This document shows, piece by piece, positions 1 through 64,000 of a stretch of DNA of 64,000 nucleotides (positions are counted from its first letter, which is position 1; each line of letters begins with the position of its first letter). The position numbers and the translations under genes are program-made. The notes below the pieces were generated by a model. The model ran no database searches and was not told where the DNA came from. It saw only the letters and a list, made by a program, of their open reading frames with translations. The DNA lies in sequence record LR745208.1, one strand, 5' to 3'.

Positions 1-117
1 TCCAAGGATGCCGCCCTGGATGTGGTGTCCAGCACCTGTGACGCCTGCATTGAGTCCACCAACCAGTTACTGCTGGCGGTAGGCTACGAACAGCCCAAAG
101 AGAGCGACCATGACTAG
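1..117 (+). CDS. hypothetical protein, 3' fragment
   Basis: Frame 1 is open from the window edge to TAG at 115-117 and overlaps the next ATG. Confidence 0.5.
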   Translation, partial: SKDAALDVVSSTCDACIESTNQLLLAVGYEQPKESDHD

Positions 118-682
118 GCGGGTCCCCTCTGACTCTGTGTGGAAGGCCACCATCAAAGCCATCCCCATTGGCAAGCGGGTAGGGGAGTCCGTGTACTTAC
201 ACAACTCAGCCTTGTGGCCAGCCCAAGAGGGGAGACCTCTTGGGGACATTGTGGACCAAGCAATGGGGTTTGTTGACCGCCAACTCCCGGCCTCCCAGGA
301 GAGGGTCATTGACATCGTGAAATTTTCACAGCGGAAGCCTGTGGTCTCTTTGCTGTGCTACCCTACGTTTTTCGAGGATGCCTTCCCGGCCATCAACCAT
401 GCCTACACGGTGGACCTGAAGGCAGGAACGGTCAAAGAGCGAGACTACTCCAAGTACACCAACAAGCCAATCCTTCACCGTAAGGAACTCTTCCTCGCCA
501 AGGATCACCCCCGCTATGAGGAGTTTGCGGCCATAACCCGAACTATTGAGGACCTGGGGCTGTTCTGCGATACCAAACGAATTGGCTATGAATGGGCATG
601 GGGGCGTCGACTTGCAGATGCCGGAGTCAAGGTGTTTGGAAACCAGATCATCAGTCCCTGTCCTACGGGGGTCATAGCATGA
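110..682 (+). CDS. stand-alone domain resembling the non-catalytic repeat of DNA phosphorothioation-associated putative methyltransferases (TIGR04096-like)
   Basis: Motifs GKRVGESVYLH, SLLCYPTFFEDAFPA, NKPILHRKELFLAKDHP and IG..W.RRL, recognised from memory. Confidence 0.6.
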   Translation: MTRRVPSDSVWKATIKAIPIGKRVGESVYLHNSALWPAQEGRPLGDIVDQAMGFVDRQLPASQERVIDIVKFSQRKPVVSLLCYPTFFEDAFPAINHAYTVDLKAGTVKERDYSKYTNKPILHRKELFLAKDHPRYEEFAAITRTIEDLGLFCDTKRIGYEWAWGRRLADAGVKVFGNQIISPCPTGVIA

Positions 683-948
683 TTGAACCCAACTACAGGC
701 AGCTCGGGGATCCAGGACCCCTAGCCGAACCTCTGACCGCGCACAAATTAGCCCAGATAATCGATCATTTCTACCCCCGGGGAGGGATGACGATTTTTGT
801 TAACCCAACAGATTGGTTCCGCCTCTATGGGGACCCACACATCTGGAGTTTCACGTCACGCATCACCCTAGATGAGTTTCTGTTCCTGGGTGCTCGTATC
901 TTCACGGATGAAACAGTTCCTATCGGTGAACCAAGGATCGTATCGTGA
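679..948 (+). CDS. hypothetical protein
   Basis: ATGA overlap with the upstream stop; 89 aa. Confidence 0.55.
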   Translation: MIEPNYRQLGDPGPLAEPLTAHKLAQIIDHFYPRGGMTIFVNPTDWFRLYGDPHIWSFTSRITLDEFLFLGARIFTDETVPIGEPRIVS

Positions 949-1280
949 GCCAATCCCTAGCGTTCACCATACTCTCAAACGAATTGAGGCATAGGTGCCG
1001 TGAGGCTGGGTATGGGGACATCATCGTGGGGTCCTGCGATATACTGGCGCTCAACAAGGATGGGCTGTCCTACTGTGAGGCAGGCCACAAGGAGCACCCA
1101 ACGATTGATGGGAAACCTGCACTGTGGGTCATCGTAGAGAACCTGATTGGCATGTCTTCTGGCTCATGTCATTGGTGCGCGTTCAAGCGCCAGGAAGAGA
1201 TGTCAGACATGATGAGGTATGCCCTGGAAGGGGCCCCTTTTCATTGGGCTACCGAGCATTACAGGGACCTACGAAAATGA
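945..1280 (+). CDS. hypothetical protein
   Basis: Coupled ORF, 111 aa, with a CxxC motif. Confidence 0.6.
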   Translation: MSQSLAFTILSNELRHRCREAGYGDIIVGSCDILALNKDGLSYCEAGHKEHPTIDGKPALWVIVENLIGMSSGSCHWCAFKRQEEMSDMMRYALEGAPFHWATEHYRDLRK

Positions 1281-1801
1281 CATACTCTGCTAGGACTACC
1301 CGCCCAATCCGCCCCCAGCTGCACCGCTACCTTATGGAGCATGGTGTCTGGAAGCCCGGTGACGTGAATGCCGATATCGGCGGGGGCAAGTACGACATTG
1401 CCACCGAGTATCTGGCCGAACACGGGGTCACCAACTACGTCTGGGACCCCGGCAATCGAAGTGAAGATCACAACAGGGCTGTCCTTCGGGCAATCCTTGA
1501 TGATAGCCACGGAAGAACAGCGGGGGCCGATACCGCCACTATCGCCAATGTCCTGAACGTCATACCCACTCTGGAAGAGCGACTGGATGTTTTGCGTCGA
1601 GCAGCCAATGCCGTGAAGCCTGGAGGGGCCGTTTACATCTGGGTCCATTGTGGGGACATGTCTGGAGTTGGCAAACCTACCCGGGATGGCTGGCAAGAGA
1701 ACCGCAAAACTGCCTCCTACATGCCCGAAGTCGAACAGGTGTTCCAACTGGTTGAACGCAGGGGTAGGGTCATCTGTGGAGCATTGAGGAGACTCGGATG
1801 A
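1277..1801 (+). CDS. class I SAM-dependent methyltransferase
   Basis: Motif I DIGGGKYD, then WDPGNR and ADTATIANVLNVI. Start taken at the ATGA overlap at 1277. Confidence 0.75.
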   Translation: MTYSARTTRPIRPQLHRYLMEHGVWKPGDVNADIGGGKYDIATEYLAEHGVTNYVWDPGNRSEDHNRAVLRAILDDSHGRTAGADTATIANVLNVIPTLEERLDVLRRAANAVKPGGAVYIWVHCGDMSGVGKPTRDGWQENRKTASYMPEVEQVFQLVERRGRVICGALRRLG

Positions 1802-1959
1802 AAAAGGTCGTGTGGCGGCAGGTAGAAGTAGAGCATGGACCCTTCTACAACGTGAACTCCATTGCGGGCGTTGTAGTAGGGGTTACCCCGGCCAAGGTAT
1901 CCGAGTCTCTCAATGCTGAGGCATGTAGGACATTCCGGCATCCGTGTAAGGAAAACTAA
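1798..1959 (+). CDS. small hypothetical protein (53 aa)
   Basis: ATGA overlap upstream and TAATG overlap downstream; below the ORF-track size cutoff. Confidence 0.45.
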   Translation: MKKVVWRQVEVEHGPFYNVNSIAGVVVGVTPAKVSESLNAEACRTFRHPCKEN

Positions 1960-2435
1960 TGAAGACCTTCCATGAGACACTAGCATCCCTTACGGTGGGA
2001 TGGGCCATCACCAATGTGGAGCCTGGGAGGGGACGGGAAGGGGGTCCAGCCAAACTCACCCTCAGCCGAGATGGCAACATCCGTACTTTGGAAATCCGGG
2101 CCGGTATCTATGAGCCCGTCATCGAGTCCGTTCAGGACAGGCAGCCGGGCTCCGGGAACCCTACCTACTCCGATGTGAGCGACATGCTAGATACGATCCT
2201 GGAACAGGTGTCCGCCTATGAGGATACCAACCACGATGGTTGCCGAATTGAGCCTCTAGAAGACGTGTTCGCCCGTCGGTTTGGTTTCCGGTGCGTGGAA
2301 ACAGGCCAGGAGTGGTGGACCACCATGAGTGCGGTCAAGGAATCCCGCCGTTACGCTTCTAGGTTCCGGTCTCCTGAATCCAGGCTGGAACTAGCCAACG
2401 ATCTTAGCCAAGGTGTAATTGGATGGGGAAGATAA
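1959..2435 (+). CDS. hypothetical protein
   Basis: 158 aa, coupled on both sides. Confidence 0.65.
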   Translation: MKTFHETLASLTVGWAITNVEPGRGREGGPAKLTLSRDGNIRTLEIRAGIYEPVIESVQDRQPGSGNPTYSDVSDMLDTILEQVSAYEDTNHDGCRIEPLEDVFARRFGFRCVETGQEWWTTMSAVKESRRYASRFRSPESRLELANDLSQGVIGWGR

Positions 2436-2779
2436 TGTACCAGATCCGGCGATTCATGGGCCACCAGGAACACCGTTGTGGGCACACCGTCTGTAACTGC
2501 AAAGGCCTGGACATCTGGGCACCCATCGTGGACCCGCGAACAAGGACCCCGGCTAACTACCACACCCACGGTGAGGCGGTACAGGACCTCCCGGATCTTC
2601 GGTTGGCCGTAGGACTCCAGGAAGGCGTGGAGCCCCGGGATCTTCGGGTGGAGAGGATCGAGTTGGGGCAGGCAGACCCAGACACCCGCCCTGTCAAAGA
2701 ACGTTCGACAAGGACGATTTCTTCCACGGAGGGGCTCAGAGGGGGTAAGGTAGGGGGGAGTCCACTTGACATCCTATAA
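2435..2779 (+). CDS. hypothetical protein
   Basis: TAATG overlap with the upstream gene. Confidence 0.5.
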   Translation: MYQIRRFMGHQEHRCGHTVCNCKGLDIWAPIVDPRTRTPANYHTHGEAVQDLPDLRLAVGLQEGVEPRDLRVERIELGQADPDTRPVKERSTRTISSTEGLRGGKVGGSPLDIL

Positions 2780-2793
2780 CCTGTCACTATACT
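2766..2793 (+). promoter_or_regulatory. sigma70-type promoter of the tRNA-Pro/Ala unit
   Basis: TTGACA-N16-TATACT. Confidence 0.75.
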
Positions 2794-2802
2794 GAACGGA
2801 CC

Positions 2803-2898
2803 ATGAACCTCTCGACCCACAGCACCAACACAGCACCAGCGGCGACAGCCGCTTGCGTGGTGGCGTGCGTGGGTCCAGCCGCCCCGCCCGCAGCCTAA
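2803..2898 (+). CDS. putative Ala/Pro-rich leader peptide MNLSTHSTNTAPAATAACVVACVGPAAPPAA
   Basis: ATG 10 nt after the -10 box. 10 Ala and 4 Pro of 31 codons; directly upstream of tRNA-Pro and tRNA-Ala. Confidence 0.6.
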   Translation: MNLSTHSTNTAPAATAACVVACVGPAAPPAA

Positions 2899-2948
2899 CG
2901 TCGTTGCACCCTCAACCAGTGGATGCGACTGAAAACAGGTTTGACTCA

Positions 2949-3023
2949 CGGGGAGTAGCTCAGTCTGGTTAGAGTATCCGGCTTGGAACCGGAGGGTCGC
3001 TGGTTCGAATCCAGTCTCCCCGA
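2949..3023 (+). tRNA. tRNA-Pro(UGG)
   Basis: Acceptor CGGGGAG/CTCCCCG, anticodon loop CT-TGG-AA, T loop TTCGAAT; CCA not encoded. Confidence 0.97.
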
Positions 3024-3046
3024 CTGTTTCGTTTCTCGTTTCGTTT

Positions 3047-3119
3047 GGGGCCATAACTCAATTGGCAGAGTGCTAGCCTTGCAAGCTGGAAGTTGCGAAT
3101 TCGAATTTCGCTGGCTCCA
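3047..3119 (+). tRNA. tRNA-Ala(UGC)
   Basis: Acceptor GGGGCCA/TGGCTCC with the G3:U70 Ala identity pair; loop CT-TGC-AA. Confidence 0.95.
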
Positions 3120-3149
3120 CCCTCAAATGATCCAGAATCCATAGGTACC

Positions 3150-3530
3150 ATGAGCCATTCAAGCGGACGCGTCTATTTGGATACGGACCAGCCAGATCCG
3201 GAACGGGAGCTGGTTGGCTGGTTTGAGTATGACGGGACCAGCGATTTTGCTCGGCCCAAGATATTCCCCACCCAGGATGAGATGTCTGCCTGTTGGCGTA
3301 AGGATCAAGGCAAAGTTACTTGCACCTGTGGGAAGCCCACCACAAAAGTGCTCATTGTTGCGGACTACGGGTGTATGCCCGAATGGCAGGGATATGCCTG
3401 CTTGACATGCATGGTGATCAGTGCACGACGTGGAAGGGATCCAGACTGGTCTTGGAAGGCCCGGGAGCGACAGTTCGGGGCCTTTGGATTCAGCAATGAG
3501 GAAGACGTGGAAGATGTGGATTGGGAGTAA
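3150..3530 (+). CDS. hypothetical protein (Cys-containing)
   Basis: 126 aa from the ATG at 3150. Confidence 0.6.
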   Translation: MSHSSGRVYLDTDQPDPERELVGWFEYDGTSDFARPKIFPTQDEMSACWRKDQGKVTCTCGKPTTKVLIVADYGCMPEWQGYACLTCMVISARRGRDPDWSWKARERQFGAFGFSNEEDVEDVDWE

Positions 3531-3536
3531 CCTAGA

Positions 3537-3848
3537 ATGAACTCAACCCAACCCACAACACCCTGCCCCCTCTGTGACCGAGTGGGTCCTCAACTGGTCC
3601 TGGAGAGGCACCACCTCAAGACACGTCGTGAGGACAAGGACCTGATTGAGCTGATATGTAAGGAGTGCCACAAACAAATTCATGCCCTGTTCCCCCAGCG
3701 GGACCTGAGGAACGAAGCTCTCAACCTAGATAGCGTTGAGGGACTCCTGGCCAATGAGAAGTTCTTGGCTGCCAGGAAGTTCATCCAGAAGGTCAAACCC
3801 GGCGAGACAATCAGGTCCCGAGAATCCAAACGGAGGCGGGGCTGGTGA
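3537..3848 (+). CDS. small HNH endonuclease-like protein
   Basis: CPLC...ERHH...ICKECHKQIH pattern. Confidence 0.75.
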   Translation: MNSTQPTTPCPLCDRVGPQLVLERHHLKTRREDKDLIELICKECHKQIHALFPQRDLRNEALNLDSVEGLLANEKFLAARKFIQKVKPGETIRSRESKRRRGW

Positions 3849-3849
3849 C

Positions 3850-4077
3850 ATGTCAGGAGCAAACGGCTATACCCCTGAGGAGTGGTTCGACCTACGGGTT
3901 CGGATGATGGCTGAAGTGTGGGTGGACGCGGACCACGTCATCTTTGAACGAATGTTCCGAGCGAATGGCATCCCCTGGGAACAGCCCTCCAAGGAGTCCC
4001 GAGAGAGGGAAATCATCGAGACCCTACCCATTGCCAGAAAACACCTAGAGGACTATGACAATAGGACGGATAGATGA
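3850..4077 (+). CDS. hypothetical protein
   Basis: 75 aa, coupled to the downstream methyltransferase. Confidence 0.55.
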   Translation: MSGANGYTPEEWFDLRVRMMAEVWVDADHVIFERMFRANGIPWEQPSKESREREIIETLPIARKHLEDYDNRTDR

Positions 4078-4700
4078 CGGCGACTGTTAGGGGTGGGGAC
4101 CGTACCTCTCTAGACACCTATCCAACACCTCCCTGGTGTGTCCAATCCCTAACAGGTGCCCTCTCCCTGCCACCGGGGAATTGGCTAGAGCCTTCAGCCG
4201 GGCAAGGGGCCATCATTCGAGCTGTCAACCGAAGTGATGTGCACTGGTCCGCGGTGGAGATCGACCCGACCCATGAGGCCACCCTTCGCCCCCTAGTGGC
4301 CAATGTCTACATGGGTGACTTCTTGGAAACCCAACTTGGCACCTTCGATGTGGTCATTGGGAACCCACCGTTTTCCAAGGCTCCCCAATTCGTTGAACGA
4401 TCTCTGGGTCTTGCCAATATCGTAGTCATGTTGCTGCGCCTGTCATTCGTGAGCACCAAAGGACGGTTTCACTTGATGGGCCACAATGCCCCGGATATGT
4501 ATGTCCTACCCGACCGACCCCAATTCGCAGGAACGAATCGAGATAGCAGTGACTATGCTTGGTTTGTCTGGCATGCCAATCAAAATCGGCGCCGAGGTAT
4601 CCTGCATGTCCTGGATCCCGTACCCCCTGCCAACAGGAAGCCTTTCCACATGGCAGACTATGAGGTTCCCTTCAATGTGTGTGACCTCTTGGTACAGTAG
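4074..4700 (+). CDS. orphan amino (N6-A/N4-C) DNA methyltransferase
   Basis: Motif I LEPSAGQGAI and catalytic GNPPF. Confidence 0.8.
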   Translation: MTATVRGGDRTSLDTYPTPPWCVQSLTGALSLPPGNWLEPSAGQGAIIRAVNRSDVHWSAVEIDPTHEATLRPLVANVYMGDFLETQLGTFDVVIGNPPFSKAPQFVERSLGLANIVVMLLRLSFVSTKGRFHLMGHNAPDMYVLPDRPQFAGTNRDSSDYAWFVWHANQNRRRGILHVLDPVPPANRKPFHMADYEVPFNVCDLLVQ

Positions 4701-4704
4701 TGGT

Positions 4705-4935
4705 ATGACGTTCCTTACAGGCTTCCTTCTCTTCCTTGCCTCTCTTCCCAACAACCATCATGTCTCACATAGGCCACCACCGAGGGTCAGACATTTATGG
4801 TGTTTCGTCACAGTCTTGCAACGGGCCGAAGTGCGGGTATGTGAGCCCACCCAGACAAGTTGCTGGGCTCGACGTGAGCTCATAGAGCATGGTGGGGCTC
4901 AGGTAGGGCAGTGTGCTCCTACAGCGGTCCCATGA
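4705..4935 (+). CDS. hypothetical protein with hydrophobic N-terminus
   Basis: ATG 4 nt after the previous stop; 76 aa. Confidence 0.4.
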   Translation: MTFLTGFLLFLASLPNNHHVSHRPPPRVRHLWCFVTVLQRAEVRVCEPTQTSCWARRELIEHGGAQVGQCAPTAVP

Positions 4936-5007
4936 CCAATCGTTAGCCCCCTGTCGATTTCCCTGGCTAATCGTCCTCTAGAAGCGTAGTATAGGTACAA
5001 GCCTCAA

Positions 5008-5040
5008 ATGAACCAGCATCTGCATCACCACTGTTATTGA
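5008..5040 (+). CDS. putative His/Cys/Tyr leader peptide MNQHLHHHCY
   Basis: ATG AAC CAG CAT CTG CAT CAC CAC TGT TAT TGA, immediately upstream of tRNA-Tyr, tRNA-Cys and tRNA-His. Confidence 0.6.
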   Translation: MNQHLHHHCY

Positions 5041-5073
5041 TCGCGTCGGCTGACGGCCGAGTTTCGCGATATA
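5035..5073 (+). promoter_or_regulatory. leader hairpin overlapping the leader stop codon
   Basis: ATCGCG-TCGGC-(TGACG)-GCCGA-GTTT-CGCGAT. The Tyr codon TAT can pair with ATA at 5071-5073. Confidence 0.6.
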
Positions 5074-5074
5074 C

Positions 5075-5159
5075 GGAGTGTTGCACCTGAGTGGAAAGGG
5101 TCCCGGCTGTAAACCGGGAGGCACTGCCAGCCCGGCTTCGATTTCCGGACACTCCACCA
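5075..5159 (+). tRNA. tRNA-Tyr(GUA)
   Basis: Acceptor GGAGTGT/ACACTCC, A73, encoded CCA, loop CT-GTA-AA, long variable arm. Confidence 0.9.
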
Positions 5160-5161
5160 AT

Positions 5162-5235
5162 GAATCCTTGCCCGAACGGCCAGGGAGGAGCCTGCAAAGC
5201 TCTCTAAGTGGATTCGACTTCCACAGGATTCTCCA
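5162..5235 (+). tRNA. tRNA-Cys(GCA)
   Basis: Acceptor GAATCCT/AGGATTC, U73 Cys discriminator, encoded CCA, loop CT-GCA-AA. Confidence 0.9.
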
Positions 5236-5255
5236 AGTGTTTCTGAAAGACGACC

Positions 5256-5303
5256 ATGAAGACCACGAACCCCCATCGACCCCATAGGACCTGCCGCCGG
5301 TAA
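5256..5303 (+). CDS. possible second leader peptide MKTTNPHRPHRTCRR
   Basis: 15 codons with 2 His and 4 different Arg codons; its end lies in hairpin CCGCCGG/CCGGCGG (5294-5317); upstream of tRNA-His. Confidence 0.4.
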   Translation: MKTTNPHRPHRTCRR

Positions 5304-5338
5304 CGAGCACCCGGCGGTTAATCCCTGGCTCTTTGTTT

Positions 5339-5412
5339 GTGGCTGTGGGGTAGTGGTTGCCCGCTGGGCTGTGAACCCGGAAGTGCTGGATCGTAACCAG
5401 CCAGTCACTCCA
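5339..5412 (+). tRNA. tRNA-His(GUG), atypical
   Basis: Acceptor GTGGCTG/CAGTCAC, loop CT-GTG-AA, encoded CCA. T loop is ATCGTAA, and U-1/U73 replace G-1/C73. Confidence 0.8.
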
Positions 5413-5417
5413 TTTGG

Positions 5418-5457
5418 GGGCAGGATCCGAAAAGGTTCCGCTGCCCGTTCTCGTTTT
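5418..5457 (+). terminator. possible intrinsic terminator after the tRNA cluster
   Basis: GGGCAG...CTGCCC stem followed by a T-rich stretch. Confidence 0.35.
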
Positions 5458-5494
5458 CCACCTTCTGCTGCCCCCTCATGGTGTAACGTCCTCT

Positions 5495-5701
5495 ATGCGG
5501 TACAAGAACATCGCGAACCACCCTGAGTTTTCCAAGCAGGCCAAGAAGACGGATGACTTGAAGGCTGCCCTTATCTACTATGGCGCCAGCCTTAGCCCGG
5601 ATGCTCTCAAGGCGGTCCAAGCTGACTACAAGAGGGCAGAGATCAAGATCCAACGGCTCTGCAAGGTCCTGGACAAGCAGGGCTACCGGGAGTTTCTCTG
5701 A
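5495..5701 (+). CDS. hypothetical protein
   Basis: 68 aa, helical composition. Confidence 0.55.
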   Translation: MRYKNIANHPEFSKQAKKTDDLKAALIYYGASLSPDALKAVQADYKRAEIKIQRLCKVLDKQGYREFL

Positions 5702-5705
5702 TGCC

Positions 5706-6485
5706 ATGGACCGTCTTGAACAAGCCCAAGGCTTCTACGGAGGCGTCTTGAACAAGCCCAAGGCTTCTACGGAGGCTAAATGCGATGCCCTGGACGAAAT
5801 TCTTGATGCGGATCCCGCGAACCAGGAAGCCCTTCAATATGTGATCCGGGAACTCTCGAAGGACTTCGAGGATGAGCCAGAAGATACTTGGTTAAGGCAC
5901 CTGCTGTACATTGCAGAGACCACTCAAGTATTTGACCCCTATGCCAGGATGCAACTCTATCAGGGCCTATTGCGTCAAGCCCTGTGGGTATGTGAGGATC
6001 TGGAACGCCTACGAGGACGGGAGACTTTAATCTGGTCAGCAGTACGCCGGGCAGCCTCTATTGTAGACCCAATAGACCGCCTCACTGATTTTCTGCCCGT
6101 CCTTCAGTCTGGTATTGCAAGTGGGGTCTACTCCATTCAGCAATGTGTCCTACAGGGCATCCAGAACACCTTGGGGGGGAGGACTACCCATGATGTGCTC
6201 ACCCCAGCCAGTCAAAAGGTCCTCCAAGGTGTGGTCAGGGAGAGACTTGAGTTCCTGTTGGCCGCCCCAACGTCCGCGAGGGGCAGTGAGACTGACTATC
6301 AGACCCGTGCGGGTTACTCTGCCCTGCTGGTCAATGTCCTGGCCACTATGGAAGGCTTACAGGATGACACATATCAGGAAGCCCTGATTAGGGTGGCCGC
6401 CACGGTGCCCCCACAAACTATGTCTACGATCCGCCGTTTCTTGGACCTGAAGCGAGAACAACTCAAGAACCCCAAGGTATCGTAA
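5706..6485 (+). CDS. helical hypothetical protein; start is ambiguous because of the duplication
   Basis: 259 aa from ATG 5706. Confidence 0.65.
   Translation: MDRLEQAQGFYGGVLNKPKASTEAKCDALDEILDADPANQEALQYVIRELSKDFEDEPEDTWLRHLLYIAETTQVFDPYARMQLYQGLLRQALWVCEDLERLRGRETLIWSAVRRAASIVDPIDRLTDFLPVLQSGIASGVYSIQQCVLQGIQNTLGGRTTHDVLTPASQKVLQGVVRERLEFLLAAPTSARGSETDYQTRAGYSALLVNVLATMEGLQDDTYQEALIRVAATVPPQTMSTIRRFLDLKREQLKNPKVS
5713..5776 (+). repeat. perfect 32-bp tandem duplication
   Basis: GTCTTGAACAAGCCCAAGGCTTCTACGGAGGC twice (5713-5744, 5745-5776). Confidence 0.95.
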
Positions 6486-6489
6486 GACC

Positions 6490-6741
6490 ATGAACAAAAA
6501 GGACAAGATTTTGGGCTCCTACTACATCCACGTCTGCAACAGTGGAACCACCATCGGGGTCCGAGACCGTAAAGGGGCCATAGGTCACGAGATATACATA
6601 GAGAGCGGGTTTTTTGGGCTTGGCTCAACTGAAATGGTGATTGGGGGAAGGGGTGGGGACTATTGTGGAGTCCATGCCTCTGATCTTCGAGAGCTGGCTG
6701 CCATGTTCACCAAGGTAGCGGACCAGATCGAGGGCAAGTGA
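6490..6741 (+). CDS. hypothetical protein
   Basis: 83 aa, operon-like packing. Confidence 0.6.
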   Translation: MNKKDKILGSYYIHVCNSGTTIGVRDRKGAIGHEIYIESGFFGLGSTEMVIGGRGGDYCGVHASDLRELAAMFTKVADQIEGK

Positions 6742-7064
6742 TGCCTAGTGGATACCTAGCCTACCGGGACATGATGGCAGAAATTGATGGGGGCCCCACA
6801 GACAAAGAGGCTCGGGCCAAGCTGTGGTCCGAAAAGGGGATCACCTCACGGGACCTTCGGTGGGAGGGTCCTGAGAATGAGGGTAATGGGACCGTTATCT
6901 TCCAGCATGGGAAGCCTGTGTACTTGATGTGGTATGAGTGGAACATCACCTACGAGAACCTGATGGCATCTTTGCAGAAGGACCTGGGTGGTCTATTCCT
7001 GAAGCTAGTGGACGTGAGGGGTGGAAACGGCCATTATTCGGCTGGTTTGGATGTCATAGGATGA
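6741..7064 (+). CDS. hypothetical protein
   Basis: TGATG coupling. Confidence 0.6.
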   Translation: MPSGYLAYRDMMAEIDGGPTDKEARAKLWSEKGITSRDLRWEGPENEGNGTVIFQHGKPVYLMWYEWNITYENLMASLQKDLGGLFLKLVDVRGGNGHYSAGLDVIG

Positions 7065-7807
7065 AGGCCCTTAAGCCTAACGCCATCCTGAGGGTCTTCA
7101 AGCGCCCCCGGGTCTTCCTACCGGTCATTCACACGCCTACCCTCCAAGAGGCATTGTCGTCCGTGGAAGTGGCCATTGAGGCAGGGGCGGATGGTGTCAT
7201 CCTGATCAACCAGGGGATGACCGTTAAGGCCATTATGGGAGACCTGTTGCCACGGCTCCCCCTCCTGGCAGGCTATCCAGGGATGTGGACGGGCCTCAAT
7301 GCCCTTTCGTACACCCCCGAGGAGGCCGTGGGGCTAGCAGCCCTGTATGGGATTGATGGAGTCTGGTCCGATGATGCAGGGGTAGACCATCGAACTGCGG
7401 ATGAACGGTATGCCGCAGGGAGTACCTTCCTTGAGACCAGGAATCGCCACAACTGGGGGGGCCTGTACTTTGGAGGAACTGCCTTCAAGACACAGACGGA
7501 AGTTGAACTTGCGGACCTTGCTGAAACGGCCAGAGCTGCAATGGGCTTCGTGGATGTGGTGACCACCTCAGGTCGTGGGACAGGGGTTGCCGCCCAGCTA
7601 TCCAAAGTACGTGCAATCCGAGAGGCTATCGGGAACCATCCGATGGCCCTGGCCAGTGGCGTCACCCCCGAGAATGTCCACCAATATCTGCCCTACGTGG
7701 ATGCCTACTTGGTGGCTACCGGTATTGAATCTGACTTCGGGGTCCTGGACCCTGAACGTACCCGAGCACTTGCGGAAGCAATTCATGGGTGGGCTCCGGG
7801 ACCATGA
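7061..7807 (+). CDS. BtpA/SgcQ-family TIM-barrel protein
   Basis: LPVIH, GADGV, YFGGTAFK, VVTTSGRGTG, ALASGVTPENV and LVATGI motifs. Confidence 0.75.
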   Translation: MKALKPNAILRVFKRPRVFLPVIHTPTLQEALSSVEVAIEAGADGVILINQGMTVKAIMGDLLPRLPLLAGYPGMWTGLNALSYTPEEAVGLAALYGIDGVWSDDAGVDHRTADERYAAGSTFLETRNRHNWGGLYFGGTAFKTQTEVELADLAETARAAMGFVDVVTTSGRGTGVAAQLSKVRAIREAIGNHPMALASGVTPENVHQYLPYVDAYLVATGIESDFGVLDPERTRALAEAIHGWAPGP

Positions 7808-8010
7808 GAACGCCAGCGGAGGCTTGGGGCCTTACAGAAGACGAGATGGATGATGTCGTTCGTGCAGCATTTGAGCTGCGACCAATGATTCCCCCTACTC
7901 AACACGAACGAGCTCGCATCGCCGAGGCCCTCAAGAAGTATGTTGAAATCAAACAGGGGCATGGGTGGGCTCCGCCGGGTGTGCCCCCGGGAGTAAGGAG
8001 GAGACCATGA
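7804..8010 (+). CDS. hypothetical protein
   Basis: ATGA coupling. Confidence 0.55.
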   Translation: MRTPAEAWGLTEDEMDDVVRAAFELRPMIPPTQHERARIAEALKKYVEIKQGHGWAPPGVPPGVRRRP

Positions 8011-8675
8011 CCCGCAAGCGCACCACCGAGCCGACGATCTTGGAAACCCTAGCCAAGTATCAGGGCCCCTTGTTCAAGTGCAACGTGACGGCTCAACGGT
8101 ATGTTGAGGACGTGACGGTCCTGCTTGCCAGGATTGCGGAACTTGAGGCTGTTCAAACCCAAGAGGTTGCAGAGACCAACGCCCAATTACAGCTGCGTGA
8201 GAATCTGGACGCGGCCTATTTGGAGGAAAATTCCACACGAGACCTACATCTGGACGCCACCCGTCAACAGCGAGCCCTGGACCTACCAGGACGGGTCGCA
8301 GCTATGGAGGACGTCCTGGCACCCTGGCCAGAGCTTCCGCCGACTCCAGAGACCCTTGAGGAGCTCGATGTGGATTACTACACTGCCAACGGGGGCCGCT
8401 CCCATGGTGTGGATGTGAAGCCCCCCACAGAGTCCCTCTGCCCAATCTGTGAGACCCCGTGCAGTCAGGCAAAACCCCATGCCCATGAGATCATTTCCGA
8501 TGAGTCCGGGGAAATCGTATTCATTGACAAGGGCATCCTCGATGAAAACTCCCCCCCGCTCACCCCTGAAACGGTGCGGGTTCTGTTGGCTGAGGGGCGC
8601 GAGATGCGCCGGGTACTGACAGAGCGAGTTGACAAGATGCGAGAACTACCCACAACTGCGAAGGAACCGTGCTGA
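8007..8675 (+). CDS. hypothetical protein (coiled coil plus CPIC motif)
   Basis: 222 aa, coupled, with a ribosome-binding site upstream. Confidence 0.65.
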   Translation: MTRKRTTEPTILETLAKYQGPLFKCNVTAQRYVEDVTVLLARIAELEAVQTQEVAETNAQLQLRENLDAAYLEENSTRDLHLDATRQQRALDLPGRVAAMEDVLAPWPELPPTPETLEELDVDYYTANGGRSHGVDVKPPTESLCPICETPCSQAKPHAHEIISDESGEIVFIDKGILDENSPPLTPETVRVLLAEGREMRRVLTERVDKMRELPTTAKEPC

Positions 8676-9286
8676 TGAAAACCAAGGAACTGGTTCGTCA
8701 ACTTCAGGAACAGGACCCCTCGGGGGAGGAAGAGTGCTGTTGTGGGAACCAAGACATCTTTTTTGTTTCCAAGGACCCAGCTTACTACGACGGCTCCCTT
8801 CAAGTTCTGATTCGGGACCCGGCCAAAGCCCCCTACTACGATGTTGTGGGTGGCAAATATGTGCGAACCGGGTTCAAGATCCAAATCCACACCCTGGGGA
8901 TATCGGACATCCTCGATGATCCCAAGGCAGTCATCGACTACACCGAAGTGGGCCCCGACCTACAGGGGGCATATGCGACTGCGGATGAGACCTCCCGTGA
9001 GGCATACCGGAAAATGCACTGTGACATTGAGAGAGACCTGTTTGTCAGATGGGCACGTGGAGTGGCGGACAAACTGGCAGGGGACATCAGCGAAGTTAAT
9101 GGGTGTGCCCGCAACTTCTTCGACGCCAACCTGTCCCCAATTGACCCCTTCCCGGTGGATCTTGGGGCCATGCTACCCGATGGGACCTACAGGAGTTACA
9201 ATGACCGGCGGTGTGCCCAGTGGTCCCGAGAGATTGAACTGACCTTCGATGGGATGGGTTGGGACTTCAAAAAGAAGGTGCTTTGA
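8675..9286 (+). CDS. hypothetical protein
   Basis: 203 aa, TGATG coupling. Confidence 0.7.
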   Translation: MKTKELVRQLQEQDPSGEEECCCGNQDIFFVSKDPAYYDGSLQVLIRDPAKAPYYDVVGGKYVRTGFKIQIHTLGISDILDDPKAVIDYTEVGPDLQGAYATADETSREAYRKMHCDIERDLFVRWARGVADKLAGDISEVNGCARNFFDANLSPIDPFPVDLGAMLPDGTYRSYNDRRCAQWSREIELTFDGMGWDFKKKVL

Positions 9287-9687
9287 TGCTCCCTACAAGT
9301 GCTTGTGTGGTCCTCATCCGTTACGGGAAGATCGCAGCAATCCGGTCCAGGAAGCACAACGGGGCCATTGAGCTGCCAGGGGGAAAATCAGAGCCCGGAG
9401 AGAAGCCGGAGGAGACCGCAATCCGGGAGTGCATCGAGGAGGTGGGAGTGCACCCCTACTTGGTTCGGTGCCTGCACGTTGAGGAGGATGATGGACATGG
9501 ATACCAGTGCTACGTGTACTTGGCCCGCATCCACGAGGGGGATCTGGAGTCCGGTCCTGAGGGGGAGGCTGTCTGGGTCACCCCTGAGGAACTCTTGACT
9601 GGAACCTATGCCCGTATCTCAGCGAAGTGGCTATCTACGATCAAGGATGAGTTGGGCCAATGGCAGGATCCTCAAGTGGGGGATTGA
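9286..9687 (+). CDS. Nudix hydrolase
   Basis: Nudix box LPGGKSEPGEKPEETAIRECIEEVG. Confidence 0.9.
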   Translation: MLPTSACVVLIRYGKIAAIRSRKHNGAIELPGGKSEPGEKPEETAIRECIEEVGVHPYLVRCLHVEEDDGHGYQCYVYLARIHEGDLESGPEGEAVWVTPEELLTGTYARISAKWLSTIKDELGQWQDPQVGD

Positions 9688-9710
9688 AATGACAATCGAG
9701 ACCGTAGAGG

Positions 9711-10448
9711 TCATTCGACCGATCCAGTTCGGTCCCGCCACCGGGCACTAACCTTGTTGCATTTTCCGATGGGTCGAAAGCTTCTGGCGAGAGGCTTGCC
9801 ATCATGGCAGCAATTGGTCCCGTAGGTCTTAGCTCGCGCAAACACAGCACTCCATGCCTCCCACCCATCGGCACCGTGACATGAATTCGTGGCCTGGATC
9901 TTGTTCCCCTTCACATCCACGACCAGGACGCTGTGAGAAGTGTCGTAAGCGTCCTCCCACTGGAGACTGAGTTCAACCGGGTATCCACGCGCCAACTCCT
10001 GCTTGATTCGGGGAAGGGTACAGGGAACCCGCACGGCTCGAATGCGAAGATGCCTGTGCATCTGGGCAATTCGGTCTTCATTGATGGTGCCATCCTTCAA
10101 GGTGCCCGTGTACCTGACCCACGCCTTGTAGGCCTTGCAGTCCAAGTGCGGGCTGAGCGTGGGTAGTCCCAGGAAAATTGCCGCATTGGTGGCTGTAACC
10201 AGCTGACAATCAGACCACCACTGTGAGTGCTCATGGTGGAAGAGCTTCCCCCCCGACGCCAGGAATCCAACCTCCTGGGAGGAGGAGCTGTAGAGCCGTT
10301 CGACCCGTCCCATCAACGTGTCGTCCAGCCTCCCCAAGCTGTCTAAAGCCAGAGAATCCAGAAATGGGGGCTTGCTGCCCCTGCCCCTGAAGGAACTAAT
10401 GACCTGATTGAGGATCTTGCTCTGGTAGGCCGAGATTTCAACTTGCAT
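9711..10448 (-). CDS. papain-like (peptidase C39-like) cysteine peptidase
   Basis: QWWSDCQLVTATNA (Q..C), HSVLVV and downstream ATNS. Confidence 0.55.
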   Translation of the reverse strand: MQVEISAYQSKILNQVISSFRGRGSKPPFLDSLALDSLGRLDDTLMGRVERLYSSSSQEVGFLASGGKLFHHEHSQWWSDCQLVTATNAAIFLGLPTLSPHLDCKAYKAWVRYTGTLKDGTINEDRIAQMHRHLRIRAVRVPCTLPRIKQELARGYPVELSLQWEDAYDTSHSVLVVDVKGNKIQATNSCHGADGWEAWSAVFARAKTYGTNCCHDGKPLARSFRPIGKCNKVSARWRDRTGSVE

Positions 10449-10461
10449 GGCGAGGCTCCTT

Positions 10462-11106
10462 TCAGGGACGACAGAAACCAGTCTCCTCAACAGCCGGGTT
10501 TGTGCTCAGATGGCAGGTAAAACCAGGGGCACACGTCCGGGCACCCAGGTTGTCCATACAGCAAGGTTGCTGGAGACCCCCGCACAGGTAACATGCTCCG
10601 GCACATGACCCAGGAGAGCACACGGTCCCGTAAAGGTCGCGGTTCATACAGATGGACCCCGCAAGGCAGACGTTGCCTGGACAACAAGGCTGGGCAGTAC
10701 CACTATCCACACGGTAGCCATAGTTGATACCCCCTGCCCCGCAGGTCGTGTTTCGACGGCAGGTGGCACCACCCGCCCCATCGCTTACACAGGTGAGGGC
10801 CGGGCCGCAGACCGGGCTGGTATGACAGCAGGCACCACCCTCGACCCCGCATAGGGGAGCTACATCCGGAGGGGCCACCACATCGGGAGTCACATCCTCT
10901 CCCTGGGGGGCATCGGATACAACATCCGGAGTTACCACATCCTCGGAAGCAACCTCCGAGGCAGCATCTTGAGTGTCTCCCGGAAGCTGGGCGTCCTCAC
11001 GGCCCGTTTCTGTACCGGCATCCTCCGGGGTCCCGGAATCCGCGATCCGGAGTTCCGGAAGCCCACAGGCCATGAGAAGAAATGTAATGAAAACGATGGG
11101 CTTCAT
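10462..11106 (-). CDS. Cys-rich lipoprotein of myxobacterial style
   Basis: Signal peptide with lipobox LLMAC, an acidic D/P/V linker and repeated CG..G..CC modules. Confidence 0.75.
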   Translation of the reverse strand: MKPIVFITFLLMACGLPELRIADSGTPEDAGTETGREDAQLPGDTQDAASEVASEDVVTPDVVSDAPQGEDVTPDVVAPPDVAPLCGVEGGACCHTSPVCGPALTCVSDGAGGATCRRNTTCGAGGINYGYRVDSGTAQPCCPGNVCLAGSICMNRDLYGTVCSPGSCAGACYLCGGLQQPCCMDNLGARTCAPGFTCHLSTNPAVEETGFCRP

Positions 11107-11300
11107 GATTCGTCTCCCAGATTGATGTGGCCTGCCAGCAGGGCATTCTCCAGCCCCATCACCTGCATCTGCCCACACTTGGGGCACTTGTAGCCCTGGG
11201 CATCGGGCTCCACCCCATCCGCCGTGATGTCATCACAGGCTTGGCAATACCCGGCGTAGTTGCCAGATTCCGCCTCGTACTCTTCTTCCGTCATGTTCAT
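11103..11300 (-). CDS. small Zn-ribbon protein
   Basis: CQAC...CPKC; ribosome-binding site GGAG. Confidence 0.7.
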   Translation of the reverse strand: MNMTEEEYEAESGNYAGYCQACDDITADGVEPDAQGYKCPKCGQMQVMGLENALLAGHINLGDES

Positions 11301-11322
11301 GGCTAGGGATCTCCTACACACC

Positions 11323-11350
11323 CTATCGGTATGAGCGAGGGGATCTTTAG
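11323..11350 (-). promoter_or_regulatory. sigma28 (FliA/WhiG)-type promoter
   Basis: CTAAA-N15-ACCGATAG followed by GGTGTGTAGGAG. Confidence 0.6.
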
Positions 11351-11382
11351 CAAAATCGACCCAAAGGTGTAAGGTTGCTGCC

Positions 11383-12000
11383 ATGAAACAATATCCGTCG
11401 ATCTCCAAGGACCACATCCATGGAGTCCCCTTCTACGTCTTCGACAAACTTGATGGCAGCAATTTGCGTGCAGATTTTTCGGCCAAGAAAGGATTCTGGA
11501 AATTCGGCACCCGGACCCGTCTCACGGATCTATCGGATCCTATTGGGAAACTTGCCCTTCCACTGATTCAGGCCCAAGAGGCAGCTTTTGCAGCCCTCTT
11601 CCAATCCCTCCGAGAACGAGAAGCCACCTGTTTCTTCGAGTTCTGGGGCCCCTCTTCGTTTGCCGGAGTCCACGACTACCAGGAAGCGGGGCACCGGGTA
11701 GACCTAATTGACGTGTCGATCCATCGAAGAGGCTTCATGGGGCCCAAGGAATTTGTGAAGACTTTCGAGGGGCATGTTCCAACAGCTCCGCTGCTCTACA
11801 TGGGGAATGTCACCGAGGACCTCACCCAAGCGGTCTGGGACGGAACCCTACCTGGAATGACATTCGAGGGAGTTGTCTGTAAGGGGGCCCCCCTCAAAAA
11901 GGGCTATCCTCCTCACATGTTCAAGCTCAAGAGCCAAGCCTGGATAGCTCGGGTGAAGTCCCTCTACACGGATCCGGCCGTCTTGGCAGAACTCCTGTAG
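11383..12000 (+). CDS. RNA ligase-family (Rnl2-like) nucleotidyltransferase
   Basis: Motif I KLDGSN, FFEFWG, LIDV, EGVVCK and FKLKS. Confidence 0.75.
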   Translation: MKQYPSISKDHIHGVPFYVFDKLDGSNLRADFSAKKGFWKFGTRTRLTDLSDPIGKLALPLIQAQEAAFAALFQSLREREATCFFEFWGPSSFAGVHDYQEAGHRVDLIDVSIHRRGFMGPKEFVKTFEGHVPTAPLLYMGNVTEDLTQAVWDGTLPGMTFEGVVCKGAPLKKGYPPHMFKLKSQAWIARVKSLYTDPAVLAELL

Positions 12001-12095
12001 ACCCGTTTCCAGGAGAAAAGATACAGTGTGTCCCAGGTTGCCACACTTGGCGGTATTCGCCCGATGGTACACCCAATATCAGGGGGTACACGAAC

Positions 12096-12296
12096 ATGGC
12101 GCCAACTCTAGACATTTTCGACTACTGCACAGGTTGTGGGATCTCACCAACCGTTGGAAGCACCCGACTTTGCTACGATTGCCTGGACCCGAAGCATCCT
12201 GACCAGCCTAGCGTGGCTCCACCCCCTAACAATGACGAGCGGAACTGGGAAGTCCTGGATGAGTATCTCCAGATTGTTCCCCTCGAAAATCCCTAG
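12096..12296 (+). CDS. small hypothetical Zn-binding protein
   Basis: CTGC...CYDC; ribosome-binding site upstream. Confidence 0.5.
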   Translation: MAPTLDIFDYCTGCGISPTVGSTRLCYDCLDPKHPDQPSVAPPPNNDERNWEVLDEYLQIVPLENP

Positions 12297-12313
12297 CTTG
12301 GGGTAAAAGGGGA

Positions 12314-12613
12314 ATGACAGCCAAGACCCCGCCAATTGAAGAGCCCCATTCCTTCCAAATCCAGCAGCTCCATCTCGTGATAGCGGTGGATGGCCGAAAA
12401 TGGGAATACCGGCACAAGAACGGTATGGCTCAAGTCGGCCAAGTGGGTCATCACCCACAGGACGAAGTCACCGAACTAGGAAAAGCTGTGCTCACCATGA
12501 GCATTGAGGAACTGTTGAAGGCAGTTACCCAAATGAAGCGTCAGTTTGAAGCTGGCGTTCCGCCTGTCGATGGCCTAGCGATGTTCCGGGCCGCGGGGCT
12601 TGAAATTGAGTAA
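12314..12613 (+). CDS. hypothetical protein
   Basis: 99 aa, with a ribosome-binding site. Confidence 0.6.
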   Translation: MTAKTPPIEEPHSFQIQQLHLVIAVDGRKWEYRHKNGMAQVGQVGHHPQDEVTELGKAVLTMSIEELLKAVTQMKRQFEAGVPPVDGLAMFRAAGLEIE

Positions 12614-12620
12614 TCAGGCC

Positions 12621-13070
12621 ATGAAATCCAAAAGTGACCCGAATTGGGCCGTCTACAAGACCGTTCCTGCCCTCCCCAAAATCCCCCTCAGCACAACGGC
12701 CAATAGGGTCACTGAGGCAGCCAATTTGCTCCGTGGGGTTGGTGAGACGGTAGAGGGATTGGGCCATGATGCATCCCAATGGAGATCCCTACGACCTGAA
12801 GTTCAGGTGTTTGCCCAATTGATGGAACGGAAGCTTCGAGCTAACGACCACAAGGATGGATGGAAGGAATGCAGCCCTGTAGAACTCTTCAAGAGAGTCC
12901 AAGAGGAGATGGAAGAGTTCCGGCTGGCTTTTGAAAACCCCAACACCCTAGGAGAGGTTGCCCTCCGTAATTCCCCGGCGGCGATTGCCTGGGAGGGGAT
13001 CGATGTGGCCAATATGATACTCATGGTCATCGATGTGATGGGTATACTCACCCCTACCCTGAAGGGTTAG
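12621..13070 (+). CDS. MazG-like all-alpha NTP pyrophosphohydrolase-domain protein
   Basis: RVQEEMEEF...EGIDVAN (EExxE...ExxD) pattern. Confidence 0.55.
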   Translation: MKSKSDPNWAVYKTVPALPKIPLSTTANRVTEAANLLRGVGETVEGLGHDASQWRSLRPEVQVFAQLMERKLRANDHKDGWKECSPVELFKRVQEEMEEFRLAFENPNTLGEVALRNSPAAIAWEGIDVANMILMVIDVMGILTPTLKG

Positions 13071-13076
13071 CGATGA

Positions 13077-13673
13077 ATGAATGACAAGGACGACAAGGTA
13101 GAGGCCCTCCTCCAGAAGTACAACATCCCCAACCCACGTTGTAGGGCCTACGTGGGAGATGGCTGGGTTCCCCTTGTGGATCAGCTGTTCGCTGACATGA
13201 TTGCTCTGGGATGGGACCGGGACCTACACCAGCTGAAGGAAAAATTCGGCGGTCTCAGGGTGTATATTGGCGTGTCCTCCGCAAGCGTCAAGGAGCGCAT
13301 TCGGGTAGCGGAAGAGGTCGCTGCCCGTACCTGTGATGAATGTGGCGCTCCAGGCGAGATCCTGGAATCCCCTCGGGGTTGGTGGACGTGCTGGTGCAAA
13401 GGCTGTTATGCCAAGAGCCTCACCAAGTATATCGAGGAGTGCAAGGTGGATCTGGCCGAGACCTTGGTGAGTATTGAGAAGAACAAGAAGACTATCTCAG
13501 ACGCCTTCTGGTCTTCCACGATTTCTGCTGTTATCACAGGGGATCAGGCAGACCTGACCTCCCTGGAGAAGGCTCAGAAAAACCTCAGTCGCGACACTTC
13601 GTGTGCCCAAGAGATGCAAAAGGACATTGACGCCTGTGAGAAGTACCTGAAGGAGATTCAGCCCGATGAGTAA
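13077..13673 (+). CDS. conserved phage hypothetical protein
   Basis: QLKEKFGGLR motif, CDECG Zn site and a C-terminal coiled coil. Confidence 0.7.
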   Translation: MNDKDDKVEALLQKYNIPNPRCRAYVGDGWVPLVDQLFADMIALGWDRDLHQLKEKFGGLRVYIGVSSASVKERIRVAEEVAARTCDECGAPGEILESPRGWWTCWCKGCYAKSLTKYIEECKVDLAETLVSIEKNKKTISDAFWSSTISAVITGDQADLTSLEKAQKNLSRDTSCAQEMQKDIDACEKYLKEIQPDE

Positions 13674-13977
13674 TCCCAGGAGTCTATCCAAATCCCAAAT
13701 TGGGCTGCTAGCCATGATGGGAATGAGCGTGGAAATGAGGAAGTCCTATGCACGGGCATTGGTGTATAATTCTGTGCTGTTGGCCACTGACAAACGATTC
13801 AACCATTGGGCGACAGTCGAACACCAGGACGGTTCTAGGTTCGTTCTCGCCTGCGCCTTTTTGATTACTGATCCTGAAGACGATGGGTACCTGTGGTTGA
13901 TGGCTGAGCATTCAGGGGTTCACGTTTTCTGTAAGGAAGACCTCGCCCACTGGCGTGAATTCAAGAGGATAGGATGA
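13666..13977 (+). CDS. hypothetical protein
   Basis: 103 aa, overlapping coupling. Confidence 0.6.
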   Translation: MSNPRSLSKSQIGLLAMMGMSVEMRKSYARALVYNSVLLATDKRFNHWATVEHQDGSRFVLACAFLITDPEDDGYLWLMAEHSGVHVFCKEDLAHWREFKRIG

Positions 13978-14342
13978 GGGAACTCAAAAACAAGCTGCCC
14001 GAGAATGTGAAGCGGGACATCCCTATCGATTTGGTGGGGGTCCGAGAGTCCCGAAAGTTCTCTTCAGGCAAGGTACAAGGGCCCGATGATCCGGCCCGTC
14101 ACTGGCTTCGCTCATTGAATGAGATTACTCGTCCTTGGGAGATCAAGGACCAGTCCCTAATCGAACAGGAGCGGGCCTTCGCAAGGCACCAGTTCAACCT
14201 TGGCCTCCGAGATGTGGTGCTCGAAACAGCCGTGGCCATGGAGCAGGCCCGACGCCGGGGAACAGACTCCCAGAAGACGTACACCCGGGGAGCCTTTGAG
14301 AAGGCCCTGGCTGACTTCATGGTGGCCCTGGAGATCGAATAG
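13974..14342 (+). CDS. hypothetical protein
   Basis: 122 aa, ATGA coupling. Confidence 0.6.
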   Translation: MRELKNKLPENVKRDIPIDLVGVRESRKFSSGKVQGPDDPARHWLRSLNEITRPWEIKDQSLIEQERAFARHQFNLGLRDVVLETAVAMEQARRRGTDSQKTYTRGAFEKALADFMVALEIE

Positions 14343-14354
14343 TACAGCCACCCC

Positions 14355-14383
14355 TTGACACCTCGGTAATTCGTCTTTAGACT
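14355..14383 (+). promoter_or_regulatory. sigma70-type promoter of the Leu tRNA array
   Basis: TTGACA-N17-TAGACT. Confidence 0.8.
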
Positions 14384-14395
14384 ACACAGGACACC

Positions 14396-14485
14396 ATGTT
14401 CGATCGTGCAACCAACTCCATTCCGAGCCTGAAGCTAGAGCTATTGCTTAGCTGTGCCGGGGTGGATTTATGCACTCGTGCGTAG
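14396..14485 (+). CDS. putative Leu leader peptide MFDRATNSIPSLKLELLLSCAGVDLCTRA
   Basis: AGGA upstream. Leu codons CTG, CTA, CTA, TTG, CTT and TTA; precedes five Leu tRNAs. Confidence 0.65.
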   Translation: MFDRATNSIPSLKLELLLSCAGVDLCTRA

Positions 14486-14517
14486 GTCTGAGGTCCCCGG
14501 CAGCAAGTAGGTAGCTT
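14432..14517 (+). promoter_or_regulatory. long imperfect leader hairpin
   Basis: AAGCTA/TAGCTT, TTGCT/AGCAA, GCCGGGG/CCCCGGC and an 11-bp apical stem (14464-14474 with 14479-14489, including G-U pairs). It ends 1 nt before the first tRNA. Confidence 0.7.
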
Positions 14518-14605
14518 GGCCGGGTGATGGAATTTTGGAAGACATGCTGGTCTCAGAAGCCAGTGGGAGTAACTTCCCGTGAGGGTTCGATGCCCTTCCC
14601 GGCCA
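14518..14605 (+). tRNA. tRNA-Leu(CAG)
   Basis: Acceptor GGCCGGG/CCCGGCC, loop CT-CAG-AA, long variable arm, A73. Confidence 0.93.
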
Positions 14606-14609
14606 CTCT

Positions 14610-14691
14610 GCATGAGTGGTGTAACTGGTAGCCACGTAGGAATGAGAGTCCTATGTCGAAAGACGTGCAGGTTCGATCCCTGTCTCATGCA
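14610..14691 (+). tRNA. tRNA-Leu(GAG)
   Basis: Acceptor GCATGAG/CTCATGC, loop AT-GAG-AG, variable arm GTC-GAAA-GAC. Confidence 0.88.
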
Positions 14692-14710
14692 CTGTTTCTT
14701 TAATGTTTTC

Positions 14711-14795
14711 GCGAGGATGGCGGAATTGGCAGACGCGCCGGACTTAGGATCCGGTACCGCAAGGTGTAGGGGTTCAAGTCCCCTTTCTCGCACCA
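14711..14795 (+). tRNA. tRNA-Leu(UAG)
   Basis: Canonical fold, loop CT-TAG-GA, encoded CCA. Confidence 0.97.
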
Positions 14796-14837
14796 ACAGC
14801 TGGAAGTAGGTGAAGACTAAAACAACAATGATTTCCT

Positions 14838-14919
14838 GGGTTATTGGTGAAATTGGCAGCCACGCACCATTCAAAATGGTGTCCCGCAAGGGGTATCGGT
14901 TCAAGTCCGTTATAACCCA
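14838..14919 (+). tRNA. tRNA-Leu(CAA)
   Basis: Acceptor GGGTTAT/ATAACCC, loop TT-CAA-AA. Confidence 0.92.
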
Positions 14920-14923
14920 CTAC

Positions 14924-15006
14924 GGCCCTGTGATGGAATTGGCAGACATTCTCCCACTTAAAACGGGAGGCCGCGAGGCATCCGGGTTCAAGTCCCGGTA
15001 GGGCCA
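14924..15006 (+). tRNA. tRNA-Leu(UAA)
   Basis: Acceptor GGCCCTG/TAGGGCC. Anticodon arm CTCCC-A-CTTAAAA-C-GGGAG carries an extra A/C pair. Confidence 0.85.
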
Positions 15007-15635
15007 CCTATATTTTTTCCACAGTACGTGGGAGTCTGTGAGTGGCAGTTGGGGCACAGTAACCTCAGGTTTTCCAGGCGATGGTCCGTGGGGACCCCAT
15101 TCTTGTGGTCTAGGTGCAAGGAAATTGGCTTCCCCTTCCATGTGGTCAAAAGGCAGTCCGGGTCAGAGCATTCATATCTTAGTACTCCCTCTTTGACAAG
15201 ACGTTTACTAAGGTGGTTGGTCCCATAGGTGCTATTCTCAACCAATAACTCTGACAATGGCATCTTAACTGACCACGAGTGGGTTTTCCCCTTCAAGTGT
15301 CCCTGTCCTGTCCAGTGCGTGGTACTCAAACCCAACCGGAGAATATGTTGCCGAATGGTCTTGTAGTTCCCCCCAACAGGGGACAACCCCAATTCCCTTA
15401 AGACCATGGCCATGGTAAATTGGGTAGCCACGGCCCGTGTGAGTTGTTCCTCTGACCATTTCTTGAAGTGTACCGCCCAATGCTCGGACTTTAACCCTAA
15501 GCGCCCCATATGCGTTTGGATAGTCTTCGCATTACTGCTATTGGGGTAAAGCCCCAATTCCCTCAGCACCTCTGACATGGAAAACTTCGTGGTTACGGCC
15601 TGAATTAGCTGAGTGTCGGTCCATGTTCTTGACAT
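14988..15635 (-). CDS. HNH (homing-type) endonuclease
   Basis: Two N-terminal W..EQL..AV...LRELGL repeats and C-terminal LDHKNG...NLRLLCPNCH. Confidence 0.9.
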   Translation of the reverse strand: MSRTWTDTQLIQAVTTKFSMSEVLRELGLYPNSSNAKTIQTHMGRLGLKSEHWAVHFKKWSEEQLTRAVATQFTMAMVLRELGLSPVGGNYKTIRQHILRLGLSTTHWTGQGHLKGKTHSWSVKMPLSELLVENSTYGTNHLSKRLVKEGVLRYECSDPDCLLTTWKGKPISLHLDHKNGVPTDHRLENLRLLCPNCHSQTPTYCGKNIGGPTGT

Positions 15636-15724
15636 TTTGCCTCCGGTGGGGCTTGGTCAATGGGCAGCCTCTACCGAAGGGCTATCAATTGGCTAACTAG
15701 CGGATTCACCAGCTCATCAAACGG

Positions 15725-16852
15725 CTACTTCAACTTGGCCATGAATTCAACAATCTCGTTTGGCAGGGGCATTCCTAAGACCAGATGGGCGAAGGCTTCG
15801 GCGAAGTTTTCGGTCCATTTGGTGGCTCCATAGGGTGTGACGGCAATGGGTTCCCGTAGGACCTTGCCAGTCATGAGGGTCACGTCCTTCTTGCCAGCAA
15901 TGCCTTCGTGGAGTTCCTTCTCATCGATCTTCCCGGAGAGGAACTCAGTGGTGAGTTGCCGGGCCTCTCGGGGACCGTCAGGGGACTTCAACCACATGAC
16001 CAGTTCTGGGGACATGGGGACCATGGGCTTACCTAGTCCGCGGGCCTTGGTGAGCGACACTACCTCATCAGCCATCCGATTGCGTAAGTCCTTGTCGAAC
16101 AGCACTTCCTCGTAGACCGTGCGGGTGGACAGGTCAAAAAACTCTCGGGTCAGCTCTGCGCTGAGGAACCGGTGTTGGTACCGGTGCCCCAGTTCATGAG
16201 CTATTGTGTGGACATCCCCAAACCTAGATTGGGCGTTCACACTTACATAGAACTGATCTCCAGAGGGGGTATACCAAGCCGCTGATTTGCTATTCAGGTG
16301 TGTGGAAAGGTGTACCTTACCATACAGAACCTCAGGGAAGACCCTCTGGATTTTTCCAGTTGCCTCATCGAGAGCTTTGAGGGCCCCCTCAATTTTTGAG
16401 ACTGGGACTCCTGGCATCGGGACGATCTCGAAAGGTCCCCGTTTGATGATCCGGTCTTCATCCGTTGCTGCACTGGCAATTTCCAAGGTGCGTAGGGGTT
16501 TGGCCCAGGTCTCGAACCTTCTGATCCAAACGGATTGGAACATGTCCGAATTGAGGATCCCATGACGCATGTCCAAGAATTCACGGACATCCTTCTGGAG
16601 GGCATTGATTGCATTGCGCTTGGCGGTTCCAAGGGCCAAGTACCAATCCGCAGGTACTGGCGCCCCAAAATCCCCAGTGGTCCTATCAGTTGGGAAGATC
16701 AGGCTCAGAACGGTCTTCCCAAACTTCGCCATAGGGTCCATATCCTTCTTCTCGAAGGCTTCCTGGGCTTTCTTGAAGTCTGGGAGGAGGGATACCCCTT
16801 TGGCTTGGAGGAACCGGGAGGCTACCCGGTCGGCTTGGGGAACTTGGGACAT
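15725..16852 (-). CDS. zincin metallopeptidase (anthrax lethal factor-like), probably virion-associated
   Basis: HELGH plus TPYGATKWTENFAEAF; N-terminal DRVASRFL motif. Confidence 0.65.
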   Translation of the reverse strand: MSQVPQADRVASRFLQAKGVSLLPDFKKAQEAFEKKDMDPMAKFGKTVLSLIFPTDRTTGDFGAPVPADWYLALGTAKRNAINALQKDVREFLDMRHGILNSDMFQSVWIRRFETWAKPLRTLEIASAATDEDRIIKRGPFEIVPMPGVPVSKIEGALKALDEATGKIQRVFPEVLYGKVHLSTHLNSKSAAWYTPSGDQFYVSVNAQSRFGDVHTIAHELGHRYQHRFLSAELTREFFDLSTRTVYEEVLFDKDLRNRMADEVVSLTKARGLGKPMVPMSPELVMWLKSPDGPREARQLTTEFLSGKIDEKELHEGIAGKKDVTLMTGKVLREPIAVTPYGATKWTENFAEAFAHLVLGMPLPNEIVEFMAKLK

Positions 16853-16884
16853 GTCATTCTGGTAGGGGGATAGAAGCGTTAGGC

Positions 16885-17139
16885 TCAGTTCCGTTCCCGC
16901 CTCAGTGCCTCCTCGGCATCTTGGATAAGCCCATCGAGCTTGTCCGTAAACTCCTTGCCCCGTGTAGCAATGGTATTCTCTAGGATGTCCGCCATGGCAT
17001 GGGCTTCTGGTCCACAGTGGGTACACCAATAAATCTTGGCTCCTGGCTCCACGTCACTGAAGTCCATTGTGTACCGCTCGTCCGGGACTCCTAAGCAACC
17101 TGGATTCCCATAGTCACGACAGACAATCTCGATTGTCAT
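16885..17139 (-). CDS. hypothetical protein
   Basis: 84 aa from the ATGA overlap. Confidence 0.6.
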   Translation of the reverse strand: MTIEIVCRDYGNPGCLGVPDERYTMDFSDVEPGAKIYWCTHCGPEAHAMADILENTIATRGKEFTDKLDGLIQDAEEALRRERN

Positions 17140-17654
17140 GTGGCCAACCGGTAGGTCTCTGAGAATTCCCTGGCAGCGATCCGATAGACTTCCCCCTTCT
17201 GTGGGAGAGGAGTGCAGAGCATGTCCCCCGGCTTGAGAGCCATGGGCTCTCCCCAGGATGCCATGAACTGGACCTCTCGACCATTGTACTTGACGGCACG
17301 GCACTTACCTGTAGCTTGGTAATGACACCATGTCTGGACGACTCCGGTACCCAAGTCGGGTTTTTCCCATGGAAACTTAGTGACCTCATAGGTGGACCCA
17401 TGGATTCTCGTGTATCGGGCATGAAGCTTTTCCCCGCCGAGCAAATAGAGTTCCTGTGCCCCCGTGGAGTTGCGGACCACATAGTCATCCCCTTTGGCGG
17501 TATTGGTAGTCTCCACACCATCGGAGGTTTCGGTGATAATGACCTCCCCGGGAGTGGCCCGTCTAGCTTCCACGATTGTGAACTTCTGGTAATCCTCTCC
17601 TTTGATATCAATCAGAGGCAGGAAGGTATCCAAGGTCTCTTGTTGGGTCATCAT
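17136..17654 (-). CDS. PGDYG-like domain protein
   Basis: Duplicated AKGDDYVV / KPGDML modules; FMASWGE and EFSETY motifs. Confidence 0.6.
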   Translation of the reverse strand: MMTQQETLDTFLPLIDIKGEDYQKFTIVEARRATPGEVIITETSDGVETTNTAKGDDYVVRNSTGAQELYLLGGEKLHARYTRIHGSTYEVTKFPWEKPDLGTGVVQTWCHYQATGKCRAVKYNGREVQFMASWGEPMALKPGDMLCTPLPQKGEVYRIAAREFSETYRLAT

Positions 17655-18388
17655 AGGGCATCCCTCAGGTAGCGTTGGACCTTCATTCTATCCAACTGGT
17701 CATTGGTTCTCAAGCACCCCTCCGCATCAATGTTGACCTCGGGGAACCGGGCGCGGATGGGATGGATCAGGTGAAGAGTTTCCTGGCAGAGACCGCCAGC
17801 CACACCCAGCCCAATGTTCGGGGACCGTTCTGCAATGGCCTCTAGGTACCTCAAACACAGGTCGGTATCTAGAGGAACCCCTTTCCCACCACTGCCATCA
17901 ACCAGTACATCCGTAATGGCATCCCCGTAGTCGGCCACCCGCTTGGCGGTCTCTGTATAGCCCCCACCTACCCTCATGGCCCGCGGTCCAATTTGTAGGA
18001 CTATTCGGTCCCCCAGACGAGATCCATCTTTGATCGCCTTGGCATTCGGCCAAACCATATTGAGTTGGAACCCGTGAACAAATCCACGCCATCCCAGGAT
18101 GTCCCGAATCTGACGCATGGAAGATGTCAGCTGTCCCTGACCCTCATCCCCAGTTGAAAAATGAATGAGCCTGAGTTCCCGAGGGTCTGCGTCCAGCGGG
18201 GCAATGAGTGGCAGCTCCCCAATGATAGGGAACCGGTTTGGGTACTTGTTTGTCTCTCCCCTGAGAGTCTTGGAGCTAGCTAGCAATCCTACCATGAGTA
18301 GGTGACTTGATTCCTGGGGCATATTGTCAAGAGCTTCCAGGACTTGTTCCCGGGACATAAATGCGGTGACTCCTACGTATGGTTTCAT
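17651..18388 (-). CDS. phosphoribosylanthranilate isomerase (TrpF)-like TIM barrel
   Basis: VLVDGSGGKG, GVAGGL and NIDAEG motifs. Confidence 0.55.
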   Translation of the reverse strand: MKPYVGVTAFMSREQVLEALDNMPQESSHLLMVGLLASSKTLRGETNKYPNRFPIIGELPLIAPLDADPRELRLIHFSTGDEGQGQLTSSMRQIRDILGWRGFVHGFQLNMVWPNAKAIKDGSRLGDRIVLQIGPRAMRVGGGYTETAKRVADYGDAITDVLVDGSGGKGVPLDTDLCLRYLEAIAERSPNIGLGVAGGLCQETLHLIHPIRARFPEVNIDAEGCLRTNDQLDRMKVQRYLRDAL

Positions 18389-18390
18389 AG

Positions 18391-18723
18391 CTAGTTGTAC
18401 ACCGCCGCAAGGTACCAGCCGACTTTGGCGTCCTGAATTCCGAATTCCTTGAGGAGGAATTCCTTCAAGTCACGCACCCTATCTGGATAGTGGCCCAAAG
18501 CGAGGATCTCAACGGGGTCCTCTACCTCTGCTACCGTGGTCTCTTCAATTGAGATGGCATCCCCCATCTCCCCATGGCAGTAACCATAATAGGTCCAGAT
18601 GAACCCTGCTGCCCTAATCTTCGCAATGGTCTGATCGAACTTCTCTTCCATCTCCGGGGCCCTGAGGACTCCGGTAGGGAGGATTGACCCCAGGAAGAAT
18701 TTGGCGTAAGAATTGTCACTCAT
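18391..18723 (-). CDS. hypothetical protein
   Basis: 110 aa, coupled. Confidence 0.65.
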   Translation of the reverse strand: MSDNSYAKFFLGSILPTGVLRAPEMEEKFDQTIAKIRAAGFIWTYYGYCHGEMGDAISIEETTVAEVEDPVEILALGHYPDRVRDLKEFLLKEFGIQDAKVGWYLAAVYN

Positions 18724-19150
18724 GGCTAAACCTTTCCTCTATCCGATGCAGTCGGTTCTCGTCCAGTTTCCAAGTGTGCCTGAGGGAATGGAGTGCTCGC
18801 CGAAGAAAACCTGTATGGTCAACTACCCCTTTGGCATGATAGGTTATGGACAAAACCCCGGTTAGCACATTGGGAGCTAAGCGATCTGTATCTAGGGCGT
18901 CCAGTAGGTTTCGTGCCCGGTAGAGGTTGCCAACCAATAGAAGCCTGTCAAGTCGATCTACCAGCCTGTCAACAGCAGCAATTGGCTTATTGGCACTGTC
19001 CAGGTAACATTGGGCCAGAAGGGTGGCGTCGGTTTCTTGACCCATGGGGTCGTCCTCCCCTCCTTCCCCCCAACTGCTCATACCAATGTGGAGAGGTTCC
19101 CAATCATCATCCCCATTGTCATCCCAATCACCACCCATGCCGATACTCAT
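18716..19150 (-). CDS. hypothetical protein with acidic N-terminus
   Basis: 144 aa, ATGA coupling. Confidence 0.6.
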   Translation of the reverse strand: MSIGMGGDWDDNGDDDWEPLHIGMSSWGEGGEDDPMGQETDATLLAQCYLDSANKPIAAVDRLVDRLDRLLLVGNLYRARNLLDALDTDRLAPNVLTGVLSITYHAKGVVDHTGFLRRALHSLRHTWKLDENRLHRIEERFSHE

Positions 19151-19545
19151 TGTCCCACCCCATCTGGAATCCGAACTGTCATCTCCCCCTCACCGTGGCA
19201 TTTCGCACAGGGGATGAAAAGCTGCTTGTCTCTCCAACAGACAAAGGCAAAAACCTTCGCGTAAGCAGTCAGTCCAGCTAGGTTCATGCCTTGCTCTTGA
19301 AGACATTGTGGGGGGTAGCTTCGGGTGGGATCAAGATGATTGAGTACCATCCCCTGAATGCTCTTGTCCCTCAGGTACTTCCCGTATTGGTCGGCATGCC
19401 TGTTGGCCCGACGCAGCCACTTCTTGAGGCGCCTTCTTGGCACATGGCGTCTGAATGCTCCCTTGCCTTTGCACCAGGGGCATTCCACAATGTCACCATC
19501 GTAGACGTAGCCCTCAAGCCTATCCTCAGTGTCCTCAATATCCAC
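19147..19545 (-). CDS. hypothetical Zn-finger protein
   Basis: CPWCKGKG and CAKCHGEG (DnaJ-like Cys motifs). Confidence 0.6.
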   Translation of the reverse strand: MDIEDTEDRLEGYVYDGDIVECPWCKGKGAFRRHVPRRRLKKWLRRANRHADQYGKYLRDKSIQGMVLNHLDPTRSYPPQCLQEQGMNLAGLTAYAKVFAFVCWRDKQLFIPCAKCHGEGEMTVRIPDGVGQ

Positions 19546-19963
19546 GGTGACTGTCCTTCAATTCTGAAGCACTCACATACAAGGCACCCAGGCGTTCTAG
19601 CTCCCCAATGACAGCGAGGCGATCTTCCTCAGTGATGCTGGACCAACGGCACTTCTGACGTTCAGGATGGGGGCCATCGTTCTTGGTGACGTAGAAGAAG
19701 AACATGGCCAGGACTTGACCCACCCCATGCTCCACATTCAGAACCGCATCTTTAGGTGCAGCATTGGCCCCCCCTGCAAGCCCAATATTCCTGGCCTCCA
19801 CGAACTCAATGATCGGGTCCAGAAACCCTCCCTCATAGTCGGATAGTTCCATAGGCATGTACCCAGCCACCGTGAACCCCAACTCCAGGTACTCCTGAAT
19901 GCGCCATTTCTTACGGATACGACGTTTCTTGTGGGTAAGCTTGCGATGCTTGTCAGGTACCAT
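19535..19963 (-). CDS. yggL: YggL (DUF469)-family 50S ribosome-binding protein
   Basis: KKRRIRKKWRIQEYLELGF N-terminus, FLD..IEFVE and SITEEDR..V motifs. Confidence 0.65.
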   Translation of the reverse strand: MVPDKHRKLTHKKRRIRKKWRIQEYLELGFTVAGYMPMELSDYEGGFLDPIIEFVEARNIGLAGGANAAPKDAVLNVEHGVGQVLAMFFFYVTKNDGPHPERQKCRWSSITEEDRLAVIGELERLGALYVSASELKDSHRGY

Positions 19964-19967
19964 GGGG

Positions 19968-20816
19968 CTACTCGATTTCTAGGACTCGGATGGACAGGTG
20001 CGGTGACCCATAAACGGACTTCCCCGTCAGGCACTTCAGGTTAGGACCGTAGTCCTGCTCCCATGCCGTGTGGGTGTGCCCGGAGAGGCAGAGAAACTTG
20101 GTCTCGGGGAAGTCCTGGGCCGTGAGCTTGAGGGCATCCCCGGCCCTCCTGGAGGCCATTACAGGGAGCCAAGAGTGCTCGGGACTCATGGACCCGTCCG
20201 GGCTCCGGGAGTTCTCTCGGAAGGGGGGGACATGGGTGGCAAATAGGACATGCGGGAACCCAGCCTTGGCGGCTGCCACAACATGCTCGTCAATATGGTC
20301 AGCGGCTTGTTGGGACAGGTCATTCATGAGCTTGTGCATCAGAAGGGGGGGCTGAAACCGGAAGTCTGCAATCAAATCGTAGTCCCCGATCTTCAGATTG
20401 GGGAGGGATCGGAACCAGTTGGCGTATCCACCATCATACCAGCCATCATGGCCTACCAATGCGGTCTTGTCGGTCAGCTTGACTACGCCCATCTTGTTGA
20501 GCCAGCAAGTACGGGTCATTGTCCCGTCATACTTGTCAACCATGGCCCTAACTGACAGAATGGAGCCAGAATAAAAATCGTGGTTCCCCAAAACGAAAAA
20601 CACCTTAATGCCCGGCAAATACATCTCCAACCACATGAGGTGAATCTCTAGGGAGGACGCCTGTGAGATGTCGCCAGTGATTACCACGCAGTCTGGCTTG
20701 GTGGCCATGACCTTAGCACAGAATGCCTGGACCTTGGACTCAGAGATGAACCTCTCGTTCCCCACAAGGTCAAACACCAAATCAAGGTGAATATCTGTGC
20801 ACCAAGTGATCCTCAC
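19968..20816 (-). CDS. calcineurin-like metallophosphoesterase
   Basis: TDIH, GDIS, GNHD, THVPP and GHTH motifs. Confidence 0.88.
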   Translation of the reverse strand: MRITWCTDIHLDLVFDLVGNERFISESKVQAFCAKVMATKPDCVVITGDISQASSLEIHLMWLEMYLPGIKVFFVLGNHDFYSGSILSVRAMVDKYDGTMTRTCWLNKMGVVKLTDKTALVGHDGWYDGGYANWFRSLPNLKIGDYDLIADFRFQPPLLMHKLMNDLSQQAADHIDEHVVAAAKAGFPHVLFATHVPPFRENSRSPDGSMSPEHSWLPVMASRRAGDALKLTAQDFPETKFLCLSGHTHTAWEQDYGPNLKCLTGKSVYGSPHLSIRVLEIE

Positions 20817-21340
20817 GGCTTGGCTCCAGGGACCGAGAACACAATCAGAAGCACCGGAGAGTCCTTGGCCTCTTCAATCAGGACTTCCTTCACGTCTTCC
20901 CAGTTGAGCCCACCAAGGCCTGCCCCTATCCGTGGGATGCCAATGGTGTGAAACTTCTGGCCCTCCGCAATCTCTAGCATCTTACGGACGGACTCCCGAA
21001 TAGCATTGAGGGTCGCTTTGGTCCTCCAGGATGCCTGAGTGGCTAGATTGAAAATGGTGCGGGTATCCACATTGCTGCTCTTCATGATGCCAGTAGTGGG
21101 GGGCAGCAGCTCCCCATCTTGATCCCAAACAAGCCTGTCAGTCGAGTCCCAAATGAACACCCCACCCGGACGCAAATAGCCATTCCGGCATAGCCTCCAA
21201 TAGTCCTCATACATGGTGGGCCAACGCTTCTTGAACTCCACGGCGATCCCTTTGCCCATGGCACCTTCGCAATTGACCCCATGGCCAATTGCGTCCAAAG
21301 TAGTGTCGGCGAACAAGTCTCCCTCAATGAACTCAATCAT
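20813..21340 (-). CDS. macro domain (ADP-ribose processing) protein
   Basis: EGDLF, HGVNCEGAMGKGIA and PRIGAGLGGL motifs. Confidence 0.9.
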   Translation of the reverse strand: MIEFIEGDLFADTTLDAIGHGVNCEGAMGKGIAVEFKKRWPTMYEDYWRLCRNGYLRPGGVFIWDSTDRLVWDQDGELLPPTTGIMKSSNVDTRTIFNLATQASWRTKATLNAIRESVRKMLEIAEGQKFHTIGIPRIGAGLGGLNWEDVKEVLIEEAKDSPVLLIVFSVPGAKP

Positions 21341-22032
21341 GTGGTACCACCCAAAAGGGAGCATAGCTTCCTGATAGCTGCGTGTGCGAAATAAACCCTG
21401 GGTGTCACCACCTCGCCCAATCCCCCCAGCAGTTCTGATTCCACCCCCTCCTCATAGAGGGTCTTTTTGACCTCCTCATGGTGGTTCCCACAATAGATGT
21501 CATACACCGCATCAAGCCACAGGTTTTTCTCTTCGTAGTGCTCCCCAGGGTGATCCCCAGTTTCCCGCCAATCCTGAACACATTCGAAAGCCCTAGACAG
21601 CACATCGTAGGCGAACACAGAGGGATCAATCTCATCAATCAACTGGTGACCTGTCCCAATGGTTGCCTTCTGGTGGACATAAGAGCGAATATCCGTATGG
21701 CGGGCCATCCACTCCAGGACATGCAAGGGCTTGGTGCTATCCCCGTAGCTGCTGAAGATGACGTGGTCAATATCCCCGTGAACCAGAATGGAGCCACCCC
21801 AGAGGATAATGATCTCCGCAAGGTATATGGAAGACCATCCGCCACCCTCATGCTTGCGGGCAATCACCCATCGGTTGTCAGATTGATGCTGGATCTGGTG
21901 GTCTTTGAAGGACTCAAGGGACTGTGCCAGCATGGTCTTGTCACGGTCCAGACTTGACACCGCATGAAGCTTTTTGACCATGGCATCAAACTGTTCCTGT
22001 GTATCGAGTTCAATCTCTTCAACCTCACTCAT
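21337..22032 (-). CDS. hypothetical protein
   Basis: 231 aa, coupled. Confidence 0.7.
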   Translation of the reverse strand: MSEVEEIELDTQEQFDAMVKKLHAVSSLDRDKTMLAQSLESFKDHQIQHQSDNRWVIARKHEGGGWSSIYLAEIIILWGGSILVHGDIDHVIFSSYGDSTKPLHVLEWMARHTDIRSYVHQKATIGTGHQLIDEIDPSVFAYDVLSRAFECVQDWRETGDHPGEHYEEKNLWLDAVYDIYCGNHHEEVKKTLYEEGVESELLGGLGEVVTPRVYFAHAAIRKLCSLLGGTT

Positions 22033-22171
22033 GGCTATCCTTTTCCTGGTAGTGGTGCATCATTGTCGCCCCGTTCCTATATCCACGATCATATCCACAC
22101 CGGTACCCTTGTCTGTAGGTCCAGGTTGTCCTGAGTAGGACAATAAGGCCCAGTGCGACAAGGAGGATCAT
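22025..22171 (-). CDS. small membrane protein (48 aa)
   Basis: MILLVALGLIVLLRTTW...GYDRGYRNG; fills the gap between flanking genes. Confidence 0.5.
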   Translation of the reverse strand: MILLVALGLIVLLRTTWTYRQGYRCGYDRGYRNGATMMHHYQEKDSHE

Positions 22172-22175
22172 CGGC

Positions 22176-22463
22176 TTATAGCACTACCGGTACGTCATGG
22201 GCCCCGACCCCCCGCAACCACTGGGCAGCCAACCATTCCGCTGCCTGTTTAGCTTTATCAATGTCCTCCATGTAGTGCCTGTCCAGGCTAATGGTGACAT
22301 CTGCAATCGTAAAAGAGGCATGCCAGCAATACGGTCCCCGATGGCAGCGAATGCCATACACCTGGGCCTCCGCAATATCGAGATTTGCATACTGCTTGGC
22401 ATGCATTGGCGTCCTGGGGAATCCACAGTCGTGCCAGTCCGTAGCCGGTAAAATGTGACTCAT
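22176..22463 (-). CDS. hypothetical protein
   Basis: 95 aa, coupled. Confidence 0.6.
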   Translation of the reverse strand: MSHILPATDWHDCGFPRTPMHAKQYANLDIAEAQVYGIRCHRGPYCWHASFTIADVTISLDRHYMEDIDKAKQAAEWLAAQWLRGVGAHDVPVVL

Positions 22464-22690
22464 ACCCGCAAACCTGTAGGTTCAGGAATCTTAACCCCAC
22501 AGTCGTAGGCCACCGTAAGCCACAAGTGCCGTGCGTTCTCGATCATCTGGTATGCCTCATAGAGGGTCTCCCCCTGGGAGTAGCACCCTGGAAGGTCTAC
22601 AATCTCTACGAAGAACCCCCCCTCTTCACATGGGGTGAACGTGATGGGGTACCTCAAGGCGAGGTAATAGCTGAGGGGCTGGCGGTCCAT
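22460..22690 (-). CDS. HicB-like antitoxin domain protein
   Basis: YPI....EEGGFFVEIVDLPGCYSQGETLYEA..MIENA..LW...IPEP. Confidence 0.85.
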   Translation of the reverse strand: MDRQPLSYYLALRYPITFTPCEEGGFFVEIVDLPGCYSQGETLYEAYQMIENARHLWLTVAYDCGVKIPEPTGLRV

Positions 22691-22732
22691 TCCCCTCTTA
22701 CGCCTATCGGGACGACTCCACCAGCACAAACT

Positions 22733-23011
22733 CTAGATCCCTGCCCGTCCGTAGGGCCCTGGCAGCTTCTCTTGGGGAGTGGTATCCCGCTCAAGGATTT
22801 TCTTGGCTTTTACCCATAGGCAATCGGCCAAGTGTGGTTGGCGAACAATGGCCCCATCGGGGTCCCAATCGTTTTCACCACAGAAATGGCACTCAGAGCC
22901 CATCGCATTGCAGTTGGGTTTCTGGGCTGCTAGGGCAAGAACAATGGCCCTGAGTTCTTGATTGGCTGTGAGAAGTTCGTCCACCATGCCCGGCTCGGGT
23001 GATACAGGCAT
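22733..23011 (-). CDS. hypothetical protein
   Basis: 92 aa with a CHFC motif. Confidence 0.55.
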   Translation of the reverse strand: MPVSPEPGMVDELLTANQELRAIVLALAAQKPNCNAMGSECHFCGENDWDPDGAIVRQPHLADCLWVKAKKILERDTTPQEKLPGPYGRAGI

Positions 23012-24228
23012 TAGCGGGAAGGCCCAAGCAACCGGGCCACAATCGAACTGGCACTGGCAGGGTAGGAGTCCCGGAGCGTGGTGAGAATCATGCCCATACA
23101 GGACCAGTCAACATCATTTGACTCGCAAAGGTCTCTAACCTTGCGAATCTCCACATAAGTCTGCTCGGAGTCCCCAACCACGCCATGCATGACCCCGTCC
23201 TGGGATTGCTGACGCAAGGCTGCCATTTCCTCCTCCGTAAGCTCACAGGCGTATACCTGAGCTTGATGCGTTGAGAAGGTCCCACACAACTGACGGGACC
23301 CAATCCGGCGAAGCCGCGTAGGATCCACAACCAGCCCGGCCTCCTCTTCTAGCTCATGGCTGGCCACAACAAGCTCGTCCTCTTTGACCTTGGAAGAGCC
23401 TGAGGGAACCTCATGGATCATCCCATCCATGGTGCTGGCGGGACTCCGGAACTCCCGTACCAGGACCACCTCGGTGTCCAAGTAACTTGCCCCTCTTCGG
23501 TACGCAATCACTGAGGACACATCTGGTCGTGACAATATGATTTCGTTGGTCTTGTTCCTCCCCTCGATGGCCACATGGACATCCACCTTGAGAGCGAAAC
23601 AGAAGGTGAAGCTCTTCTTGGGGCCCGTCCGGAACGACCATAGGAGCTTGGCCCCATCAAGCCTATTCCCGGCGGCTTTCTGCATCCGGAACCAATTTTG
23701 GAAGTGGGGCAGGTTCCAAATGTGGATGGGGACGTTCCTTTCCCCCCCTACCCGTGTAGCACCCTCCCCAATGCGCTTGACGGCCGCACGCAGGGTGTCT
23801 TCCAGGGTTTCGTGTACTGGCATGCCCTCCAGACCTGCGTGGTACGCCAGATACCTCATATGCTCTGCATCCGTAGGGTATCCCAGCACAGCCTTCCCTG
23901 AATTACACCACAACCCGAACTCCACATTCGTGGTCAAACCAGGAAGAGACTCCATGTCCCTGGGAACCCAGAAGGCAATCACATCCGACAGGTTCAGGCA
24001 CTCGGTTTCCCAGTTGACCTGGGCATCGTAGTTATACCCAGTCCCATTCCTGGTAAGGGGAATGAACACTGCCCCATCGTAGCCTTGGGCAGTCAGGATC
24101 TTGAGGGCCTCAATGCGCCAATTGGGATGCGTGGGGTTCCTGGGGGAGGGGCCCGCTAGGAAGATAGCCTTGGTGAACTGCTTGGGGGGCTGTTCTGGTG
24201 CGTAGACGAGTTGGAGGGGCATGCCCAC
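23011..24228 (-). CDS. nucleoside 2-deoxyribosyltransferase-like domain fused to a Nudix domain
   Basis: IFLAGP...WETECL..SDVIAFW...TTNVEFG, then VVLVREFRSP...HELEEEAGL. Confidence 0.8.
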   Translation of the reverse strand: MGMPLQLVYAPEQPPKQFTKAIFLAGPSPRNPTHPNWRIEALKILTAQGYDGAVFIPLTRNGTGYNYDAQVNWETECLNLSDVIAFWVPRDMESLPGLTTNVEFGLWCNSGKAVLGYPTDAEHMRYLAYHAGLEGMPVHETLEDTLRAAVKRIGEGATRVGGERNVPIHIWNLPHFQNWFRMQKAAGNRLDGAKLLWSFRTGPKKSFTFCFALKVDVHVAIEGRNKTNEIILSRPDVSSVIAYRRGASYLDTEVVLVREFRSPASTMDGMIHEVPSGSSKVKEDELVVASHELEEEAGLVVDPTRLRRIGSRQLCGTFSTHQAQVYACELTEEEMAALRQQSQDGVMHGVVGDSEQTYVEIRKVRDLCESNDVDWSCMGMILTTLRDSYPASASSIVARLLGPSR

Positions 24229-24244
24229 TTTACACCCATCTCCG

Positions 24245-24679
24245 TCACTTTCCGATCAAACTCTGTTGCTCTTGCTCAAGTTGCTGGGTTGCCTGCCTGC
24301 GGGCCGCAAGTATCTCAGTGGCTCTGTTGAGTTTATCCACCCAATGGGCTTTTCCCGTTTCGGACATATGCTCACCCGCGGCTGCCAAAATCCCCTGAAT
24401 GTGTTTGTGATCAGCGGTAGCCAGCTGCAACTCCCCTCGGCTCCTGTAGATAGCCATCTCCAGGCCCTGAATCCGTTTCAAATCACATTTGGCCTGTTGG
24501 AGGGCAGCCGCGAAACTGGCCCGTTGCTCCTCGTCCGCGTCCTGCATCACGGATAACTTGAGGTCATCACTTTCGTCCCCATAATTGGAGACCACATACT
24601 GAGCTGCACCCTGCAACGTAGCGAAGCTATCGGCACACTCGCCATCGTCGCCCGAGAACTCTACTTGAAACCGCTTCAT
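24245..24679 (-). CDS. hypothetical coiled-coil protein
   Basis: 144 aa. Confidence 0.6.
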   Translation of the reverse strand: MKRFQVEFSGDDGECADSFATLQGAAQYVVSNYGDESDDLKLSVMQDADEEQRASFAAALQQAKCDLKRIQGLEMAIYRSRGELQLATADHKHIQGILAAAGEHMSETGKAHWVDKLNRATEILAARRQATQQLEQEQQSLIGK

Positions 24680-24690
24680 CCCCTTGGCCC

Positions 24691-25026
24691 CTAACTCAAC
24701 CAGGAGACCTGAAATGGCCCCAGTTGAACGCAATGGTTCTCACCATCGTAGTAGATCATTTCGTGCCCGAATAGGTGAAACCACTCCCTTGGGTCCAGGA
24801 TGAGGGCCGCGGAATAGTACCCGCCCCCAAGACCCCATTCCCCGGCTCCATCAGGGCCCCCCTTGGGACCCCCATACAGGCATTCCTGTGCCGCCTCAAG
24901 GAGGAACCCTCTTCGTTCCTTCCACCACCCCAAGTCCACAGTCCAGCGGCGACCTGCAATGTGAGTCTTGTACAGGTCATCATGGCCCGGGATGGGGCCG
25001 GTGTGCTTGAACGAGAAGAGTCTCAT
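24691..25026 (-). CDS. hypothetical protein
   Basis: 111 aa, ATGA coupling. Confidence 0.6.
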   Translation of the reverse strand: MRLFSFKHTGPIPGHDDLYKTHIAGRRWTVDLGWWKERRGFLLEAAQECLYGGPKGGPDGAGEWGLGGGYYSAALILDPREWFHLFGHEMIYYDGENHCVQLGPFQVSWLS

Positions 25027-25832
25027 TTGGTGCCCATTTCCTTTGCCAGCATGGCCCGGACCCGATTCAGTTCGATGTCCGTGTGGGGAGTGCCTCCCGC
25101 GTTGATGTTGAGGTACAGCTGGAGCAACTCGGCCCTGGTATGCAACGCGACCACATGGAACTTGAAGCCTGCCATGTAGCGCAACCGACCCGACCACTGG
25201 GAGAGAGTGCGACCAAACACCGGGAGCTCGTTCCGCATGAACTTCCGCACCGCCTCCATGCGCTGCTTGCCATCCACGATCTCCATGGAACCGTCAGCTG
25301 TTGTATCCCAGGAGGGACAGTTGAAGATGATGTTCTTACCCACCTCCCCACCTTGTAGCTGGTATCCCACATAGGCACTCTGCTGGTCCACGGTCCAGAC
25401 ATGGGCACGCTGGAAGTCCGGATCCAGGTTCAGGCTGTGCGACTTGGACCACCGAGCAAGTTGCTCCTCCAGGGAACCCCAGTCCACATCTATCGCATAG
25501 TTTGCATGTGGAAACTGCTTGAGGTCCCAGAAGTACTTGGGGGCCCTCTCGGAGAGGGGAGCCCCACAGGCATCGTACTCCGCCTCTTTGGCGTCGTATG
25601 CCTCAGGGATGGCCCGCCACCCCTGAGCCTCGATGGCCTTGAACTCATCTTCCGTGACGAGCTTCCGGAGGTTTTTGTAACCTGCCTGGATCTCAGCAAA
25701 GTCCTTGTTTGTACTCAGGATGGGGCGATCCCCCAAACGGCGACGTTCCATCCGTTCCCGGTCCAGGAGGGCAAGGTACTGCTCAGTAGGGGTTCGGGTG
25801 TCTGGAATCTGTCCGAAGTTGGTCTTGGCCAT
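25023..25832 (-). CDS. DUF262 (GmrSD/SspE N-terminal, ParB-like) domain protein
   Basis: LDPDFQRAHVW...IVDGKQR motifs. Confidence 0.85.
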   Translation of the reverse strand: MAKTNFGQIPDTRTPTEQYLALLDRERMERRRLGDRPILSTNKDFAEIQAGYKNLRKLVTEDEFKAIEAQGWRAIPEAYDAKEAEYDACGAPLSERAPKYFWDLKQFPHANYAIDVDWGSLEEQLARWSKSHSLNLDPDFQRAHVWTVDQQSAYVGYQLQGGEVGKNIIFNCPSWDTTADGSMEIVDGKQRMEAVRKFMRNELPVFGRTLSQWSGRLRYMAGFKFHVVALHTRAELLQLYLNINAGGTPHTDIELNRVRAMLAKEMGTK

Positions 25833-26408
25833 TTACTTGCCCCCCTTGAGCTCGATGGCCAGGAGGCCCTGGACCCGCTGGAGTTCCTCAGGCTGATGGG
25901 GGGTACCCCCCGAGTTCAGGGCCAGATACAGCTTGAGCACGTCGGCCCGAGTCCGGAGGTCCACCACCCGCCAGTTGAAACCGTGGGAGGTGAAATTCAG
26001 CTTCCCCAGGAACTCACTCTTGGTGCGGCGGAACGCAGGAATCTCATCTCGGAGGAATGCGCGAACGGCTTCAAGCCGCTGCTTGCCGTCCAGGAGCTGG
26101 TAGTTACCCAGCTTGCCCCCGGTCCAGTTGTCCGCCCCGAACACCAGGGTCTTGGAGACCTCTCCCCCCATGAGCATGTATTCGACATACGCGATCTGCT
26201 GACGTGTGGTCCAGACATGCTCCCGCTGGAAATCAGGATTGAGATCGAGCCCATACTCCGTGGTGTGATCCAGGATGGTTCGCTCCAGGCTGGTCCACGG
26301 CACATGCACCTCGTAAGAGGAATGTGGGAACTTCGGGACCTCGTTGATGTTGGTGTTCGGACCAATCATGTCCGCGATGTCCGGGTAGGCCGAGTAGAGC
26401 TTGGTCAT
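25833..26408 (-). CDS. DUF262 domain protein, tandem paralog
   Basis: LNPDFQREHVW...LLDGKQRL motifs. Confidence 0.85.
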   Translation of the reverse strand: MTKLYSAYPDIADMIGPNTNINEVPKFPHSSYEVHVPWTSLERTILDHTTEYGLDLNPDFQREHVWTTRQQIAYVEYMLMGGEVSKTLVFGADNWTGGKLGNYQLLDGKQRLEAVRAFLRDEIPAFRRTKSEFLGKLNFTSHGFNWRVVDLRTRADVLKLYLALNSGGTPHQPEELQRVQGLLAIELKGGK

Positions 26409-26429
26409 GGGTCCTATTCCTTACACACC

Positions 26430-26457
26430 CTATCGGCACGAAGCTGCTACTTTTTAG
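26430..26457 (-). promoter_or_regulatory. sigma28 (FliA/WhiG)-type promoter
   Basis: CTAAA-N15-GCCGATAG followed by GGTGTGTAAGGA. Confidence 0.65.
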
Positions 26458-26878
26458 GGAAATCGTCCGAAACACCAATGATGCACCCGACCCCGTATGT
26501 CTCCAGGATCTGGATTACTGTCTTCTTCCAGTGGTTTAGGGAGCGGGTACAAGTTAACCCCGCCAAATCCTGTGCCGTGAACCACCCGATCCCCTCATCC
26601 ACCAATGCCTTGGGTAGTTGCCCGGCTGGAGAATGGTGGACAGTGAAGTGACTAACTCGATAGCCCTCGAAATCACTTTGGAAAACGTAGTTTCCTACCC
26701 CCACGTAGCATCCGATCTCTTCCAACCATTCCCGAGCCAATGCCTGTTGATGGGTCTCCCCAGGTTCCACTTTGCCTCCCGGGCAGTTCCAGGTCCAAGG
26801 CATGGGGCTGTTTCGGCTCCGTTGGGTTAGAAGGACCCGGCCGTCTTCAATCAATATGCCTGCCACCACCTCAATCAT
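26447..26878 (-). CDS. MutT-like Nudix hydrolase
   Basis: PGGKVEPGETHQQALAREWLEEIG. Confidence 0.9.
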   Translation of the reverse strand: MIEVVAGILIEDGRVLLTQRSRNSPMPWTWNCPGGKVEPGETHQQALAREWLEEIGCYVGVGNYVFQSDFEGYRVSHFTVHHSPAGQLPKALVDEGIGWFTAQDLAGLTCTRSLNHWKKTVIQILETYGVGCIIGVSDDFPKK

Positions 26879-27254
26879 GGGTCCCACACGGGGGGCCATG
26901 AGAGGAGTCCTCTCCCTGCTCTCCACATTGCTCGCACAACCCATCCAAGTCGCTGCCGGGTTGAAACGTGTGGTGAAAATCACCACAGGTACATCTCTCG
27001 GTCTCCCAAGACCCACCAATATCCTGGGTGTCCCCCCTGAAGGAAGAGGTTCCATTTATGCGGGTTCGTGCCAGCCGTTCCTCGATTGCCTGATCGGCTC
27101 GACCCTCCCGGATGTCCCGAACGGTGCAGTCATCCAAGAGAATGCGCTTGACATCTACATCACTCAAGTCCCCAGTGAAATAGGCGTCGGCGGTACTAGA
27201 CCAGAGTCGATATACCCAGGTGCCATCTCGAAAACGAGCATGAATGAGACTCAT
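26871..27254 (-). CDS. hypothetical protein
   Basis: 127 aa with C-terminal C.C..H / C..C motifs. Confidence 0.6.
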   Translation of the reverse strand: MSLIHARFRDGTWVYRLWSSTADAYFTGDLSDVDVKRILLDDCTVRDIREGRADQAIEERLARTRINGTSSFRGDTQDIGGSWETERCTCGDFHHTFQPGSDLDGLCEQCGEQGEDSSHGPPCGTHD

Positions 27255-27261
27255 TTGATTC

Positions 27262-28947
27262 CTACTTGAGAGACAGGCTGTAGAGACGTCTCCCACGAGC
27301 GAACAGGACCTTCCCGTTACGCTTGAAGAGCTTCATATCCCCTCCGAGAACGGCATCCTCCACAACTCGGATGCCTGTGGAACCCATACGGGCCGAGAAC
27401 ATTTCCAGTTTCTCCTCCTCAGTCAGGCACACACATACCCCAGAATCCAGGGTCACAAAATTCAATCCAGAGGGAGTGACATCGGGCACCACTCGGATAT
27501 CATAGGATGTCATCGTTTCGTCCAGACGGAAAATGTCCCGCTCATAGACACCATTTCTGGCACACAGAACCATGAGCACACCACGGTCGAACTTGGCATC
27601 AAGGAGCTTCGTACCATCCAGCTCCGGAATCCTAATCTGGTAACTGGCTCCCGCTGTCGGGAACACCGAGACGTAGGTAGACCCCAGGAGGTTCTGCACT
27701 GCCACACCGTCAAACAACTTGGTAGCATGCTCCAACGTGTGGGCGACAATCTCTGGGGCTGCCAGTACCTTCTGGTCCGCCCCTACTTCCATGAGGCTCA
27801 TCGTGACGATCTTGTCCCCATTCTTCAGGTAGAGGCGCCCATCATAGGATGTCAGCCCATCCCCCACAAGACCACAAGGCACGTTGACCTTGGCCCCAGC
27901 ATCGAACAACGTAGGGGTGACCCCCTGGAGGGAGGCTACCACGGGCTTCCCCCCCTTAGTGAAACCCACCCCACGAGTGTTCTTGGCGGAGGGGCCAATC
28001 TGCCTGCCCTTGTAGTACACGGTCTTCTCCGTGACCACCACGTCATCCCACACACCAAGAATATCGCCGTCGAAGGGGAAGGAGTGCATCTCTTGAATGT
28101 CCAGTACCTTTGTGCCAAGGGTTGCATTGGTTGGCACCATGACCGCCACCACAACCCCCTGCTCTCCGGGTGGGGCAACCCTCTGCCCCTTCTCGAAGAT
28201 GGCCCTGTACCAGTCCATATACGCCTTGGGGATGGCACTGAAGGCATAGCAGGTCTGGGGTACCCGCACATCCTTGTTTAGGACGGACAGATTGTTCTGC
28301 ATCCGCTCCTCAAGGCCCTTCACGGATGGGTGGGTCCCCTTGTAGGGATGAATGCCAATGAACATCTGGAAGCTCAGAATCCCGAAGGCAAACCAGTCCG
28401 TCCCCTCCGTGAACTCCCCGGGCTTCATGTGACGGTCTCTGACTGACTCCATGAGAGCCGTAGCCCGATAGTGCGGGGTCTGGTAGGACGCCACGTCAAT
28501 GGCGTAAATGTCCTCCATCCGCTGCCCAAGCAGGAAGTTCATCTCATTCAGGTCCACAATCAGGGACTTGGCAGCGTGCACATTCGAGACAAGGGATCGG
28601 AGTTTATTGACCAGCTCCCCAATGTCTCCAGGGGTGATGCCATTCCGGTCCCGAAAAGCTCGGGGGAACACTTGGCAGAGGGCACCCGAGTTGTGGACAA
28701 ACTTCGATGTGAACCCAATGGGTTTGCTGTTTTTGGGGTCAAGCAAGACCTTCTCGGGCTTGATGACCCGTGGGTCCTTGATCTCTGCAAGTTCCTGGAT
28801 CTTGCCCACAGGAATCATCTTCGTGGGATCCGAGTAGACCTTGTAGGTGGTCCCACCAATGACGAAAATGTTGCCCTCACCTCCGGACGCCAGAAAATCC
28901 TTCTGGGTCAGTGAGACTAGGTTACCGCCTTGGATTTGGACCTTCAT
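27262..28947 (-). CDS. Ser/Thr-type protein kinase (TerY-P triad-like) with a beta-rich C-terminal domain
   Basis: GGEGNIF, YKVY, DLNEMN, IDVASY and DWFAFGIL..MFIGIHPYKG motifs. Confidence 0.8.
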   Translation of the reverse strand: MKVQIQGGNLVSLTQKDFLASGGEGNIFVIGGTTYKVYSDPTKMIPVGKIQELAEIKDPRVIKPEKVLLDPKNSKPIGFTSKFVHNSGALCQVFPRAFRDRNGITPGDIGELVNKLRSLVSNVHAAKSLIVDLNEMNFLLGQRMEDIYAIDVASYQTPHYRATALMESVRDRHMKPGEFTEGTDWFAFGILSFQMFIGIHPYKGTHPSVKGLEERMQNNLSVLNKDVRVPQTCYAFSAIPKAYMDWYRAIFEKGQRVAPPGEQGVVVAVMVPTNATLGTKVLDIQEMHSFPFDGDILGVWDDVVVTEKTVYYKGRQIGPSAKNTRGVGFTKGGKPVVASLQGVTPTLFDAGAKVNVPCGLVGDGLTSYDGRLYLKNGDKIVTMSLMEVGADQKVLAAPEIVAHTLEHATKLFDGVAVQNLLGSTYVSVFPTAGASYQIRIPELDGTKLLDAKFDRGVLMVLCARNGVYERDIFRLDETMTSYDIRVVPDVTPSGLNFVTLDSGVCVCLTEEEKLEMFSARMGSTGIRVVEDAVLGGDMKLFKRNGKVLFARGRRLYSLSLK

Positions 28948-28949
28948 CG

Positions 28950-29321
28950 TCAGCCCCCAAACTTGGCCTTGAGACGCTCAAACTCAGCCCGCTCCTTGTT
29001 TTCCTGACTGGCTCGACGTTCCAACTCAAGGGAATGCCGGTATGCACTCTTCATGGCAGCTATTGGCATGGGCCCAATATTCTTGACGAGGAAGGCTGAC
29101 TCCAGAGAATATTCACCGTCATCGTTCAAGTACCCCCTATAGCCACGCTCATCCCCTAGGAGGCACAACTGGGCCTCCGCATCGGCTTCCTCAAGGGTGG
29201 TTGCTTTGAGAGACTCCACCTTAATCCCGCTGTCAATGACAAACTCTTGGCCGGTCTCTCGGTCCCTCTGAACCATGACCAGAAGGTATTCGGATTTTTC
29301 GTTGATGTAGTCTTTTTGCAT
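28950..29321 (-). CDS. hypothetical protein
   Basis: 123 aa. Confidence 0.65.
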   Translation of the reverse strand: MQKDYINEKSEYLLVMVQRDRETGQEFVIDSGIKVESLKATTLEEADAEAQLCLLGDERGYRGYLNDDGEYSLESAFLVKNIGPMPIAAMKSAYRHSLELERRASQENKERAEFERLKAKFGG

Positions 29322-29324
29322 TGG

Positions 29325-30134
29325 CTATACTCCATTCAAGATCGTAGCAACCGCCACGTCGTCGTCATGGACCCACCCGTTCTTGGGGCAGAAGTCATAC
29401 AGGAACCGGCGCATCCGCCGCACTACAAACTCCCCTGCGGAACTCTTGATTGCCATGATCTGGTCCAGTACATCCTGGAGGGGCACAGACTCGGTGGCCC
29501 CCGTAGGGGTGGTCCGCCTGAATGACCTGACCCCATCCGAGCAGATGGTGACACTCTGGATGTCAGCCATGGGCATGTCGGTAGCCCACGAGTATTCGGA
29601 CTCCGTAACCTGTCGCTCCTCTGCCCAAGACACGGGGTTAGCTTTGGGATCAGTGATCCTGCAATCCACCACCCGCACCCCATACTGGTTGAGGTACGCT
29701 TTGAGCCGTCGCTCATTGTACAGGTAATTCATGTACGCCGGGGCATCCCCAGGGAACGAGATGGACCACGTCTGTCTGCTACCGTCCTTGAACTGGACCG
29801 CAATTACCCCGTCTCCATAGGCGGAGAGCCATAGCCGGTCTCCCAGTACACGCGCTGTGAGGAGGGTCGCATCGAGGCTCTCTGGCATCAACATCAGCGA
29901 TTGGGCCGATGCCTTGGCTCTATTCCAGATAGCCGTAGGGGTCCCATGCACGCCAGCCACCATAGCAGCCCGTGCCATGAACCGAGACCCGAAGTCCGTA
30001 TCAGGGCTGGATGAACAACCATCGGATACCGCTGCCATGACCTGAATAGGGTCTACCCCCTCAAGACGGGACTCGGCATAGTCCTGACAGACTGTGTGGG
30101 ACTTACCAAGAGCGAAGTAAGCGTTCGTGTTCAC
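29325..30134 (-). CDS. PP2C-like protein phosphatase (TerY-P triad-like)
   Basis: GKSH..CQD, AVSDGCSS, DATLL, GDG, SDGV and DDVA motifs. Confidence 0.85.
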   Translation of the reverse strand: MNTNAYFALGKSHTVCQDYAESRLEGVDPIQVMAAVSDGCSSSPDTDFGSRFMARAAMVAGVHGTPTAIWNRAKASAQSLMLMPESLDATLLTARVLGDRLWLSAYGDGVIAVQFKDGSRQTWSISFPGDAPAYMNYLYNERRLKAYLNQYGVRVVDCRITDPKANPVSWAEERQVTESEYSWATDMPMADIQSVTICSDGVRSFRRTTPTGATESVPLQDVLDQIMAIKSSAGEFVVRRMRRFLYDFCPKNGWVHDDDVAVATILNGV

Positions 30135-30397
30135 GGAGTGGTCTCCTTGCGAATGTGGTCGTATGCCATAGCCATTGTGGCCTCGGCTAGTGCCCGTATG
30201 GCATTGTCGTATCGTTCATTGCCATCTGGCTTTGTCTTGCCCCATACTCCATCCTGGACTCGCCATGCCAACCAGTCAGCCCACAACTGGAGGGCGGCAT
30301 TGGGATAGGAATTACCAGAATGGATCACGGAGCCGTGAATCCGGCTACACAGGTCAAGAATCTCAAACCCGTATTTTTGGTGGGGTGCAAACTTCAT
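30131..30397 (-). CDS. hypothetical protein
   Basis: 88 aa, coupled. Confidence 0.55.
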   Translation of the reverse strand: MKFAPHQKYGFEILDLCSRIHGSVIHSGNSYPNAALQLWADWLAWRVQDGVWGKTKPDGNERYDNAIRALAEATMAMAYDHIRKETTP

Positions 30398-31029
30398 GGC
30401 CCCTCCAAGCCCTGCATCAAAATCTCCATGTCCTGTGGCCGAGTCCTACTCAGGTGCGTACGGAGAGCCTCAATGAACCGCTGTCTGGGTTCCTTCGTGA
30501 GTGCCCGACAGGGATAGCATGCCGCCAGCAGCCCCAGCGACATGGTGACACTGAATTGCGCTGGGTCGGCATCATTCAGGAGAGCACCGCAGTCCCCCCA
30601 ACGGGCCTCCCGCATCCAATCGTCAGTGACCTCCAGTACATGCTGGATGCCTTGACGAGCATTGCCCTTCCTGGACTGCTTGAGAATGTAGTCCAGGAGC
30701 TTCCTGGCAGGACTTGCGGCCACTGGCTGCTCTGGGGGCGTGGTGAGGGTGGTCTTAGTGACCTGCTTGGGAACCTTTGGGAGGGACCTCTTGGCCACAT
30801 GGGTCTTGGCAGGAGACTCCTCCTGCGATTGGGCCTTGAAGCTCTGGTCAAACAGCTTTGCCCCCAGGGGCAGGGCATCATAACAGGGAAGACAGACGAA
30901 CCGGCGAACAACCACCGGCCCATCCAGACCCTCAGCTTCCCTGTACTGATTGACAAGGGTACGATGCCCCCCACACTCAATGCACGCTGTTTGGGAGCCT
31001 TCAATGTGAGTGTGGGGATGCATGTTCAA
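30394..31029 (-). CDS. hypothetical protein (Zn ribbon, Pro/Lys linker, helical domain)
   Basis: CIEC...CLPC; 211 aa. Confidence 0.6.
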   Translation of the reverse strand: MNMHPHTHIEGSQTACIECGGHRTLVNQYREAEGLDGPVVVRRFVCLPCYDALPLGAKLFDQSFKAQSQEESPAKTHVAKRSLPKVPKQVTKTTLTTPPEQPVAASPARKLLDYILKQSRKGNARQGIQHVLEVTDDWMREARWGDCGALLNDADPAQFSVTMSLGLLAACYPCRALTKEPRQRFIEALRTHLSRTRPQDMEILMQGLEGP

Positions 31030-31112
31030 GTTACTCCCTTTTTAGGCTGCTTGGGAATGGGATGTCAGAACGTCTTTTCTCGGTATGCTTTCTCTAGCAT
31101 ATATCCTTACTC

Positions 31113-32891
31113 TCAACCGTGGCTCCCCGCAGGGACAATCACCGAAGCTTTGCCAACCCGTACAGTTCCGAGGAAATCCTTCCAATTGACCCACCCCTTG
31201 CCCTTGTAGATCCGGTCTGGGCTAGAGGGCAGCATCTTCGGTCTTTCCTTCTTGAACCACTCTTGGTAATGTGCCTGCCCCCGGATACCAGCTGCCCGAG
31301 CCACCTTCTTGGCCTCCTCGTAGGGAAGGAACACCTTCTCTTGGGGGGCAACAACTTCCGCCCCCAAAAATTCTGTCCAAGTTGTCCAAGAATCGTAGAT
31401 GAGGGAAGGGTTGTATGGCATTCCTTCTGGGTGGGTTGCCTTGACCCATCGCCTGTAGGCTGCCACGGTCTGGATCCCAGCTGCTCTGGCCACCTTCCTG
31501 GCCTCTCCATAGGGCAGAAAAGTCTTCACGCTCATAGACACATTCCCAGTCGCCAAGAACTCCCCCCAACCCTGCCAACCCTTGCCCTTGTATGTATAGC
31601 TAGGGCTAGATGGCATCCCGTGGGAAATTGGGTTCCACCGATCGTACTCCATGCTAGTACGAATCCTTGCCCCCAGGACAATTTTTCGTGCTTCCTCATA
31701 GGTCGGGAATACGGGCAACCATCCCTGTTTCTCAACCCACGTTCCCAAGAAGTCCCCCCAATTGACCCAGCCCTTCCGGCTGTAGTAATGTTCTGGGTTG
31801 TGTGGGATCCCCGTTACCCGGTTTGTCTTAGCCCACTCCAGATAGAGACTCTTATTCATAGCCCCAGAGGCCCTTGCCATCTCTCGGGCCTTCTCGTAGG
31901 GCAGGAACTCAATGCCACGTTTCCCCGATTCACTATGACGGATCCAGGTCCCCAGGAACTTCTCCCAGCCTTCCCAGCCAGAGTCCTTGTACACCACATC
32001 AGGGTCGGGGGGTAACCCAACTGGATGTACCTGAGCAATCCATCCCCGGTATGCCTCTGGGGTCCGAAGCCCTGTAGCCTTTGCTAACACCAAAGCCTTC
32101 TCATATGGGTGGTTGCCTGCCAAGGGGAGTACTTGTGCCCCCCTACCTATCTTAGAACACCAGGAAATGAAATCCTTTTGTGGCAAAGACCACTTCATCT
32201 GGTTCACCACCTTGTGAACCCACTGGATGTTGTCTATCGTGTAGGCGCCGTCCGAGTCAATACGGTCTACGGAGGCAGTTGTATACCGGTTGTAATTTGT
32301 ACGAAGCCTGGAGAACCACAGTGGCTCCCCGGTCAAAGCACAGCACATCCCCTGATTGGCAAACACCTGATAGGCTTGCTCTTGGGTAATACTGAAGGTG
32401 ATTTCCCGAAGTACTGCGTTGTCCCTGAGCCTCCTCCAGAATCTCTCTGGAATGAAGGTGGTCACCCTATTGGATAATTCCATCTCTTCTGACTGGCAGT
32501 TCTTACACTGCATCCGGTTATGACTGGTGCCTTGCAACTGTCCGGTTGAGTAGATGGTTTCCTTCCCACATCGGCACCGGCATACCCAAGTACGAGATCC
32601 GGCGCTATTGAACCCAGAAAACCCAATGATAGTGTACCCACCACGACTGGTACCCACCATCTGTTGGATGACTTGTTGGTGCTCCTGCTCGCGATCCTTT
32701 TCCCGACACCCCTCACAACAAGTGAGCTTGCCTGTGTTCAGGTAGGGGACGTGGAATCGTTTTTCGGTTCCACACTTACACCTACATAGGTAGTATCTGA
32801 ATTTGGTGTTAGCTTCAGGGTCACAGGGAACCTCGTAAAGAACTTCCCAGTCACCTAGTTGCTTGCCGTCGAGAATGGATTTGTGATGCAA
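31113..32891 (-). CDS. His-Me finger/HNH-type endonuclease with five C-terminal integrase-repeat-like units
   Basis: N-terminal CRCKCG/CRCRCG motifs, SVDRIDS...NIQWVH..VN.MK, and five repeats of PYE.A...A.A.G...Y..W....P..P...Y...GW..W..FLG. Confidence 0.75.
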   Translation of the reverse strand: MHHKSILDGKQLGDWEVLYEVPCDPEANTKFRYYLCRCKCGTEKRFHVPYLNTGKLTCCEGCREKDREQEHQQVIQQMVGTSRGGYTIIGFSGFNSAGSRTWVCRCRCGKETIYSTGQLQGTSHNRMQCKNCQSEEMELSNRVTTFIPERFWRRLRDNAVLREITFSITQEQAYQVFANQGMCCALTGEPLWFSRLRTNYNRYTTASVDRIDSDGAYTIDNIQWVHKVVNQMKWSLPQKDFISWCSKIGRGAQVLPLAGNHPYEKALVLAKATGLRTPEAYRGWIAQVHPVGLPPDPDVVYKDSGWEGWEKFLGTWIRHSESGKRGIEFLPYEKAREMARASGAMNKSLYLEWAKTNRVTGIPHNPEHYYSRKGWVNWGDFLGTWVEKQGWLPVFPTYEEARKIVLGARIRTSMEYDRWNPISHGMPSSPSYTYKGKGWQGWGEFLATGNVSMSVKTFLPYGEARKVARAAGIQTVAAYRRWVKATHPEGMPYNPSLIYDSWTTWTEFLGAEVVAPQEKVFLPYEEAKKVARAAGIRGQAHYQEWFKKERPKMLPSSPDRIYKGKGWVNWKDFLGTVRVGKASVIVPAGSHG

Positions 32892-32947
32892 GGTACCTCA
32901 GCACCCCTGCTATTGTGCAGAGATGGTACCTTATCTGGCGGGATAGG

Positions 32948-33688
32948 CTAAAAAGTCAAGGTCTGACTCGTCCCAGAGTTAAGAGCAGTACTCTGTGCGC
33001 TAATTGAGCGGGAAACAAAGTCTGCCAGCTTGGCGAGCTTCTTCTCATTGGCATTGTCAATTTCAACATACTGAGTAAACCCAGCCTCAGTCTGAAATTC
33101 CTGAAGACGGACAGACATTTGCCCAGATACGTTTACCCCCACCAGAATAGAGACGGTGCTTTCCAGGTGCTCTCCCGTCACACCCTTGGCGATCTCCGTC
33201 CGGAGCATCGTGGGGGTGGTCTTGGATGTGTTGTCGTCACCGTCCGTGATGACGATAAAGATCCCGTTGGCCCCGAAGTCCTGCGCAGTGAGGTCCTTTC
33301 CGTACTGGTTCAGGGAACCCGCACATGAGTAGGCGGCATCGTACAGGTTGGTGCACCCAGCGGGCTGGACGGTGCCTGTGTAGGCGTCCGTGTTGCACTC
33401 CGAGAGGGGCTTGAATCCGTGGACTTCGCTGATTGCGTTGCTGTTGAAGGTCACGAATCGAAGCATCAGGTTGTCGGCTCGCGGCGAGTAGCGACAGGAC
33501 TTCACCACTGCCTTGACCACGTCCTCGATCTTGTCCTGGAAGCCGTGAACGCTTCCTGTCGCGTCGGCGGCGATCACCACCAGGGTGTATTCGGTCGCCC
33601 CAAGGTCCTGGACTCTCTTGGCAGAGAATCCGAAGCTCGAACCACCAATGTGGTGCTGCTCCATCGTTGCATCATTCAAGATTGGCAT
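32948..33688 (-). CDS. vWA-domain protein (TerY-like)
   Basis: MIDAS motif DATGS, TNLYDA and ITDGDDN. Confidence 0.85.
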   Translation of the reverse strand: MPILNDATMEQHHIGGSSFGFSAKRVQDLGATEYTLVVIAADATGSVHGFQDKIEDVVKAVVKSCRYSPRADNLMLRFVTFNSNAISEVHGFKPLSECNTDAYTGTVQPAGCTNLYDAAYSCAGSLNQYGKDLTAQDFGANGIFIVITDGDDNTSKTTPTMLRTEIAKGVTGEHLESTVSILVGVNVSGQMSVRLQEFQTEAGFTQYVEIDNANEKKLAKLADFVSRSISAQSTALNSGTSQTLTF

Positions 33689-33713
33689 GACTGGTATCTC
33701 CTATTGTTTCCGC

Positions 33714-34511
33714 TCAGGTGAGCACGGTTGTGGTGGTGGAAGTCTTCATGCCCTTGGCAACCATGTCCCGCATGAAGTCCTCTCCGTACTTCTCGAACGA
33801 AGTGACGTTTGAGCTCGCATCGGTCAAAAACACGATCTTTTCCACATACTTAGGGTCCGAGAAGGAGGAAATTACGTCCCTAACGGAATTTGCTACGCAG
33901 TGACTGAGGGCCTCACCTGCCAGCAGGATGAAGTCCGCCTCCTCCAGGGTCCGAATCAAACCAACGTTGATCTGGGTTGAGGGGTCCTCAGGATCTGGCA
34001 CCTCAGCCTGAACAGCCGAGAAGTGCTCGGTCCAGGGGTTGCTACCCTTGGTCACGAAGTCCGCCATCCCGTACCGCTTGGCCTCCCACTCGTGGATTGC
34101 CTCCGAGAGTTCTGGGGCGATATTGTGCCCCTCGTCCCCAATCAGGCAGTGCTCCGGCCAGATGACGTGGGGGTATCGCTTGCCCGTCTCCAGAGCCTTG
34201 AGATACGCGAGGCTGCGCTTGTAGGCGCCGGGCTGTGTCGTGGTCCAGAGACCGTTCACCATGTCCGAGACTGAAATCATCGTGAACGGCGACGGGTGCT
34301 TGCCCGAGCTGTCACGCCACCACATCGGGTGGCTAATGTCCACCTTGCGGTGGCTGTCCAGGGTGACGTGGATGTCGTTGAGCTTCCCGGACAGCCGCTT
34401 GACCATCAGGGCCAACCGGGACATGTCCTTATCGGCACCCTGAACAAACAGGGAACCCTTGGGGGAACAGAAATCCTGCTGAGGGTCGATTACGAGTAGG
34501 TGCGCCTTCAT
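33714..34511 (-). CDS. nicotinamidase/isochorismatase-family cysteine hydrolase
   Basis: IDPQQDF, D.H...H, WPEHC, KG and GEALSHCV motifs. Confidence 0.88.
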   Translation of the reverse strand: MKAHLLVIDPQQDFCSPKGSLFVQGADKDMSRLALMVKRLSGKLNDIHVTLDSHRKVDISHPMWWRDSSGKHPSPFTMISVSDMVNGLWTTTQPGAYKRSLAYLKALETGKRYPHVIWPEHCLIGDEGHNIAPELSEAIHEWEAKRYGMADFVTKGSNPWTEHFSAVQAEVPDPEDPSTQINVGLIRTLEEADFILLAGEALSHCVANSVRDVISSFSDPKYVEKIVFLTDASSNVTSFEKYGEDFMRDMVAKGMKTSTTTTVLT

Positions 34512-34528
34512 TTTTCAATCTCCCGCCA

Positions 34529-34560
34529 AGAATTCTTAGTCTTGGTCTTGTTGTTGTCTT
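34529..34560 (-). repeat. 15-nt direct repeat in a CA-rich 5' UTR
   Basis: CAACAAGACCAAGAC twice on the minus strand, period 17. Confidence 0.8.
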
Positions 34561-34623
34561 GGTCTTGTTGTGTTTCTTACGCCGTTCGGGTCACTTTGTG
34601 GGGACCGTTCTTGGCTTGACCAG

Positions 34624-34652
34624 AGGATAGTAACGAAATGCAACTAAGTCAA
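34624..34652 (-). promoter_or_regulatory. sigma70-type promoter of the nicotinamidase/vWA operon
   Basis: TTGACT-N17-TATCCT. Confidence 0.65.
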
Positions 34653-34952
34653 GGGGTGGCTGTTCGGACGGTAGTCCTGGCAGGGAGTTCCATCCTCGGG
34701 GTCTGCCACTTGGCATTCCCAGCAACGAAACTTAGCCCCTATATGAGCTTCCCTGACATGCCCACACATGCACAGAGGTACAGGTGCCGCGTTAGGGAGG
34801 TCCGCCTCCCGCACACAGGTACACCGCTCGTCCTCACAGCACATCCCGTCGCATGGGTTACCTACAGGACAGCGACCCGCATAGATGTGCTCGGGGTGAC
34901 AGAGGGAGTCCAAGGTACATTGGGGGCAGGGACGGTAGGGACGGCCACTCAC
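34644..34952 (-). CDS. Cys-rich hypothetical protein
   Basis: 102 aa with many Cys/His; GTG start overlapping the upstream stop. Confidence 0.55.
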   Translation of the reverse strand: MSGRPYRPCPQCTLDSLCHPEHIYAGRCPVGNPCDGMCCEDERCTCVREADLPNAAPVPLCMCGHVREAHIGAKFRCWECQVADPEDGTPCQDYRPNSHPLT

Positions 34953-35119
34953 GATTCCTCGTCAGCCCCAACATCCCGCAAAAAGGTCACCCTTTTGGTT
35001 TCCAGGTCCGCCTCAATCTTCCGATGCTCCACAACGGAGGACCACATCAGCATCGCAGGGGTACCCAGACACAGGACAGGAATCAACAGGAGGAGGAAAA
35101 ACTGCGTGTCGAAAGTCAT
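34949..35119 (-). CDS. small membrane protein (56 aa)
   Basis: MTFDTQFFLLLLIPVLCLG...; coupled on both sides. Confidence 0.55.
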   Translation of the reverse strand: MTFDTQFFLLLLIPVLCLGTPAMLMWSSVVEHRKIEADLETKRVTFLRDVGADEES

Positions 35120-35877
35120 GGCCCGTCATACCGGGTGGCAGCAAGTGGGCCTTCCTCGCTGATCAACTGGCAAACAACGTCCCGCTTTCCATGGGGGGTA
35201 TTCCCCAGAACCTCCCGTATGTCTACGGGCTCCCCATCTAGGGTTGCTTGTGTGTTCACCAACCTAACCCCATGGCTGTAGTCCACATAGTGGTTGGAGT
35301 GACCTGAGTAGAGAGGCAACCCTTGGATGGGGTTACCTGCAAGGCTGAACCACCCATAGATGAAAATCCTACCCGGGTTACCGGGGATCTTCTTGGAGAG
35401 AATGATGTCCTTCTTGTGCCCAGCGGTAAGGGTCCCAAGAGGCCTCCCTAAGGCCTTTCGTTCTGCCTGTACCTTGGTGTTGATAGTCAGGTACGATGAG
35501 TTGGCAGTGTTGTCAAACTTGACATGATCTTGGGGATATGGGTGAAGCTTATTGGGGGCAGCACGCCAAATCTGTTTCACCATTTGATAGGTGGGAAGGA
35601 TACACCCCCACTGGTCCGCAATCTTCTGTGCCGTGCCAGGGTACATAGGCATCAAGACGTAGTCCTCATTGGTCCCAACAGCAAGGTAGTCTGGAGCGAC
35701 TCGATAGACCAGGGTATGAGACCTCCCGTCCGGACCTTTTCCTGCTGTGGTCACATCCACCCATGACTTGAGGAATGAGGGGTAGTCTCCCTCGGTGAAT
35801 GCCTTGAGAATTGCTTGTTCCCTCACGGTGTCTTTTACCGTGCCGAGGGCGGCCATGAATTCAGATCCCGTTGTCAT
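35116..35877 (-). CDS. conserved hypothetical protein, possible cell-envelope enzyme
   Basis: DYLAVG..EDY, AGHKKD, IYGW and H...YVDYSHG motifs; close to the endolysin. Confidence 0.7.
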   Translation of the reverse strand: MTTGSEFMAALGTVKDTVREQAILKAFTEGDYPSFLKSWVDVTTAGKGPDGRSHTLVYRVAPDYLAVGTNEDYVLMPMYPGTAQKIADQWGCILPTYQMVKQIWRAAPNKLHPYPQDHVKFDNTANSSYLTINTKVQAERKALGRPLGTLTAGHKKDIILSKKIPGNPGRIFIYGWFSLAGNPIQGLPLYSGHSNHYVDYSHGVRLVNTQATLDGEPVDIREVLGNTPHGKRDVVCQLISEEGPLAATRYDGP

Positions 35878-36248
35878 CGTTTCACCAATAGTCCTCTAAG
35901 TACTTCCGCGGCCTCTGTTGCTGACTGGATTGCTTTCGCCCCAATCAGCCCCCTAAGGTTACCCTCTACCTGTTGCTCGGGCATCCTCGTCAACAGGTGG
36001 GACCTTACCCTTGTGTAGAATGAATCCCGGTGGACCATCGTTGTGGCACGAGACAAACTGGTCATCAACATGCACACCAACAGGGTGTCACTCAGCTTCT
36101 CTGGGACTGCCTCTTGGAGCATGTTATCTACCTGTTCGTCAGTCCAATCTTCCCAGAGCTGGAGCAACAAATCCAAGGACGCATCCGTTTTGCTCTCATC
36201 CTGACTGAGTTCAATGAGTTGGTCGAGAAGGTCCAATTCAGTAACCAT
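35874..36248 (-). CDS. hypothetical helical protein
   Basis: 124 aa, coupled. Confidence 0.6.
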   Translation of the reverse strand: MVTELDLLDQLIELSQDESKTDASLDLLLQLWEDWTDEQVDNMLQEAVPEKLSDTLLVCMLMTSLSRATTMVHRDSFYTRVRSHLLTRMPEQQVEGNLRGLIGAKAIQSATEAAEVLRGLLVKR

Positions 36249-36420
36249 CTTTAGCCCAACCGCCACCATTGAGGATGAACCCCGTTTTTCCTACCAGCCT
36301 CTTGAGATCCTCCCCCTTGCACTCTTCCTGTGGGCATACCTTCAGGGGTTCTTCCGTGATCTTCTGGTCTTGCTCGAACTGGTGCCCGCACTTCGGGCAA
36401 ACGTATTCGTAAGTTGGCAT
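36238..36420 (-). CDS. FmdB-family Zn-ribbon protein
   Basis: MPTYEYVCPKCGHQFE...CP..C...LKRL....GFILNGGGWAKDGY. Confidence 0.9.
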   Translation of the reverse strand: MPTYEYVCPKCGHQFEQDQKITEEPLKVCPQEECKGEDLKRLVGKTGFILNGGGWAKDGY

Positions 36421-36486
36421 GCCACCATGTTACCCCCTTGATTGAGAGGGGCCCGAAAAATCGTCCTATCGCCGGTATCATACATC

Positions 36487-37323
36487 ATGACGAAATGGAC
36501 CGGACCCCTAGCACCTCCCCCCTCCTGGCTCGACCCCACCATGGAGATCACCGCTGCAATGGAACCCCCCAAGATGGATCGGGGAACTTTTGTCGTGCGA
36601 TGTGTGCAAGCTCTCCTGAATGAAGGATGCAACATCGATCAAGCCATAGGAGTGGCCGCCAACACTCAGAATGAAACGGGCTGGGGGCAATTCTACCACG
36701 CCTTCAACCTCGGTGGGTGGAAGATTTGGAAGTTCTCGGCCAAGAACTCTGACGGTACCCCACGTCGCTGGTGGCGAGCCCTGGGAAATAAGAGCTCGAA
36801 CGACCCCCAGACCTGTTTCTACCGGGCCTTTACCTCCCCGGAGGAATTCTTCCACGAGTGGCTCAAGACCTTCGTCCCCAAGGTGAACCCTGCCTCGAAG
36901 CCCAACGGCCGGTACTGGAAGACGGGGCAACAGTTCTGGAGCGGTGGGGACTATTTCCCAGAATTGGTGGCTGCTGGGTATAAAGGGGACGTAAGTCAAC
37001 ACAACCCTGCACCTTCCATCGCCGAACATGCCCAGATCACCAAGACCCTCACGGTCATGTGGTGCCAACACCTGCTCCTACTGACTCCCGATGGGGCGTG
37101 GGGAACGAAGTCTAAGGCGGCTTGCAAGCTGTATCAGACCAGCAAGGGCCTACCTGCCACGGGACTCCTTGATCCTGCCACGCTGGGGGTCCTCCTCCAC
37201 AGCGTTGGAGCCATGAAGACCGTAGCCTTGGTGACCCCTCTACTCGCCCTTTCTCCGGATCCTGTTCCCGCATGCTTCGATCCCCCACCAGCACTTCTCG
37301 CTTGTTTCGGCCCGCTCCCCTAA
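36487..37323 (+). CDS. endolysin: glucosaminidase/lysozyme-like domain plus peptidoglycan-binding domain
   Basis: ETGWG...NLGG.K...YRAF.S.EE, then DGAWG.KS..A...YQ..KGL.ATG.LD..T. Confidence 0.75.
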   Translation: MTKWTGPLAPPPSWLDPTMEITAAMEPPKMDRGTFVVRCVQALLNEGCNIDQAIGVAANTQNETGWGQFYHAFNLGGWKIWKFSAKNSDGTPRRWWRALGNKSSNDPQTCFYRAFTSPEEFFHEWLKTFVPKVNPASKPNGRYWKTGQQFWSGGDYFPELVAAGYKGDVSQHNPAPSIAEHAQITKTLTVMWCQHLLLLTPDGAWGTKSKAACKLYQTSKGLPATGLLDPATLGVLLHSVGAMKTVALVTPLLALSPDPVPACFDPPPALLACFGPLP

Positions 37324-37537
37324 ACCCACGACATGCCATCCTGAAAATCCCAAGTGGCATCCCGGTCCATCGGTACGTGGCGGTACCTGAACCCCTCTAC
37401 GGTTAAGCTCGAAAACACTGAGAAATCGGGGTAAATCACAATTCGACACGATTTTGATGCTTTGATAATCCCACAGCACTGTTCAAATTTCTAACAACTC
37501 CCGAGTTTCCCGGTATGACCCTGCTCATGCCTCTTGG

Positions 37538-37565
37538 TTGCGGCACACGAAGGGGGGCGTATACT
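37538..37565 (+). promoter_or_regulatory. sigma70-like promoter
   Basis: TTGCGG-N16-TATACT, followed by the near-palindrome GAGGGCATGTGCCCTC. Confidence 0.5.
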
Positions 37566-37608
37566 GATTGCGATGGACGAGGGCATGTGCCCTCACAAAC
37601 CAGGAAAC

Positions 37609-38100
37609 ATGAAAATGGACAAGAAGAACGTTGTTGTTGGGATGCAGGTCAAGTTTGGTCGCGAGGGTGGGGAGCAGACCCTTGGCAAGGTCGTCAAGAA
37701 GAATCGCAAGAAGCTGAAGATCGAGCAGCTGGAGTCGCGCGGAACCTTCAAGGCATACCCGGTGGGGACCCTCTGGACGGTGCCCGAAGAACTCGTGACC
37801 CCAGTAACACTGGAAGCAGGGATGGAAGCATCTGCCCCCGCCAAGACGGTGGACATTGCCCTGCCTCCCAAGGGCCACAAGCCCCGCACCCCCGTGAAGG
37901 CAGTGGTGCCCCCCGCCGAGGCCCCCATGCTGATCGATGTGAAGACGGGCAAGCGGTTCGTGGGACAGCCAGGGGAAACGGCGGAGATGCTGTTCGACAG
38001 GCTCAGGGCTGCAAACCCGGGAACCCCACCCTCCCCGCCTGCCCCCCCTGCACCTGCGCCGTCCCCAGCTGCGAAGCGTCGCGACATCAACCTACAGTAG
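37609..38100 (+). CDS. hypothetical protein (SH3-like N-terminus, Pro-rich tail)
   Basis: Ribosome-binding site AGGA; 163 aa. Confidence 0.7.
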   Translation: MKMDKKNVVVGMQVKFGREGGEQTLGKVVKKNRKKLKIEQLESRGTFKAYPVGTLWTVPEELVTPVTLEAGMEASAPAKTVDIALPPKGHKPRTPVKAVVPPAEAPMLIDVKTGKRFVGQPGETAEMLFDRLRAANPGTPPSPPAPPAPAPSPAAKRRDINLQ

Positions 38101-38113
38101 CCCACACCCCTCC

Positions 38114-38135
38114 TGAGGCTAGAATTCTAGCCTCA
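38114..38135. repeat. perfect 22-bp palindrome
   Basis: TGAGGCTAGAATTCTAGCCTCA. Confidence 0.95.
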
Positions 38136-38267
38136 ACTGCATAATCGACACAGCAGCCTCGAATTCTCTGGCCTCCCGGTTGCCAGACGGGGTAAGAGCC
38201 ATCACACGTTAGGGTAGTGCCAGTGCCCGGGGGCAGTTGGTGCATTCTGACCGAAAGGCGCTGTGCT

Positions 38268-38666
38268 ATGGGACCCTCAATCCGTCGTCGCATCCTTGAC
38301 TCAACCATCAAGTTCGCCCTCCAGGCTGCCCAGATGAAGGTGCCAGGACCAATGACCCTGGTCAAGACCCTGTGGCAATACAACCCGGAAGGAAAAATCC
38401 TGGTTGCCATCGATCATGTGTGCCCGGAGAAGATCAACTACTTCTTCCAGGGAATTGGGTTCTCGGTTGCTGTCTCCAACATGTTGGAGATTTTCATCCT
38501 CCCCAACCTTCTCAACAGCCCTTTTGCAATGATTGGGCGGGATCCAATGGGGGAACTGATGGAGGAGTGTCAGCCTGTCGGGTTGAGCACGGATGCCTTT
38601 GCTCCCCTGATGCTGCCGTCAGAACCCGATACCTCGCATTGCTCCGGGTGCCTCCACCTGAACTGA
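38268..38666 (+). CDS. hypothetical protein
   Basis: 132 aa. Confidence 0.6.
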   Translation: MGPSIRRRILDSTIKFALQAAQMKVPGPMTLVKTLWQYNPEGKILVAIDHVCPEKINYFFQGIGFSVAVSNMLEIFILPNLLNSPFAMIGRDPMGELMEECQPVGLSTDAFAPLMLPSEPDTSHCSGCLHLN

Positions 38667-38690
38667 GATTCACCTCGGTAGAGTACAGGC

Positions 38691-38939
38691 ATGTACTTCC
38701 CCACCACCCGCCTCGGCACCCTCAACTTCTTCCTCCTCCAATGGTTTGGCATCCGTCTGGCCGCGGTGTCGGCCATAAACATCCACATTGGTTGGCGATT
38801 TCTGTTCGGGGTGGTTCCCCTGACCGGTTGGTGGGGCTCCTACTGGGGCCCGCTGTGGCAGGGGGGCACCTTCCGTTCCAAAGCCCTTCATTGGCTGGAA
38901 CTACCGTCGACACGATCCACCCCTCAGGATGATGACTAA
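38691..38939 (+). CDS. small membrane protein
   Basis: Hydrophobic and Trp-rich; 82 aa. Confidence 0.55.
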   Translation: MYFPTTRLGTLNFFLLQWFGIRLAAVSAINIHIGWRFLFGVVPLTGWWGSYWGPLWQGGTFRSKALHWLELPSTRSTPQDDD

Positions 38940-39480
38940 GAGAGTAACAAGAACCATGGAACTCAAGACCGCCCTAGAGGAAGCACTGAAGCGATATGAA
39001 CGGGCCCACAAACTCAAGTTGGATGATGCCCTGGCCAAAATGGCCTGGAAGGCAGAAGTTGAGGCACTACTTACCCAACTCTCCTCCCCATCTGTCGAAG
39101 TTGTTGATGAAGCCCCTCCGGAACCAACGCCTGTTCGTTGGATGTGTGTCGAAGAACTCCAGGCAGAAATGGGGGTGCCAGAGCAGTTCCACACACAGGG
39201 GGAACAGCAAGCGGTCTCTCGACAGGTGTACCGCAAGATCCACAATGGCCCCCTTGCGGTCTACCACCAGCGTCAAATCTATCGGGCAGCTGGCAAGAAA
39301 GGGTCGGACCGGTATCACTACTCGGGACCCGTGCTAGACCTGATCCGGGAGGAGATCACCAAGCGAATGGAGCGTAGACGGCTCACGGTCACGGGTGAAT
39401 CCCTTCAACCCACACTTGACCCCACCATCTTCCCCACCATCACCCTGCCCTCTCATCTCAGCGTTCCCGCTAGGCCATGA
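38929..39480 (+). CDS. hypothetical protein
   Basis: 183 aa. Confidence 0.65.
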   Translation: MMTKRVTRTMELKTALEEALKRYERAHKLKLDDALAKMAWKAEVEALLTQLSSPSVEVVDEAPPEPTPVRWMCVEELQAEMGVPEQFHTQGEQQAVSRQVYRKIHNGPLAVYHQRQIYRAAGKKGSDRYHYSGPVLDLIREEITKRMERRRLTVTGESLQPTLDPTIFPTITLPSHLSVPARP

Positions 39481-39578
39481 GTATGGGGCGCCTATCAGTT
39501 CTCATCCTCATCATACTCCTTGCCCTCTATGTGGCTGTCCGTGCCCACATTGAAGATCGCAAGAAACTACAGCGATGA
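39477..39578 (+). CDS. 33-aa single-pass membrane protein
   Basis: MSMGRLSVLILIILLALYVAVRAHIEDRKKLQR; ATGA overlaps on both sides. Confidence 0.55.
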   Translation: MSMGRLSVLILIILLALYVAVRAHIEDRKKLQR

Positions 39579-39766
39579 CGCCGGAACGCAAGGCCCCCTA
39601 TCTGGCGGAACGGTTCTGTGACCATTGCGAACGGGACACCCAGCACAACTGTCGGGACAGTGACCACGAACGGGACTCCTCAGCCGACTACCAAGAGTGC
39701 TTGGTTTGCCATTGGTATTGTACGGGGATGTCTGGCGAATACCATCCTCCCCTGGGGGATGGATGA
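39575..39766 (+). CDS. small Zn-ribbon protein
   Basis: CDHC...CLVC. Confidence 0.65.
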   Translation: MTPERKAPYLAERFCDHCERDTQHNCRDSDHERDSSADYQECLVCHWYCTGMSGEYHPPLGDG

Positions 39767-40044
39767 TGTCTAAAGAGCACATTACAGAGATCCAGGGCCG
39801 TCTCAAAGCGATCAAGGTAGAAATACAAGACCGCATCAAAGGGCTCCAAGAAGAATCCAAACAGCTCAATAAGGAGCTTGATACCTTTCGGACTAAATGC
39901 CCGACCTGCCGATGCTGGCTTCTCCCCGAGGAAGAATGTGAATGCTGTGGTGAAGCCGAACTGTACCGGGACTTCCTGGACGATAGAGATGACCGCATTG
40001 GAGCCCCAATCGTCAGAGGGGCACTTCCCAAGAAGCCTACCTAA
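39763..40044 (+). CDS. coiled-coil plus Zn-finger hypothetical protein
   Basis: CPTC...CECC. Confidence 0.6.
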   Translation: MMSKEHITEIQGRLKAIKVEIQDRIKGLQEESKQLNKELDTFRTKCPTCRCWLLPEEECECCGEAELYRDFLDDRDDRIGAPIVRGALPKKPT

Positions 40045-40067
40045 CCGTTCTATCAATTGGGCCTGTT

Positions 40068-40730
40068 ATGCCCCCAACTCTCCGCTCCAGGCTCATTAGG
40101 TTGGCCCATGCCAATCCCGCCCTTCGGGCCCAATTGCTGCCCCTACTGAGGCAGGCTGGGGAGAAATCTTGGCCCCCCTTCAAAGTGGGGGATACCGTGA
40201 CCCTCCGCAGGGATATTGGTATTGGCCCAGATCGGGTACAAGTCGGGAAGGAGGGCCTACTTGCTACGGTAGTGGACGTAGCCCCAGGGAAAGCCTTCAC
40301 TCCCAATGGGCCAGATCCCTTCATTGACCGCTATACACTCCAGCTGTCCCAATCAGATAAGATCGTCACACTGACAGAGCATTTCTGGACGGATGAATTC
40401 CGAAGACTCAAGCGGCGGGACCCTATCGAGGAAGCCTTCCAACAGGTCCTAGCCGCCCTACGGGAAAAGGGACTTCTCTCTCAGTTCAAGCGGGCTCCTT
40501 CGCTACGCCGATTGGGACGCAGCCTTGTAACTCCCCCACATGGAACCCCAGTGCCACTTGAGGATGTCCAGGATGCCCTAAAGGTCCTCCACAAGGTGGA
40601 GGACAAGCATTATCAGGTCTACGTCCCCACTGGGAACACCGAGCGAGCCACCTACCTGATTACCTTGAATACAGGACTGTCTGGGCAACTGGTTCAAGGC
40701 ATGGAAATGTATTGGGCCAAGCAGACCTAA
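40068..40730 (+). CDS. hypothetical, probably virion-associated protein
   Basis: N-terminal LRSRLIRLAHANPALRAQLLPLL motif; 220 aa. Confidence 0.65.
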   Translation: MPPTLRSRLIRLAHANPALRAQLLPLLRQAGEKSWPPFKVGDTVTLRRDIGIGPDRVQVGKEGLLATVVDVAPGKAFTPNGPDPFIDRYTLQLSQSDKIVTLTEHFWTDEFRRLKRRDPIEEAFQQVLAALREKGLLSQFKRAPSLRRLGRSLVTPPHGTPVPLEDVQDALKVLHKVEDKHYQVYVPTGNTERATYLITLNTGLSGQLVQGMEMYWAKQT

Positions 40731-41305
40731 ACGGGATGGCTTAGGGAGGTTCCCGCTGACGAACTTGGTCCTACCGGGCCCACGGGAGCGACCAACCCAG
40801 TTCCAATACCGGTACTGACTATCGTCCCAATGGCATTAGCGATCCCTGTGTAAAGCCCGGGTACGGATGACCCGGTTCCCCCTTGAGGGGAGCACAGGGA
40901 GGCGTGGACCCCCTGGAGGATAGACGCGAGGGATGTAGTGTTGGCCACCGTCACGAACGTGGCATCAGTTCCTGTAGCCACGCCAGTGGATGTCCCCAGG
41001 TATGTCAGACCATTAAGAACGGTCAACCCGTTAACCAGCCCAGTGGCTAGACCTTGAACGGTTTGGCCATTGAGTCCAGCTCCTGTCAATGCTGCCAGCA
41101 CCGCTGGTAGCAACCCAGTAAAGGTCAACGTGCCCGTCACAGTCCCAGCCCCAATAACTCCTGTGGTGACCCCTGTAAGGGTCACTGTGGGCAGCCATGT
41201 GACCAAAGCATTGCCAATTGCTTGGCAGAGGATCTCATAAGTGGGACCTCCCGAAAACCCGGCCGAATGACGTAGTGATTGAGAGATGGTTGCTGGTGGG
41301 ATCAT
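40727..41305 (-). CDS. Gly/Thr-rich putative structural protein
   Basis: 192 aa with a G/T/A/V-rich composition typical of tail and baseplate proteins. Confidence 0.65.
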   Translation of the reverse strand: MIPPATISQSLRHSAGFSGGPTYEILCQAIGNALVTWLPTVTLTGVTTGVIGAGTVTGTLTFTGLLPAVLAALTGAGLNGQTVQGLATGLVNGLTVLNGLTYLGTSTGVATGTDATFVTVANTTSLASILQGVHASLCSPQGGTGSSVPGLYTGIANAIGTIVSTGIGTGLVAPVGPVGPSSSAGTSLSHPV

Positions 41306-41994
41306 GTTGGGATTGCCTCAATTTCTGGCCCCAACAAGGCTACTAGCAACAAGGGCCTGGGACCGATCACCCCGAAGATACCTCTATTCCCTTTTTTGGA
41401 ATTACAGCGCCCGCAAACGATCACCACATTGCCAGAGACTGTTGGGCCTCCCAAAGACCGAGGAATAATGTGGTCTACAGTTGCCCGACCTGTATGGGTG
41501 TTGTCAAAAGGTTTCAAGCAATAGGTGCAAATACCCAGGGATTGGTCAAAAGCTTCCTGGAGGGTGGCATGCATCTCCTCATCCGTAATATGGGCATCAC
41601 ATTGGTCCCTACGATCCCGGGATCTCTGATCCTTAGCAGCTGCTGCTACAGGGTGGTTGGCTCTCCAACGAGTCTCAGATGCGCGGGCCACAGACCTAGC
41701 CTTTTCGGGGTTGGCTGCCTTCCAAGCAAGGTCCCGTACACGAATTTCTTCTGGGTGTGCTCTTCTCCAAGCTAAATGATTCGCTTTGACTTTTCCCCTA
41801 TTCCTCCGGGCCCAATCTGTAGCCTTGGCGATAATACTCGTCTTGTTTGCCCTGTAGTAGGTTTTACGACATTCTTTGCACTCAGGTCTCAGGCCACTGG
41901 TTGCTCGCTTATCTGGACCAAATTCCACAGCTGGCTTCAAAATCCCACATTGGGAGCACAGTTTCTCCATGGGTATGGGTCCCTTTTGCTTCAT
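41302..41994 (-). CDS. HNH endonuclease
   Basis: CSQC...CKEC, CTYC and TVDHIIPRSLGG...NVVIVCGRCNSKKG. Confidence 0.9.
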   Translation of the reverse strand: MKQKGPIPMEKLCSQCGILKPAVEFGPDKRATSGLRPECKECRKTYYRANKTSIIAKATDWARRNRGKVKANHLAWRRAHPEEIRVRDLAWKAANPEKARSVARASETRWRANHPVAAAAKDQRSRDRRDQCDAHITDEEMHATLQEAFDQSLGICTYCLKPFDNTHTGRATVDHIIPRSLGGPTVSGNVVIVCGRCNSKKGNRGIFGVIGPRPLLLVALLGPEIEAIPT

Positions 41995-42004
41995 CTAACA
42001 CTCT

Positions 42005-42034
42005 ACCGTAGATCCTCGTTGATACCGTTGACAA
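42005..42034 (-). promoter_or_regulatory. sigma70-like promoter
   Basis: TTGTCA-N18-TACGGT upstream of the HNH gene. Confidence 0.4.
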
Positions 42035-42130
42035 TCTATATGCAAACTATCCCTTTTGCGAGGTTTCGCGGGTATCGGTTCCCCCACAAAAGAGTATGCA
42101 TATGAGGTTGTACTACGGTAGGGTAACGGT

Positions 42131-42505
42131 GTGAACGACGACCTCCTTGCCCTTATCCAAACCGTGACATCCCAGCTCCTGGCTATCCGGTTCAATTTTG
42201 TTTGCGAGCGAGACCTCCAGGATGGGATCGAAAAAGTCCTACGAGAACAGGGGCACACATTCTCTCGTGAATTCCGATTCGACGCCAAGGACCGAATTGA
42301 CTTCATGGTTGAAGGTGGATTGGGGCTAGAGGTCAAGATTGACCGGAACTTAGCGCAGGTGACTCGGCAGCTCCACCGCTATGCCCAGCAGTCCTCCGTC
42401 CAGGGGCTCCTGTTGGTCACCAGCCGACTGAGACTCACGAATCTTCCCGACTTCCTGAATGAGAAGCCCATTCGATCGGCATGGATATCTGGGGTCAACC
42501 TATGA
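42131..42505 (+). CDS. PD-(D/E)XK nuclease-fold protein
   Basis: E...Q...RIDF.V...LEVK...RQL.RYA. Confidence 0.7.
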   Translation: MNDDLLALIQTVTSQLLAIRFNFVCERDLQDGIEKVLREQGHTFSREFRFDAKDRIDFMVEGGLGLEVKIDRNLAQVTRQLHRYAQQSSVQGLLLVTSRLRLTNLPDFLNEKPIRSAWISGVNL

Positions 42506-44241
42506 CAGTCGGCCAGATATCCTACCAGGAAAAAGACCGGACCTGGAAAATTGCGTGTGAGCCTCATGTTATGGTTCGGCTCAAACGAGTGTTTGAGCGC
42601 ATTGCCAAGAGCCAGCACGGGTATGTGACTTTGGGGGATACCCCAGAGAATGCCAGAGAATTAGAGTGGTTCATAGCCCGCTATCCCATGGAGGTAGCAG
42701 ACCCGGAATACCTGACCCAAAGGGCAAACGCCCACAGGGAACGGGAGGCCATGATCCATCGGACTTTGGATCTCAACTATGAACCAACGCAATTCGAATT
42801 AGCCATTCCTGCCAGGGATTACCAACGAAGGGCCGCGGATCTCCTCCTCAAGAGTGGGGGGCTACTTTTAGCGGACGATGTAGGTATAGGTAAGACGGTA
42901 TCCGCCATCTGTGCTTTTACGGATACCCGAACCCTCCCCGCAGTGGTCGTGACCCTGACTCACCTCCCCTCGCAATGGAAGAGTGAGCTGGCCAAATTTG
43001 CCCCCAAGCTCAAAACCCATATCATCCAGACAGGGAAGCTCTATGATATCCGTGCCAAGGATGGTTCCTTCCCCGATGTAATCCTCATAAATTACCACAA
43101 GTTGAACACATGGGCCGACACTTTGGTATCCACGTTCAGGGTCAAGAGCCTTATCCTAGATGAGTGCCAGGAACTGCGGCACGGGAGTAGCAATAAGTAT
43201 TCTGCCGCCCGGCATATTTCCGAAAACTGTAGTTATCGCGGTGGGTTATCGGCCACTCCCTTCTATAATTATGGGGCAGAGATGTTCAATGTGATGGAGA
43301 TTCTTCAACCTGGATGCTTAGGAACCCCCGCTGAATTTTCCAGGGAATGGTGCGGAGGGAACATCCACTATCAGGAAAAGGTATCCATCAAGGACCCCAG
43401 GGCATTTGGCATGTACCTACGGGAACAGGGCCTTATGCTCCGACGGACCCGCAAAGAGGTGGGACGGGAACTTCCCCCGTTGACCAAGGCAATCCACACA
43501 ATCGATGCCGACCTGGACGAGATTCAAAAAATATCGAGCTCCGCAACGGAACTGGCCAAGATCATCCTGGCTCAAAAGGGGTTCACTGAGAAGGGGCAGA
43601 AGTTCCTTGCAGCTGAGGAGTTCTCCGTCAGACTCCGGCAAGCGACCGGAATCGCCAAAGCAGCCTACGTCGCTGAATTCGTCAAGATCCTGGCTGAAAG
43701 TGGCGAGAAGATAGTTCTCTATGGTTGGCATAGGGACGTGTACGCGATATGGAAAGAGAAGCTCCGGGACCTCAATCCCGTCTTCTACACGGGCAGTGAA
43801 TCCACCACCCAGAAGGAAGCCTCCAAGAAAGCTTTCATTGAGGGGGATGCTAGGGTCCTCATCATGTCGCTCCGGGCTGGAGCCGGATTAGACGGGCTCC
43901 AGGGGCATTGCAGTCTGGTGGTGTTTGGGGAAATTGACTACTCCCCCGGAGTCCATGAGCAAGCCATTGGAAGAGTGTATCGAGATGGCCAAGAGGATTC
44001 CGTTACCGCCTACTTCCTGATCTCAGAGTCAGGCAGTGATCCAATCATTGCCGACATCTTAGGGCTCAAGGCATCCCAGATTCAAGGGGTCAAGGATCCT
44101 ACAGCCGACATCATTGAGAATCTGGATGTTGGGGGCCGGGACATTAAGAGATTGGCTGAGTCCTTCCTGAAACAGGTTGGGACATATGACAAGGTAATGG
44201 CGGATCTGGCCACCATGAAGCCATTGAAAAATACGCCTTAG
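42502..44241 (+). CDS. SNF2-family helicase
   Basis: LLADDVGIGKT, ILDECQ, LSATP and EQAIGRVYRDGQ motifs. Confidence 0.92.
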   Translation: MTVGQISYQEKDRTWKIACEPHVMVRLKRVFERIAKSQHGYVTLGDTPENARELEWFIARYPMEVADPEYLTQRANAHREREAMIHRTLDLNYEPTQFELAIPARDYQRRAADLLLKSGGLLLADDVGIGKTVSAICAFTDTRTLPAVVVTLTHLPSQWKSELAKFAPKLKTHIIQTGKLYDIRAKDGSFPDVILINYHKLNTWADTLVSTFRVKSLILDECQELRHGSSNKYSAARHISENCSYRGGLSATPFYNYGAEMFNVMEILQPGCLGTPAEFSREWCGGNIHYQEKVSIKDPRAFGMYLREQGLMLRRTRKEVGRELPPLTKAIHTIDADLDEIQKISSSATELAKIILAQKGFTEKGQKFLAAEEFSVRLRQATGIAKAAYVAEFVKILAESGEKIVLYGWHRDVYAIWKEKLRDLNPVFYTGSESTTQKEASKKAFIEGDARVLIMSLRAGAGLDGLQGHCSLVVFGEIDYSPGVHEQAIGRVYRDGQEDSVTAYFLISESGSDPIIADILGLKASQIQGVKDPTADIIENLDVGGRDIKRLAESFLKQVGTYDKVMADLATMKPLKNTP

Positions 44242-44285
44242 CCCAGGACCGCAATATCGAGGCATTCAGCGTATAGTGACAACGC

Positions 44286-47200
44286 ATGAATGATTTTCTA
44301 GGACAGGTCCTCCCTGGTGCACGAACCAGCCCCAGCAATGCCTCTACCACGGATGCCGCGGATTCCGGTGTCTCCCGTGGCGTCTACTCTATTGCTGGGA
44401 CTACCACGGAACTTCAGGGGGACAGGTATCGAGCCACTCTCTTGGACAGCGGTGAGACCACTGAATACCTGCTTTGGGCTGAGACCTCAGGTCCCCTGGC
44501 TGTAGCTCCGGGAACAGATCACACAGATGGTACAGCCACAATCCCCGCGGGGAGTCTTACCGTAATCGACACATCAGTCCCCACCACAGGTATCCGCACG
44601 GACGGTACCAATCAGGTGCTTGTTACGGATAATGGGGGTCGTACCCTTGCGGCAATACAGTCCCTTACCTACACCCGTCCCGGTCTTGGCACCCCCGCCA
44701 CATTCACCCTTGGAGGGGCGGATTACACCTTTGACCCCCTCTCAGGAGTCCTCACCCTTCTAGATACAGGTGCCGTCAGAGCAGCCGTCAATGTTGCGGG
44801 TCCTGACCCTGTGGCAGTCAGTGCCTCCCGGGGTGACCAATTCACGGCCACCCACTACACGCTGTCCACAGCTCTATTTTCCTGGACCCGCAACGATTCC
44901 ACTGGAACCAGATTTGGCTGGAATGCTGGCCACCGCAAATGGGAGTTGTTCCGGGGGAAGACACCAACTTCTCTCGGGTTGCTGTCCTCCTCTGCATCTG
45001 CCAAGTATGCTCTGACCCCGGTTCCCACAACACCCGTGGGGCAGTACCTTCCAGGGTCAACCACTACCAGCCAATATTCCAGTGTTCGATTGGGTGCACT
45101 GCCTAACGAGTCCAGCTATCCAGTTGTGTTTCGGACCGTAGGGCCCCCCTTCTCCGGCCTACTGGTGGTCACAGATGATCTGGCAAACTCCTCCTACGAT
45201 TTTGCCTCCACGACCCCACCCCTGGCAGGCGTCGTTGGAGCCAACTCGGGCACCCTTGCCTGGAACCCCACCTTTGTTCAAGCCCATGAGGGTGAGGAAG
45301 TCTGGTACTCCCCACAGAACTTCACGGAGTCCTCAACAGGGACAGTGGGACTCCTTACTGACGCCACGCATTTCATTGCTCCAGTGCCAGGACCTACTGA
45401 ACGCCCAATCATCCGACTTGGCAACCGGGCCCCCCTAACGGTACTTCTAGCGGCCACAGAAGCGGCCCTGACAGCTCTCTCAGTGCCCTCAGGTTCCGTG
45501 GGGATAGCCCTATCCACAGGCAAACTCAAGTTTGCTACTGCGGACATTGACAAGGCTGACCCTGGCACACGGGCAGTCCCTAATCCATCCTTTGATCCCC
45601 TGTACCTCAACGTTCAAGTACGGTATGACGGAATAGCTGGCAATCTGTACCCCCAGCCCATTAAGGCCCCCGTTCAGTTGGTGAACATTGATGGGATCTC
45701 TGTTGCCTCATTTGACACAACCACAGAGGTCTTCATTCCAGATGCCAAGGGGTTAGGCACAGGTCTCTCCGGAATTCTCAATGTGCCTGATGGCACAGGC
45801 AACCCGCCAGATCTAACAGCTGCCATTGGCCCACGGCCCGGAGATTCCGGGGTGGTGCGTCGATTGTCATCTGGTTTCGGAGATGTCTACCTGTTCTCCG
45901 ATAATGGCATCATCGCCAAGGTTCTCACGGTAAACTTTGAAGATGAGTTGGAGCAACTGGGTGCACTGTATGATACTGGGCTCCCCCCCGAAGAGATTCT
46001 GCCCACCAAAGCATATTCGGTCCCCCTTGACACAGTGTATGTGGCCTTGGATCAAAGGTCCTCTATTTCAGGTTCCAAAGTCCTGCTAGGCTCCTCCTTG
46101 TCACAAAGCCTGATTGGGCAGACCCTATATTTTGTACAAGCCGAGTTGCTACCCAGTATCTACCCTGACACAGCCCGTCTCTATTCCCGCATCCGAGACT
46201 CCTATACTCTCGATGGAACTGAGTCCCTGGCTTTTTCGATTGACGGCACTAGTGTGACCTGGAATGCCTCCGCTCTGGGGGCAGGTACCTATACCCCCAC
46301 TCAGATTGCAACCAGCCTTGGAACAGCCGTCACCGGGGCTGGAGCGACAGGCAGTGCGGGAGTCCTCTCGGGCTATGTCTATATCCAGTCAAACACTCCT
46401 ACTACGGGTCAGGTCCAAATCCTCTTCTCTCTCTCGGGATGTAGAGTTTTGGGATTCCCTCCAGGATGGGATGTCACCAACCCGATTGCTGGGGATCACT
46501 CAGCTACTGACGGCAACTGGCTGCCCGATACAGGGCTTGAATTCGGACTCCGCCGAAGCCCACAGAATTTGGACGGGTCACAACCCATCTCCGATGTGAG
46601 GAGCACTTACCGGGTAACCGATGAGATCCTGGCCAATGATATCTCTTCCATTCCCTATCAGCTCTTGAGCTACCCACCACGGGAAGACATTGCGGGATAT
46701 GACGTTGGAGTATTTTTCCGCCTATCCGCTCAAGGCAAACCTGGGGCATCGCCTTCTCTTCGCGCCTCCCTGGCCCCATTCGAGGACGTTCTCTATGAGT
46801 TTGACAAGTCCCGCTTCGGGTGGCTGTCCTCCCGCTCTTTCGTGGGCCAACTAGAATCCCCAGCTACCTCCCTGGACCTGGGGGTCCAAGGCGTAGTTGG
46901 AGCCACCTTCTATGCTGCCATGGGTGGCTTGCTCAAGATATCCGCCACAGGTGAAGCCGCCACCTACCGCGAGCTAGATACAGATTTTCTGGTCCCAGAA
47001 GGCAGTGGTTCTGCCCTCCTTATTGGTCGTATCGGTCCTGAAGTCCTCAAGGGTTCTCGTGGGCGTTTCACAGCAGGTGGGTCAGTTCTCACGGACACAT
47101 CTGTTACCTTCACCGGCACCGCACAAATAGGCTATCGGGTCAAAGCCATATCAGGAAACGATCAAGGCTCCTACACGGTCACATCAGTTGGAGCCACCAC

Positions 47201-50200
47201 CCTTGGAGTGTCACCGCCGTTTGTGAATGGAGACGGGAGCCAAAATGTCTCCTGGGTCCTTTATAGCAATGTCGCCCCAGGCGATGTAGACCCTTCCGTC
47301 ATTGCGGACATCGTCTATGAGGACTTCAGCCCCCTACCCAATGAGCCTTTTGAGGTTCGTGTTCTTACCCTTCTAGGAGTGGCCGGGGGGGCCCTTGACC
47401 CCCTTGATGTCCCCACCGTCAACTCTGGCCAATCCCTCACCATTCGCTTTGACCGTACTGGAGCTGACATCCCCGTTACGGTGCTCACCAGTACCCCCCT
47501 TGGAACGATGGTCAATGGGTCACTCATCATTCCCAGCACAGGAGCCAGATTCACCACTGGGTCCTTCACCGTCCAAGTAGGTACCAGAACCTTCGTTCAA
47601 GGCACGGATCTTCTCCCTGTGGCAGCCTTCTCCCCTGACCCCGGGGCAAACATTGAGTACCTCACTGTAGGTGTGATAGGGGAACTCAAATTTGGCAGCA
47701 CAGTGCTGGCAGATTTTGACTCCGCTCAGGTGACCTACCTGCAAACCGTTCTACCTGCTGCCAGCATTGGAACGAGCACCGCAGAAGTAGACCCCAACAC
47801 TGGGGAACTGGGCCTGTCAAGTGTGGATCTTGCCGCCAACGTCGACAAGAACGTCTATGTTGCAGTTCTACAGGAATTGGAGAACGTCTACATTAACCCC
47901 ATCCTGGGATCCTTCACCTTCGTCAGACCCTTGAAGGCTGGGCAGCTCGTTGAGGCCCAATATTACCGGGCAGTGCCAGACTCGGGAGCTTTATTCCTGG
48001 ACAGCACTGGGGCTACTGTGCAAGTCAGGGAATTCCTCCCCTTGTATGTCCGTCGGGAGCTAGCCACACGAGTTTCCGATCGCCTGTATAGCTTCAATCC
48101 AACCAGTCGAACAACTGAGTCGACCGTTGAGGCCCAGGTTTATGTTGACACCAAGCTAGTGTCCTATGGGGTTCCATCTGGGGTAGTAGTCACATGGACC
48201 AACAACACCCTTTCTTTGAAGCAGCCCGTAGACGTTACCTCTAGAGTAATGATCAGCTATGCCGTCTACGAGGCATTTGGGGGCGAGACCTCATACACAG
48301 TATCTCAGGCCCCTGTATGGAGGCCACCCTTCAACATTGCCAAGAATCAGGGCACCCTAAGTTTCATTGGGAACAGAACCTCCACGATCACTCTGGGTAA
48401 GCAACTTCGCGTTGGGGGGTTCCTTACGTACGTTCGTGCTGCCACGTACGTCTCCGCCTCAGATAGCACCACAGTCACGATTTTCCCAGCTCCCGCCACA
48501 AATGCAGGCACCCTGGCCCCAAGTGAGACCCCACTCACTTTCCTGACCGACCGGCCCGTGACCCCCCTCATTGATCCCACAGGGGCTACCCCCACCGCTG
48601 TTCCCAGTGCGGATGCTGGGTTTCTACCAGAACTTACGGTACTAGCTGGATTGGCCAGTATCCCCGTATTTCAGACGGTAGCAGTAGGGGATACAACTGT
48701 TCAATTTGAGGGTGACTTCACCCGGTACATGCTGGCCGGGTTCATGCTGGAGATGTTTGGGATCCCGTTCTTGATTGTCAAATCAGAGCTCACTCCCGAT
48801 GGCCGATACACGACCGTCACCTTCGGGTCTCCCTCCCCGATGGAATTCGTGTGGTCCGTGGCCCTCCCTGCCAATCGTATTCGAGTGTCCGCCAGACCGG
48901 TCTATCCAAGCGGAGCATCGACGTTCCTAGGTCCAGGAGGATTCCTTCCCACGGAACCCTATGAGGTTGTCCTCTATGGTGAGATGGATGGGGCTACCTT
49001 GCTACCTGGACGAACACTCGTCGAGGGAAGAGACTTCAACATTGACACCAACTCGGGCCATATTTCCTTCCTGGCCCCAAGGCTAACAGGACTTGCATCC
49101 CTTCAATCCCTGAAGTTCTATCGGACTGACGTAACCACCCTCTCCCCAGGTATCTACCGCGGAGCCGTTCAATACCCACGGGTCTCGGCAACATTTAGCT
49201 ACCTTGATCCCCCCTCAGAAGCCAATGGGCGTATCCATGGGATCCTACAGGGGACATTCACGTTTGATTCGCCCGACAGCTTCTATGCCCGTTCCGTCCC
49301 CCTATCTCAATACATCTCGGAGACCGCAGCGTCACTTACCAGCAATGCAAGTGCCCAATTGCCAGGAAGCAACCCCGCTGTGGGTGGATTTCAGTCACCG
49401 GCCCCATCCGCACAAGGGCTCACAGGCATCGTTTCACAACGGCAGGATCTGGTCTCCAGGGATAGGGTAACCCGTACCTTCCTGAGATACTTCAATGGGC
49501 TAGTCACTTCTTTTGAGCAGGTGCTGGAGACCCTAAGTGGCAATCCAATTGGGGATCGGGATGGGAAACTACGTTTGTGGATGGGCACAGGAGACCAATG
49601 GGTGCCCCCTGGATATGAAGACGCCATCACTGGTGCAGTCAATGACCGCAACGTGTGGTTTGACGTGTGGATGTCCTACCGCACAGGTCTGCCAACCATT
49701 CGGCTCATCGCGGCTGACCCAATTCTTGACCCCCTAACCGCCACCACCGATTCCAAAGGGCGCCCCACTGGCAATGCCCTGCACCCGCAGGCTATGAGTT
49801 TCCTGATGGGGCTGCAACCCAAAGGAATCAAAAATGACGTGGATGACGTCGTGCTCACGGGACTGCGGGGTACTACAACAACTCTTGCAGGATTCGTCTA
49901 CTTCCAAACGACATCCTACGGCACCTACCAGGGTCTCGGGGAAGCCTCCCCGTTCTCTCGCCTATTTGGGGAGAGAACCACAGCCTTCACGACTACAGAA
50001 CCCGGACTTGGAGCCACCACCACGGGAAACAACGGGGTCTACTCAGCTGGCAAAATCATGGGGGATCTGTTCAATGGTGGGTTGACCATTCAATCCACCA
50101 ACGGGAAAGTCATCGCCAGATTGGCCAACCCAGTCCGGGGGGCAATTACCAATGTCCTTGGAGTAGAAGTCAAGGATCGACTGGCAAGAGCCAGGATCCT

Positions 50201-53200
50201 TGCGTACTCCCCAACAGGTTTCCCTACTGTAGACGCTGGGTCCACAGGGTTCCCCAGTATTCTAGCCACGGTTCTTCCGTTGGACCAATTGCCCCTACTA
50301 CCAGATGGATTGCCAGACATCTCGCAACTAGCGTCTGTACCCCCTACGTCCCTAGCCAAGCTTCCCGACCTGAACACAGGGGACCCTACCCTTCACACTC
50401 CGCCCTTCAAAGCTGGGGACCAGCTGGCTTTTGGTACCCCCAATGGCTCTGTCTACCAGCTCGGGTACACCGGGACTCCAATCCCTGTTGGCACTGGGTT
50501 CCAATATGCAGGGATATTCGTTGACAGCATCCTGCAAGGATGTTTGATCATCCTCAAGAGCAAAGACCTTGCTGGTGTGGATGTCCAGATCACCGTTCCC
50601 ACATCTCTGGTACTTCTTTCAGCACCCACGGTGGGGGCACCCTTCACGGCGGAACGCGGGGACAGCTTGTTCGTGGTCCCCACAACAGGGAGGCCCATTA
50701 CCCTATCTGACCCTCCTACAACCGCTCAACTCGACAGCCTTGTCGGATCCCTGCCATCCTATCGAACGGGCACAGACATCAACTTCATTCCCCGAACGGG
50801 AGAGTTGACCGATGCTACGCTCCCCTCATTCAGTGATCCCAACATCTTCGGCCTGAAGGAACTTCTGGGGCAACGTCCCCCATCCCCATTGTCGAACCTT
50901 GAGGCCCAAGTCTCTTTCCAAAATGGGGATGTGCTTCCATCCAATATCCCCGCCCTCCAAGGGGAAAGCAAACTGGATTCTGGAGACTACTCCCTGCCCT
51001 ACTACGGTATCAACAACACCGAACTGGATGTGTTGGGAGAGGTGCTTCCAATAGGGATTGATCTCATCACCCTGGACAGCATTGACCCAGTCGTGGATAA
51101 CCCCCCACCCATTGGGTACCCAGTCTACGCAGTTGAGGCGGTCTATCCCGATGAAATTCTAGACAATGCTGGAATTGTTGACTCCACGGACCCCGACTAC
51201 CCATCTGCAATTCTTACCACACAGGATCTACAGCCTTCGGCGGCTGTGTACCCCGCCCCAGGCCACAAAGGGGTTGGGACAGTCGACCGATATGATCTGG
51301 TCTTGATAGAGGAAGCCACCGGGTCCGCTCTTCCTCTGGGCTCTACGGGCATCTTCTCAGTAGGAGATGTGACCCATGGGGCGACGAGTGTCATTGAGCC
51401 CCCAAGGTTTGTGTCCGCAACCACGGTAGGCCTACGGCACTCCCTGGCCATCAACAATATCCAAGCATGGTTTGACCAGACCCATGTAACTGGAATCATG
51501 ATATCTGAAGATACCACTGTCCCCGGCAACATTGTCACTACTTTTACCCTCCCAGGCGTTCCTACCACACAGATAGTATGGGACAACGGGTTGGGCGGAG
51601 GTGCCCTGGCTCCTCCCGTGGGTGGATTCAATGACTACTTCCGGTTGGCTGACAAACCAACTACAGCCACCATCAAAGTCATTGACCCAGTTACCAATAA
51701 CTTTGTCCCGGGAGCATATGCCACTTTCTTCCTGGAAACTGTAAATCCAGCTGATGTCAGGCTCTGCACATTCAGTGCTGACGGTTCCCTCTTTGCCCCT
51801 ACAGCGGCCGTGTTTTTGTCTGGGTTTGGGGCACAAACCCTTGTGGTAACCAGTATTGCACCCTTCTTCAACTTTGCCGCTTATCCGAGCACCACCGTGG
51901 GAGCTGTCACTACGCTGGATTATCCCATGGAGTTTGCAATTGACATTGACAGCACTCACACCCTCACCTTCGCAATTGAGGGGGACCGACTTACCCTCTC
52001 CGGACCCATTGACCCACGTACAGCATATCCTCGTGGATCCCTCACCACTGGGGGGGATCCAGTTCAATGTGAGCTTTCCACAAGAGATAGTCTCACATCC
52101 ATATACAGCACCCTAGCAGGCACTTTCGTCACCACCTTCTCCTCAGCCAATCACATCAGTCAGGTGAATGGCAACCTTCCCTTCACCTTCCTTTCCAGGT
52201 CAGGAATCCTACCCAATGGAATTGGTTCCATGAGCGGTGGGGTTGGTCAACTCAAAGTAATGGGATTTGAGGAATATGGAAGCGTGGCAATTGACTCCAC
52301 AGGTATCACATTCTCTGCCCTGACATCTTCCCGGCAAGATGCCTTGAACGGAGCAATACTCAATGCAGTGGCCATATCCGACCAAAAAGATGATGCCGGA
52401 GTGGCCTACAAGCCCGCCAGGGACAATCGATTCATTCTTCCTGGGGGGGCTGGCCCCTTGCCTGCCCCTCTTCCTGCCAGTGCTGTGATCAAGGGTGACG
52501 TTGATAGAGTCCTGCCCGGGGATACCCTGGTTGTGCACGGGTTCTATGACGACGGGACCTACACCTACCCCCTATCCTCCGGGAAGGCCGGTACCCATTT
52601 GGTTCGAGGGACCATCAAATCCACAGACATCGTTGCAACCCCCTTTGAACATAGGGATACCTATGCAATGGTCACAGGGGACCCCAATGGAGGGTGGTTG
52701 GATTTCGAGTTCCCAACCGTCACAGGAGTTGTCTCGGGGGCCACCCTTGATTTGGTAGTAACAGAGATCCTGGCCCTAACGTCTCTCAAGGATTGGGCCG
52801 GTGCCCCTATCGCCCAGACCCACACTTTCCCCAGTGCAGGCAAGGTGTTCATCATCCTCGATGAGGCGAAACTACTGGACCCTGCCTCTGGAGTCTACAA
52901 AGAAGCCATCTACAGTGCAGACTATGCCTCAATGGTTCCTGGCACAGGCACTTTCGTCGACCTCACCAACTACAAAAATGGGATCGGGGTAGGCATTGGA
53001 GCTGGGCAATTCACAGCGGCCATTGCAAACGGGATGAAGGTCTCGGGTATGACCATTGTACCCGTAAACCCTCATGGCACAGGTATCCCCGAGAATCTCC
53101 CGGGCTACACCAGCATTATAGCCCCCGACCCCATAGCTATATTTGGGTTCCGCGCCATCCAAGCCCTTGGACCCTCAGCGGTTCCCCTTGGCTGGGCCGC

Positions 53201-55214
53201 AGCGGCTACTGGTACCCTGGATCCCACAGGGCTCGAACTGACTGCAGTCAATCTCTACACCAAGGACAAGGCCAGCTCAAATGTATTCCTGGCCCTTGAC
53301 CAAGCGGTATATGACGAGATTCCAGGGGCTCTGGATGCCGTTCTGAATGACACGGACTGGGACACTCTTCACACCACAGGGGCTTTTGTCCCATCCGGGT
53401 CACGTTGTCTGTTGCCAACGGATACCTGGACCGTGGATTATTCCGGAGCGGCAGCCATCTATGTGGAACCCTCTGTCCCCCACTCATGCAATGATCTTTC
53501 CCTCAACCGGGTCAACGTTGTAGACTCGGTGAACTCTCTCACTCTTGCAGAAGTGGGTGCCAGGAGACTATCTACCTACGTGGCTGCTGCCCCCCCGGTC
53601 AACAACTCATGGGTGGAATATGTCCAATTGGAGATCAAGCGCCCACGCCGATTCCATGCCGTGAATGATGCCCTGGCCTTGAGTTTAGGGAGGCTTCGGG
53701 CTTCCTATGAGATTCGTCGAGGCATCGTTCAGACCCTAGTATCCTCTGGAAGCATCTGTACACTGACCGCTGAGCCCGTGGACAACCACTACCCACCGGT
53801 TGCTGTTGTTGGAGGGCATGCAACCCAACTAGGTGACTTTACGAATCCTGATTTGAACCTCCACGTTGGAGATGTTGTGAGGTTTCTGGACAGCAATGGT
53901 GAGGTTTCGGACACCGCTGAAATCCTCAACATCCCATCAACCATAACCTTGGTGCTATCCAAGAAAGTAACGTTTGCCCCAGGGACCAAGTTCGAGATAT
54001 ACCTCAAGGTACCCCCTGTTCCCCAGGAGCAATCCAATGAGGAGTTACTTGGGTTTGCTACAGACACCGTGCTGCTCTCCAGGTCGGCCAACTACACGGC
54101 TCAAACCGGAGGCAAAGTCCTCACGAGAAACATCCTGGCTGATACAGATGGAGCCTTGGACTACACTGCCCTCGACATCCAAGTAGGAGATGTGGTGGTC
54201 ATTGATCCAGTGGGGCCACTGGAAGGACCCACAGGGCCCGCCTCCCCGACGGAAATGGGAGTCCGCCCATTTGGAGATAATGGGGTTAGTTCCAGAGGTG
54301 CCTCTTACGTTGCTGGCAGCCCAAGCCGAGCGGACGATAACCGGGGCTATTATTGGGTCGACGCCATTGCAGCCCAGGGCATTACAGTCACAGCCACGGG
54401 TAACCTTCTGGCAGGAGACACTGCCACTGGGGACATCCTCTTTGGGACCGCTGCGGCATATACCGTGTACCCAACGGTACATGCCTCTGGGCTCACAGGA
54501 ACCACAGAAGGGCAACAGGATCTCCGGCCCACATCGTTTGCTGGGGTCGGAAACTCCTACAGGCTTGACTACAAATCGGTAGCCCCCTTCTCTTACCGCA
54601 TCCTTCGCCCCTCCCCATTCCTATCAAGGGAAACGGTCGAGCTGATCCTCTCAATGCGAGAGAGAATGCTATCTTGGATGGAAGAGATCCGGGGAGCTGC
54701 TAACCAGGAAAGCACATACTTTGTCTTCCAGCGGGACCACCACATCAGTGACCTCGGGTCCACTTTTGACCTCGGGTCAGGACTTGGGGTCTTCCATACA
54801 ACCTATCTTGAGGGTCTCATCGGCCGCTGGGATATCACCCCATTCGTCAACGTGAGTGATGGCCTCTCCATCCTTGACCGTCGATTCTGGGGCCTTGACT
54901 TCCGCCTTGATACCCTTGTCCCACCCTTGGGAATCAGTGCAACCCCCTATGCAAACTTCACAGGAACCAGCGTGGACCCAGGCTGGGATCCGGGGGAAAC
55001 CGACCGCCCTGTATTGGTGGATCGCATCAATGAAGCCCTGGACTCCCGAGATCAACTTCGCCAGACAAGATATTCATGGTTGACCCTGCGAACCCATCGA
55101 ACCACTGGTACTATGGAGGGTATCAGACGTTTCGATCAAGAACTGCCTTCCCGCAAGGCAGAGCAGGAGAGGGCTTTGACCGTAACCAAGTCTGTCAAGC
55201 TCCTAACCAGATGA
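44286..55214 (+). CDS. giant 3642-aa virion structural protein (baseplate/tail-like)
   Basis: Uninterrupted ORF, T/G/S/V/P-rich beta-type composition, followed by coupled structural-like ORFs. Confidence 0.7.
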   Translation: MNDFLGQVLPGARTSPSNASTTDAADSGVSRGVYSIAGTTTELQGDRYRATLLDSGETTEYLLWAETSGPLAVAPGTDHTDGTATIPAGSLTVIDTSVPTTGIRTDGTNQVLVTDNGGRTLAAIQSLTYTRPGLGTPATFTLGGADYTFDPLSGVLTLLDTGAVRAAVNVAGPDPVAVSASRGDQFTATHYTLSTALFSWTRNDSTGTRFGWNAGHRKWELFRGKTPTSLGLLSSSASAKYALTPVPTTPVGQYLPGSTTTSQYSSVRLGALPNESSYPVVFRTVGPPFSGLLVVTDDLANSSYDFASTTPPLAGVVGANSGTLAWNPTFVQAHEGEEVWYSPQNFTESSTGTVGLLTDATHFIAPVPGPTERPIIRLGNRAPLTVLLAATEAALTALSVPSGSVGIALSTGKLKFATADIDKADPGTRAVPNPSFDPLYLNVQVRYDGIAGNLYPQPIKAPVQLVNIDGISVASFDTTTEVFIPDAKGLGTGLSGILNVPDGTGNPPDLTAAIGPRPGDSGVVRRLSSGFGDVYLFSDNGIIAKVLTVNFEDELEQLGALYDTGLPPEEILPTKAYSVPLDTVYVALDQRSSISGSKVLLGSSLSQSLIGQTLYFVQAELLPSIYPDTARLYSRIRDSYTLDGTESLAFSIDGTSVTWNASALGAGTYTPTQIATSLGTAVTGAGATGSAGVLSGYVYIQSNTPTTGQVQILFSLSGCRVLGFPPGWDVTNPIAGDHSATDGNWLPDTGLEFGLRRSPQNLDGSQPISDVRSTYRVTDEILANDISSIPYQLLSYPPREDIAGYDVGVFFRLSAQGKPGASPSLRASLAPFEDVLYEFDKSRFGWLSSRSFVGQLESPATSLDLGVQGVVGATFYAAMGGLLKISATGEAATYRELDTDFLVPEGSGSALLIGRIGPEVLKGSRGRFTAGGSVLTDTSVTFTGTAQIGYRVKAISGNDQGSYTVTSVGATTLGVSPPFVNGDGSQNVSWVLYSNVAPGDVDPSVIADIVYEDFSPLPNEPFEVRVLTLLGVAGGALDPLDVPTVNSGQSLTIRFDRTGADIPVTVLTSTPLGTMVNGSLIIPSTGARFTTGSFTVQVGTRTFVQGTDLLPVAAFSPDPGANIEYLTVGVIGELKFGSTVLADFDSAQVTYLQTVLPAASIGTSTAEVDPNTGELGLSSVDLAANVDKNVYVAVLQELENVYINPILGSFTFVRPLKAGQLVEAQYYRAVPDSGALFLDSTGATVQVREFLPLYVRRELATRVSDRLYSFNPTSRTTESTVEAQVYVDTKLVSYGVPSGVVVTWTNNTLSLKQPVDVTSRVMISYAVYEAFGGETSYTVSQAPVWRPPFNIAKNQGTLSFIGNRTSTITLGKQLRVGGFLTYVRAATYVSASDSTTVTIFPAPATNAGTLAPSETPLTFLTDRPVTPLIDPTGATPTAVPSADAGFLPELTVLAGLASIPVFQTVAVGDTTVQFEGDFTRYMLAGFMLEMFGIPFLIVKSELTPDGRYTTVTFGSPSPMEFVWSVALPANRIRVSARPVYPSGASTFLGPGGFLPTEPYEVVLYGEMDGATLLPGRTLVEGRDFNIDTNSGHISFLAPRLTGLASLQSLKFYRTDVTTLSPGIYRGAVQYPRVSATFSYLDPPSEANGRIHGILQGTFTFDSPDSFYARSVPLSQYISETAASLTSNASAQLPGSNPAVGGFQSPAPSAQGLTGIVSQRQDLVSRDRVTRTFLRYFNGLVTSFEQVLETLSGNPIGDRDGKLRLWMGTGDQWVPPGYEDAITGAVNDRNVWFDVWMSYRTGLPTIRLIAADPILDPLTATTDSKGRPTGNALHPQAMSFLMGLQPKGIKNDVDDVVLTGLRGTTTTLAGFVYFQTTSYGTYQGLGEASPFSRLFGERTTAFTTTEPGLGATTTGNNGVYSAGKIMGDLFNGGLTIQSTNGKVIARLANPVRGAITNVLGVEVKDRLARARILAYSPTGFPTVDAGSTGFPSILATVLPLDQLPLLPDGLPDISQLASVPPTSLAKLPDLNTGDPTLHTPPFKAGDQLAFGTPNGSVYQLGYTGTPIPVGTGFQYAGIFVDSILQGCLIILKSKDLAGVDVQITVPTSLVLLSAPTVGAPFTAERGDSLFVVPTTGRPITLSDPPTTAQLDSLVGSLPSYRTGTDINFIPRTGELTDATLPSFSDPNIFGLKELLGQRPPSPLSNLEAQVSFQNGDVLPSNIPALQGESKLDSGDYSLPYYGINNTELDVLGEVLPIGIDLITLDSIDPVVDNPPPIGYPVYAVEAVYPDEILDNAGIVDSTDPDYPSAILTTQDLQPSAAVYPAPGHKGVGTVDRYDLVLIEEATGSALPLGSTGIFSVGDVTHGATSVIEPPRFVSATTVGLRHSLAINNIQAWFDQTHVTGIMISEDTTVPGNIVTTFTLPGVPTTQIVWDNGLGGGALAPPVGGFNDYFRLADKPTTATIKVIDPVTNNFVPGAYATFFLETVNPADVRLCTFSADGSLFAPTAAVFLSGFGAQTLVVTSIAPFFNFAAYPSTTVGAVTTLDYPMEFAIDIDSTHTLTFAIEGDRLTLSGPIDPRTAYPRGSLTTGGDPVQCELSTRDSLTSIYSTLAGTFVTTFSSANHISQVNGNLPFTFLSRSGILPNGIGSMSGGVGQLKVMGFEEYGSVAIDSTGITFSALTSSRQDALNGAILNAVAISDQKDDAGVAYKPARDNRFILPGGAGPLPAPLPASAVIKGDVDRVLPGDTLVVHGFYDDGTYTYPLSSGKAGTHLVRGTIKSTDIVATPFEHRDTYAMVTGDPNGGWLDFEFPTVTGVVSGATLDLVVTEILALTSLKDWAGAPIAQTHTFPSAGKVFIILDEAKLLDPASGVYKEAIYSADYASMVPGTGTFVDLTNYKNGIGVGIGAGQFTAAIANGMKVSGMTIVPVNPHGTGIPENLPGYTSIIAPDPIAIFGFRAIQALGPSAVPLGWAAAATGTLDPTGLELTAVNLYTKDKASSNVFLALDQAVYDEIPGALDAVLNDTDWDTLHTTGAFVPSGSRCLLPTDTWTVDYSGAAAIYVEPSVPHSCNDLSLNRVNVVDSVNSLTLAEVGARRLSTYVAAAPPVNNSWVEYVQLEIKRPRRFHAVNDALALSLGRLRASYEIRRGIVQTLVSSGSICTLTAEPVDNHYPPVAVVGGHATQLGDFTNPDLNLHVGDVVRFLDSNGEVSDTAEILNIPSTITLVLSKKVTFAPGTKFEIYLKVPPVPQEQSNEELLGFATDTVLLSRSANYTAQTGGKVLTRNILADTDGALDYTALDIQVGDVVVIDPVGPLEGPTGPASPTEMGVRPFGDNGVSSRGASYVAGSPSRADDNRGYYWVDAIAAQGITVTATGNLLAGDTATGDILFGTAAAYTVYPTVHASGLTGTTEGQQDLRPTSFAGVGNSYRLDYKSVAPFSYRILRPSPFLSRETVELILSMRERMLSWMEEIRGAANQESTYFVFQRDHHISDLGSTFDLGSGLGVFHTTYLEGLIGRWDITPFVNVSDGLSILDRRFWGLDFRLDTLVPPLGISATPYANFTGTSVDPGWDPGETDRPVLVDRINEALDSRDQLRQTRYSWLTLRTHRTTGTMEGIRRFDQELPSRKAEQERALTVTKSVKLLTR

Positions 55215-55444
55215 CCAACGAAGAACTAATTGCTAAGCTACAATCCCTGGGCCTTGACCCCAGTAACCCCACATGGGTTAAGTCCGGGTCTGTAGACCTG
55301 GAGCAACTCCCGGTCCTAGGAAAACAACGGGAGCTGCTAACAGCCCTAAAAGAGATTCTTCAGCAACAGGTCAATGCTGATGTGGTCCGCCTAGATGAAG
55401 CCACGGAAGCCCTATCCAGGCTCCAGCACGGAGGTGGCCAGTGA
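55211..55444 (+). CDS. hypothetical coiled-coil protein
   Basis: 77 aa, ATGA coupling. Confidence 0.6.
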   Translation: MTNEELIAKLQSLGLDPSNPTWVKSGSVDLEQLPVLGKQRELLTALKEILQQQVNADVVRLDEATEALSRLQHGGGQ

Positions 55445-55659
55445 CCCCCCAAATGCAGAACTTCGTGGACAGCTACTTCAGTTTTCTACTCAGCGGAAAC
55501 CTGGAAGATTTCAGGGGTGTTTGCAGCCAATTTGCACTTGTCATCCAATCAGGAGCCTCCAATGAGGACCTGCAAGGATGTATGGACCAGTGCCATGAGA
55601 ATGCCGAGCTTCTGTGTCTCATCACAGAGACCAGTGCCCAATTGGAATTAGGAAACTAG
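55441..55659 (+). CDS. hypothetical protein
   Basis: 72 aa, GTGA coupling. Confidence 0.55.
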   Translation: MTPQMQNFVDSYFSFLLSGNLEDFRGVCSQFALVIQSGASNEDLQGCMDQCHENAELLCLITETSAQLELGN

Positions 55660-55663
55660 GAAT

Positions 55664-58267
55664 ATGCCAGCAACGGTCGCATCCTGGGGGGGTCTGCAAA
55701 TCCAGCTGGTGATCCCAGAAGTGGAGCAAATCACCAGCACCATCAGTTCTGTCCTGGAACTTGTGAACGCCGCCCTGGACATTGGCCTGAACATCCTAAA
55801 CATCATCAGGACCTTCATCCCAGCTACCATCAATATTCTACGGTCACTGGTCAATGAGCTAATTGCCACCATCCGCAACTTCGCAGTGGACCTCCGACAG
55901 ATAGGCATTTACGCCAACCTGGGGGACTTGAGTCTTCTCTCCAACTACAACAACCTCAAAGGTGGGTATGCAGCTTATGAGCGGAGGATGCTTACACGGT
56001 TGAACAACCGCAATGACCCCACCCGCCCCGAGTTCTCCACATCCAGCTCCGTCCTGGCACTGTTTATCTATGCTTCTGTGGATCCAACCTTCCTTACTAA
56101 TGGACAACTGGACATCACGAAGTTCCAGCCCATGCGTCAGACCCTCTCTGCCTTCTCTAGGCTGCTTGGGATTCGCGGGGCCACGGGGAGAAGTGCCGCC
56201 CTCCCAATTGCCTCGAACCTCCAGGTTAGCTACCCCTTCTTCGCGAGTAGAAACCCCCCAGGGGATAACTCTCCGGCTGCCCTTGCGGTCTCGGTATCCC
56301 AGATGCTTGGAAGGGACACGGCGATCCTCTCTTGGGGATGTGCCTCCCCCCCAGGGGCCTCCGACCAGGATGTTGCCCCCTCGCTGCCCCCAGCGGGCTT
56401 CCTGGTAGAGGTATCCTGCTACCCAAGCGGCTTCTATGTAGGCTACCTCGCCCCTGCCCCATCGGGCACAGCGGGTCCCAATGGGACTGGCTCTGAGACA
56501 GGTGCTCAGGCCTACATGACAGGTGTCTATCAGGAGGGCACCACAGGGCAGCCACTGCGTATCTTTGGGGGCGATGATACAGTGCTCCTCGATGAGTCCA
56601 ACCTGTGGGACAGCTCCCTGTTTGTGGACGGTGCAGTTCGACCCGGGTCCACCCCGGTGTTTTTCTTCCGGGACCTGAACTCCCCTGAAGTATTGCACAA
56701 GCCCTTCAGCACAGAAGAGCAGTCCAACGGGACCACCAAGTACTACAATCAGCGTACCTTCTTTGTTCCCCAGCAGAACATCCTGTCGCAGGCAATCTCT
56801 GGGGGCTCCTACAGCCTTGAACTCCGGCGAGAAGACCTGCCCCAGTACTGCCCATTTGTAGATGGTGTCCTTGACACTGCCCACGCCACAGTCCCTACGA
56901 CCATATATGCTAGGGTCATTCCTGTCACGGCGGATGTCACCGAAACCAACTACAAGCAGCTCAAATGGGATGTTATGTCCCACCGTACCGACGACCAGAC
57001 ACGAGTTCAACTTGTAACAGGAGCCCCCGGCAATTTCCTGCCAGATGCCAAAGGCATCCCCAGTAGTGTGATTGAGGTCACCTTGCCCAGCCAAGAACAA
57101 GACCTGTATGGATTGGCAATTCAAACTGCCATTGCCATCACCCTCTTGAGCCGAAGTGACTTGACAAACCCCAACCCGATCACCGCAGGGGTGCAGATCC
57201 CCAATACCGGATACGTTGCCACAGGGCTAGAGGGAGTCGCCATCGAGGTATTCAATCGGGGCAATGTACATGCTGCCATTGATGACCCCAGCAACTACTT
57301 CGGAGAGAGAGGCTTTTCTCCCGATGCTTTTGTGACGGACATCTATGGCAAGGTCGTAGCTAGGGCCAACCAATACATTGCCACCCAAGGAGCTGTCCCC
57401 CCCGAGCTACTTGCAGCGTTTCGGGATGCCTTCCAAACCCTTGTCAATTGGCAGTGGTCAGATACCACCATTGCAGGTGCCCAAGGGAACAGAGCCCTAA
57501 ATCAAACTATTCTAGGGTCCCTGTTGGCTGGCAGATCCGCACCCAACACCACAGTGCTCGCCCGCAATGTCTACTCCCTTCCGGGGACCTACCAGGACCT
57601 AGGAAGCAACACCAGCACAGACATCCTCGCACAGGCCAGCAGTCGGTTCAGTGGGTCTGGCTTTGGAACGCTCACGAACTTCGACCATGCCCCCGTGGTA
57701 TATGATGGGACCAGTAGAAATCCATCGGTGTGGTATGCCAGAAGTCTCCTCCCACCCCAGATGTATGTCCTCGCCCGTAGCGTCCTGTCCCTTACCAGTG
57801 ATCAGTCCGTTGTTCGATCTCGTCGAGGGGACTGGGTAGTCTGGAGACCCTTCGTAGGAATGTCCCCCCTCGCGGTCAACAGCCGCCTCCTCAACCAGCT
57901 GGAGGGGTTCCTAAATACCCTGGTCGGGGGGCTGGGGTCAGTCTCAAACGCGATCTTGAACGTGATCTCGTTCCTCCAACAAAGAATTCGGGAGATCCAA
58001 GAGCTTATCCGTCGAATCGAGCAATACTTGAACATCCCCTTCCAAATCTCAATCCCGGAGATCGTGGCCTTGCCCTTGCTGGTCAACGGCACCTCAGGGG
58101 TGGTCTCAGGTCTTGTCAGTGCCCAAAACAAGCCCACGGACGGCCCGCAAGCATATGCTGGAGGGCTTGCCATCATGGCCGGGGGACTTCCCGCACTGCT
58201 TACAGATCTCCTCCTCCTGGTCCTCTCCTCGCCAGCCAGTTCCCACACCAACCCCACCACCCCCTAA
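55664..58267 (+). CDS. putative structural protein with amphipathic helical termini
   Basis: 867 aa, downstream of the giant protein. Confidence 0.7.
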   Translation: MPATVASWGGLQIQLVIPEVEQITSTISSVLELVNAALDIGLNILNIIRTFIPATINILRSLVNELIATIRNFAVDLRQIGIYANLGDLSLLSNYNNLKGGYAAYERRMLTRLNNRNDPTRPEFSTSSSVLALFIYASVDPTFLTNGQLDITKFQPMRQTLSAFSRLLGIRGATGRSAALPIASNLQVSYPFFASRNPPGDNSPAALAVSVSQMLGRDTAILSWGCASPPGASDQDVAPSLPPAGFLVEVSCYPSGFYVGYLAPAPSGTAGPNGTGSETGAQAYMTGVYQEGTTGQPLRIFGGDDTVLLDESNLWDSSLFVDGAVRPGSTPVFFFRDLNSPEVLHKPFSTEEQSNGTTKYYNQRTFFVPQQNILSQAISGGSYSLELRREDLPQYCPFVDGVLDTAHATVPTTIYARVIPVTADVTETNYKQLKWDVMSHRTDDQTRVQLVTGAPGNFLPDAKGIPSSVIEVTLPSQEQDLYGLAIQTAIAITLLSRSDLTNPNPITAGVQIPNTGYVATGLEGVAIEVFNRGNVHAAIDDPSNYFGERGFSPDAFVTDIYGKVVARANQYIATQGAVPPELLAAFRDAFQTLVNWQWSDTTIAGAQGNRALNQTILGSLLAGRSAPNTTVLARNVYSLPGTYQDLGSNTSTDILAQASSRFSGSGFGTLTNFDHAPVVYDGTSRNPSVWYARSLLPPQMYVLARSVLSLTSDQSVVRSRRGDWVVWRPFVGMSPLAVNSRLLNQLEGFLNTLVGGLGSVSNAILNVISFLQQRIREIQELIRRIEQYLNIPFQISIPEIVALPLLVNGTSGVVSGLVSAQNKPTDGPQAYAGGLAIMAGGLPALLTDLLLLVLSSPASSHTNPTTP

Positions 58268-58389
58268 CCATTCACCAATCCATTCATGGAAGTGCCAAAA
58301 CGACGGTATTTCCTGCATTTGTTGGCCCAAGTATCTATTCACGGTGCTTTCCCTAGCCTTGGTGCCAAGTTGAGAGCGTAAAAGGGAGC

Positions 58390-58602
58390 ATGACTACCAA
58401 GCTCAGCACCATGCCCGTCCCCAGGGGACTTGAACTTGCTCTCGTGCAGGCCATGGCCGAATCGATCGAGGACTCCATCAACATGGAGGATGCCATCCGC
58501 CAACTGCTCGTGAAGACAGGACATAATGACCCTAACATCACCGTGGTCGAGTGCGTAGGCCACCTCGTCAAGGCGTACTTCAGACTCAACGGGGGGTGCT
58601 AA
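58390..58602 (+). CDS. hypothetical protein
   Basis: 70 aa; ribosome-binding site GGGAG. Confidence 0.6.
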   Translation: MTTKLSTMPVPRGLELALVQAMAESIEDSINMEDAIRQLLVKTGHNDPNITVVECVGHLVKAYFRLNGGC

Positions 58603-58604
58603 AC

Positions 58605-59717
58605 ATGGGAAATCCCAAGAAAATCCTCGTTACAGGAGGCCCGGTCCACGCGTACTTGGACGCCGTGAAGATCATCACGAACAAATTTAGGGGTGGGATG
58701 ATGGCTCAACTTGCGGATGACCTTCACCAAACAGGTACTTCCGTCACCTACCTGACTGCAAAAGGGGCCACCAAGATCCCCAAGTGGACCGAAGTCATCT
58801 TCCACGATGGATTCCAGGATTACAGGGACAAGGTGCGAGACCTTGCTGCCAAGCACGATGCCACCATCCTTGGAGCCGCCGTAGCCAACCTGATCCCCCT
58901 GAATCCATGGAAGGGGAAGTTCCCATCTCACAACTTCAAGCCCGGGGACCGGATCCCAATTGACTTCACCATCGCCCCCCGAGTCATCGATGATGTAAAG
59001 ACCCACGCCCCCAATACGATGCTCTTCGGTTACAAGCTCCTGTCAGGTGTCTCCCATGAAGAACTGATCGAGGCAGCTTGGGGCGTGCTTCGAGAATCCA
59101 AGGCCCAAGCAATCATTGCCAACGACGCGAGCAACCTGGATGCCAAGTTCATCGTCACCAGGGAACGTGGGGTCCACTCACTTCAAGCCAATCAGCTAGC
59201 TGGGTTCATTCAGGCGATGCTGGCCGATACTTATTGGTGCTCAGAGCCGGGCATCATGTTCCCGCCCACCCCACAGGAGGAAGCCCAACTTCGAGATGCC
59301 CTGACTACCTTCTCAGCCACATGTGATCCAACCACATTCTTTCCAACTCATGGTGAGCTACGTTTCGGTTCCATCGCTATGCGTAGCCAAGGCGGAACCT
59401 TCTTGACCACCTCCAGGGGTAAGAACGAGTTGGCATCCTTTACCCGGTTCACAACGGCCCCCAATAACCACGTCATCTATCCCAGCCAAGGACCCAAGGC
59501 GAGCCTGAATGCCCCCTTACTTGCTAGAATCCTACAGGCCAATCCTGATGTGCACTGCGTTGTGCATGGTCATGTCCAATGGCCCAATCTTCCCACACAA
59601 CCGTATGCCCCGCCCGGTACGGTGCGGGACACGGATCGAGACGTCTCCCAACCATTCAACATCGAAGGCCATGGCTGCTTCCTATTTCCCGACCCCCAAA
59701 TGAAGGTAATTCAATGA
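58605..59717 (+). CDS. CoaB (phosphopantothenoylcysteine synthetase)-like domain fused to a class II aldolase/adducin-like domain
   Basis: ILVTGGP...LDAVKIITN...G, AAVAN, GYKL and IIAND; C-terminal TTSRGK, ASLNAP and VVHGH. Confidence 0.65.
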   Translation: MGNPKKILVTGGPVHAYLDAVKIITNKFRGGMMAQLADDLHQTGTSVTYLTAKGATKIPKWTEVIFHDGFQDYRDKVRDLAAKHDATILGAAVANLIPLNPWKGKFPSHNFKPGDRIPIDFTIAPRVIDDVKTHAPNTMLFGYKLLSGVSHEELIEAAWGVLRESKAQAIIANDASNLDAKFIVTRERGVHSLQANQLAGFIQAMLADTYWCSEPGIMFPPTPQEEAQLRDALTTFSATCDPTTFFPTHGELRFGSIAMRSQGGTFLTTSRGKNELASFTRFTTAPNNHVIYPSQGPKASLNAPLLARILQANPDVHCVVHGHVQWPNLPTQPYAPPGTVRDTDRDVSQPFNIEGHGCFLFPDPQMKVIQ

Positions 59718-60373
59718 ACTATCCCAGCAACGTAGTCTACCAACGGCTGTATGCCCGCTACCTCAAGCCCGAACGTATCCATCAGATGTTGGAACTGGCT
59801 GGAGACCTGAAGGGACGTAATATCCTCGACCTGTGTGGGGGCGCCGGGGAACTGGCGGTTGAGGCATGGAAGAGGGGAGCGGGCACCGTTCAGATCGTGG
59901 ACTCATCCTTCGAGATGACCCGCCCAAACCTTGACCCATCCTGCCGAGGAGCCCTCCAGATCATCAACAAGGATGTGGGGAGCTACCTGAAAGGACAACA
60001 GAGCCCTCTATGGGATGTCGCTTTCTGCAAGCAGGCTGTCAACTACTGGCTCGATGAGTTCTCCGCCAAGGACTTGGGCAACATCCTTCGGCCAGGGGGA
60101 ACATTCGTGTTCAACACCTTCAACCAGTGTCCGGATACGGTCCCCATTCCCAAGACATATACCTCCCAAGGCCGAAGGTACGTGGAGATGTCCTGGTTGA
60201 CCGATAAGTCTACCATCCAGCACGTCCAGATCTGTGAGGGAATGCCACCCCACACCACCTCGTTCTGGTGGATCTCCCCGGAGGAGTTTGACACTCTCGC
60301 CGAGGCAGGTGGCTTCGACTCCGAAGTCATCGTCGACCACGCCACATCCATCTACCGCTGGACCAAGAAGTAA
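59714..60373 (+). CDS. class I SAM-dependent methyltransferase
   Basis: ILDLCGGAGEL and LRPGGTFVFN motifs. Confidence 0.85.
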   Translation: MNYPSNVVYQRLYARYLKPERIHQMLELAGDLKGRNILDLCGGAGELAVEAWKRGAGTVQIVDSSFEMTRPNLDPSCRGALQIINKDVGSYLKGQQSPLWDVAFCKQAVNYWLDEFSAKDLGNILRPGGTFVFNTFNQCPDTVPIPKTYTSQGRRYVEMSWLTDKSTIQHVQICEGMPPHTTSFWWISPEEFDTLAEAGGFDSEVIVDHATSIYRWTKK

Positions 60374-60378
60374 ACCAC

Positions 60379-60789
60379 GTGGCCAAAAAGACTGCCCCCA
60401 AGAAACTGGATTGCCGCTTTTGTCGGGATGGCACCCCTGCTACCTGTCGGGTAGCCGTTTTCGAGGGGGATGAAGACCCCAAAGCGTACTGCGACCCTTG
60501 TGCCAAGGCATTCAAACAGGTCCTCCAGGAAAATCAGGTGGGATTCAAGGGGGCAGAACTCACCAATGCTGAATTAGTCCCGGACCCATGCTCAGAGCTT
60601 CGGAGTGAAGTACTAAAGCTCCTAGGAGGGGCATCCAGCCCTTCCCCACTCCTACGTGCAGCAATGGCCCTAGGGGCTCCTGGTAGGGCTCCTACCCCCC
60701 GTCAACAGCCCGTAATAGCACCCCCCAAACCAGAAGCCAAGTCAGATAGGCCAGACCCCTCCGGGCTCCTGGGTCTCCTGGGACTCTAA
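60379..60789 (+). CDS. hypothetical Zn-binding protein
   Basis: CRFC...C...CDPC; 136 aa. Confidence 0.55.
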   Translation: MAKKTAPKKLDCRFCRDGTPATCRVAVFEGDEDPKAYCDPCAKAFKQVLQENQVGFKGAELTNAELVPDPCSELRSEVLKLLGGASSPSPLLRAAMALGAPGRAPTPRQQPVIAPPKPEAKSDRPDPSGLLGLLGL

Positions 60790-61334
60790 GGCCCCAGCCT
60801 TGGTCCCTTGAGGGGGATGAACATAGCCGGGAACCGACCCTTCACAGCAGGATGGTGCTTAGCAGCTGACTCAATTGCCGTTTCCAGCCTCTTACAGGGA
60901 TCCCCAAAGGTCGAGAACAAAGACCCCATACAGTGGGCGGAGCCAGCCCCAATCGCATTGTAGCGACAGGATGACCGTTGGACACTGAAGTCTGAGTCAA
61001 TCAAGTAGATCTTCCCCTGGTAGACCACCAGAGCATTAAAACCCTCCAAGTCTGCCTTGGGGATCTCAGCTTCTACACAGGCCGCCCTGGCTGGGTCCGC
61101 AAAAGCCCGCATCAAGTAGACCTCCTCAGACTCCCCAACCTTTCTCCTCCCTGTCAAGTAAACCCGCTCCACCAACTGCCCAACCCGCATTGATCCACTA
61201 GTAGCCACCACAAGCCCCTTGGAACAAGTCCACTTGGGCTTCGCCAATGTATCAGCCCAATCATCCCCACCAATGAAGGCATCTGAACAGATCCAGACCC
61301 CCTCATCGGTTTCTATGGCTGCTATGGCCGTCAT
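60786..61334 (-). CDS. HslV/proteasome beta-like Ntn peptidase
   Basis: N-terminal M-T-AIAAI, SD..I, K, SGS and AIGAGS...GSL motifs. Confidence 0.7.
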   Translation of the reverse strand: MTAIAAIETDEGVWICSDAFIGGDDWADTLAKPKWTCSKGLVVATSGSMRVGQLVERVYLTGRRKVGESEEVYLMRAFADPARAACVEAEIPKADLEGFNALVVYQGKIYLIDSDFSVQRSSCRYNAIGAGSAHCMGSLFSTFGDPCKRLETAIESAAKHHPAVKGRFPAMFIPLKGPRLGP

Positions 61335-61422
61335 GGATTGGGTTCCTTCGGGTTACTACCTATCGGTGTCAATGGCCATAATAGCTAAGGCCATGGTTTG
61401 GGTCATTTTGGTACACCACAGG

Positions 61423-62271
61423 CTATTTTGGGTCACTATGGGCTTTCCCCGTTCCCCGTAAGTGTACGTTTTTCCTAATCATTAGACTTTCCATTGCATC
61501 CCGCAGTACCCCCGCCCTGGGTCGATTGTCGGCATACTCACATATTCTGCTGCATAGGTCAAAAAACTCATGGTCCGTCATTGTTCCCTTTGCATAATTC
61601 GCATCCTTATGGACCCACCTAATATTGGTAACCTCCTTAAGACCTCCCCGACTCTTAGGAAGTACGTGATCTACAGCAGCTCCATGCCCCAATACCAAAT
61701 CCACACCTGTGAGGGCACATTTCCCATTCTGAGCTTCCCACAGAGTATCAAGTATGACCCAGTCAAAAACCCCATTAAGATGTGTCCTGGCCATGTCCTG
61801 AAGGACATGCTTACGACATAGGCCCCATGCAACTGATATCTCCCCGCAATGTAGGCACTGACCAGACTCCCGGCGTTTAGCATACAATGCCTTTTGAGAT
61901 GTCCTTCCCTTATCCCTACATTCCTTACAGAACTTCCAGGAACCACCACCATCAACCTTTTTGCCACATGAAAAGCACATCCTTTCAGCACTTCTCTTCA
62001 GGCGACGATCTTTGCCCCTGGAGCTCTGTTTCTCTGTACAGGAAACGCAGAGTGAGGGTATGGGGGCTCCATTTTCTGATAGCTTGGCTCCACACTTAGT
62101 GCACACCCCATCGGCCCTACATGCCTCGTATCGAAGAACATTTCTCTGTGCGGTACACTTTAAGCAATAGGGGTTACGACCGTTTTTTCTGGCCTTATCT
62201 ACACTGAAGTCAACAAGGGGACCTTCATGGCCACACTGCCCACATCTTTTGGTTCCCAGAGGTACACTCAT
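61423..62271 (-). CDS. HNH endonuclease with multiple CxxC motifs
   Basis: CALTG...AVDHVLPKSRGG...NIRWVH..AN.AK. Confidence 0.85.
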   Translation of the reverse strand: MSVPLGTKRCGQCGHEGPLVDFSVDKARKNGRNPYCLKCTAQRNVLRYEACRADGVCTKCGAKLSENGAPIPSLCVSCTEKQSSRGKDRRLKRSAERMCFSCGKKVDGGGSWKFCKECRDKGRTSQKALYAKRRESGQCLHCGEISVAWGLCRKHVLQDMARTHLNGVFDWVILDTLWEAQNGKCALTGVDLVLGHGAAVDHVLPKSRGGLKEVTNIRWVHKDANYAKGTMTDHEFFDLCSRICEYADNRPRAGVLRDAMESLMIRKNVHLRGTGKAHSDPK

Positions 62272-63482
62272 CGAATAACCTTAGGGTTGTTACCCAGCAT
62301 CTCATCTACCCAAAGAGGTGTAACATGGCACTTACCCCTCTTAGCATCTAGCACGTAGAAGGTTTGCTGTGGGGGTTCGAACTTGGCCGAGATCCATCTG
62401 GCGAAAGGATTGTATCCAATCAACGACCCATTGACCATCACCCGACCAAGATCAGTCTGACAATGGAAATGGCCAATGTGGTGCAGATGTGCGTATCGTA
62501 CATCATCCCATGCTGGAATTTTCTTCAACAGGGGGATAGAAATGCCCCCCACATTTCCACCATAGGAGATCTGGTCCCCATGTGTGAAGTGCAGTGTGAA
62601 GTCGTATGCCTCCACAAACTGGTCCATAGACTTGGATGTGTCGAATGTAACCCTTGGGTCCTTGGCAAAATGCCGCTCCAAAATCTTCCCCATCATGTAC
62701 TCAAGGCTGTTCTCAGGTCCCGTGGTAATCATCTGCCTCTTCGTGAGGCGAGAATGATTACCACGGCTCACCGGGATGCTGATAGATCGGAGGTCCAACT
62801 TGTCCAGCAAAGTCTGGATGCCACCCGTTAGGTGAGGAAGCAGCCACACTACAGTCTCTACAGGAGACAATTCGTTGTTGGCTAAATTTTCTTCGTGGAT
62901 ATACCCGGTCAACAGGTCTCCCAATATAGCCAGAACAACATCCCGAATCACAACCTTTTTGGATGCACGATGGTGAGTTACCAGATCGATAATCCCAGTA
63001 AAAAACCTATGAATCCTTTTTTCCGCAATCTCTAGGTTGTAGCTATTGCGATAGGACACTTTTACAGCCTCCACCACCTCTTCGACATGCCAGTCACTCG
63101 CGAGCACTACGGCAGTTTGCTCTCTGAGCCCGGATGTCTTCTCCATCCTAATGATCTTTGGGGTGATGGGGCGCCCGATCTTTTCCAAAAAGGCCGTCTT
63201 TTCCCTCTCCGCCCTCAACATTTCAACAAGAGTCTCACACTCCTTCTTGAGTCGTCGGGAGTCACGCTTCTCAACATGAGTCACCACTGGATCTATTGGG
63301 GTGCCCCCTTCAATCTTGGGCCTAACCCTCTCCCCCACACCCACTTCCCCTGGATACTTGGCTCGGGGTGGAGGCTTAGGACCTTTACCTGCCCGCCACT
63401 TCTCAAGGGCTTCTCGGCGTTCCCTGCGTTCTGTTGATTCCCGATGTACCTTACGTGTCAAATCGCGTGTTGGGTCGCTCAA
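62268..63482 (-). CDS. calcineurin-like metallophosphoesterase of large-phage type
   Basis: SDWH, GDL, GNH, THGD and GHFH motifs. Confidence 0.8.
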   Translation of the reverse strand: MSDPTRDLTRKVHRESTERRERREALEKWRAGKGPKPPPRAKYPGEVGVGERVRPKIEGGTPIDPVVTHVEKRDSRRLKKECETLVEMLRAEREKTAFLEKIGRPITPKIIRMEKTSGLREQTAVVLASDWHVEEVVEAVKVSYRNSYNLEIAEKRIHRFFTGIIDLVTHHRASKKVVIRDVVLAILGDLLTGYIHEENLANNELSPVETVVWLLPHLTGGIQTLLDKLDLRSISIPVSRGNHSRLTKRQMITTGPENSLEYMMGKILERHFAKDPRVTFDTSKSMDQFVEAYDFTLHFTHGDQISYGGNVGGISIPLLKKIPAWDDVRYAHLHHIGHFHCQTDLGRVMVNGSLIGYNPFARWISAKFEPPQQTFYVLDAKRGKCHVTPLWVDEMLGNNPKVIR

Positions 63483-63531
63483 GAAAAGCTCCTAGGTTGT
63501 CAGGGGAAGATGTGTTCTACACACCTTATCC

Positions 63532-63560
63532 ACCGTACCAAGGGGTCTACAGAGTGACAG
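63532..63560 (-). promoter_or_regulatory. possible sigma70-like promoter
   Basis: CTGTCA-N17-TACGGT, with the same -10 hexamer as at 42005-42010. Confidence 0.35.
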
Positions 63561-63678
63561 GCAACGTCCTGATGAATTCTGGGGTCCATTGATCTTGGTG
63601 GTGTGGCACGTATTGTAGCACGGTGCCTATTACCTATTACACCTTAGAGCGTAGAAACCGTGTTGCAATCCGTGCAAC

Positions 63679-63999
63679 CTACAGAATGTCAATTCCAATG
63701 AGTCCGCGACATGATGTGGTCACGCCGTCTTCCCCACCTTGCTCGAAGTTGAGGCCCTTACTGGTTGCGTTATCCTTGAGGATGACCTTCACCAAGAGAG
63801 GGCACATACCAGCCCCATTATCAAACAGGCCAAAGCCAAGGTTGAGAATCACATCACAGTAGACGGTCTGAGAACTCAACTCTGTACCGTCCGTATGCGC
63901 CTCATGGCATCCAGCCCCATCGAAGGCAGCATCCTGCTTTCCAGCGGGACCTGCCCCGTTCTCCTCTCCAACATCCATCCAGGTTGTAAGGCCCGGTAC
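63679..63999 (-). CDS. 5'-truncated hypothetical, possibly structural protein
   Basis: Frame is open from the window edge to TAG at 63679-63681. Confidence 0.55.
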   Translation of the reverse strand, partial: VPGLTTWMDVGEENGAGPAGKQDAAFDGAGCHEAHTDGTELSSQTVYCDVILNLGFGLFDNGAGMCPLLVKVILKDNATSKGLNFEQGGEDGVTTSCRGLIGIDIL

Positions 64000-64000
64000 C

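What the first reader, a model, noticed from the sequence alone, without database searches (positions are those of the whole stretch)
2766..3119. Ala/Pro leader upstream of tRNA-Pro(UGG) and tRNA-Ala(UGC)
Seen: TTGACA-N16-TATACT, then an ATG only 10 nt later (a nearly leaderless transcript) encoding MNLSTHSTNTAPAATAACVVACVGPAAPPAA. It uses all four Ala codons and three Pro codons, clustered at the 3' end (CCA GCC GCC CCG CCC GCA GCC TAA). Hairpin GCGGC-GACA-GCCGC (2839-2852) lies on Ala codons, and GGCGAC (2841-2846) can alternatively pair with GTCGTT (2900-2905). Inference: mutually exclusive folds gated by ribosome position. Caveat: GC-rich DNA favours Ala/Pro codons by chance.
Basis: partly seen in the sequence, partly recalled or inferred. 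Interest (0 to 1): 0.72.

Follow-up and report, generated by a model that had tools for sequence, protein, structure and literature searches.

The report
Codon-matched leader ORFs before phage tRNAs
In this 485-kb phage almost every tRNA operon is preceded by a tiny reading frame packed with the codons that the downstream tRNAs decode, which looks like a built-in sensor that makes tRNAs on demand, an arrangement I could not find described anywhere.

Summary
TTGACA-N16-TATACT (2766-2793) is followed 9 nt later by a 31-codon Ala/Pro-rich ORF (2803-2898), a hairpin, then tRNA-Pro(UGG) and tRNA-Ala(UGC).

It is not an isolated case. The window comes from huge phage LR745208 (485 kb), where 31 of 37 tRNAs sit behind a short ORF rich in their own amino acids:
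- MNQHLHHHCY* precedes Tyr/Cys/His.
- A leader using one codon for each of five Leu anticodons precedes the five tRNA-Leu genes.
- Glu/Asp, Arg/Gly, Thr, Gln, Asn and Ser have equivalents.

No shuffling of leaders against amino-acid sets reaches the observed match (0 of 500,000). Seven other tRNA-rich phages show nothing (p=0.99).

In a groundwater relative the Pro/Ala promoter and ORF are about 95% identical with an in-frame 6-nt insertion. Flanking DNA and tRNA-Pro are only about 50% identical. Two other leaders behave the same way.

Stop codons always lie inside a hairpin that ends 0-7 nt before the tRNA.

Best reading: a ribosome stalling on the leader reports scarcity of that charged tRNA and raises tRNA output. 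Whether this works by transcription attenuation or by gating tRNA processing is unresolved. I found no prior description.

The parts
2766..2793 (+). Sigma-70-type promoter TTGACA-N16-TATACT of the Pro/Ala tRNA operon
   Evidence: It matches the consensus at 11 of 12 bases. It is one of only 4 matches to TTGAC[AT]-N16-18-TA[TG]A[CA]T in the whole 485-kb genome, and all 4 lie upstream of tRNA clusters. Both hexamers are conserved in relative L036 while 3 spacer bases differ.
2803..2898 (+). Leader ORF MNLSTHSTNTAPAATAACVVACVGPAAPPAA* (10 Ala and 4 Pro codons in 31)
   Evidence: It is the first ATG after the -10 box, 9 nt downstream. Its own amino-acid set ranks first in the permutation matrix. 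In L036 it is conserved in frame, with 2 synonymous and 2 non-synonymous changes and a 6-nt insertion.
2805..2810 (+). 5' strand of the closing helix (GAACCU), which pairs with 2937-2942
   Evidence: It appears in the minimum-energy and centroid folds. The C-to-U change in L036 keeps a G-U pair.
2814..2875 (+). Hairpin I (GACCCAC...GUGGGUC) with apical GCGGC-GACA-GCCGC. It covers the first Ala/Pro codon block.
   Evidence: It is present in both phages. The 6-nt insertion in L036 adds pairs to it, and the synonymous ACA-to-ACT change falls in the apical loop.
2876..2931 (+). Hairpin II. Its 5' arm is the distal Ala/Pro codons plus the stop codon, and its 3' arm is in the spacer.
   Evidence: It is predicted in both phages although the 3' arm is only 30% identical. 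However, the pairing is not better than with a shuffled 3' arm (z=-0.2 and -0.9), so this part is weakly supported.
2937..2942 (+). 3' strand of the closing helix (AGGUUU), 6 nt before tRNA-Pro
2949..3024 (+). tRNA-Pro(UGG)
   Evidence: ARAGORN and Rfam at 68.4 bits.
3046..3122 (+). tRNA-Ala(UGC)
   Evidence: ARAGORN and Rfam at 65.5 bits.
5008..5040 (+). Leader ORF MNQHLHHHCY* (4 His, 1 Cys, 1 Tyr) ahead of tRNA-Tyr, tRNA-Cys and tRNA-His
   Evidence: In relative L032 it reads MNQHLQHHHCY*, a 3-nt in-frame insertion with no substitutions.
5040..5070 (+). Terminal hairpin that starts at the last base of the stop codon and ends 4 nt before tRNA-Tyr
   Evidence: It is 100% identical in L032.
5075..5235 (+). 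tRNA-Tyr(GUA) at 5075-5159 and tRNA-Cys(GCA) at 5162-5235
   Evidence: They are 78% and 64% identical to the L032 copies.
5256..5303 (+). Internal mini-ORF MKTTNPHRPHRTCRR* (2 His) between tRNA-Cys and tRNA-His
   Evidence: It is 98% identical in L032, with one change (Pro to Thr).
5293..5318 (+). An 8-bp hairpin GCCGCCGG...CCGGCGGU with the stop codon UAA in its loop, followed by a U-rich tail
   Evidence: The C-to-T change in L032 keeps a G-U pair.
5339..5412 (+). tRNA-His(GUG)
14355..14383 (+). Promoter TTGACA-N17-TAGACT of the Leu operon
   Evidence: It matches the consensus at 10 of 12 bases. It is one of the 4 genome-wide matches.
14396..14485 (+). Leader ORF MFDRATNSIPSLKLELLLSCAGVDLCTRA* with Leu codons CTG CTA CTA TTG CTT TTA
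   Evidence: Each of the five downstream Leu anticodons (CAG, GAG, UAG, CAA, UAA) has its own codon in the leader. The probability of this given the phage's codon usage is 0.019.
14438..14517 (+). Long terminal hairpin (-40.6 kcal/mol). Its 5' arm starts at the Leu codon run, the stop codon is in its 3' arm, and it ends at the base before tRNA-Leu.
14518..15008 (+). Five tRNA-Leu genes (CAG, GAG, UAG, CAA, UAA)

Best explanation
The Ala/Pro ORF is a translated leader. It acts as a sensor of decoding capacity for the tRNA operon that follows it, and it is one of a genome-wide set of such sensors in this huge phage.

Proposed sequence of events:
1. Host-type RNA polymerase starts at a strong sigma-70-like promoter.
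2. A ribosome starts at an AUG that lies only a few bases from the 5' end, with no Shine-Dalgarno sequence.
3. The ribosome reads a short frame whose distal part is packed with the codons decoded by the downstream tRNAs.
4. The stop codon sits inside a hairpin whose 3' arm reaches the tRNA 5' end.
5. If the cognate charged tRNA is scarce, the ribosome stalls on these codons and holds the 5' arm of the hairpin open. Scarcity could come from a codon-usage mismatch, loss of host tRNAs during infection, or cleavage by host anticodon nucleases. With the hairpin open, the tRNAs are transcribed and matured.
6. If the tRNA is plentiful, the ribosome finishes and leaves, the hairpin forms, and tRNA output falls.

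The most likely implementation is ribosome-mediated transcription attenuation of the simple occlusion type, because leaders carry codons for all tRNAs of their operon.

Shown here: the sequence architecture, the codon-to-tRNA match, the hairpin geometry and the conservation. Inferred: that the ORFs are translated, that ribosomes stall on them, the direction of the response, and the termination step.
For: **Replication within the genome.** Ten leaders with unrelated sequences each have their own operon's amino-acid set as the top-ranked set. None of 500,000 permutations reaches the observed match. A permissive any-frame test gives Fisher p=1e-3, or 2e-4 when internal spacers are included. Internal spacers tested separately give an exact permutation p of 0.017.

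**Codon level.** In all 6 multi-isoacceptor cases every downstream isoacceptor is sampled by a codon in the leader. The joint probability is about 0.0016, and for Leu alone 0.019.

**Negative control.** The same statistic applied to 44 tRNA units in 7 other large phages gives p=0.99.

**Shared architecture.**
- The near-consensus promoter occurs only 4 times in 485 kb, always before a tRNA operon.
- The leader ATG is the first ATG, 9-21 nt after the -10 box.
- The start context ACC-ATG-AA(C/A) is unusual for this genome.
- The 5' parts of the leaders are C-rich and G-poor (p=0.003).

**Geometry.** In all 11 leaders that stop before a tRNA, the stop codon lies inside the terminal hairpin and the hairpin ends 0-7 nt before the tRNA. 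A ribosome stalled at 54 of the 74 cognate codons would cover the 5' arm. Thirteen of 14 leaders fold better than their shuffles. The regions upstream of the tRNAs are more structured than in control phages (p=0.011).

**Conservation in the groundwater relative.**
- Pro/Ala: promoter plus ORF are about 90-100% identical, against 46% upstream and 30-51% downstream. An in-frame 6-nt insertion is present, and a Thr-to-Pro change adds a cognate codon.
- Tyr/Cys/His: the leader has no substitutions and one in-frame 3-nt insertion, while the tRNAs are 64-78% identical.
- Gln: the leader is 100% identical while the tRNAs are 53-58% identical.

**Precedent.** Leaderless cognate-codon leader ORFs that act as attenuators are documented in Deinococcus (PMC4007540) and mycobacteria (doi 10.1101/834739). 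tRNAs are known targets of bacterial immunity that phage-encoded tRNAs counteract (PMC12409363).
Against: - There are no transcript 5' ends, ribosome profiling or expression data, so translation and stalling are inferred.
- Only about half of the terminal hairpins are followed by a U-rich tail. The Pro/Ala, Tyr/Cys/His, Leu, Glu/Asp and Arg/Gly leaders lack one. No separate pause hairpin or antiterminator is evident. Classical intrinsic-terminator attenuation is therefore not demonstrated.
- The pairing of hairpin II in the Pro/Ala leader is not better than chance.
- Six of 37 tRNAs have no cognate leader: Met, Ser-GCU, Ser-GGA, Ser-UGA, one Arg-CCU and a weak suppressor-like tRNA. Some leaders are weak (the first Lys segment, and the Gly and Phe internal spacers).
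- Only one relative lineage was found and it is close. Conservation is so high at the nucleotide level that it cannot separate selection on the peptide frame from selection on the RNA. Only two in-frame indels support the frame, and the chance of both being multiples of 3 is about 0.11.
- In operons with mixed amino acids and long spacers, terminating before the first tRNA would also shut off unrelated downstream tRNAs. That fits per-tRNA control better than whole-operon attenuation.
Confidence: 0.62

Rival explanations
1. The sensor is the same but the output is different: ribosome-gated tRNA maturation rather than transcription termination. The terminal hairpin locks the 5' leader of the pre-tRNA up to position -1, or ribosomes translating into or through the tRNA sequence keep it unfolded. 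Either way RNase P cannot process the tRNA. A ribosome stalled upstream on the cognate codons frees the 3' arm and leaves the tRNA free to fold, so a stored precursor is matured on demand.
For: - Hairpins end 0-7 nt from the RNase P cleavage site in all 11 cases, and many lack a U-tract.
- Stop codons lie 6 and 8 nt before tRNA-Arg(CCU) and tRNA-Arg(UCU), so a terminating ribosome would cover the first bases of the tRNA.
- Three ORFs run straight through tRNA genes and carry cognate codons before each next tRNA: L004 27955-28374, 18787-19200 and 12730-12900.
- The frame through tRNA-Ile and tRNA-Phe is also open in relative L028, although those tRNAs are only 45-54% identical.
- The short leaders have no obvious RNA polymerase pause element.
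Against: - Leaders before tightly packed operons carry codons for all the tRNAs in the operon, including ones whose 5' ends are far from the hairpin. Examples are Cys and His codons before tRNA-Tyr, and all five Leu isoacceptors. Control of the whole transcript explains that more simply.
- Inhibition of RNase P by such hairpins is assumed from general knowledge, not tested here.
- The hairpin-to-tRNA gap in control phages has a similar median (6 against 5 nt).
Confidence: 0.22
2. Rho-dependent attenuation. The C-rich, G-poor 5' half of each leader is a Rho loading site. It is exposed when ribosomes finish and leave, and it is masked when ribosomes queue behind a ribosome stalled at the cognate codons.
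For: - The first 36 nt of the leaders have C 0.37 and G 0.18, significantly different from ordinary gene starts (p=0.003).
- Many hairpins lack U-tracts.
- From general knowledge, Rho-dependent leader-ORF control is known (tnaC, and the mgtA/mgtCBR leaders).
Against: - In the longer leaders the C-rich segment is predicted to be base-paired (hairpin I of Pro/Ala).
- The leaders are short for a Rho loading site.
- The host and its Rho are unknown.
- The same composition is equally expected for an unstructured region that allows Shine-Dalgarno-independent initiation.
Confidence: 0.06
3. The ORFs are not translated. The codon runs act as RNA, for example by pairing directly with tRNA anticodons in a T-box-like manner. 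Alternatively they are a by-product of composition or of structural requirements in pre-tRNA leaders.
For: - Conservation in the relative is at the nucleotide level, with almost no synonymous change in the distal codon blocks. This shows RNA-level constraint.
- There is no Shine-Dalgarno sequence.
- The Pro/Ala enrichment taken alone is modest (p=0.009).
Against: - The cognate codons are always in frame with the first ATG after the promoter and are followed shortly by a stop codon.
- Both indels inside ORFs are multiples of three, while those outside are 1, 2, 4 and 7 nt.
- Mixed synonymous codons match the set of isoacceptors. Alternation of CAA and CAG only makes sense in the Gln frame.
- There is no T-box or other Rfam match.
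- Control phages of similar GC content, including L020 at 57% and L026 at 64%, show no enrichment.
Confidence: 0.06
4. The short ORFs encode functional micro-peptides unrelated to tRNA regulation.
For: The ORFs have conserved start and stop codons.
Against: The peptides share no sequence with one another apart from MN/MK starts. Their composition tracks the downstream tRNAs. Their lengths vary from 10 to 47 residues, and a function as peptides gives no reason for the match to anticodons.
Confidence: 0.02

Closest known systems
Leader-peptide transcription attenuators of amino-acid biosynthesis and aminoacyl-tRNA synthetase operons (trpL, hisL, leuL, thrL, ilvL, pheL; pheM of pheST)
   Same: A short ORF lies at the 5' end of the transcript and is enriched in the codons of the amino acid being regulated. 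Leaders can be multivalent and mix several amino acids, as in ilv and thr. RNA hairpins overlap the end of the ORF. The logic is that a ribosome stalling at hungry codons increases expression of the genes that relieve the shortage.
   Different: - The regulated genes are tRNA genes, so the loop closes on the tRNA itself rather than on amino-acid supply or charging.
- There is no Shine-Dalgarno sequence, and the AUG lies next to the promoter.
- There is no recognisable four-segment pause, antiterminator and terminator arrangement. Instead a single hairpin holds the stop codon and ends at the tRNA.
- A U-tract is present in only about half of the cases.
- The elements are encoded by a phage, in about ten copies across one genome.
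Leaderless cognate-codon leader ORFs of Deinococcus deserti (PMC4007540) and the polycysteine leaderless short ORFs of mycobacteria (doi 10.1101/834739)
   Same: Translation starts at or next to the transcript 5' end. The ORFs are very short (about 10 codons), contain runs of one amino acid's codons, and control the operon downstream. The cysS leader of Deinococcus is 10 codons long, like MNQHLHHHCY here.
   Different: Those ORFs control synthetase, biosynthesis or cysteine-metabolism genes in cellular genomes. None is reported upstream of tRNA genes or in a phage. Here the transcript 5' ends are only predicted, and the distance from the -10 box to the ATG is 9-21 nt.
T-box riboswitches
   Same: They are cis-acting leaders that read the state of one specific tRNA and switch a downstream hairpin.
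   Different: A T-box binds uncharged tRNA directly through a single specifier codon and a conserved T-box sequence, without a ribosome, and it regulates synthetase or amino-acid genes. Here there is no Rfam T-box match, the codons are tandem and in frame between an ATG and a stop, and the regulated genes are tRNAs.
tRNA gene clusters of large phages (T4, T5, KVP40, huge phages), seen as codon-usage compensation or as a counter to host tRNA-targeting defences (PMC12409363)
   Same: The phage has a near-complete tRNA set (37 genes covering nearly all amino acids), clustered among small genes and next to RNA-ligase genes.
   Different: No codon-matched leader ORF has been described for those clusters. 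I saw none in seven other large phages analysed here with the same statistic.

Membership tests
Ribosome-mediated (leader-peptide) transcription attenuator | A short ORF with start and stop codons lies in the 5' leader of the regulated transcript | tested here: met
   The ORF at 2803-2898 is the first ATG after the -10 box, and the equivalent holds at 9 promoter-proximal leaders. That it lies on the same transcript is inferred from the promoter position.
Ribosome-mediated (leader-peptide) transcription attenuator | The leader is enriched in codons cognate to what is regulated | tested here: met
   None of 500,000 permutations reaches the observed match, and each leader's own set ranks first in 10 of 10 cases. 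Fisher p is 1e-3 to 2e-4 against the genome background. All isoacceptors are covered in 6 of 6 cases. The control phages give p=0.99.
Ribosome-mediated (leader-peptide) transcription attenuator | An intrinsic terminator (stable hairpin followed by a U-tract) lies between the leader ORF and the regulated genes | tested here: inconclusive
   A terminal hairpin is present in all 11 leaders and ends 0-7 nt before the tRNA. A U-rich tail follows only in the Gln, Asn, Thr, His, Val and Arg-UCU cases. It is absent for Pro/Ala, Tyr/Cys/His, Leu, Glu/Asp and Arg/Gly.
Ribosome-mediated (leader-peptide) transcription attenuator | An antiterminator fold, mutually exclusive with the terminator, is selected by ribosome position | tested here: inconclusive
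No distinct antiterminator was found. The geometry fits direct occlusion of the hairpin's 5' arm by the ribosome instead.
Ribosome-mediated (leader-peptide) transcription attenuator | Read-through increases when the cognate charged tRNA is limiting | not testable with these tools
   This needs reporter assays, Northern blots or coupled in vitro transcription-translation.
Leaderless cognate-codon short-ORF attenuators (Deinococcus, mycobacteria) | The transcript starts at or within a few nt of the AUG, with no Shine-Dalgarno sequence | tested here: inconclusive
   The distance from the -10 box to the ATG is 9 nt for Pro/Ala, predicting a 5' UTR of about 2-3 nt. It is 12-21 nt for the others. 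No Shine-Dalgarno motif is present in most leaders. No data on transcript 5' ends exist.
Leaderless cognate-codon short-ORF attenuators (Deinococcus, mycobacteria) | A run of codons for one amino acid (or a few) lies in a very short ORF upstream of an operon | tested here: met
   Examples are MNQHLHHHCY*, MRFFTTTRTRTAGLTRKG* and ...QPRQQPQQQQQ*.
T-box riboswitch | A match to the T-box covariance model (stem I specifier loop plus the T-box sequence) | tested here: not met
   Rfam at gathering threshold finds only tRNAs in the window and in L001, L003 and L004. An E<=10 scan of the Gln leader finds nothing relevant.
tRNA genes (the regulated products) | A cloverleaf recognised by two independent detectors | tested here: met
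   ARAGORN and Rfam agree for tRNA-Pro and tRNA-Ala and for most of the other tRNAs, all on the + strand. One extra tRNA (Asn, L003 43196-43269) is found by Rfam only.

The most novel reading that the evidence does not exclude
The phage runs a genome-wide, demand-driven tRNA supply circuit in which translation and tRNA maturation compete on the same RNA. Ribosomes that start at the promoter-proximal AUG translate along the primary transcript, in some operons straight through the tRNA sequences. Each tRNA is licensed for folding and processing only when the ribosome stalls on that tRNA's own codons placed just upstream. The phage would then replace exactly those tRNA species that infection or host anticodon nucleases remove. 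The regulatory leaders would be held constant while the tRNA bodies diversify to escape cleavage.
Probability: 0.2. Interest if true: 0.95.

Novelty: new variant of a known kind. Interest (0 to 1): 0.82.

Why it matters
Leader-peptide attenuation has been a textbook mechanism for 45 years. As far as I know, and as far as six full-text searches show, it has been tied only to amino-acid biosynthesis, transport and synthetase genes, never to tRNA genes themselves.

If it works as proposed, it would be the first example of tRNA genes regulated by direct feedback from decoding of their own codons. It would also give a concrete answer to an open question in phage biology: how large phages control their tRNA arsenals. 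That question has become pressing now that tRNA cleavage is recognised as a widespread antiphage defence.

It would further supply about ten natural, compact and orthogonal sensors, each specific for one charged tRNA species, which could be used as reporters of tRNA depletion.

The observation that the leaders are far more conserved than the tRNAs they precede suggests an arms race acting on the tRNA bodies. That idea can be tested.

Everything proposed here is directly testable with short synthetic constructs in laboratory strains.

Tried and rejected
It is not seen in any predicted fold, including ribosome-masked folds.
2. **Covariation support for hairpin II of the Pro/Ala leader.** The 3' arm differs almost completely in the relative and still pairs, but shuffled 3' arms pair as well (z=-0.2 and -0.9). 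I dropped this as evidence.
3. **Pairing of the Pro codons (CCCCG) with the tRNA-Pro acceptor strand (CGGGG).** Longer folds suggested it. The relative's tRNA-Pro starts CGGAGAT, so it is not conserved.
4. **A tRNA-Trp hidden in the Phe-Gln spacer.** The block is cloverleaf-shaped with a CCA anticodon-like loop, but there is no Rfam tRNA match even at E<=10. It remains unexplained.
5. **Generality across tRNA-rich phages.** Seven large phages found through a shared RNA ligase carry 44 tRNA units and show no enrichment.
6. **The search for relatives.**
   - Four IMG/VR scans with neighbouring proteins found only the phage itself or distant phages.
   - A JGI metagenome scan with the conserved leader block found only the phage itself.
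   - Ligase homologues at 57-65% identity have no tRNAs nearby.
   - Nine further contigs carry the same phage with 100% identical leaders, so they give no polymorphism data.
   - In relative L032 an HNH-like gene abuts tRNA-Ala and the contig ends there, so the leader is not visible on that contig. It was recovered from L036 instead.
7. **Codon bias of the Pro/Ala leader toward the codons read by U34 anticodons.** GCA plus GCG make up 5 of 10 Ala codons, and CCA plus CCG make up 3 of 4 Pro codons. This is not significant against codon usage.
8. **Literature.** Six searches combining leader peptide or attenuator with tRNA genes, operons or clusters, or with huge phages, returned nothing describing this.
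Full report
**1. The observation**

- TTGACA(2766-2771)-N16-TATACT(2788-2793) matches the sigma-70 consensus at 11 of 12 bases. It is the best such match in the first 16 kb.
- An ATG follows 9 nt after the -10 box. The ORF 2803-2898 encodes MNLSTHSTNTAPAATAACVVACVGPAAPPAA*.
- It has ten Ala codons (all four kinds) and four Pro codons (three kinds). Seven of its last eight codons are Ala or Pro.
- The hairpin GCGGC-GACA-GCCGC is at 2839-2852.
- tRNA-Pro(UGG) at 2949-3024 and tRNA-Ala(UGC) at 3046-3122 are found by both ARAGORN and Rfam.
- The window has no N stretches.

**2. Where the window comes from**

Window 2000-8000 is 100% identical to LR745208.1, an unannotated 485,034-bp metagenomic 'uncultured phage'. 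The same genome is IMG/VR UViG_3300025030_000038. The window corresponds to about 186-250 kb of that record. I read the rest of the record in pieces.

The genome holds 37 tRNA genes, 36 by ARAGORN plus one found only by Rfam. All are on the + strand, and most lie between about 142 and 201 kb.

Neighbouring genes are mostly of unknown function. Those with matches are two RNA-ligase-like proteins, a NUDIX protein and methyltransferases.

**3. The finding is one of a series**

Two more examples lie in the same window.
- Upstream of tRNA-Tyr, tRNA-Cys and tRNA-His is ATG 5008, encoding MNQHLHHHCY*.
- Upstream of five tRNA-Leu genes is a second TTGACA-N17-TAGACT promoter and the ORF 14396-14485, MFDRATNSIPSLKLELLLSCAGVDLCTRA*. 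Its six Leu codons (CTG CTA CTA TTG CTT TTA) include one for each of the five downstream anticodons CAG, UAG, CAA, GAG and UAA.

Elsewhere in the genome:

| tRNAs | Leader upstream |
|---|---|
| Glu/Asp/Glu | MNSYTTSERERESDSERT* |
| Arg x3, Gly x2 | ...HGRDGGTLARGCGRVQRRRRIRPTT*, with the stop 6 nt before the tRNA |
| Thr x3 | MRFFTTTRTRTAGLTRKG* |
| Gln x2 | ...LQPRQQPQQQQQ* |
| Asn (+Lys?) | MYALLKPGTLNRNANA* |
| Ser(CGA) | ...TSTWWSSSLSVSRS* |

The Ile/Phe/Gln and Lys/Val/Arg operons carry the cognate codons in the spacer before each tRNA.

In all, 31 of 37 tRNAs lie behind a cognate leader. Six do not: Met, Ser-GCU, Ser-GGA, Ser-UGA, one Arg-CCU and a weak suppressor-like tRNA.

**4. Statistics**
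- *Permissive test.* This test gives no credit for the ATG or promoter. It takes the best 12-codon window in any frame within 150 nt upstream and compares it with random positions in this genome. Fisher p is 1e-3 for 13 primary units and 2e-4 with internal spacers. Pro/Ala alone gives p=0.009.
- *Permutation test.* I scored ten objectively defined leader ORFs (first ATG after the -10 box) against the ten amino-acid sets. Each leader's own set ranks first, and none of 500,000 permutations reaches the observed match.
- *Internal spacers.* Seven other spacers between tRNAs, tested separately, give an exact permutation p of 0.017.
- *Codon level.* In all six operons with several isoacceptors, every isoacceptor has its own codon in the leader. 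The joint probability under the phage's codon usage is about 0.0016, and for Leu alone 0.019.
- *Negative control.* Seven other large phages, found through a shared RNA ligase, carry 44 tRNA units and have GC contents of 30-64%. The same statistic gives Fisher p=0.99, with 2 of 44 units below 0.05.

So the statistic is not biased by composition, and the design is not a general property of phage tRNA clusters.

**5. Shared anatomy**
- *Promoter.* TTGAC[AT]-N16-18-TA[TG]A[CA]T occurs only four times on both strands of the 485 kb. All four lie 134-183 nt upstream of a tRNA cluster with a leader. Looser versions of the motif precede the other leaders.
- *Start site.* The leader ATG is always the first ATG, 9-21 nt after the -10 box. 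There is usually no Shine-Dalgarno motif. The start context (g)ACC-ATG-AA(C/A) is rare among ordinary genes of this phage: ACC precedes the ATG in 5 of 14 leaders against about 4%, and the second residue is N or K in 8 of 14 against about 10%.
- *Composition.* The first 36 nt of the leaders are C-rich and G-poor (C 0.37, G 0.18; p=0.003 against gene starts).
- *Hairpin geometry.* In all 11 leaders that stop before a tRNA, the stop codon lies inside the terminal hairpin (5'-arm edge, loop or 3' arm) and the hairpin ends 0-7 nt before the tRNA. A ribosome stalled at 54 of the 74 cognate codons (footprint to +14 nt) would cover the 5' arm.
- *Folding.* Thirteen of 14 leaders fold better than dinucleotide shuffles, with a mean z of about -1.9. 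Pro/Ala scores -2.1 and its homologue -3.1. The 60 nt before these tRNAs are more structured than in the control phages (p=0.011).
- *U-tracts.* Only about half of the hairpins are followed by a U-rich tail.

**6. The Pro/Ala leader in detail**

Both the window and its relative fold into the same arrangement.
- A closing helix pairs GAACCU 2805-2810 with AGGUUU 2937-2942.
- Hairpin II spans 2876-2931. Its 5' arm is the distal Ala/Pro block plus the stop codon.

Hairpin II pairs no better than it does with a shuffled 3' arm. No U-tract follows it.

**7. Comparative evidence**

Relatives are scarce. IMG/VR and the JGI metagenomes hold only the phage itself. Nine further contigs of the same phage from other samples are 100% identical across the leader.

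One related phage exists in a groundwater metagenome (ENA ERZ909576). Its neighbouring proteins are 73-87% identical. Three of its short contigs reach leaders.

- *L036, Pro/Ala.* The -35 box, -10 box, ACC-ATG and TAA are all conserved.

  | Segment | Identity |
  |---|---|
  | Upstream of the -35 box | 0.46 |
  | Promoter | 0.89 |
  | -10 box to ATG | 1.00 |
  | Leader ORF | 0.90 |
  | First 9 nt after the stop | 1.00 |
  | Spacer | 0.30-0.39 |
  | tRNA-Pro | 0.51 |

All the gap columns in the ORF belong to a single in-frame 6-nt insertion. The relative's ORF is MNFSTHSTNPAPAATAACVVACVYVGPAAPPAA*. It has two synonymous changes and two non-synonymous changes, one of which (Thr to Pro) adds a cognate codon.
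- *L032, Tyr/Cys/His.* The leader reads MNQHLQHHHCY*, a 3-nt in-frame insertion with no substitutions. The hairpin is 100% identical. The tRNAs are 64-78% identical. The His mini-ORF is 98% identical, and the one change in its hairpin keeps a G-U pair.
- *L028, Phe/Gln.* The Gln codons, the stop and the hairpin are 100% identical. The tRNAs are 45-58% identical.

In all three operons the leaders are much more conserved than the tRNAs they precede. Indels inside ORFs are 3 and 6 nt. Indels outside ORFs are 1, 2, 4 and 7 nt.

The limits of this evidence are that there is only one relative lineage, and that conservation is so strong at the nucleotide level that it cannot separate constraint on the frame from constraint on the RNA.

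**8. Interpretation**

The best-supported reading is that these are translated leader ORFs. They report, through ribosome stalling, a shortage of the charged tRNAs that the operon encodes, and they raise tRNA output in response. This is the logic of classical leader-peptide attenuation. It is also the logic of the leaderless cognate-codon ORFs of Deinococcus (PMC4007540) and mycobacteria (doi 10.1101/834739).

For a phage with a near-complete tRNA set and RNA ligases nearby, such a circuit would replace tRNAs that become limiting. Causes could be a codon-usage mismatch or host tRNA-targeting defences, which phage tRNAs are known to counter (PMC12409363).

The architecture, the codon matching, the geometry and the conservation are shown here. 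Translation, stalling, the sign of the response and the molecular output are inferred.

**9. Mechanism: what is open**

I favour transcription attenuation by direct occlusion of the hairpin's 5' arm. The reason is that leaders before tightly packed operons carry codons for every tRNA in the operon, for example His and Cys codons ahead of tRNA-Tyr, or all five Leu isoacceptors.

Against this view, U-tracts are missing in half of the cases, and I see no pause or antiterminator element.

A serious rival is gating of tRNA maturation. Its support is as follows:
- The hairpins abut the RNase P cleavage site.
- Two stop codons lie only 6-8 nt before a tRNA.
- Three ORFs run straight through tRNA genes, with cognate codons before each next tRNA:
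  - L004 18787-19200 runs K,K | tRNA-Lys | V,V,V | tRNA-Val | R,R,R and stops 8 nt before tRNA-Arg(UCU).
  - L004 27955-28374 runs through tRNA-Ile and tRNA-Phe to the Gln run.
  - L004 12730-12900 runs through tRNA-Ser(GCU) to the Ser run.
- The Ile-Phe-Gln frame is also open over 108 codons in relative L028, where those tRNAs are only 45-54% identical and both other frames are full of stops. The chance that a given frame is stop-free across one tRNA is 0.38.

A Rho-dependent variant is suggested by the C-rich 5' halves of the leaders. It cannot be excluded.

**10. Comparison with known systems and novelty**

The element works like a leader-peptide attenuator. It meets the ORF and codon-enrichment criteria of that family. 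It is inconclusive on the terminator and antiterminator criteria. It differs in what it regulates.

It is not a T-box, since there is no Rfam match.

Six full-text searches found no report of leader peptides upstream of tRNA genes, in phages or in cells. That library does not cover most subscription journals.

I classify it as a new variant of a known kind, with high interest.

Noticed in passing
L004 18787-19200; L004 27955-28374; L004 12730-12900 (record about 167.3, 176.5 and 161.2 kb); relative L028 1-336: Three ORFs start next to a promoter and run straight through tRNA genes (Lys+Val, Ile+Phe, Ser-GCU). They end in a run of cognate codons just before the next tRNA. The Ile-Phe-Gln frame is also open in the relative although its tRNAs are only about 50% identical. 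This suggests ribosomes may translate across tRNA sequences in the primary transcript.
   Followed up: partly
Alignments A1-A3: window 2766-2907, 5008-5074 and 5256-5303; L004 28258-28401: Between the phage and its groundwater relative, the leader ORFs and hairpins are 90-100% identical, while the tRNA genes they precede are only 45-78% identical. This is the reverse of the usual pattern. The tRNA-Pro and tRNA-Gln genes look replaced or fast-evolving.
   Followed up: partly
L004 28258-28352 (between tRNA-Phe and tRNA-Gln): A 95-nt block is 98% identical in the relative. It folds as a cloverleaf (acceptor CGGGGTTG/CAACCCCG, 7-nt loop CTCCAAA with CCA at the anticodon position) but has a 3-nt D-loop and an atypical T-loop. 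Neither ARAGORN nor Rfam (even at E<=10) calls it a tRNA. The genome otherwise has no tRNA-Trp.
   Followed up: partly
Whole record; window 2766-2793 and 14355-14383; L003 45187; L004 26447: The near-consensus sigma-70 promoter occurs only four times in 485 kb, and each time before a tRNA operon. This suggests that the tRNA operons are transcribed by a different route (host polymerase, perhaps early in infection) from most phage genes.
   Followed up: partly
Window 5256-5264; L004 5166-5174; L028 184-192; L004 28105, 28231, 19084: Internal mini-ORFs begin 1-20 nt after the 3' end of the preceding tRNA, often as ACC-ATG-AA(A/G) with the ATG overlapping an encoded CCA end. Processing of the upstream tRNA would therefore leave a leaderless mRNA. 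Two of them share the start MKTT.
   Followed up: no
L032 3-530 and 521-592 (relative): In the relative, an HNH-endonuclease-like ORF ends inside tRNA-Ala, at the place where the window has tRNA-Pro followed by a 21-nt spacer. This looks like a homing-endonuclease insertion in the tRNA operon.
   Followed up: no
L003 43332-43406 and L003 43196-43269; L001 7629-7705: ARAGORN reports a tRNA with a four-base anticodon (ttta), scored by Rfam at 50.7 bits. Next to it is a tRNA-Asn(GTT) seen only by Rfam. Elsewhere there is a weak suppressor-like tRNA (tta; 29.5 bits, at the Rfam threshold).
   Followed up: no
Window 11383-12000; L004 29248-30405; L001 about 5970-6230: Two RNA-ligase-family genes lie next to the tRNA clusters: PF09414 at 25.9 bits for the window copy, and PF09414 plus PF21189 for the L004 copy. 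By eye, there is also a peptidyl-tRNA-hydrolase-like ORF beside tRNA-Arg(CCU). Together these suggest a tRNA repair and translation-maintenance island.
   Followed up: partly
Window 2423-2779 (+) and 2557-3054 (-): Gene callers annotate a 114-118-aa ORF that overlaps the -35 box. The relative has no detectable similarity to window 2436-2761, so this ORF is probably spurious or dispensable. The 165-aa minus-strand ORF across the leader and tRNA-Pro is an artefact of GC-rich sequence.
   Followed up: partly
Window about 14000-18000: Cumulative GC skew rises up to about 14-16 kb and then falls steadily to the end of the window. This suggests a switch of gene orientation just after the Leu tRNA operon.
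   Followed up: no

What the first reader, a model, noticed from the sequence alone, without database searches (positions are those of the whole stretch)
14355..15006. Complete five-anticodon Leu tRNA array behind a leader that samples every Leu anticodon
Seen: tRNA-Leu CAG, GAG, UAG, CAA and UAA in tandem with no other tRNA type, behind TTGACA-N17-TAGACT. The 29-codon leader has CTG, CTA, CTA, TTG and CTT within seven codons (LKLELLL) and a TTA later, so each anticodon has a cognate codon. Established: leu-operon attenuators use Leu codon runs, normally with repeated codons. Inference: the diversity of synonymous codons suggests sensing of individual isoacceptors (tRNA loss) rather than leucine starvation alone.
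Basis: partly seen in the sequence, partly recalled or inferred. Interest (0 to 1): 0.88.

Follow-up and report, generated by a model that had tools for sequence, protein, structure and literature searches.

The report
Leader peptides that gauge phage tRNA supply
A 485-kb uncultured groundwater phage puts a tiny translated "test strip" of matching codons plus a hairpin in front of nearly every one of its tRNA gene clusters (the five-gene leucine array is one case), which looks like amino-acid-operon attenuation re-used to control tRNA genes themselves, something I could not find described before.

Summary
In detail: five tRNA-Leu genes (CAG, GAG, UAG, CAA, UAA) sit at 14518-15008. Upstream are TTGACA-N17-TAGACT and a 29-codon ORF carrying CTG, CTA, CTA, TTG, CTT and TTA.

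Alone, this leader is weak evidence (6 Leu in 28 codons, P=0.03). It is not alone. The window is part of huge phage LR745208.1. About 16 of its tRNA units have the same layout: a short ATG-ORF rich in the amino acids of the tRNAs that follow, then a stable hairpin abutting the tRNA. Examples are MNQHLHHHCY before Tyr-Cys-His, MRFFTTTRTRT before Thr x3, ...QQPQQQQQ before Gln x2 and a Pro/Ala-rich ORF before Pro-Ala.

- Shuffling tRNA sets among leaders never reached the observed match (0/200,000).
- The enrichment is specific to the ATG frame.
- Six unrelated phages with a similar promoter-ORF-tRNA layout lack it.
- Two operons form one ORF running through tRNA genes; the single relative found preserves this.

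The hairpins are not canonical U-tract terminators, and the mechanism is inferred.

Sensing of each isoacceptor is plausible but only modestly supported (P about 0.02 for Leu). I judge this a new variant of ribosome-mediated attenuation, controlling tRNA genes.

The parts
14355..14383 (+). Sigma-70-type promoter: TTGACA (14355-14360), 17-nt spacer, TAGACT (14378-14383). It ends 12 nt before the leader ATG, so the 5' UTR would be only about 5-7 nt.
   Evidence: 10 of 12 consensus positions; only 6 perfect TTGACA-N16-18-TAnAnT sites in the whole 485-kb genome on both strands, 4 of them at tRNA leaders.
14396..14485 (+). Leu leader ORF, 29 codons plus TAG: MFDRATNSIPSLKLELLLSCAGVDLCTRA. The start context caccATG fits the genome-wide preference for C at -1 and -2.
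14429..14449 (+). Regulatory codon run CTG AAG CTA GAG CTA TTG CTT. A sixth Leu codon, TTA, lies at 14468-14470. From 14438 onward the run lies in the 5' arm of the hairpin.
14438..14517 (+). Long imperfect hairpin. The outer stem is GCTAGAGCTATTGCTTAGCTG / CAGCAAGTAGGTAGCTT and the inner stem is GCCGGGG / CCCCGGC. It contains the leader stop codon (14483-14485) and ends at the base before tRNA-Leu(CAG). Only TT follows, so there is no U-tract.
   Evidence: MFE -40.9 kcal/mol against -28.5 +/- 2.9 for dinucleotide shuffles, z=-4.2, 0 of 300 shuffles as stable; not flagged as a terminator.
14518..14606 (+). tRNA-Leu (anticodon CAG)
14610..14692 (+). tRNA-Leu (anticodon GAG)
14711..14795 (+). 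tRNA-Leu (anticodon UAG)
14838..14920 (+). tRNA-Leu (anticodon CAA)
14924..15008 (+). tRNA-Leu (anticodon UAA)
15009..15020 (+). TATATTTTTTCC directly after the last tRNA (T6 at 15013-15018). Likely the end of the transcription unit.
   Evidence: read from the sequence; function inferred.
2766..2898 (+). Paralogous unit in the window: TTGACA-N16-TATACT (2766-2793) followed by leader ORF 2803-2898, MNLSTHSTNTAPAATAACVVACVGPAAPPAA (14 Pro/Ala in 30 codons). It lies ahead of tRNA-Pro(UGG) 2949-3024 and tRNA-Ala(UGC) 3046-3122.
   Evidence: P=2.8e-5.
5008..5040 (+). Paralogous unit: leader ORF MNQHLHHHCY ahead of tRNA-Tyr 5075-5159, tRNA-Cys 5162-5235 and tRNA-His 5339-5412. A hairpin at 5040-5070 follows the stop.
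   Evidence: P=4.3e-6.
5256..5303 (+). Internal leader ORF MKTTNPHRPHRTCRR (two His codons), with a hairpin CCGCCGG...CCGGCGG carrying the stop in its loop. It lies between tRNA-Cys and tRNA-His.

Best explanation
The Leu leader is one member of a genome-wide set of ribosome-read sensors. Together they couple the output of this phage's own tRNA genes to how well the matching codons are being decoded.

Proposed sequence of events:
1. A host-type sigma-70 promoter starts a transcript with a very short 5' UTR.
2. A ribosome translates a short ORF whose distal part is a run of codons cognate to the tRNAs encoded just downstream. For the Leu array these are CTG, CTA, CTA, TTG and CTT, then TTA.
3. 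These codons lie in, or within about 12 nt upstream of, the 5' arm of a stable hairpin. The hairpin contains the stop codon and its 3' arm ends at the tRNA's 5' end.
4. If the matching charged tRNAs are scarce, the ribosome stalls on the run and physically prevents the hairpin from forming. The polymerase or the processing machinery can then go on to make the tRNAs. Scarcity could arise from host tRNA loss or cleavage, a codon-usage mismatch, or simply because the phage tRNAs have not yet accumulated.
5. If decoding is fast, the ribosome finishes and leaves, the hairpin forms, and tRNA production is curtailed. The result is negative feedback on tRNA supply.

What is shown: the promoter, the ORFs, the cognate-codon enrichment and its frame specificity, the hairpins and their position, and conservation of ORF and frame in one relative.

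What is inferred: that the ORFs are translated, that stalling occurs, the direction of the effect, and that the hairpin acts by termination or pausing rather than by blocking processing.
For: 1. About sixteen ATG-leaders precede tRNA units across LR745208.1. Examples are MYALLKPGTLNRNANA before Asn; MNSYTTSERERESDSERT before Glu-Asp-Glu...HGRDGGTLARGCGRVQRRRRIR... before Arg x3 and Gly x2; MRFFTTTRTRTAGLTRKG before Thr x3...LQPRQQPQQQQQ before Gln x2; and the Pro/Ala, His/Cys/Tyr and Leu leaders.
2. Permuting tRNA sets among leaders gave 0 of 200,000 permutations reaching the observed cognate fraction, z=6.6. The Fisher-combined binomial P against genome amino-acid usage is about 1e-14.
3. Frame specificity: 77 cognate residues in 386 codons in the ATG frame, against 27-34 in each of the other five frames.
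4. One prediction and one after-the-fact agreement. An Asn-rich leader pointed to a tRNA-Asn(GUU) that ARAGORN had missed and Rfam then confirmed at 48.6 bits. The leader ending ...AGA CGA ATA... precedes tRNA-Arg(UCU) and an intron-containing tRNA-Ile(UAU); I noticed that second match after finding the tRNA.
5. The spacers between codon run and tRNA are more structured than dinucleotide shuffles: Stouffer z=-8.9 over 16 units, Leu z=-4.2. The cognate codons sit in or next to the 5' arm.
6. The consensus sigma-70 promoter is almost exclusive to these units.
7. Leader start contexts match the genome's general start context.
8. The one relative found, L018, has about 80% nucleotide identity in protein genes and only 55-71% in the tRNAs. 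It keeps the Phe and Gln leaders. The codon run and hairpin part of the Gln leader (132 nt) is 98% identical, while the N-terminal codons change non-synonymously without indels or stops.
9. Negative control: six unrelated phages that have a promoter, ACCATGA and a small ORF ahead of tRNAs show no cognate enrichment.
Against: - No canonical intrinsic terminator follows any leader. There are only 2-4 T's, and none is flagged. No alternative antiterminator fold is evident. Termination is therefore not demonstrated.
- The Leu leader on its own is only marginally enriched (P=0.033).
- Several units are weak, with one cognate codon in the Gly2, Phe and 'tttA' leaders.
- The Ser-rich frame has no ATG, and tRNA-Met and the two outlying tRNAs in L001 have no leader.
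- There is no Shine-Dalgarno sequence, and no expression data exist for an uncultivated phage.
- In chained operons (Ile-Phe-Gln, Lys-Val-Arg), simple trp-type logic would make distal tRNAs depend on upstream stalls. This fits poorly.
- No diverged relative of the Leu locus was found, so neither covariation in the hairpin nor conservation of the Leu codons could be tested.
Confidence: 0.6

Rival explanations
1. The sensor is the same but the output differs. The hairpin does not stop the polymerase. Instead it makes the 5' leader next to the tRNA double-stranded, so RNase P, or an endonuclease that starts maturation, cannot act. A ribosome stalled on the cognate codons frees the 3' arm and permits 5' maturation. 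Control is post-transcriptional and separate for each tRNA unit.
For: - The 3' arm of the hairpin ends 0-6 nt from the tRNA 5' end in all units.
- There are no U-tracts.
- In chained operons each amino-acid type has its own leader directly upstream of its tRNA. Independent post-transcriptional control explains this better than serial terminators do.
Against: - Only the first tRNA of an array would be controlled directly, yet leaders of arrays (Leu x5, Arg x3, Thr x3) carry codons for all members.
- ORFs that run through tRNAs suggest sensing happens co-transcriptionally, before processing.
- No direct evidence exists either way.
Confidence: 0.2
2. The logic is a coupling-type attenuator like pyrBI, with the opposite sign. 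A ribosome that keeps up with the polymerase melts the hairpins, so efficient translation gives read-through and more tRNA. A ribosome that lags lets the hairpin form and transcription stops. The leaders would then act as feed-forward checks that the cell can decode phage codons, not as homeostats.
For: - There is a single hairpin with no antiterminator.
- Two operons are single ORFs running across hairpins and tRNA genes (137 and 139 codons), as if one lead ribosome were meant to follow the polymerase along the whole operon.
- The frame is kept in the relative L018 by compensating indels.
Against: - The cognate codons overlap the 5' arm, so a ribosome stalled on them would also block the hairpin.
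- Shutting off a tRNA gene when that tRNA is scarce gives no obvious benefit.
- Most leaders stop before the tRNA.
Confidence: 0.1
3. There is no sensing. The small ORFs are incidental or encode micropeptides. The hairpins are ordinary processing or stability elements of tRNA precursors, and the Leu codon pattern is a by-product of the stem sequence.
For: - The Leu leader alone gives only P=0.033.
- Its Leu codons lie in a stem whose sequence (CTAG..CTA.. pairing with TAG..TAG) would generate CTN/TTG triplets in some frame.
- No Shine-Dalgarno sequence is present.
- Weak units exist.
Against: - The genome-wide association between leader composition and tRNA identity: 0 of 200,000 permutations, combined P about 1e-14.
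- The strict dependence on the ATG frame.
- The missed tRNA-Asn that an Asn-rich leader pointed to and Rfam then confirmed.
- The absence of the effect in control phages.
Confidence: 0.07

Closest known systems
Leader-peptide (ribosome-mediated) transcription attenuators of amino-acid operons (leuL, hisL, trpL, thrL, pheL, ilvL) and of the synthetase operon pheST (pheM). From my own knowledge; attenuation models in PMC1183508 and pheL in PMC3082878 appeared (listings seen, papers not opened).
   Same: A short ORF lies directly behind a promoter. It carries a run of codons for the amino acid relevant to the regulated genes, and an RNA hairpin overlapping or following the run could be prevented from forming by a stalled ribosome. 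The logic is sensing of charged-tRNA availability by translation speed.
   Different: - The regulated genes are tRNA genes, not biosynthetic enzymes or synthetases.
- There is no U-tract terminator and no 1:2 / 2:3 / 3:4 alternative pairing, only a single hairpin abutting the tRNA.
- Codon runs are short and use mixed synonymous codons.
- Multi-amino-acid leaders match multi-amino-acid tRNA clusters.
- Some leader ORFs continue through tRNA genes.
- The system is phage-encoded and repeated about 16 times as a regulon.
- There is no Rfam Leu_leader match.
Translation attenuation of ermC / cat type, and pyrBI-type coupling attenuation (from my own knowledge).
   Same: The design uses one hairpin, in which a ribosome sitting on leader codons physically masks one arm.
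   Different: In erm and cat the melted hairpin frees a ribosome-binding site and stalling is drug-induced. In pyrBI the signal is polymerase pausing at low UTP. Here the site next to the hairpin is a tRNA 5' end, and the presumed signal is decoding of cognate codons.
T-box riboswitches (from my own knowledge).
   Same: A leader RNA senses the state of a specific tRNA through codon-anticodon recognition and controls translation-apparatus genes.
   Different: T-boxes bind uncharged tRNA directly, without a ribosome. They use a single specifier codon in Stem I and a conserved T-box sequence. Here many cognate codons lie in an ATG-started frame and there is no T-box match.
tRNA gene arrays of large phages (T4, T5 and the huge phages of Al-Shayeb et al. 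2020, PMC7162821).
   Same: The phage carries many tRNA genes in clusters. RNA ligases that could repair cleaved tRNAs are encoded nearby. The source genome is an unannotated 'uncultured phage' record of 485 kb; I assume, without having checked the accession, that it belongs to the huge-phage set of that paper.
   Different: That paper reports tRNA numbers and synthetases but does not mention leaders or attenuation (the words 'leader' and 'attenuat' occur 0 times). Here tRNAs are sorted by amino acid, and each group carries its own cognate-codon leader.

Membership tests
Leader-peptide transcription attenuator (leuL/hisL/trpL/pheM type) | Short ORF starting close behind a promoter, upstream of the regulated genes | tested here: met
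   Promoter 14355-14383 and ORF 14396-14485. The same layout occurs at about 16 units.
Leader-peptide transcription attenuator (leuL/hisL/trpL/pheM type) | Regulatory codons cognate to the regulated pathway are over-represented in the leader, in frame | tested here: met
   The set as a whole: 0 of 200,000 permutations, combined P about 1e-14, and 77 cognate residues in the ATG frame against 27-34 in the other frames. Leu alone gives only P=0.033.
Leader-peptide transcription attenuator (leuL/hisL/trpL/pheM type) | Intrinsic terminator (G+C-rich hairpin followed by a U-tract) between the leader and the regulated genes | tested here: not met
   A hairpin is present (z=-4.2), but only TT follows it. 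No leader hairpin in any unit is flagged as terminator-like.
Leader-peptide transcription attenuator (leuL/hisL/trpL/pheM type) | Mutually exclusive terminator and antiterminator pairings selected by ribosome position | tested here: not met
   MFE and centroid folds show one long hairpin plus a small unrelated 5' stem, with no competing antiterminator. Suboptimal folds were not explored exhaustively.
Leader-peptide transcription attenuator (leuL/hisL/trpL/pheM type) | Sequence and structure homology to the curated Leu_leader family | tested here: not met
   No Rfam hit other than tRNA at the gathering threshold. Nothing relevant at E<=10 in 14340-14530.
Leader-peptide transcription attenuator (leuL/hisL/trpL/pheM type) | Read-through responds to the supply of the cognate charged tRNA | not testable with these tools
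   This needs reporter assays or in vitro coupled transcription-translation.
T-box riboswitch | Stem I specifier loop with a single codon, plus a conserved T-box antiterminator bulge that pairs with the tRNA NCCA end | tested here: not met
   No T-box match in Rfam scans. The cognate codons are multiple and frame-dependent.
Phage tRNA gene array | Tandem, same-strand tRNA genes with short spacers in a phage genome | tested here: met
   Five tRNA-Leu genes with spacers of 3, 18, 42 and 3 nt. The genome is LR745208.1, uncultured phage, 485,034 bp. Rfam and an intron-aware ARAGORN run added two tRNAs to ARAGORN's 36.
erm/cat-type translation attenuation | A stalled ribosome in the leader ORF melts a hairpin that sequesters the ribosome-binding site of the regulated gene | tested here: not met
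   The hairpin overlaps the regulatory codons, but what it abuts is a tRNA 5' end, not a ribosome-binding site.

The most novel reading that the evidence does not exclude
A huge phage runs a demand-driven tRNA regulon. Nearly every tRNA gene group is preceded by a leader ORF that tests, codon by codon and largely isoacceptor by isoacceptor, whether those tRNAs are available. Production of the phage's own tRNAs is gated accordingly. In two operons a single ribosome reads one continuous ORF straight through tRNA genes, visiting successive sensors. This would be the first case of ribosome-mediated attenuation controlling tRNA genes. It would also be a counter-measure that switches on replacement tRNAs when the host pool is depleted or cleaved.
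Probability: 0.5. Interest if true: 0.93.

Novelty: new variant of a known kind. Interest (0 to 1): 0.88.

Why it matters
How phages regulate the tRNAs they carry is largely unknown. The genes are usually treated as constitutive codon-usage supplements or as spares against host anticodon nucleases.

A leader-peptide sensor in front of each tRNA group would mean the phage measures decoding capacity for each amino acid, and possibly for each isoacceptor, and adjusts its own tRNA supply. This would extend a textbook bacterial mechanism, attenuation, to a new class of targets, the tRNA genes themselves.

It makes two questions directly testable: whether tRNA abundance can be feedback-controlled through translation speed, and whether phage tRNAs are induced on demand.

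It also offers a compact set of about 16 natural codon-specific sensors that could serve as reporters of charged-tRNA availability.

The ORFs that run through tRNA genes would be an unusual case of one RNA stretch serving both as message and as tRNA precursor.

Tried and rejected
Relatives of the Leu locus were the main thing I tried and failed to find.
- GenBank phages by megablast, blastn and tblastn returned only the source record LR745208.1.
- IMG/VR by flanking proteins and leader 20-mers returned only the same genome, plus relatives at 30% identity without tRNAs nearby.
- The 5.8-billion-protein search with the 122-aa upstream neighbour found only itself. Its 24 contigs are the same phage at 99.9-100% identity, with no change in the leader.
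- The downstream 434-aa protein gave relatives at 54% identity or less, without tRNAs nearby.
- A two-fold-degenerate 28-mer matching both the Leu and Gln leaders, run on JGI metagenomes, returned only the same phage plus two chance hits.
- The RNA-ligase neighbour of the Gln operon gave one useful relative (L018, 83% amino-acid identity). More distant relatives lacked tRNA clusters.

Ideas considered and rejected:
- A canonical Leu_leader or T-box.
- A canonical U-tract terminator.
- The leader as a degenerate tRNA or mini-helix. The inner stem GCCGGGG/CCCCGGC resembles the acceptor stem of tRNA-Leu(CAG), but other leaders show no such resemblance, so I treat it as coincidence.
- Cognate enrichment as a general property of small ORFs upstream of phage tRNAs.
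- An assembly artefact.

Hairpin covariation could not be tested for lack of diverged sequences.
Full report
**1. The observation**

ARAGORN finds ten tRNA genes in the window. Five are tandem tRNA-Leu genes on the + strand: CAG 14518-14606, GAG 14610-14692, UAG 14711-14795, CAA 14838-14920 and UAA 14924-15008. Rfam's tRNA model confirms all five.

TTGACA-N17-TAGACT lies at 14355-14383. A 29-codon ATG ORF lies at 14396-14485 and encodes MFDRATNSIPSLKLELLLSCAGVDLCTRA. It has CTG AAG CTA GAG CTA TTG CTT at 14429-14449 and TTA at 14468-14470.

The window has no N. The same sequence occurs in several independent assemblies.

**2. Where it comes from**

The window is bases 186001-250000 of LR745208.1, an unannotated 485,034-bp "uncultured phage" genome. 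The same genome is in IMG/VR and in groundwater metagenomes.

I fetched the rest of the genome. ARAGORN finds 36 tRNAs, all on the + strand. Nearly all lie between about 141.8 and 201 kb, sorted by amino acid: Arg x3-Gly x2, Ser x2 and x2, Lys-Val-Arg, Thr x3, Ile-Phe-Gln x2, Glu-Asp-Glu, Pro-Ala, Tyr-Cys-His and Leu x5. Rfam adds a tRNA-Asn(GUU). An intron-aware ARAGORN run adds an intron-containing tRNA-Ile(UAU). Only Trp is missing.

The complete Leu set is therefore part of a near-complete tRNA complement ordered by amino acid.

**3. The key finding**

On its own the Leu leader is weak evidence: 6 Leu in 28 codons, P=0.033 against the phage's amino-acid usage. Reading upstream of the other clusters shows the same layout again and again. 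The layout is a sigma-70-type promoter (mostly TTGACA-N16/17-TATACT), 9-21 nt, an ATG often in the context ACCATGAAC, a short ORF whose distal part is rich in the amino acids of the tRNAs that follow, a hairpin, and then the tRNA.

| Leader ORF | tRNAs that follow |
|---|---|
| MNLSTHSTNTAPAATAACVVACVGPAAPPAA | Pro, Ala |
| MNQHLHHHCY | Tyr, Cys, His |
| MKTTNPHRPHRTCRR | His |
| MNSYTTSERERESDSERT | Glu, Asp, Glu |
| MSFSMYTKTTTHGRDGGTLARGCGRVQRRRRIRPTT | Arg x3, Gly x2 |
| MRFFTTTRTRTAGLTRKG | Thr x3 |
| ...TLQPRQQPQQQQQ | Gln x2 |
| MYALLKPGTLNRNANA | Asn |

Weaker leaders precede Ile, Lys, Val, Phe, Gly and Arg(UCU).

**4. Statistics**

- With 16 ATG-leaders defined by one rule (first ATG after the -10 element, or in the spacer), shuffling the tRNA sets among leaders never reached the observed cognate fraction: 0 of 200,000, z=6.6.
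- Binomial tests against genome amino-acid usage combine to P about 1e-14.
- The signal depends on the frame: 77 cognate residues in 386 codons in the ATG frame, against 27-34 in each of the other five frames. This argues for decoding by ribosomes rather than RNA-RNA recognition.
- An Asn-rich leader led me to a tRNA-Asn that ARAGORN had missed.
- The leader ending AGG CTC AGA CGA ATA TCT GTC TGA precedes tRNA-Arg(UCU) and tRNA-Ile(UAU), the decoders of the rare AGA and ATA codons. I noticed this agreement after the fact.
- Perfect TTGACA-N16-18-TAnAnT occurs six times in 970 kb of both strands, four of them at these leaders.
- As a negative control, a promoter plus ACCATGA pattern scan of IMG/VR gave six unrelated phages with a small ORF ahead of tRNAs. 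None shows cognate enrichment.

**5. Structure**

Between the codon run and the tRNA, every unit has a stable hairpin. Over 16 units the mean z against dinucleotide shuffles is -2.2 and the Stouffer z is -8.9.

The Leu hairpin spans 14438-14517. Its MFE is -40.9 kcal/mol, z=-4.2, and 0 of 300 shuffles are as stable.

Recurrent features:
- The cognate codons lie in, or within about 12 nt upstream of, the 5' arm.
- The leader stop codon lies in the loop or the 3' arm.
- The 3' arm ends 0-6 nt before the tRNA.

None of these hairpins is a canonical intrinsic terminator. Only 2-4 T's follow, and none is flagged. By contrast, T-runs or hairpin-plus-T-run features follow the ends of some operons, for example TATATTTTTT after tRNA-Leu(UAA). 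No alternative antiterminator fold is evident. Rfam finds no Leu_leader or T-box.

**6. ORFs that run through tRNA genes**

Leaders that lack a stop continue in frame through tRNA genes.
- L004 17287-17700 is one 137-codon ORF: Lys leader, tRNA-Lys, Val leader (its ATG overlaps the CCA end), tRNA-Val, Arg leader, stop.
- L004 26455-26874 is one 139-codon ORF: Ile leader, tRNA-Ile, Phe leader, tRNA-Phe, Gln leader, stop.

By base composition, an open frame of 137 codons has P about 0.013. Only 38% of frames through tRNAs are open.

**7. The one relative**

L018 is a 3.1-kb groundwater contig whose RNA ligase is 83% identical to the phage's. It carries the 3' part of tRNA-Ile, the Phe leader, tRNA-Phe, the Gln leader and tRNA-Gln x2.

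Nucleotide identity to our phage:

| Segment | Identity |
|---|---|
| tRNA genes | 55-71% |
| Protein-coding genes | about 80% |
| Phe leader | 75% |
| 3' 132 nt of the Gln leader (Gln run plus hairpin) | 98% |

The first 13 Gln-leader codons differ at four amino-acid positions, with no indel or stop. The Phe spacer has no ATG in L018, yet it keeps the frame and has two Phe codons. The single frame stays open from the contig start through tRNA-Phe to the same stop. A -1/+1 length change in spacer and tRNA cancels out.

This is the pattern expected if the reading frame and the codon-run and hairpin module are under selection, but not the peptide sequence.

**8. Mechanism**

My best-supported reading is a ribosome-read sensor of decoding capacity that gates phage tRNA production. 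A ribosome stalled on hungry cognate codons masks the 5' arm and prevents the hairpin. A ribosome that finishes quickly leaves, and the hairpin forms and limits tRNA output.

Shown: the elements, their association, the frame specificity, the geometry, and partial conservation.

Inferred: translation, stalling, the sign of the effect, and the output step.

Whether the hairpin acts on the polymerase (non-canonical termination or pausing) or on 5' maturation (RNase P access) cannot be decided here.
- Control of whole arrays, and leaders that carry codons for all array members, favour a transcriptional step.
- The hairpin abutting the tRNA, the missing U-tracts, and a separate leader for each amino acid inside chained operons favour a processing step.
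- The through-tRNA ORFs suggest a lead ribosome following the polymerase, and leave a pyrBI-like feed-forward logic open.

**9.

Each Leu anticodon has a Watson-Crick codon in the leader. With six Leu codons drawn from the phage's usage (CTA 10%, TTA 2.5%), this has P=0.019. It rises to 0.54 if U34 also reads G.

The leaders for Thr, Gln, Arg, Glu, Gly and Ser also cover all their isoacceptors. The Arg x3 leader lacks AGA, whose tRNA is elsewhere. Jointly this gives about 3e-4 with Ser, or 1.6e-3 without it, using class definitions made after seeing the data.

Counter-examples exist: AAA before Lys-CUU, GTC before Val-UAC, and GCC/GCT/CCC before single Ala and Pro tRNAs.

Isoacceptor-level sampling is therefore plausible but not established. 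Because the regulated genes are tRNAs, sensing tRNA supply rather than amino-acid supply is the natural reading. Sequence alone cannot separate the two.

**10. Comparison and novelty**

The closest known systems are these:
- leader-peptide attenuators, especially pheM-pheST as a translation-apparatus target;
- single-hairpin ribosome-masking attenuators (erm/cat, pyrBI);
- functionally, T-boxes.

Membership in the canonical attenuator family fails on the terminator, on the alternative pairing and on homology. The working principle still looks the same.

Seven full-text searches and a term search within the huge-phage paper (PMC7162821; 'leader' and 'attenuat' occur 0 times) found no description of leader-peptide control of tRNA genes. 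I rate it a new variant of a known kind, of high interest. The main caveats are that it rests on one phage lineage plus one fragment of a relative, and that no expression data exist.

Noticed in passing
L004 17287-17700 and L004 26455-26874 (genome 167287-167700 and 176455-176874); relative L018 1-326: Two tRNA operons are single ORFs of 137 and 139 codons. They run in frame through tRNA-Lys and tRNA-Val, and through tRNA-Ile and tRNA-Phe, linking successive leaders. The frame is kept in the relative L018 although its tRNA sequences are only 55-71% identical.
   Followed up: partly
L004 about 17806-18092: An intron-aware ARAGORN run calls a tRNA-Ile(UAU) with a 210-nt intron after position 38. 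It lies directly after tRNA-Arg(UCU) and is followed by CTTTTTTCA. The type of intron was not examined.
   Followed up: partly
L004 11341-11422: The spacer between tRNA-Ser(GCU) and tRNA-Ser(CGA) holds a Ser-rich frame, WWSSSLSVSRS*, with the codons AGT x3, TCA, TCG and TCC. This is one codon class for each of the four Ser tRNAs. A hairpin carries the stop in its loop. There is no in-frame ATG; the only in-frame start-like codon is a GTG inside the upstream tRNA.
   Followed up: partly
window 14988-15635 (-): An HNH-endonuclease-like ORF (weak Pfam HNH and HNH_3 hits) lies immediately after the Leu array, and its 3' end overlaps the last 21 nt of tRNA-Leu(UAA). Another endonuclease-like ORF (weak Phage_endo_I hit) splits the four Ser tRNAs at L004 11561-12280. 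An HNH-like ORF also lies at window 3537-3848, between the Pro/Ala and Tyr/Cys/His clusters.
   Followed up: partly
window 11383-12000 (+); L004 27748-28905 (+): Two RNA-ligase-family genes lie inside the tRNA region. One is a weak PF09414 hit and the other a clear PF09414 plus PHA02142 OB-fold hit. This is compatible with repair of tRNAs cleaved by host nucleases.
   Followed up: partly
L004 3886-4695 (+): A 269-aa protein with a Sigma-70 region 4 domain is encoded directly after the Arg/Gly tRNA cluster. It may be relevant to who reads the consensus promoters of the tRNA units.
   Followed up: no
L001 7629-7705; L003 42332-42406; L001 5878-5952: Three odd tRNAs. One is a possible ochre-suppressor tRNA (anticodon UUA, borderline Rfam score of 29.5 bits). 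One has an 8-nt anticodon loop, called 'ttta' by ARAGORN and perhaps Lys-UUU. One is a second tRNA-Arg(CCU) far from the main tRNA region. The suppressor-like tRNA and the second Arg(CCU) lack cognate leaders.
   Followed up: no
L003 41639-41807: tRNA-Met has a weaker promoter (TCGACA-N16-TAAGAT) and no cognate leader. Its spacer carries a hairpin, CAACGATG...CATCGTTG, containing an ATG whose frame runs into the tRNA.
   Followed up: no
L004 26770-26901 compared with L018 223-353: The 3' 132 nt of the Gln leader is 98% identical between two phages whose flanking genes are about 80% identical and whose tRNAs are 55-71% identical. Its upstream half (GGGGTTGGGTGCAGGGCACCGTGCGAACTCC...) may be a further structured element or a decayed tRNA.
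   Followed up: partly
whole genome LR745208.1: There are 38 tRNAs for 19 amino acids, and none for Trp was found. Start contexts prefer C at -1 and -2, with little Shine-Dalgarno signal. Terminator-like sites are not more frequent than in shuffled sequence. A NUDIX-like ORF (assigned by motif only, window 9259-9687) and an NAD synthase gene (Pfam hit, L004 19071-19943) lie among the tRNA clusters.
   Followed up: no

What the first reader, a model, noticed from the sequence alone, without database searches (positions are those of the whole stretch)
14432..14517. Leader hairpin ends exactly at the tRNA 5' end and has no U-tract
Seen: an 86-nt imperfect hairpin has the Leu codons in its 5' arm and the stop codon near the apex, and its last paired base (14517) is adjacent to tRNA position 1 (14518). 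The Tyr leader hairpin ends similarly (5073 versus 5075). Neither is followed by poly-U, so they are not classical intrinsic terminators. Established: RNase P prefers a single-stranded 5' leader. Inference: control may act on tRNA processing, RNA stability or Rho access, with a stalled ribosome holding the stem open.
Basis: partly seen in the sequence, partly recalled or inferred. Interest (0 to 1): 0.68.

Follow-up and report, generated by a model that had tools for sequence, protein, structure and literature searches.

The report
Ribosome-sensing hairpin gating phage tRNA-Leu operon
A very stable RNA hairpin with no U-tract sits between a short Leu-codon-rich reading frame and five tRNA-Leu genes of a 485-kb groundwater phage, and most likely lets the phage adjust production of its own tRNAs to how well ribosomes are being supplied with them, a kind of control not described for tRNA genes.

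Summary
Window 14438-14517 folds into an 80-nt hairpin (-40.9 kcal/mol, z -4.3; none of 400 random windows is as stable). Its last pair abuts tRNA-Leu(CAG) +1, the stop codon lies just past the apex, and no U-tract follows. The Tyr hairpin is ordinary and ends 4 nt short.

The context is larger than the finding. The window comes from LR745208, a 485-kb Rifle groundwater phage. Seven of its tRNA runs follow a short ORF enriched in codons for exactly the tRNAs downstream; six of these have a sigma70-like promoter match. The Leu leader carries one codon for each of the five isoacceptors.

Related jumbo phages, including the cultured Tunturi_5, have the same kind of leaders, but theirs are followed by canonical antiterminator/terminator sets just before the first tRNA. 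LR745208 shows no excess of hairpin-plus-U terminators anywhere in its genome.

Best reading: the hairpin is the 'off' element of a ribosome-mediated attenuator, and a hungry ribosome on the 5' arm keeps it open. Because each leader senses every tRNA of its operon, control is probably operon-wide, at transcription. RNase P gating of the first tRNA alone fits less well. How the hairpin acts is not shown: there is no RNA data and no orthologue for covariation. I found no prior description.

The parts
14355..14383 (+). sigma70-like promoter of the tRNA-Leu operon (TTGACA, 17 nt, TAGACT)
   Evidence: 10 of 12 consensus matches. It and the Pro/Ala promoter are the two best + strand matches in window 1-20000.
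14396..14485 (+). 29-codon leader ORF with six Leu codons (CTG, CTA, CTA, TTG, CTT, TTA), at least one for each of the five downstream isoacceptors; stop TAG at 14483-14485
   Evidence: Sequence and codon list. The probability that 6 Leu codons drawn at genome usage cover all five decoding classes is 0.017. The start context ACC-ATG is the genome norm.
14438..14517 (+). 80-nt imperfect hairpin: lower stem 14438-14453 with 14500-14517, upper stem 14456-14474 with 14479-14499, loop 14475-14478; no U-tract follows
   Evidence: dG -40.9 kcal/mol, z -4.3. 0 of 400 random windows are as stable. No Rfam family matches.
14518..14606 (+). tRNA-Leu(CAG), first gene of the operon; its +1 base abuts the hairpin
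   Evidence: ARAGORN; Rfam tRNA 42.2 bits.
14610..15008 (+). tRNA-Leu(GAG), (UAG), (CAA) and (UAA), separated by spacers of 3-42 nt
15013..15018 (+). T6 run 4 nt after the last tRNA-Leu; possible end of the operon
   Evidence: Sequence.
5008..5040 (+). 10-codon leader ORF (MNQHLHHHCY) upstream of tRNA-Tyr, -Cys and -His
   Evidence: 6 of 10 residues are cognate; empirical p = 8e-4.
5040..5070 (+). Tyr-leader hairpin, starting at the stop codon and ending 4 nt before tRNA-Tyr (5075); not unusually stable
2766..2898 (+). Promoter (2766-2793; 11 of 12 matches) and 31-codon leader ORF (2803-2898) with 10 Ala and 4 Pro codons, upstream of tRNA-Pro and tRNA-Ala

Best explanation
The hairpin is the ribosome-sensitive 'off' element of a leader-peptide attenuator that controls the whole five-gene tRNA-Leu operon.

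A sigma70-type promoter starts a transcript with a very short 5' UTR. A 29-codon ORF is translated, and it holds one codon for each Leu isoacceptor the operon encodes. If any of those charged tRNAs is scarce, the ribosome stalls at or in the foot of the 5' arm. The long stem then cannot close, and the operon is expressed, which gives negative feedback on tRNA supply. If supply is good, the ribosome runs to the stop codon at the apex and leaves. The stem then closes right up to tRNA +1 and shuts the operon down.

The shut-down most likely acts on transcription elongation into the tRNA genes. It would be a non-canonical stop without a U-tract: hairpin-induced pausing or termination, possibly helped by Rho or Nus factors.

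Shown: the promoter match, the ORF, the codon content, the hairpin and its geometry, and canonical attenuators in relatives. Inferred: that the ORF is translated, the direction of regulation, and what the closed hairpin does.
For: (1) The hairpin is real and exceptional.

(2) Seven tRNA runs of the same genome follow short ORFs enriched in the cognate amino acids. Per-leader empirical p for six of them is 8e-4 to 4e-2, and the cognate set scores highest in every row of a cross-assignment matrix, with one tie. The seventh is a Gln leader with 8 Gln among its last 12 codons.

(3) Codons match the anticodons downstream, including tRNAs that are not first in the operon. This requires operon-wide control.

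(4) The Leu, Glu/Asp and Thr leaders share one architecture: control codons in the 5' arm, the stop at or near the apex, and the 3' arm ending 0-2 nt before the tRNA. The Gln leader has the same architecture plus a U5 tail.

(5) Relatives have cognate leaders followed by strong hairpin-plus-U terminators just before the first tRNA (within 13 nt of it in three of the five), with an antiterminator strand at the end of the ORF. These are Tunturi_5, G004 and G008. The antiterminator, terminator 5' arm and 3' arm differ in sequence between Tunturi_5 and G008 but stay complementary. In one case (G008, Asn/Ala/Phe/Pro/Gln leader) a ribosome at the stop masks the antiterminator while a stalled one does not.

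(6) LR745208 has no excess of hairpin-plus-U terminators genome-wide: 52 against 49 controls. The relatives show a 2-5 fold excess, except G008. Its strongest intergenic hairpins also lack U tails.

(7) The leader ORFs share the genome's usual start context.
Against: There is no RNA data; only DNA runs hold this phage. No orthologue of the Leu leader exists, so covariation cannot be tested.

I found no mutually exclusive antiterminator. The G-rich tRNA 5' end after the stem would give a strong RNA:DNA hybrid, which by E. coli rules argues against intrinsic termination.

A single hairpin with the stop at its apex raises a timing problem. A ribosome at the stop also blocks the stem while the polymerase passes, so discrimination would need a downstream pause, which is not shown.

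Four of the seven leaders (Arg/Gly, Pro/Ala, Tyr, Gln) have hairpins of ordinary stability. Some tRNA runs (Ser, Met; Lys/Val/Arg and Ile doubtful) lack a convincing cognate leader.
Confidence: 0.5

Rival explanations
1. RNase P gating. The closed stem, stacked directly on the acceptor stem, hides the 5' leader from RNase P. A stalled ribosome frees 14500-14517, so that tRNA-Leu(CAG) is matured only when Leu-tRNA is short.
For: The stem ends exactly at -1. With the A site at codons 14-18, the 3' arm base becomes unpaired. Pairing that extends the acceptor stem into the leader inhibits bacterial RNase P (PMC9433436, found). The mechanism does not depend on timing, which suits a single-hairpin design.
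Against: It can regulate only the first tRNA. Yet 5 of 6 Leu control codons are for tRNAs 2-5, and the Tyr, Arg/Gly, Pro/Ala and Glu/Asp leaders are rich in codons for later tRNAs. In Pro/Ala and Arg/Gly the last 10 leader nt are no more paired than random. Relatives use transcription terminators at this position.
Confidence: 0.2
2. Rho-dependent attenuation. The C-rich, G-poor 5' part of the leader is a Rho loading site. It is exposed once ribosomes have terminated and is covered by stalled or queued ribosomes when Leu-tRNA is scarce. The hairpin provides the pause at which Rho catches the polymerase.
For: All nine promoter-proximal leader starts have C>G: mean (C-G)/length is about 0.18, against a background of 0.01 with sd 0.13. 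There is no U-tract, and canonical terminators are not enriched in this genome. Precedents from my own knowledge, not tested here, are tnaC and mgtL.
Against: The C-rich stretch is only 40-50 nt. The 3' arm next to the stop is G-rich. A 37-bp stem is a poor track for Rho. The C>G bias is equally explained by an unstructured translation start and by the choice of Thr/His/Pro/Asn codons.
Confidence: 0.15
3. The hairpin is a processing or stability element, or only an insulator. It might be an RNase III site that separates the leader from the tRNAs, or a self-contained fold that keeps the leader from disturbing tRNA folding. In either case it would have no regulatory switch.
For: A long near-perfect duplex is a plausible RNase III substrate. 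Other strong U-less hairpins occur in intergenic DNA of this phage.
Against: It does not explain why the control codons lie in the 5' arm with the stop at the apex in three independent leaders. It also does not explain why the ORFs match their tRNAs. Cleavage when the stem is closed would give more tRNA when supply is already good.
Confidence: 0.1

Closest known systems
Ribosome-mediated transcription attenuators of amino-acid operons and of pheST (trpL, hisL, leuL, thrL, pheM)
   Same: A promoter-proximal short ORF carries a cluster of codons cognate to the regulated function. The control codons lie in the 5' arm of a hairpin with the stop near its apex, as in the trp 1:2 hairpin. Ribosome position decides RNA folding. 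The pheM-pheST case shows that translation-apparatus genes can be controlled this way (my own knowledge).
   Different: The regulated genes are tRNAs, not enzymes. The codons cover each isoacceptor encoded downstream. In LR745208 I found no U-tract terminator and no separate antiterminator strand. The element is phage-borne and repeated for at least seven operons.
Canonical leader-peptide attenuators upstream of tRNA runs in related jumbo phages (Tunturi_5 PP885688.1, IMG/VR G004 and G008), found here
   Same: The position is the same (promoter, cognate-codon ORF, hairpin just before the first tRNA) and so is the principle. The phages are related, with helicases about 54-55% identical.
   Different: The relatives have a three-strand antiterminator/terminator arrangement with a clear U-tract. 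Their leaders mix codons for many amino acids. LR745208 has one long stem that abuts the tRNA, no U-tract, and tRNAs sorted by amino acid.
Single-hairpin occlusion attenuators (pyrBI, pyrE) and stalled-ribosome hairpin opening (ermC, cat)
   Same: The ORF runs into the regulatory hairpin, and a ribosome sitting on the 5' arm prevents the hairpin from forming.
   Different: The pyr signal is polymerase speed (UTP). The erm/cat signal is a drug, and the output is exposure of an SD sequence. Here the signal would be supply of charged tRNA and the output tRNA genes.
T-box riboswitches
   Same: They tie expression of translation-related genes to the charging state of a specific tRNA.
   Different: T-boxes bind uncharged tRNA directly and need no ribosome. 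No T-box or any other Rfam family matches here.

Membership tests
Leader-peptide (ribosome-mediated) transcription attenuator | Short translatable ORF between the promoter and the regulated genes | tested here: met
   ORF 14396-14485 starts 12 nt after the -10 hexamer and has the genome-typical ACC-ATG context. Translation itself is not shown.
Leader-peptide (ribosome-mediated) transcription attenuator | Cluster of codons cognate to the regulated product | tested here: met
   Six Leu codons cover all five isoacceptors (p = 0.017). Six further leaders match their own tRNAs.
Leader-peptide (ribosome-mediated) transcription attenuator | Intrinsic terminator (hairpin plus U-tract) before the regulated genes | tested here: not met
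   The stem is followed by the G-rich tRNA 5' end and the scan finds no terminator. The feature is met in the relatives.
Leader-peptide (ribosome-mediated) transcription attenuator | Mutually exclusive antiterminator pairing | tested here: inconclusive
   Constrained folds show only partial melting and no convincing alternative helix. Leader-tRNA pairing is no better than for non-cognate pairs. Clear antiterminators exist in the relatives.
Canonical intrinsic (Rho-independent) terminator | GC-rich stem immediately followed by a U-rich tract | tested here: not met
   The stem is present and the U-tract is absent. Genome-wide there is no excess of such sites.
Rho-dependent attenuator (tna or mgtA type) | C-rich unstructured rut site whose access depends on ribosome position, plus Rho dependence | not testable with these tools
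   Only a C>G bias in the 5' 40 nt of the leaders could be shown.
Rfam leader, T-box or other described RNA families | Covariance-model match | tested here: not met
   Only tRNA hits reach gathering score. In 14340-14530 at E up to 10 there is only one noise hit.
RNase P substrate gating by leader structure | Cleavage rate depends on whether the leader is paired | not testable with these tools
   The geometry is compatible, and the literature supports inhibition by leader pairing (PMC9433436).

The most novel reading that the evidence does not exclude
Huge phages run a direct feedback loop from decoding to tRNA supply. Each tRNA operon is preceded by a mini-ORF that samples exactly the codons its tRNAs read. 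In LR745208 this works through a single hairpin without a terminator that abuts the tRNA, a mechanism distinct from classical attenuation (pause, factor-dependent stop or processing gate). Such a loop would let the phage top up tRNAs that the host lacks or destroys, for example through anticodon nucleases.
Probability: 0.5. Interest if true: 0.9.

Novelty: new variant of a known kind. Interest (0 to 1): 0.8.

Why it matters
Phage tRNA genes are usually treated as constitutive cargo that corrects codon bias or replaces tRNAs cut by host defences. A leader peptide that reads the very codons served by the downstream tRNAs would make their expression demand-driven. As far as I could find, leader-peptide attenuation has not been described for tRNA genes in any organism.

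Related phages use textbook terminators, while LR745208 uses a hairpin without a U-tract in a genome that lacks U-tract terminators. This offers a natural comparison for asking how attenuation is rebuilt when the host's termination rules differ.

A cultured relative, Tunturi_5 on Tunturiibacter, makes the principle directly testable.

Tried and rejected
- Orthologues for covariation. The upstream 122-aa protein found nothing in viral contigs, and only identical copies in metagenome contigs. A tRNA 5' pattern gave nothing. A terminator/tRNA pattern shared by Tunturi_5 and G008 gave only G008 plus chance hits. No covariation test of the Leu stem was therefore possible.
- Expression. Only DNA runs hold the phage. 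Contigs laid from four runs were identical across the leader, and the other matches were host-like tRNA-Leu fragments.
- 'The leader sequesters the tRNA acceptor strand'. The MFE extends the stem into the tRNA. A 7x7 swap control shows cognate pairs are no better than non-cognate ones (ddG -2.5 against -3.1). Rejected as unsupported.
- 'The leader is a decayed tRNA copy'. Local alignments to all 36 tRNAs do not exceed shuffles. Rejected.
- Adjacency of the stem to the tRNA as evidence on its own. 39% of random windows end paired, so it is not significant alone.
- Equilibrium folding to read the switch logic in relatives. The terminator always wins at equilibrium. Truncated folds were needed, and they resolve the logic clearly in only one case.
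- G002, a distant 435-kb relative, shows no convincing cognate leaders.
- Literature searches for leader-peptide control of tRNA genes found nothing. The Tunturi paper and Al-Shayeb 2020 do not mention it.

Full report
WHAT THE WINDOW IS

The window is identical to LR745208.1, an uncultured 485,034-bp phage. In the supplement of Al-Shayeb et al. 2020 it is listed as GWB1_PHAGE_COMPLETE_CIR-CU-CL_55_23, from Rifle groundwater. Its gene-taxonomy profile is led by Spirochaetes at about 10%. I fetched the near-identical IMG/VR record G001 in full. It carries 36 tRNA genes, most of them grouped in runs sorted by amino acid.

THE OBSERVATION

The fold of 14432-14517 pairs 14438-14517: dG -40.9 kcal/mol, z -4.3, and no shuffle as good.
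- Lower stem: 14438-14453 with 14500-14517.
- Upper stem: 14456-14474 with 14479-14499.
- Loop: 14475-14478.

tRNA-Leu(CAG) starts at 14518 by both ARAGORN and Rfam. What follows the stem is the G-rich acceptor strand, not a U-tract. None of 400 random 80-nt windows of the genome is as stable.

Adjacency on its own is weak evidence, because 39% of random windows end paired. High stability combined with adjacency occurs in 4% of random windows, but in 3 of 7 leaders.

The Tyr hairpin (5040-5070) is ordinary in stability and stops 4 nt before tRNA-Tyr. The 'similar' claim is therefore only loosely true.

THE CONTEXT CHANGES THE QUESTION

A sigma70-like promoter (14355-14383, 10 of 12 matches) is followed 12 nt later by a 29-codon ORF (14396-14485). 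The ORF contains CTG, CTA, CTA, TTG, CTT and TTA. That is one or more codons for each of the five Leu isoacceptors encoded immediately downstream: CAG, GAG, UAG, CAA and UAA. At this genome's codon usage, six Leu codons cover all five classes with probability 0.017.

The same pattern recurs across the genome.
- The Tyr/Cys/His run follows MNQHLHHHCY (window 5008-5040).
- Pro/Ala follows an ORF with 10 Ala and 4 Pro among 31 residues (2803-2898).
- Outside the window, Glu/Asp/Glu, Arg x3 with Gly x2, and Thr x3 each follow a promoter and a cognate-rich ORF.
- An ORF ending in 8 Gln among its last 12 codons lies between tRNA-Phe and two tRNA-Gln genes.

Against about 1,300-1,800 size-matched short ORFs of the genome, each leader's cognate fraction has empirical p between 8e-4 and 4e-2. 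In a cross-assignment matrix the cognate set is the best in every row, with one tie.

The two promoters in the window are the two best + strand consensus matches in 20 kb. The leader start context (ACC-ATG with a weak SD) is the genome's norm.

The leaders are not decayed tRNA copies and match no Rfam family.

RELATIVES

The nearest cultured relative by helicase (55% identity) is the jumbo phage Tunturi_5, which infects an acidobacterium. Its first tRNA run is Leu, Cys, Leu, Leu, followed after one ORF by Tyr, Leu and Ser x3. This run follows an ORF with 15 consecutive Leu/Cys/Ser/Tyr residues. After the ORF comes a canonical terminator, an 11-pair stem with a U-rich tail, ending a few nt before the tRNA.

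IMG/VR relatives found with a helicase alignment show the same arrangement.
- G008 has an orthologous Leu/Ser/Cys/Tyr leader and an Asn/Ala/Pro/Gln/Gly one.
- G004 has a Val/Gly/Ala/Cys/Asp leader and a Lys/Arg/His/Gln/Asn one.
- Each is followed by a strong hairpin-plus-U terminator.

Truncated folds show that a strand at the end of each ORF pairs with the terminator's 5' arm, forming an antiterminator. In one case a ribosome at the stop masks this strand while a stalled ribosome does not, which is the classical logic. Between Tunturi_5 and G008 the three strands differ in sequence but keep their complementarity. The two peptides share composition rather than sequence.

Leader-peptide attenuation of tRNA operons is therefore a conserved trait of this phage group. 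Neither the Tunturi paper, nor Al-Shayeb 2020, nor five full-text searches mention such control.

WHY LR745208 DIFFERS

Genome-wide, stems of 7 or more pairs followed by a T-rich tail number 52, against 49 for an A-tail control. The tRNA regions of the relatives show a 2-5 fold excess, except G008. The strongest intergenic hairpins of LR745208 also lack U tails.

The absence of a U-tract is thus a property of the whole genome, and probably of its host's termination rules. It is not specific to the leaders, so it does not exclude a transcriptional role.

Within LR745208 the Leu, Glu/Asp and Thr leaders share one architecture: control codons in the 5' arm, the stop at or just past the apex, and the 3' arm ending 0-2 nt before the tRNA. 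The Gln leader has the same design with a U5 tail. A weak His leader (5256-5303) has its stop in the loop of a GC hairpin.

MECHANISM

Constrained folds show what a ribosome does at each position.
- With its A site on the central Leu codons, it frees the lower stem and the 18 nt next to the tRNA.
- At the stop, it melts the upper stem.

The decisive argument between the models comes from codon content. Every leader carries codons for all tRNAs of its operon. In the Leu leader, five of six control codons serve tRNAs 2-5. His codons dominate the Tyr leader. Gly, Ala and Asp codons appear for later genes. A gate on RNase P cleavage at the first tRNA cannot use that information, whereas an operon-wide gate can. 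Together with the canonical terminators at the same place in relatives, this favours control of transcription into the operon.

How a stem without a U-tract stops or delays the polymerase is open. It could be a hairpin-stabilised pause, a factor-assisted stop, or Rho. The leader 5' parts are uniformly C>G, but the stretch is short and that bias has other explanations. A single-stem design also has a timing problem, stated under evidence against.

RNase P gating remains physically sensible for the first tRNA (PMC9433436) and may act in addition.

NOT SUPPORTED

The idea that the leader captures the acceptor strand failed a swap control.

LIMITS

There are no RNA reads and no orthologue of this stem, so there is no covariation test. 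Translation, the direction of regulation and the action of the closed stem are all inferred.

Noticed in passing
window 2766-2898 and 5008-5040: The two other tRNA operons in the window (Pro-Ala and Tyr-Cys-His) also follow short ORFs rich in exactly the cognate codons. The Pro/Ala promoter matches 11 of 12 consensus positions.
   Followed up: yes
G001 reverse strand: 399105-399161, 408142-408252, 429869-429925, 431604-431747: Outside the window there are four more cognate leaders: Glu/Asp, Arg/Gly and Thr, plus a Gln leader that sits between tRNA-Phe and two tRNA-Gln genes. The Gln leader ends in a hairpin with a U5 tail. Five leader-like ORFs begin with Met-Asn.
   Followed up: yes
window 5256-5318: A 15-codon ORF with two His codons and ACC-ATG context lies between tRNA-Cys and tRNA-His. 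Its stop codon sits in the loop of an 8-pair GC hairpin (5293-5318), which is followed by a U-rich spacer. It may be a weak internal His leader.
   Followed up: partly
window 3025, 5238, 14693: The U-rich motif TGTTTC follows directly after tRNA-Pro and tRNA-Leu(GAG), and two bases after tRNA-Cys. After tRNA-Pro it is repeated. These could be partial terminators that use the tRNA stem, or RNase E sites. A T6 run follows the last tRNA-Leu (15013-15018).
   Followed up: no
L062 (PP885688.1 230000-257000) 1157-1315 and about 9220-9380; G008 and G004 loci L077-L087: The cultured jumbo phage Tunturi_5 and IMG/VR relatives carry canonical leader-peptide attenuators (cognate ORF, antiterminator, hairpin-plus-U terminator) in front of tRNA runs. 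These are not annotated or discussed in the source paper.
   Followed up: yes
whole G001 genome: There is no excess of hairpin-plus-U terminators (52 against 49 controls). SD use is weak (29% of ORF starts against 15% at random positions), and C is preferred at -1 and -2 of start codons.
   Followed up: partly
G001 reverse strand 397204-397278 and 262501-262577: ARAGORN calls one tRNA with a four-base anticodon (ttta) and one suppressor-type tRNA with anticodon tta (which would read UAA). I saw no sign of recoding in the ORFs I read.
   Followed up: no
window 44286-55214: A single 3,642-codon ORF lies on the + strand next to a DNA helicase gene (42481-44241). I did not examine it.
   Followed up: no
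G001 reverse strand 298324-298370: A 22-pair perfect hairpin lies in intergenic DNA. It is the longest perfect stem in the genome and has no U tail.
   Followed up: no
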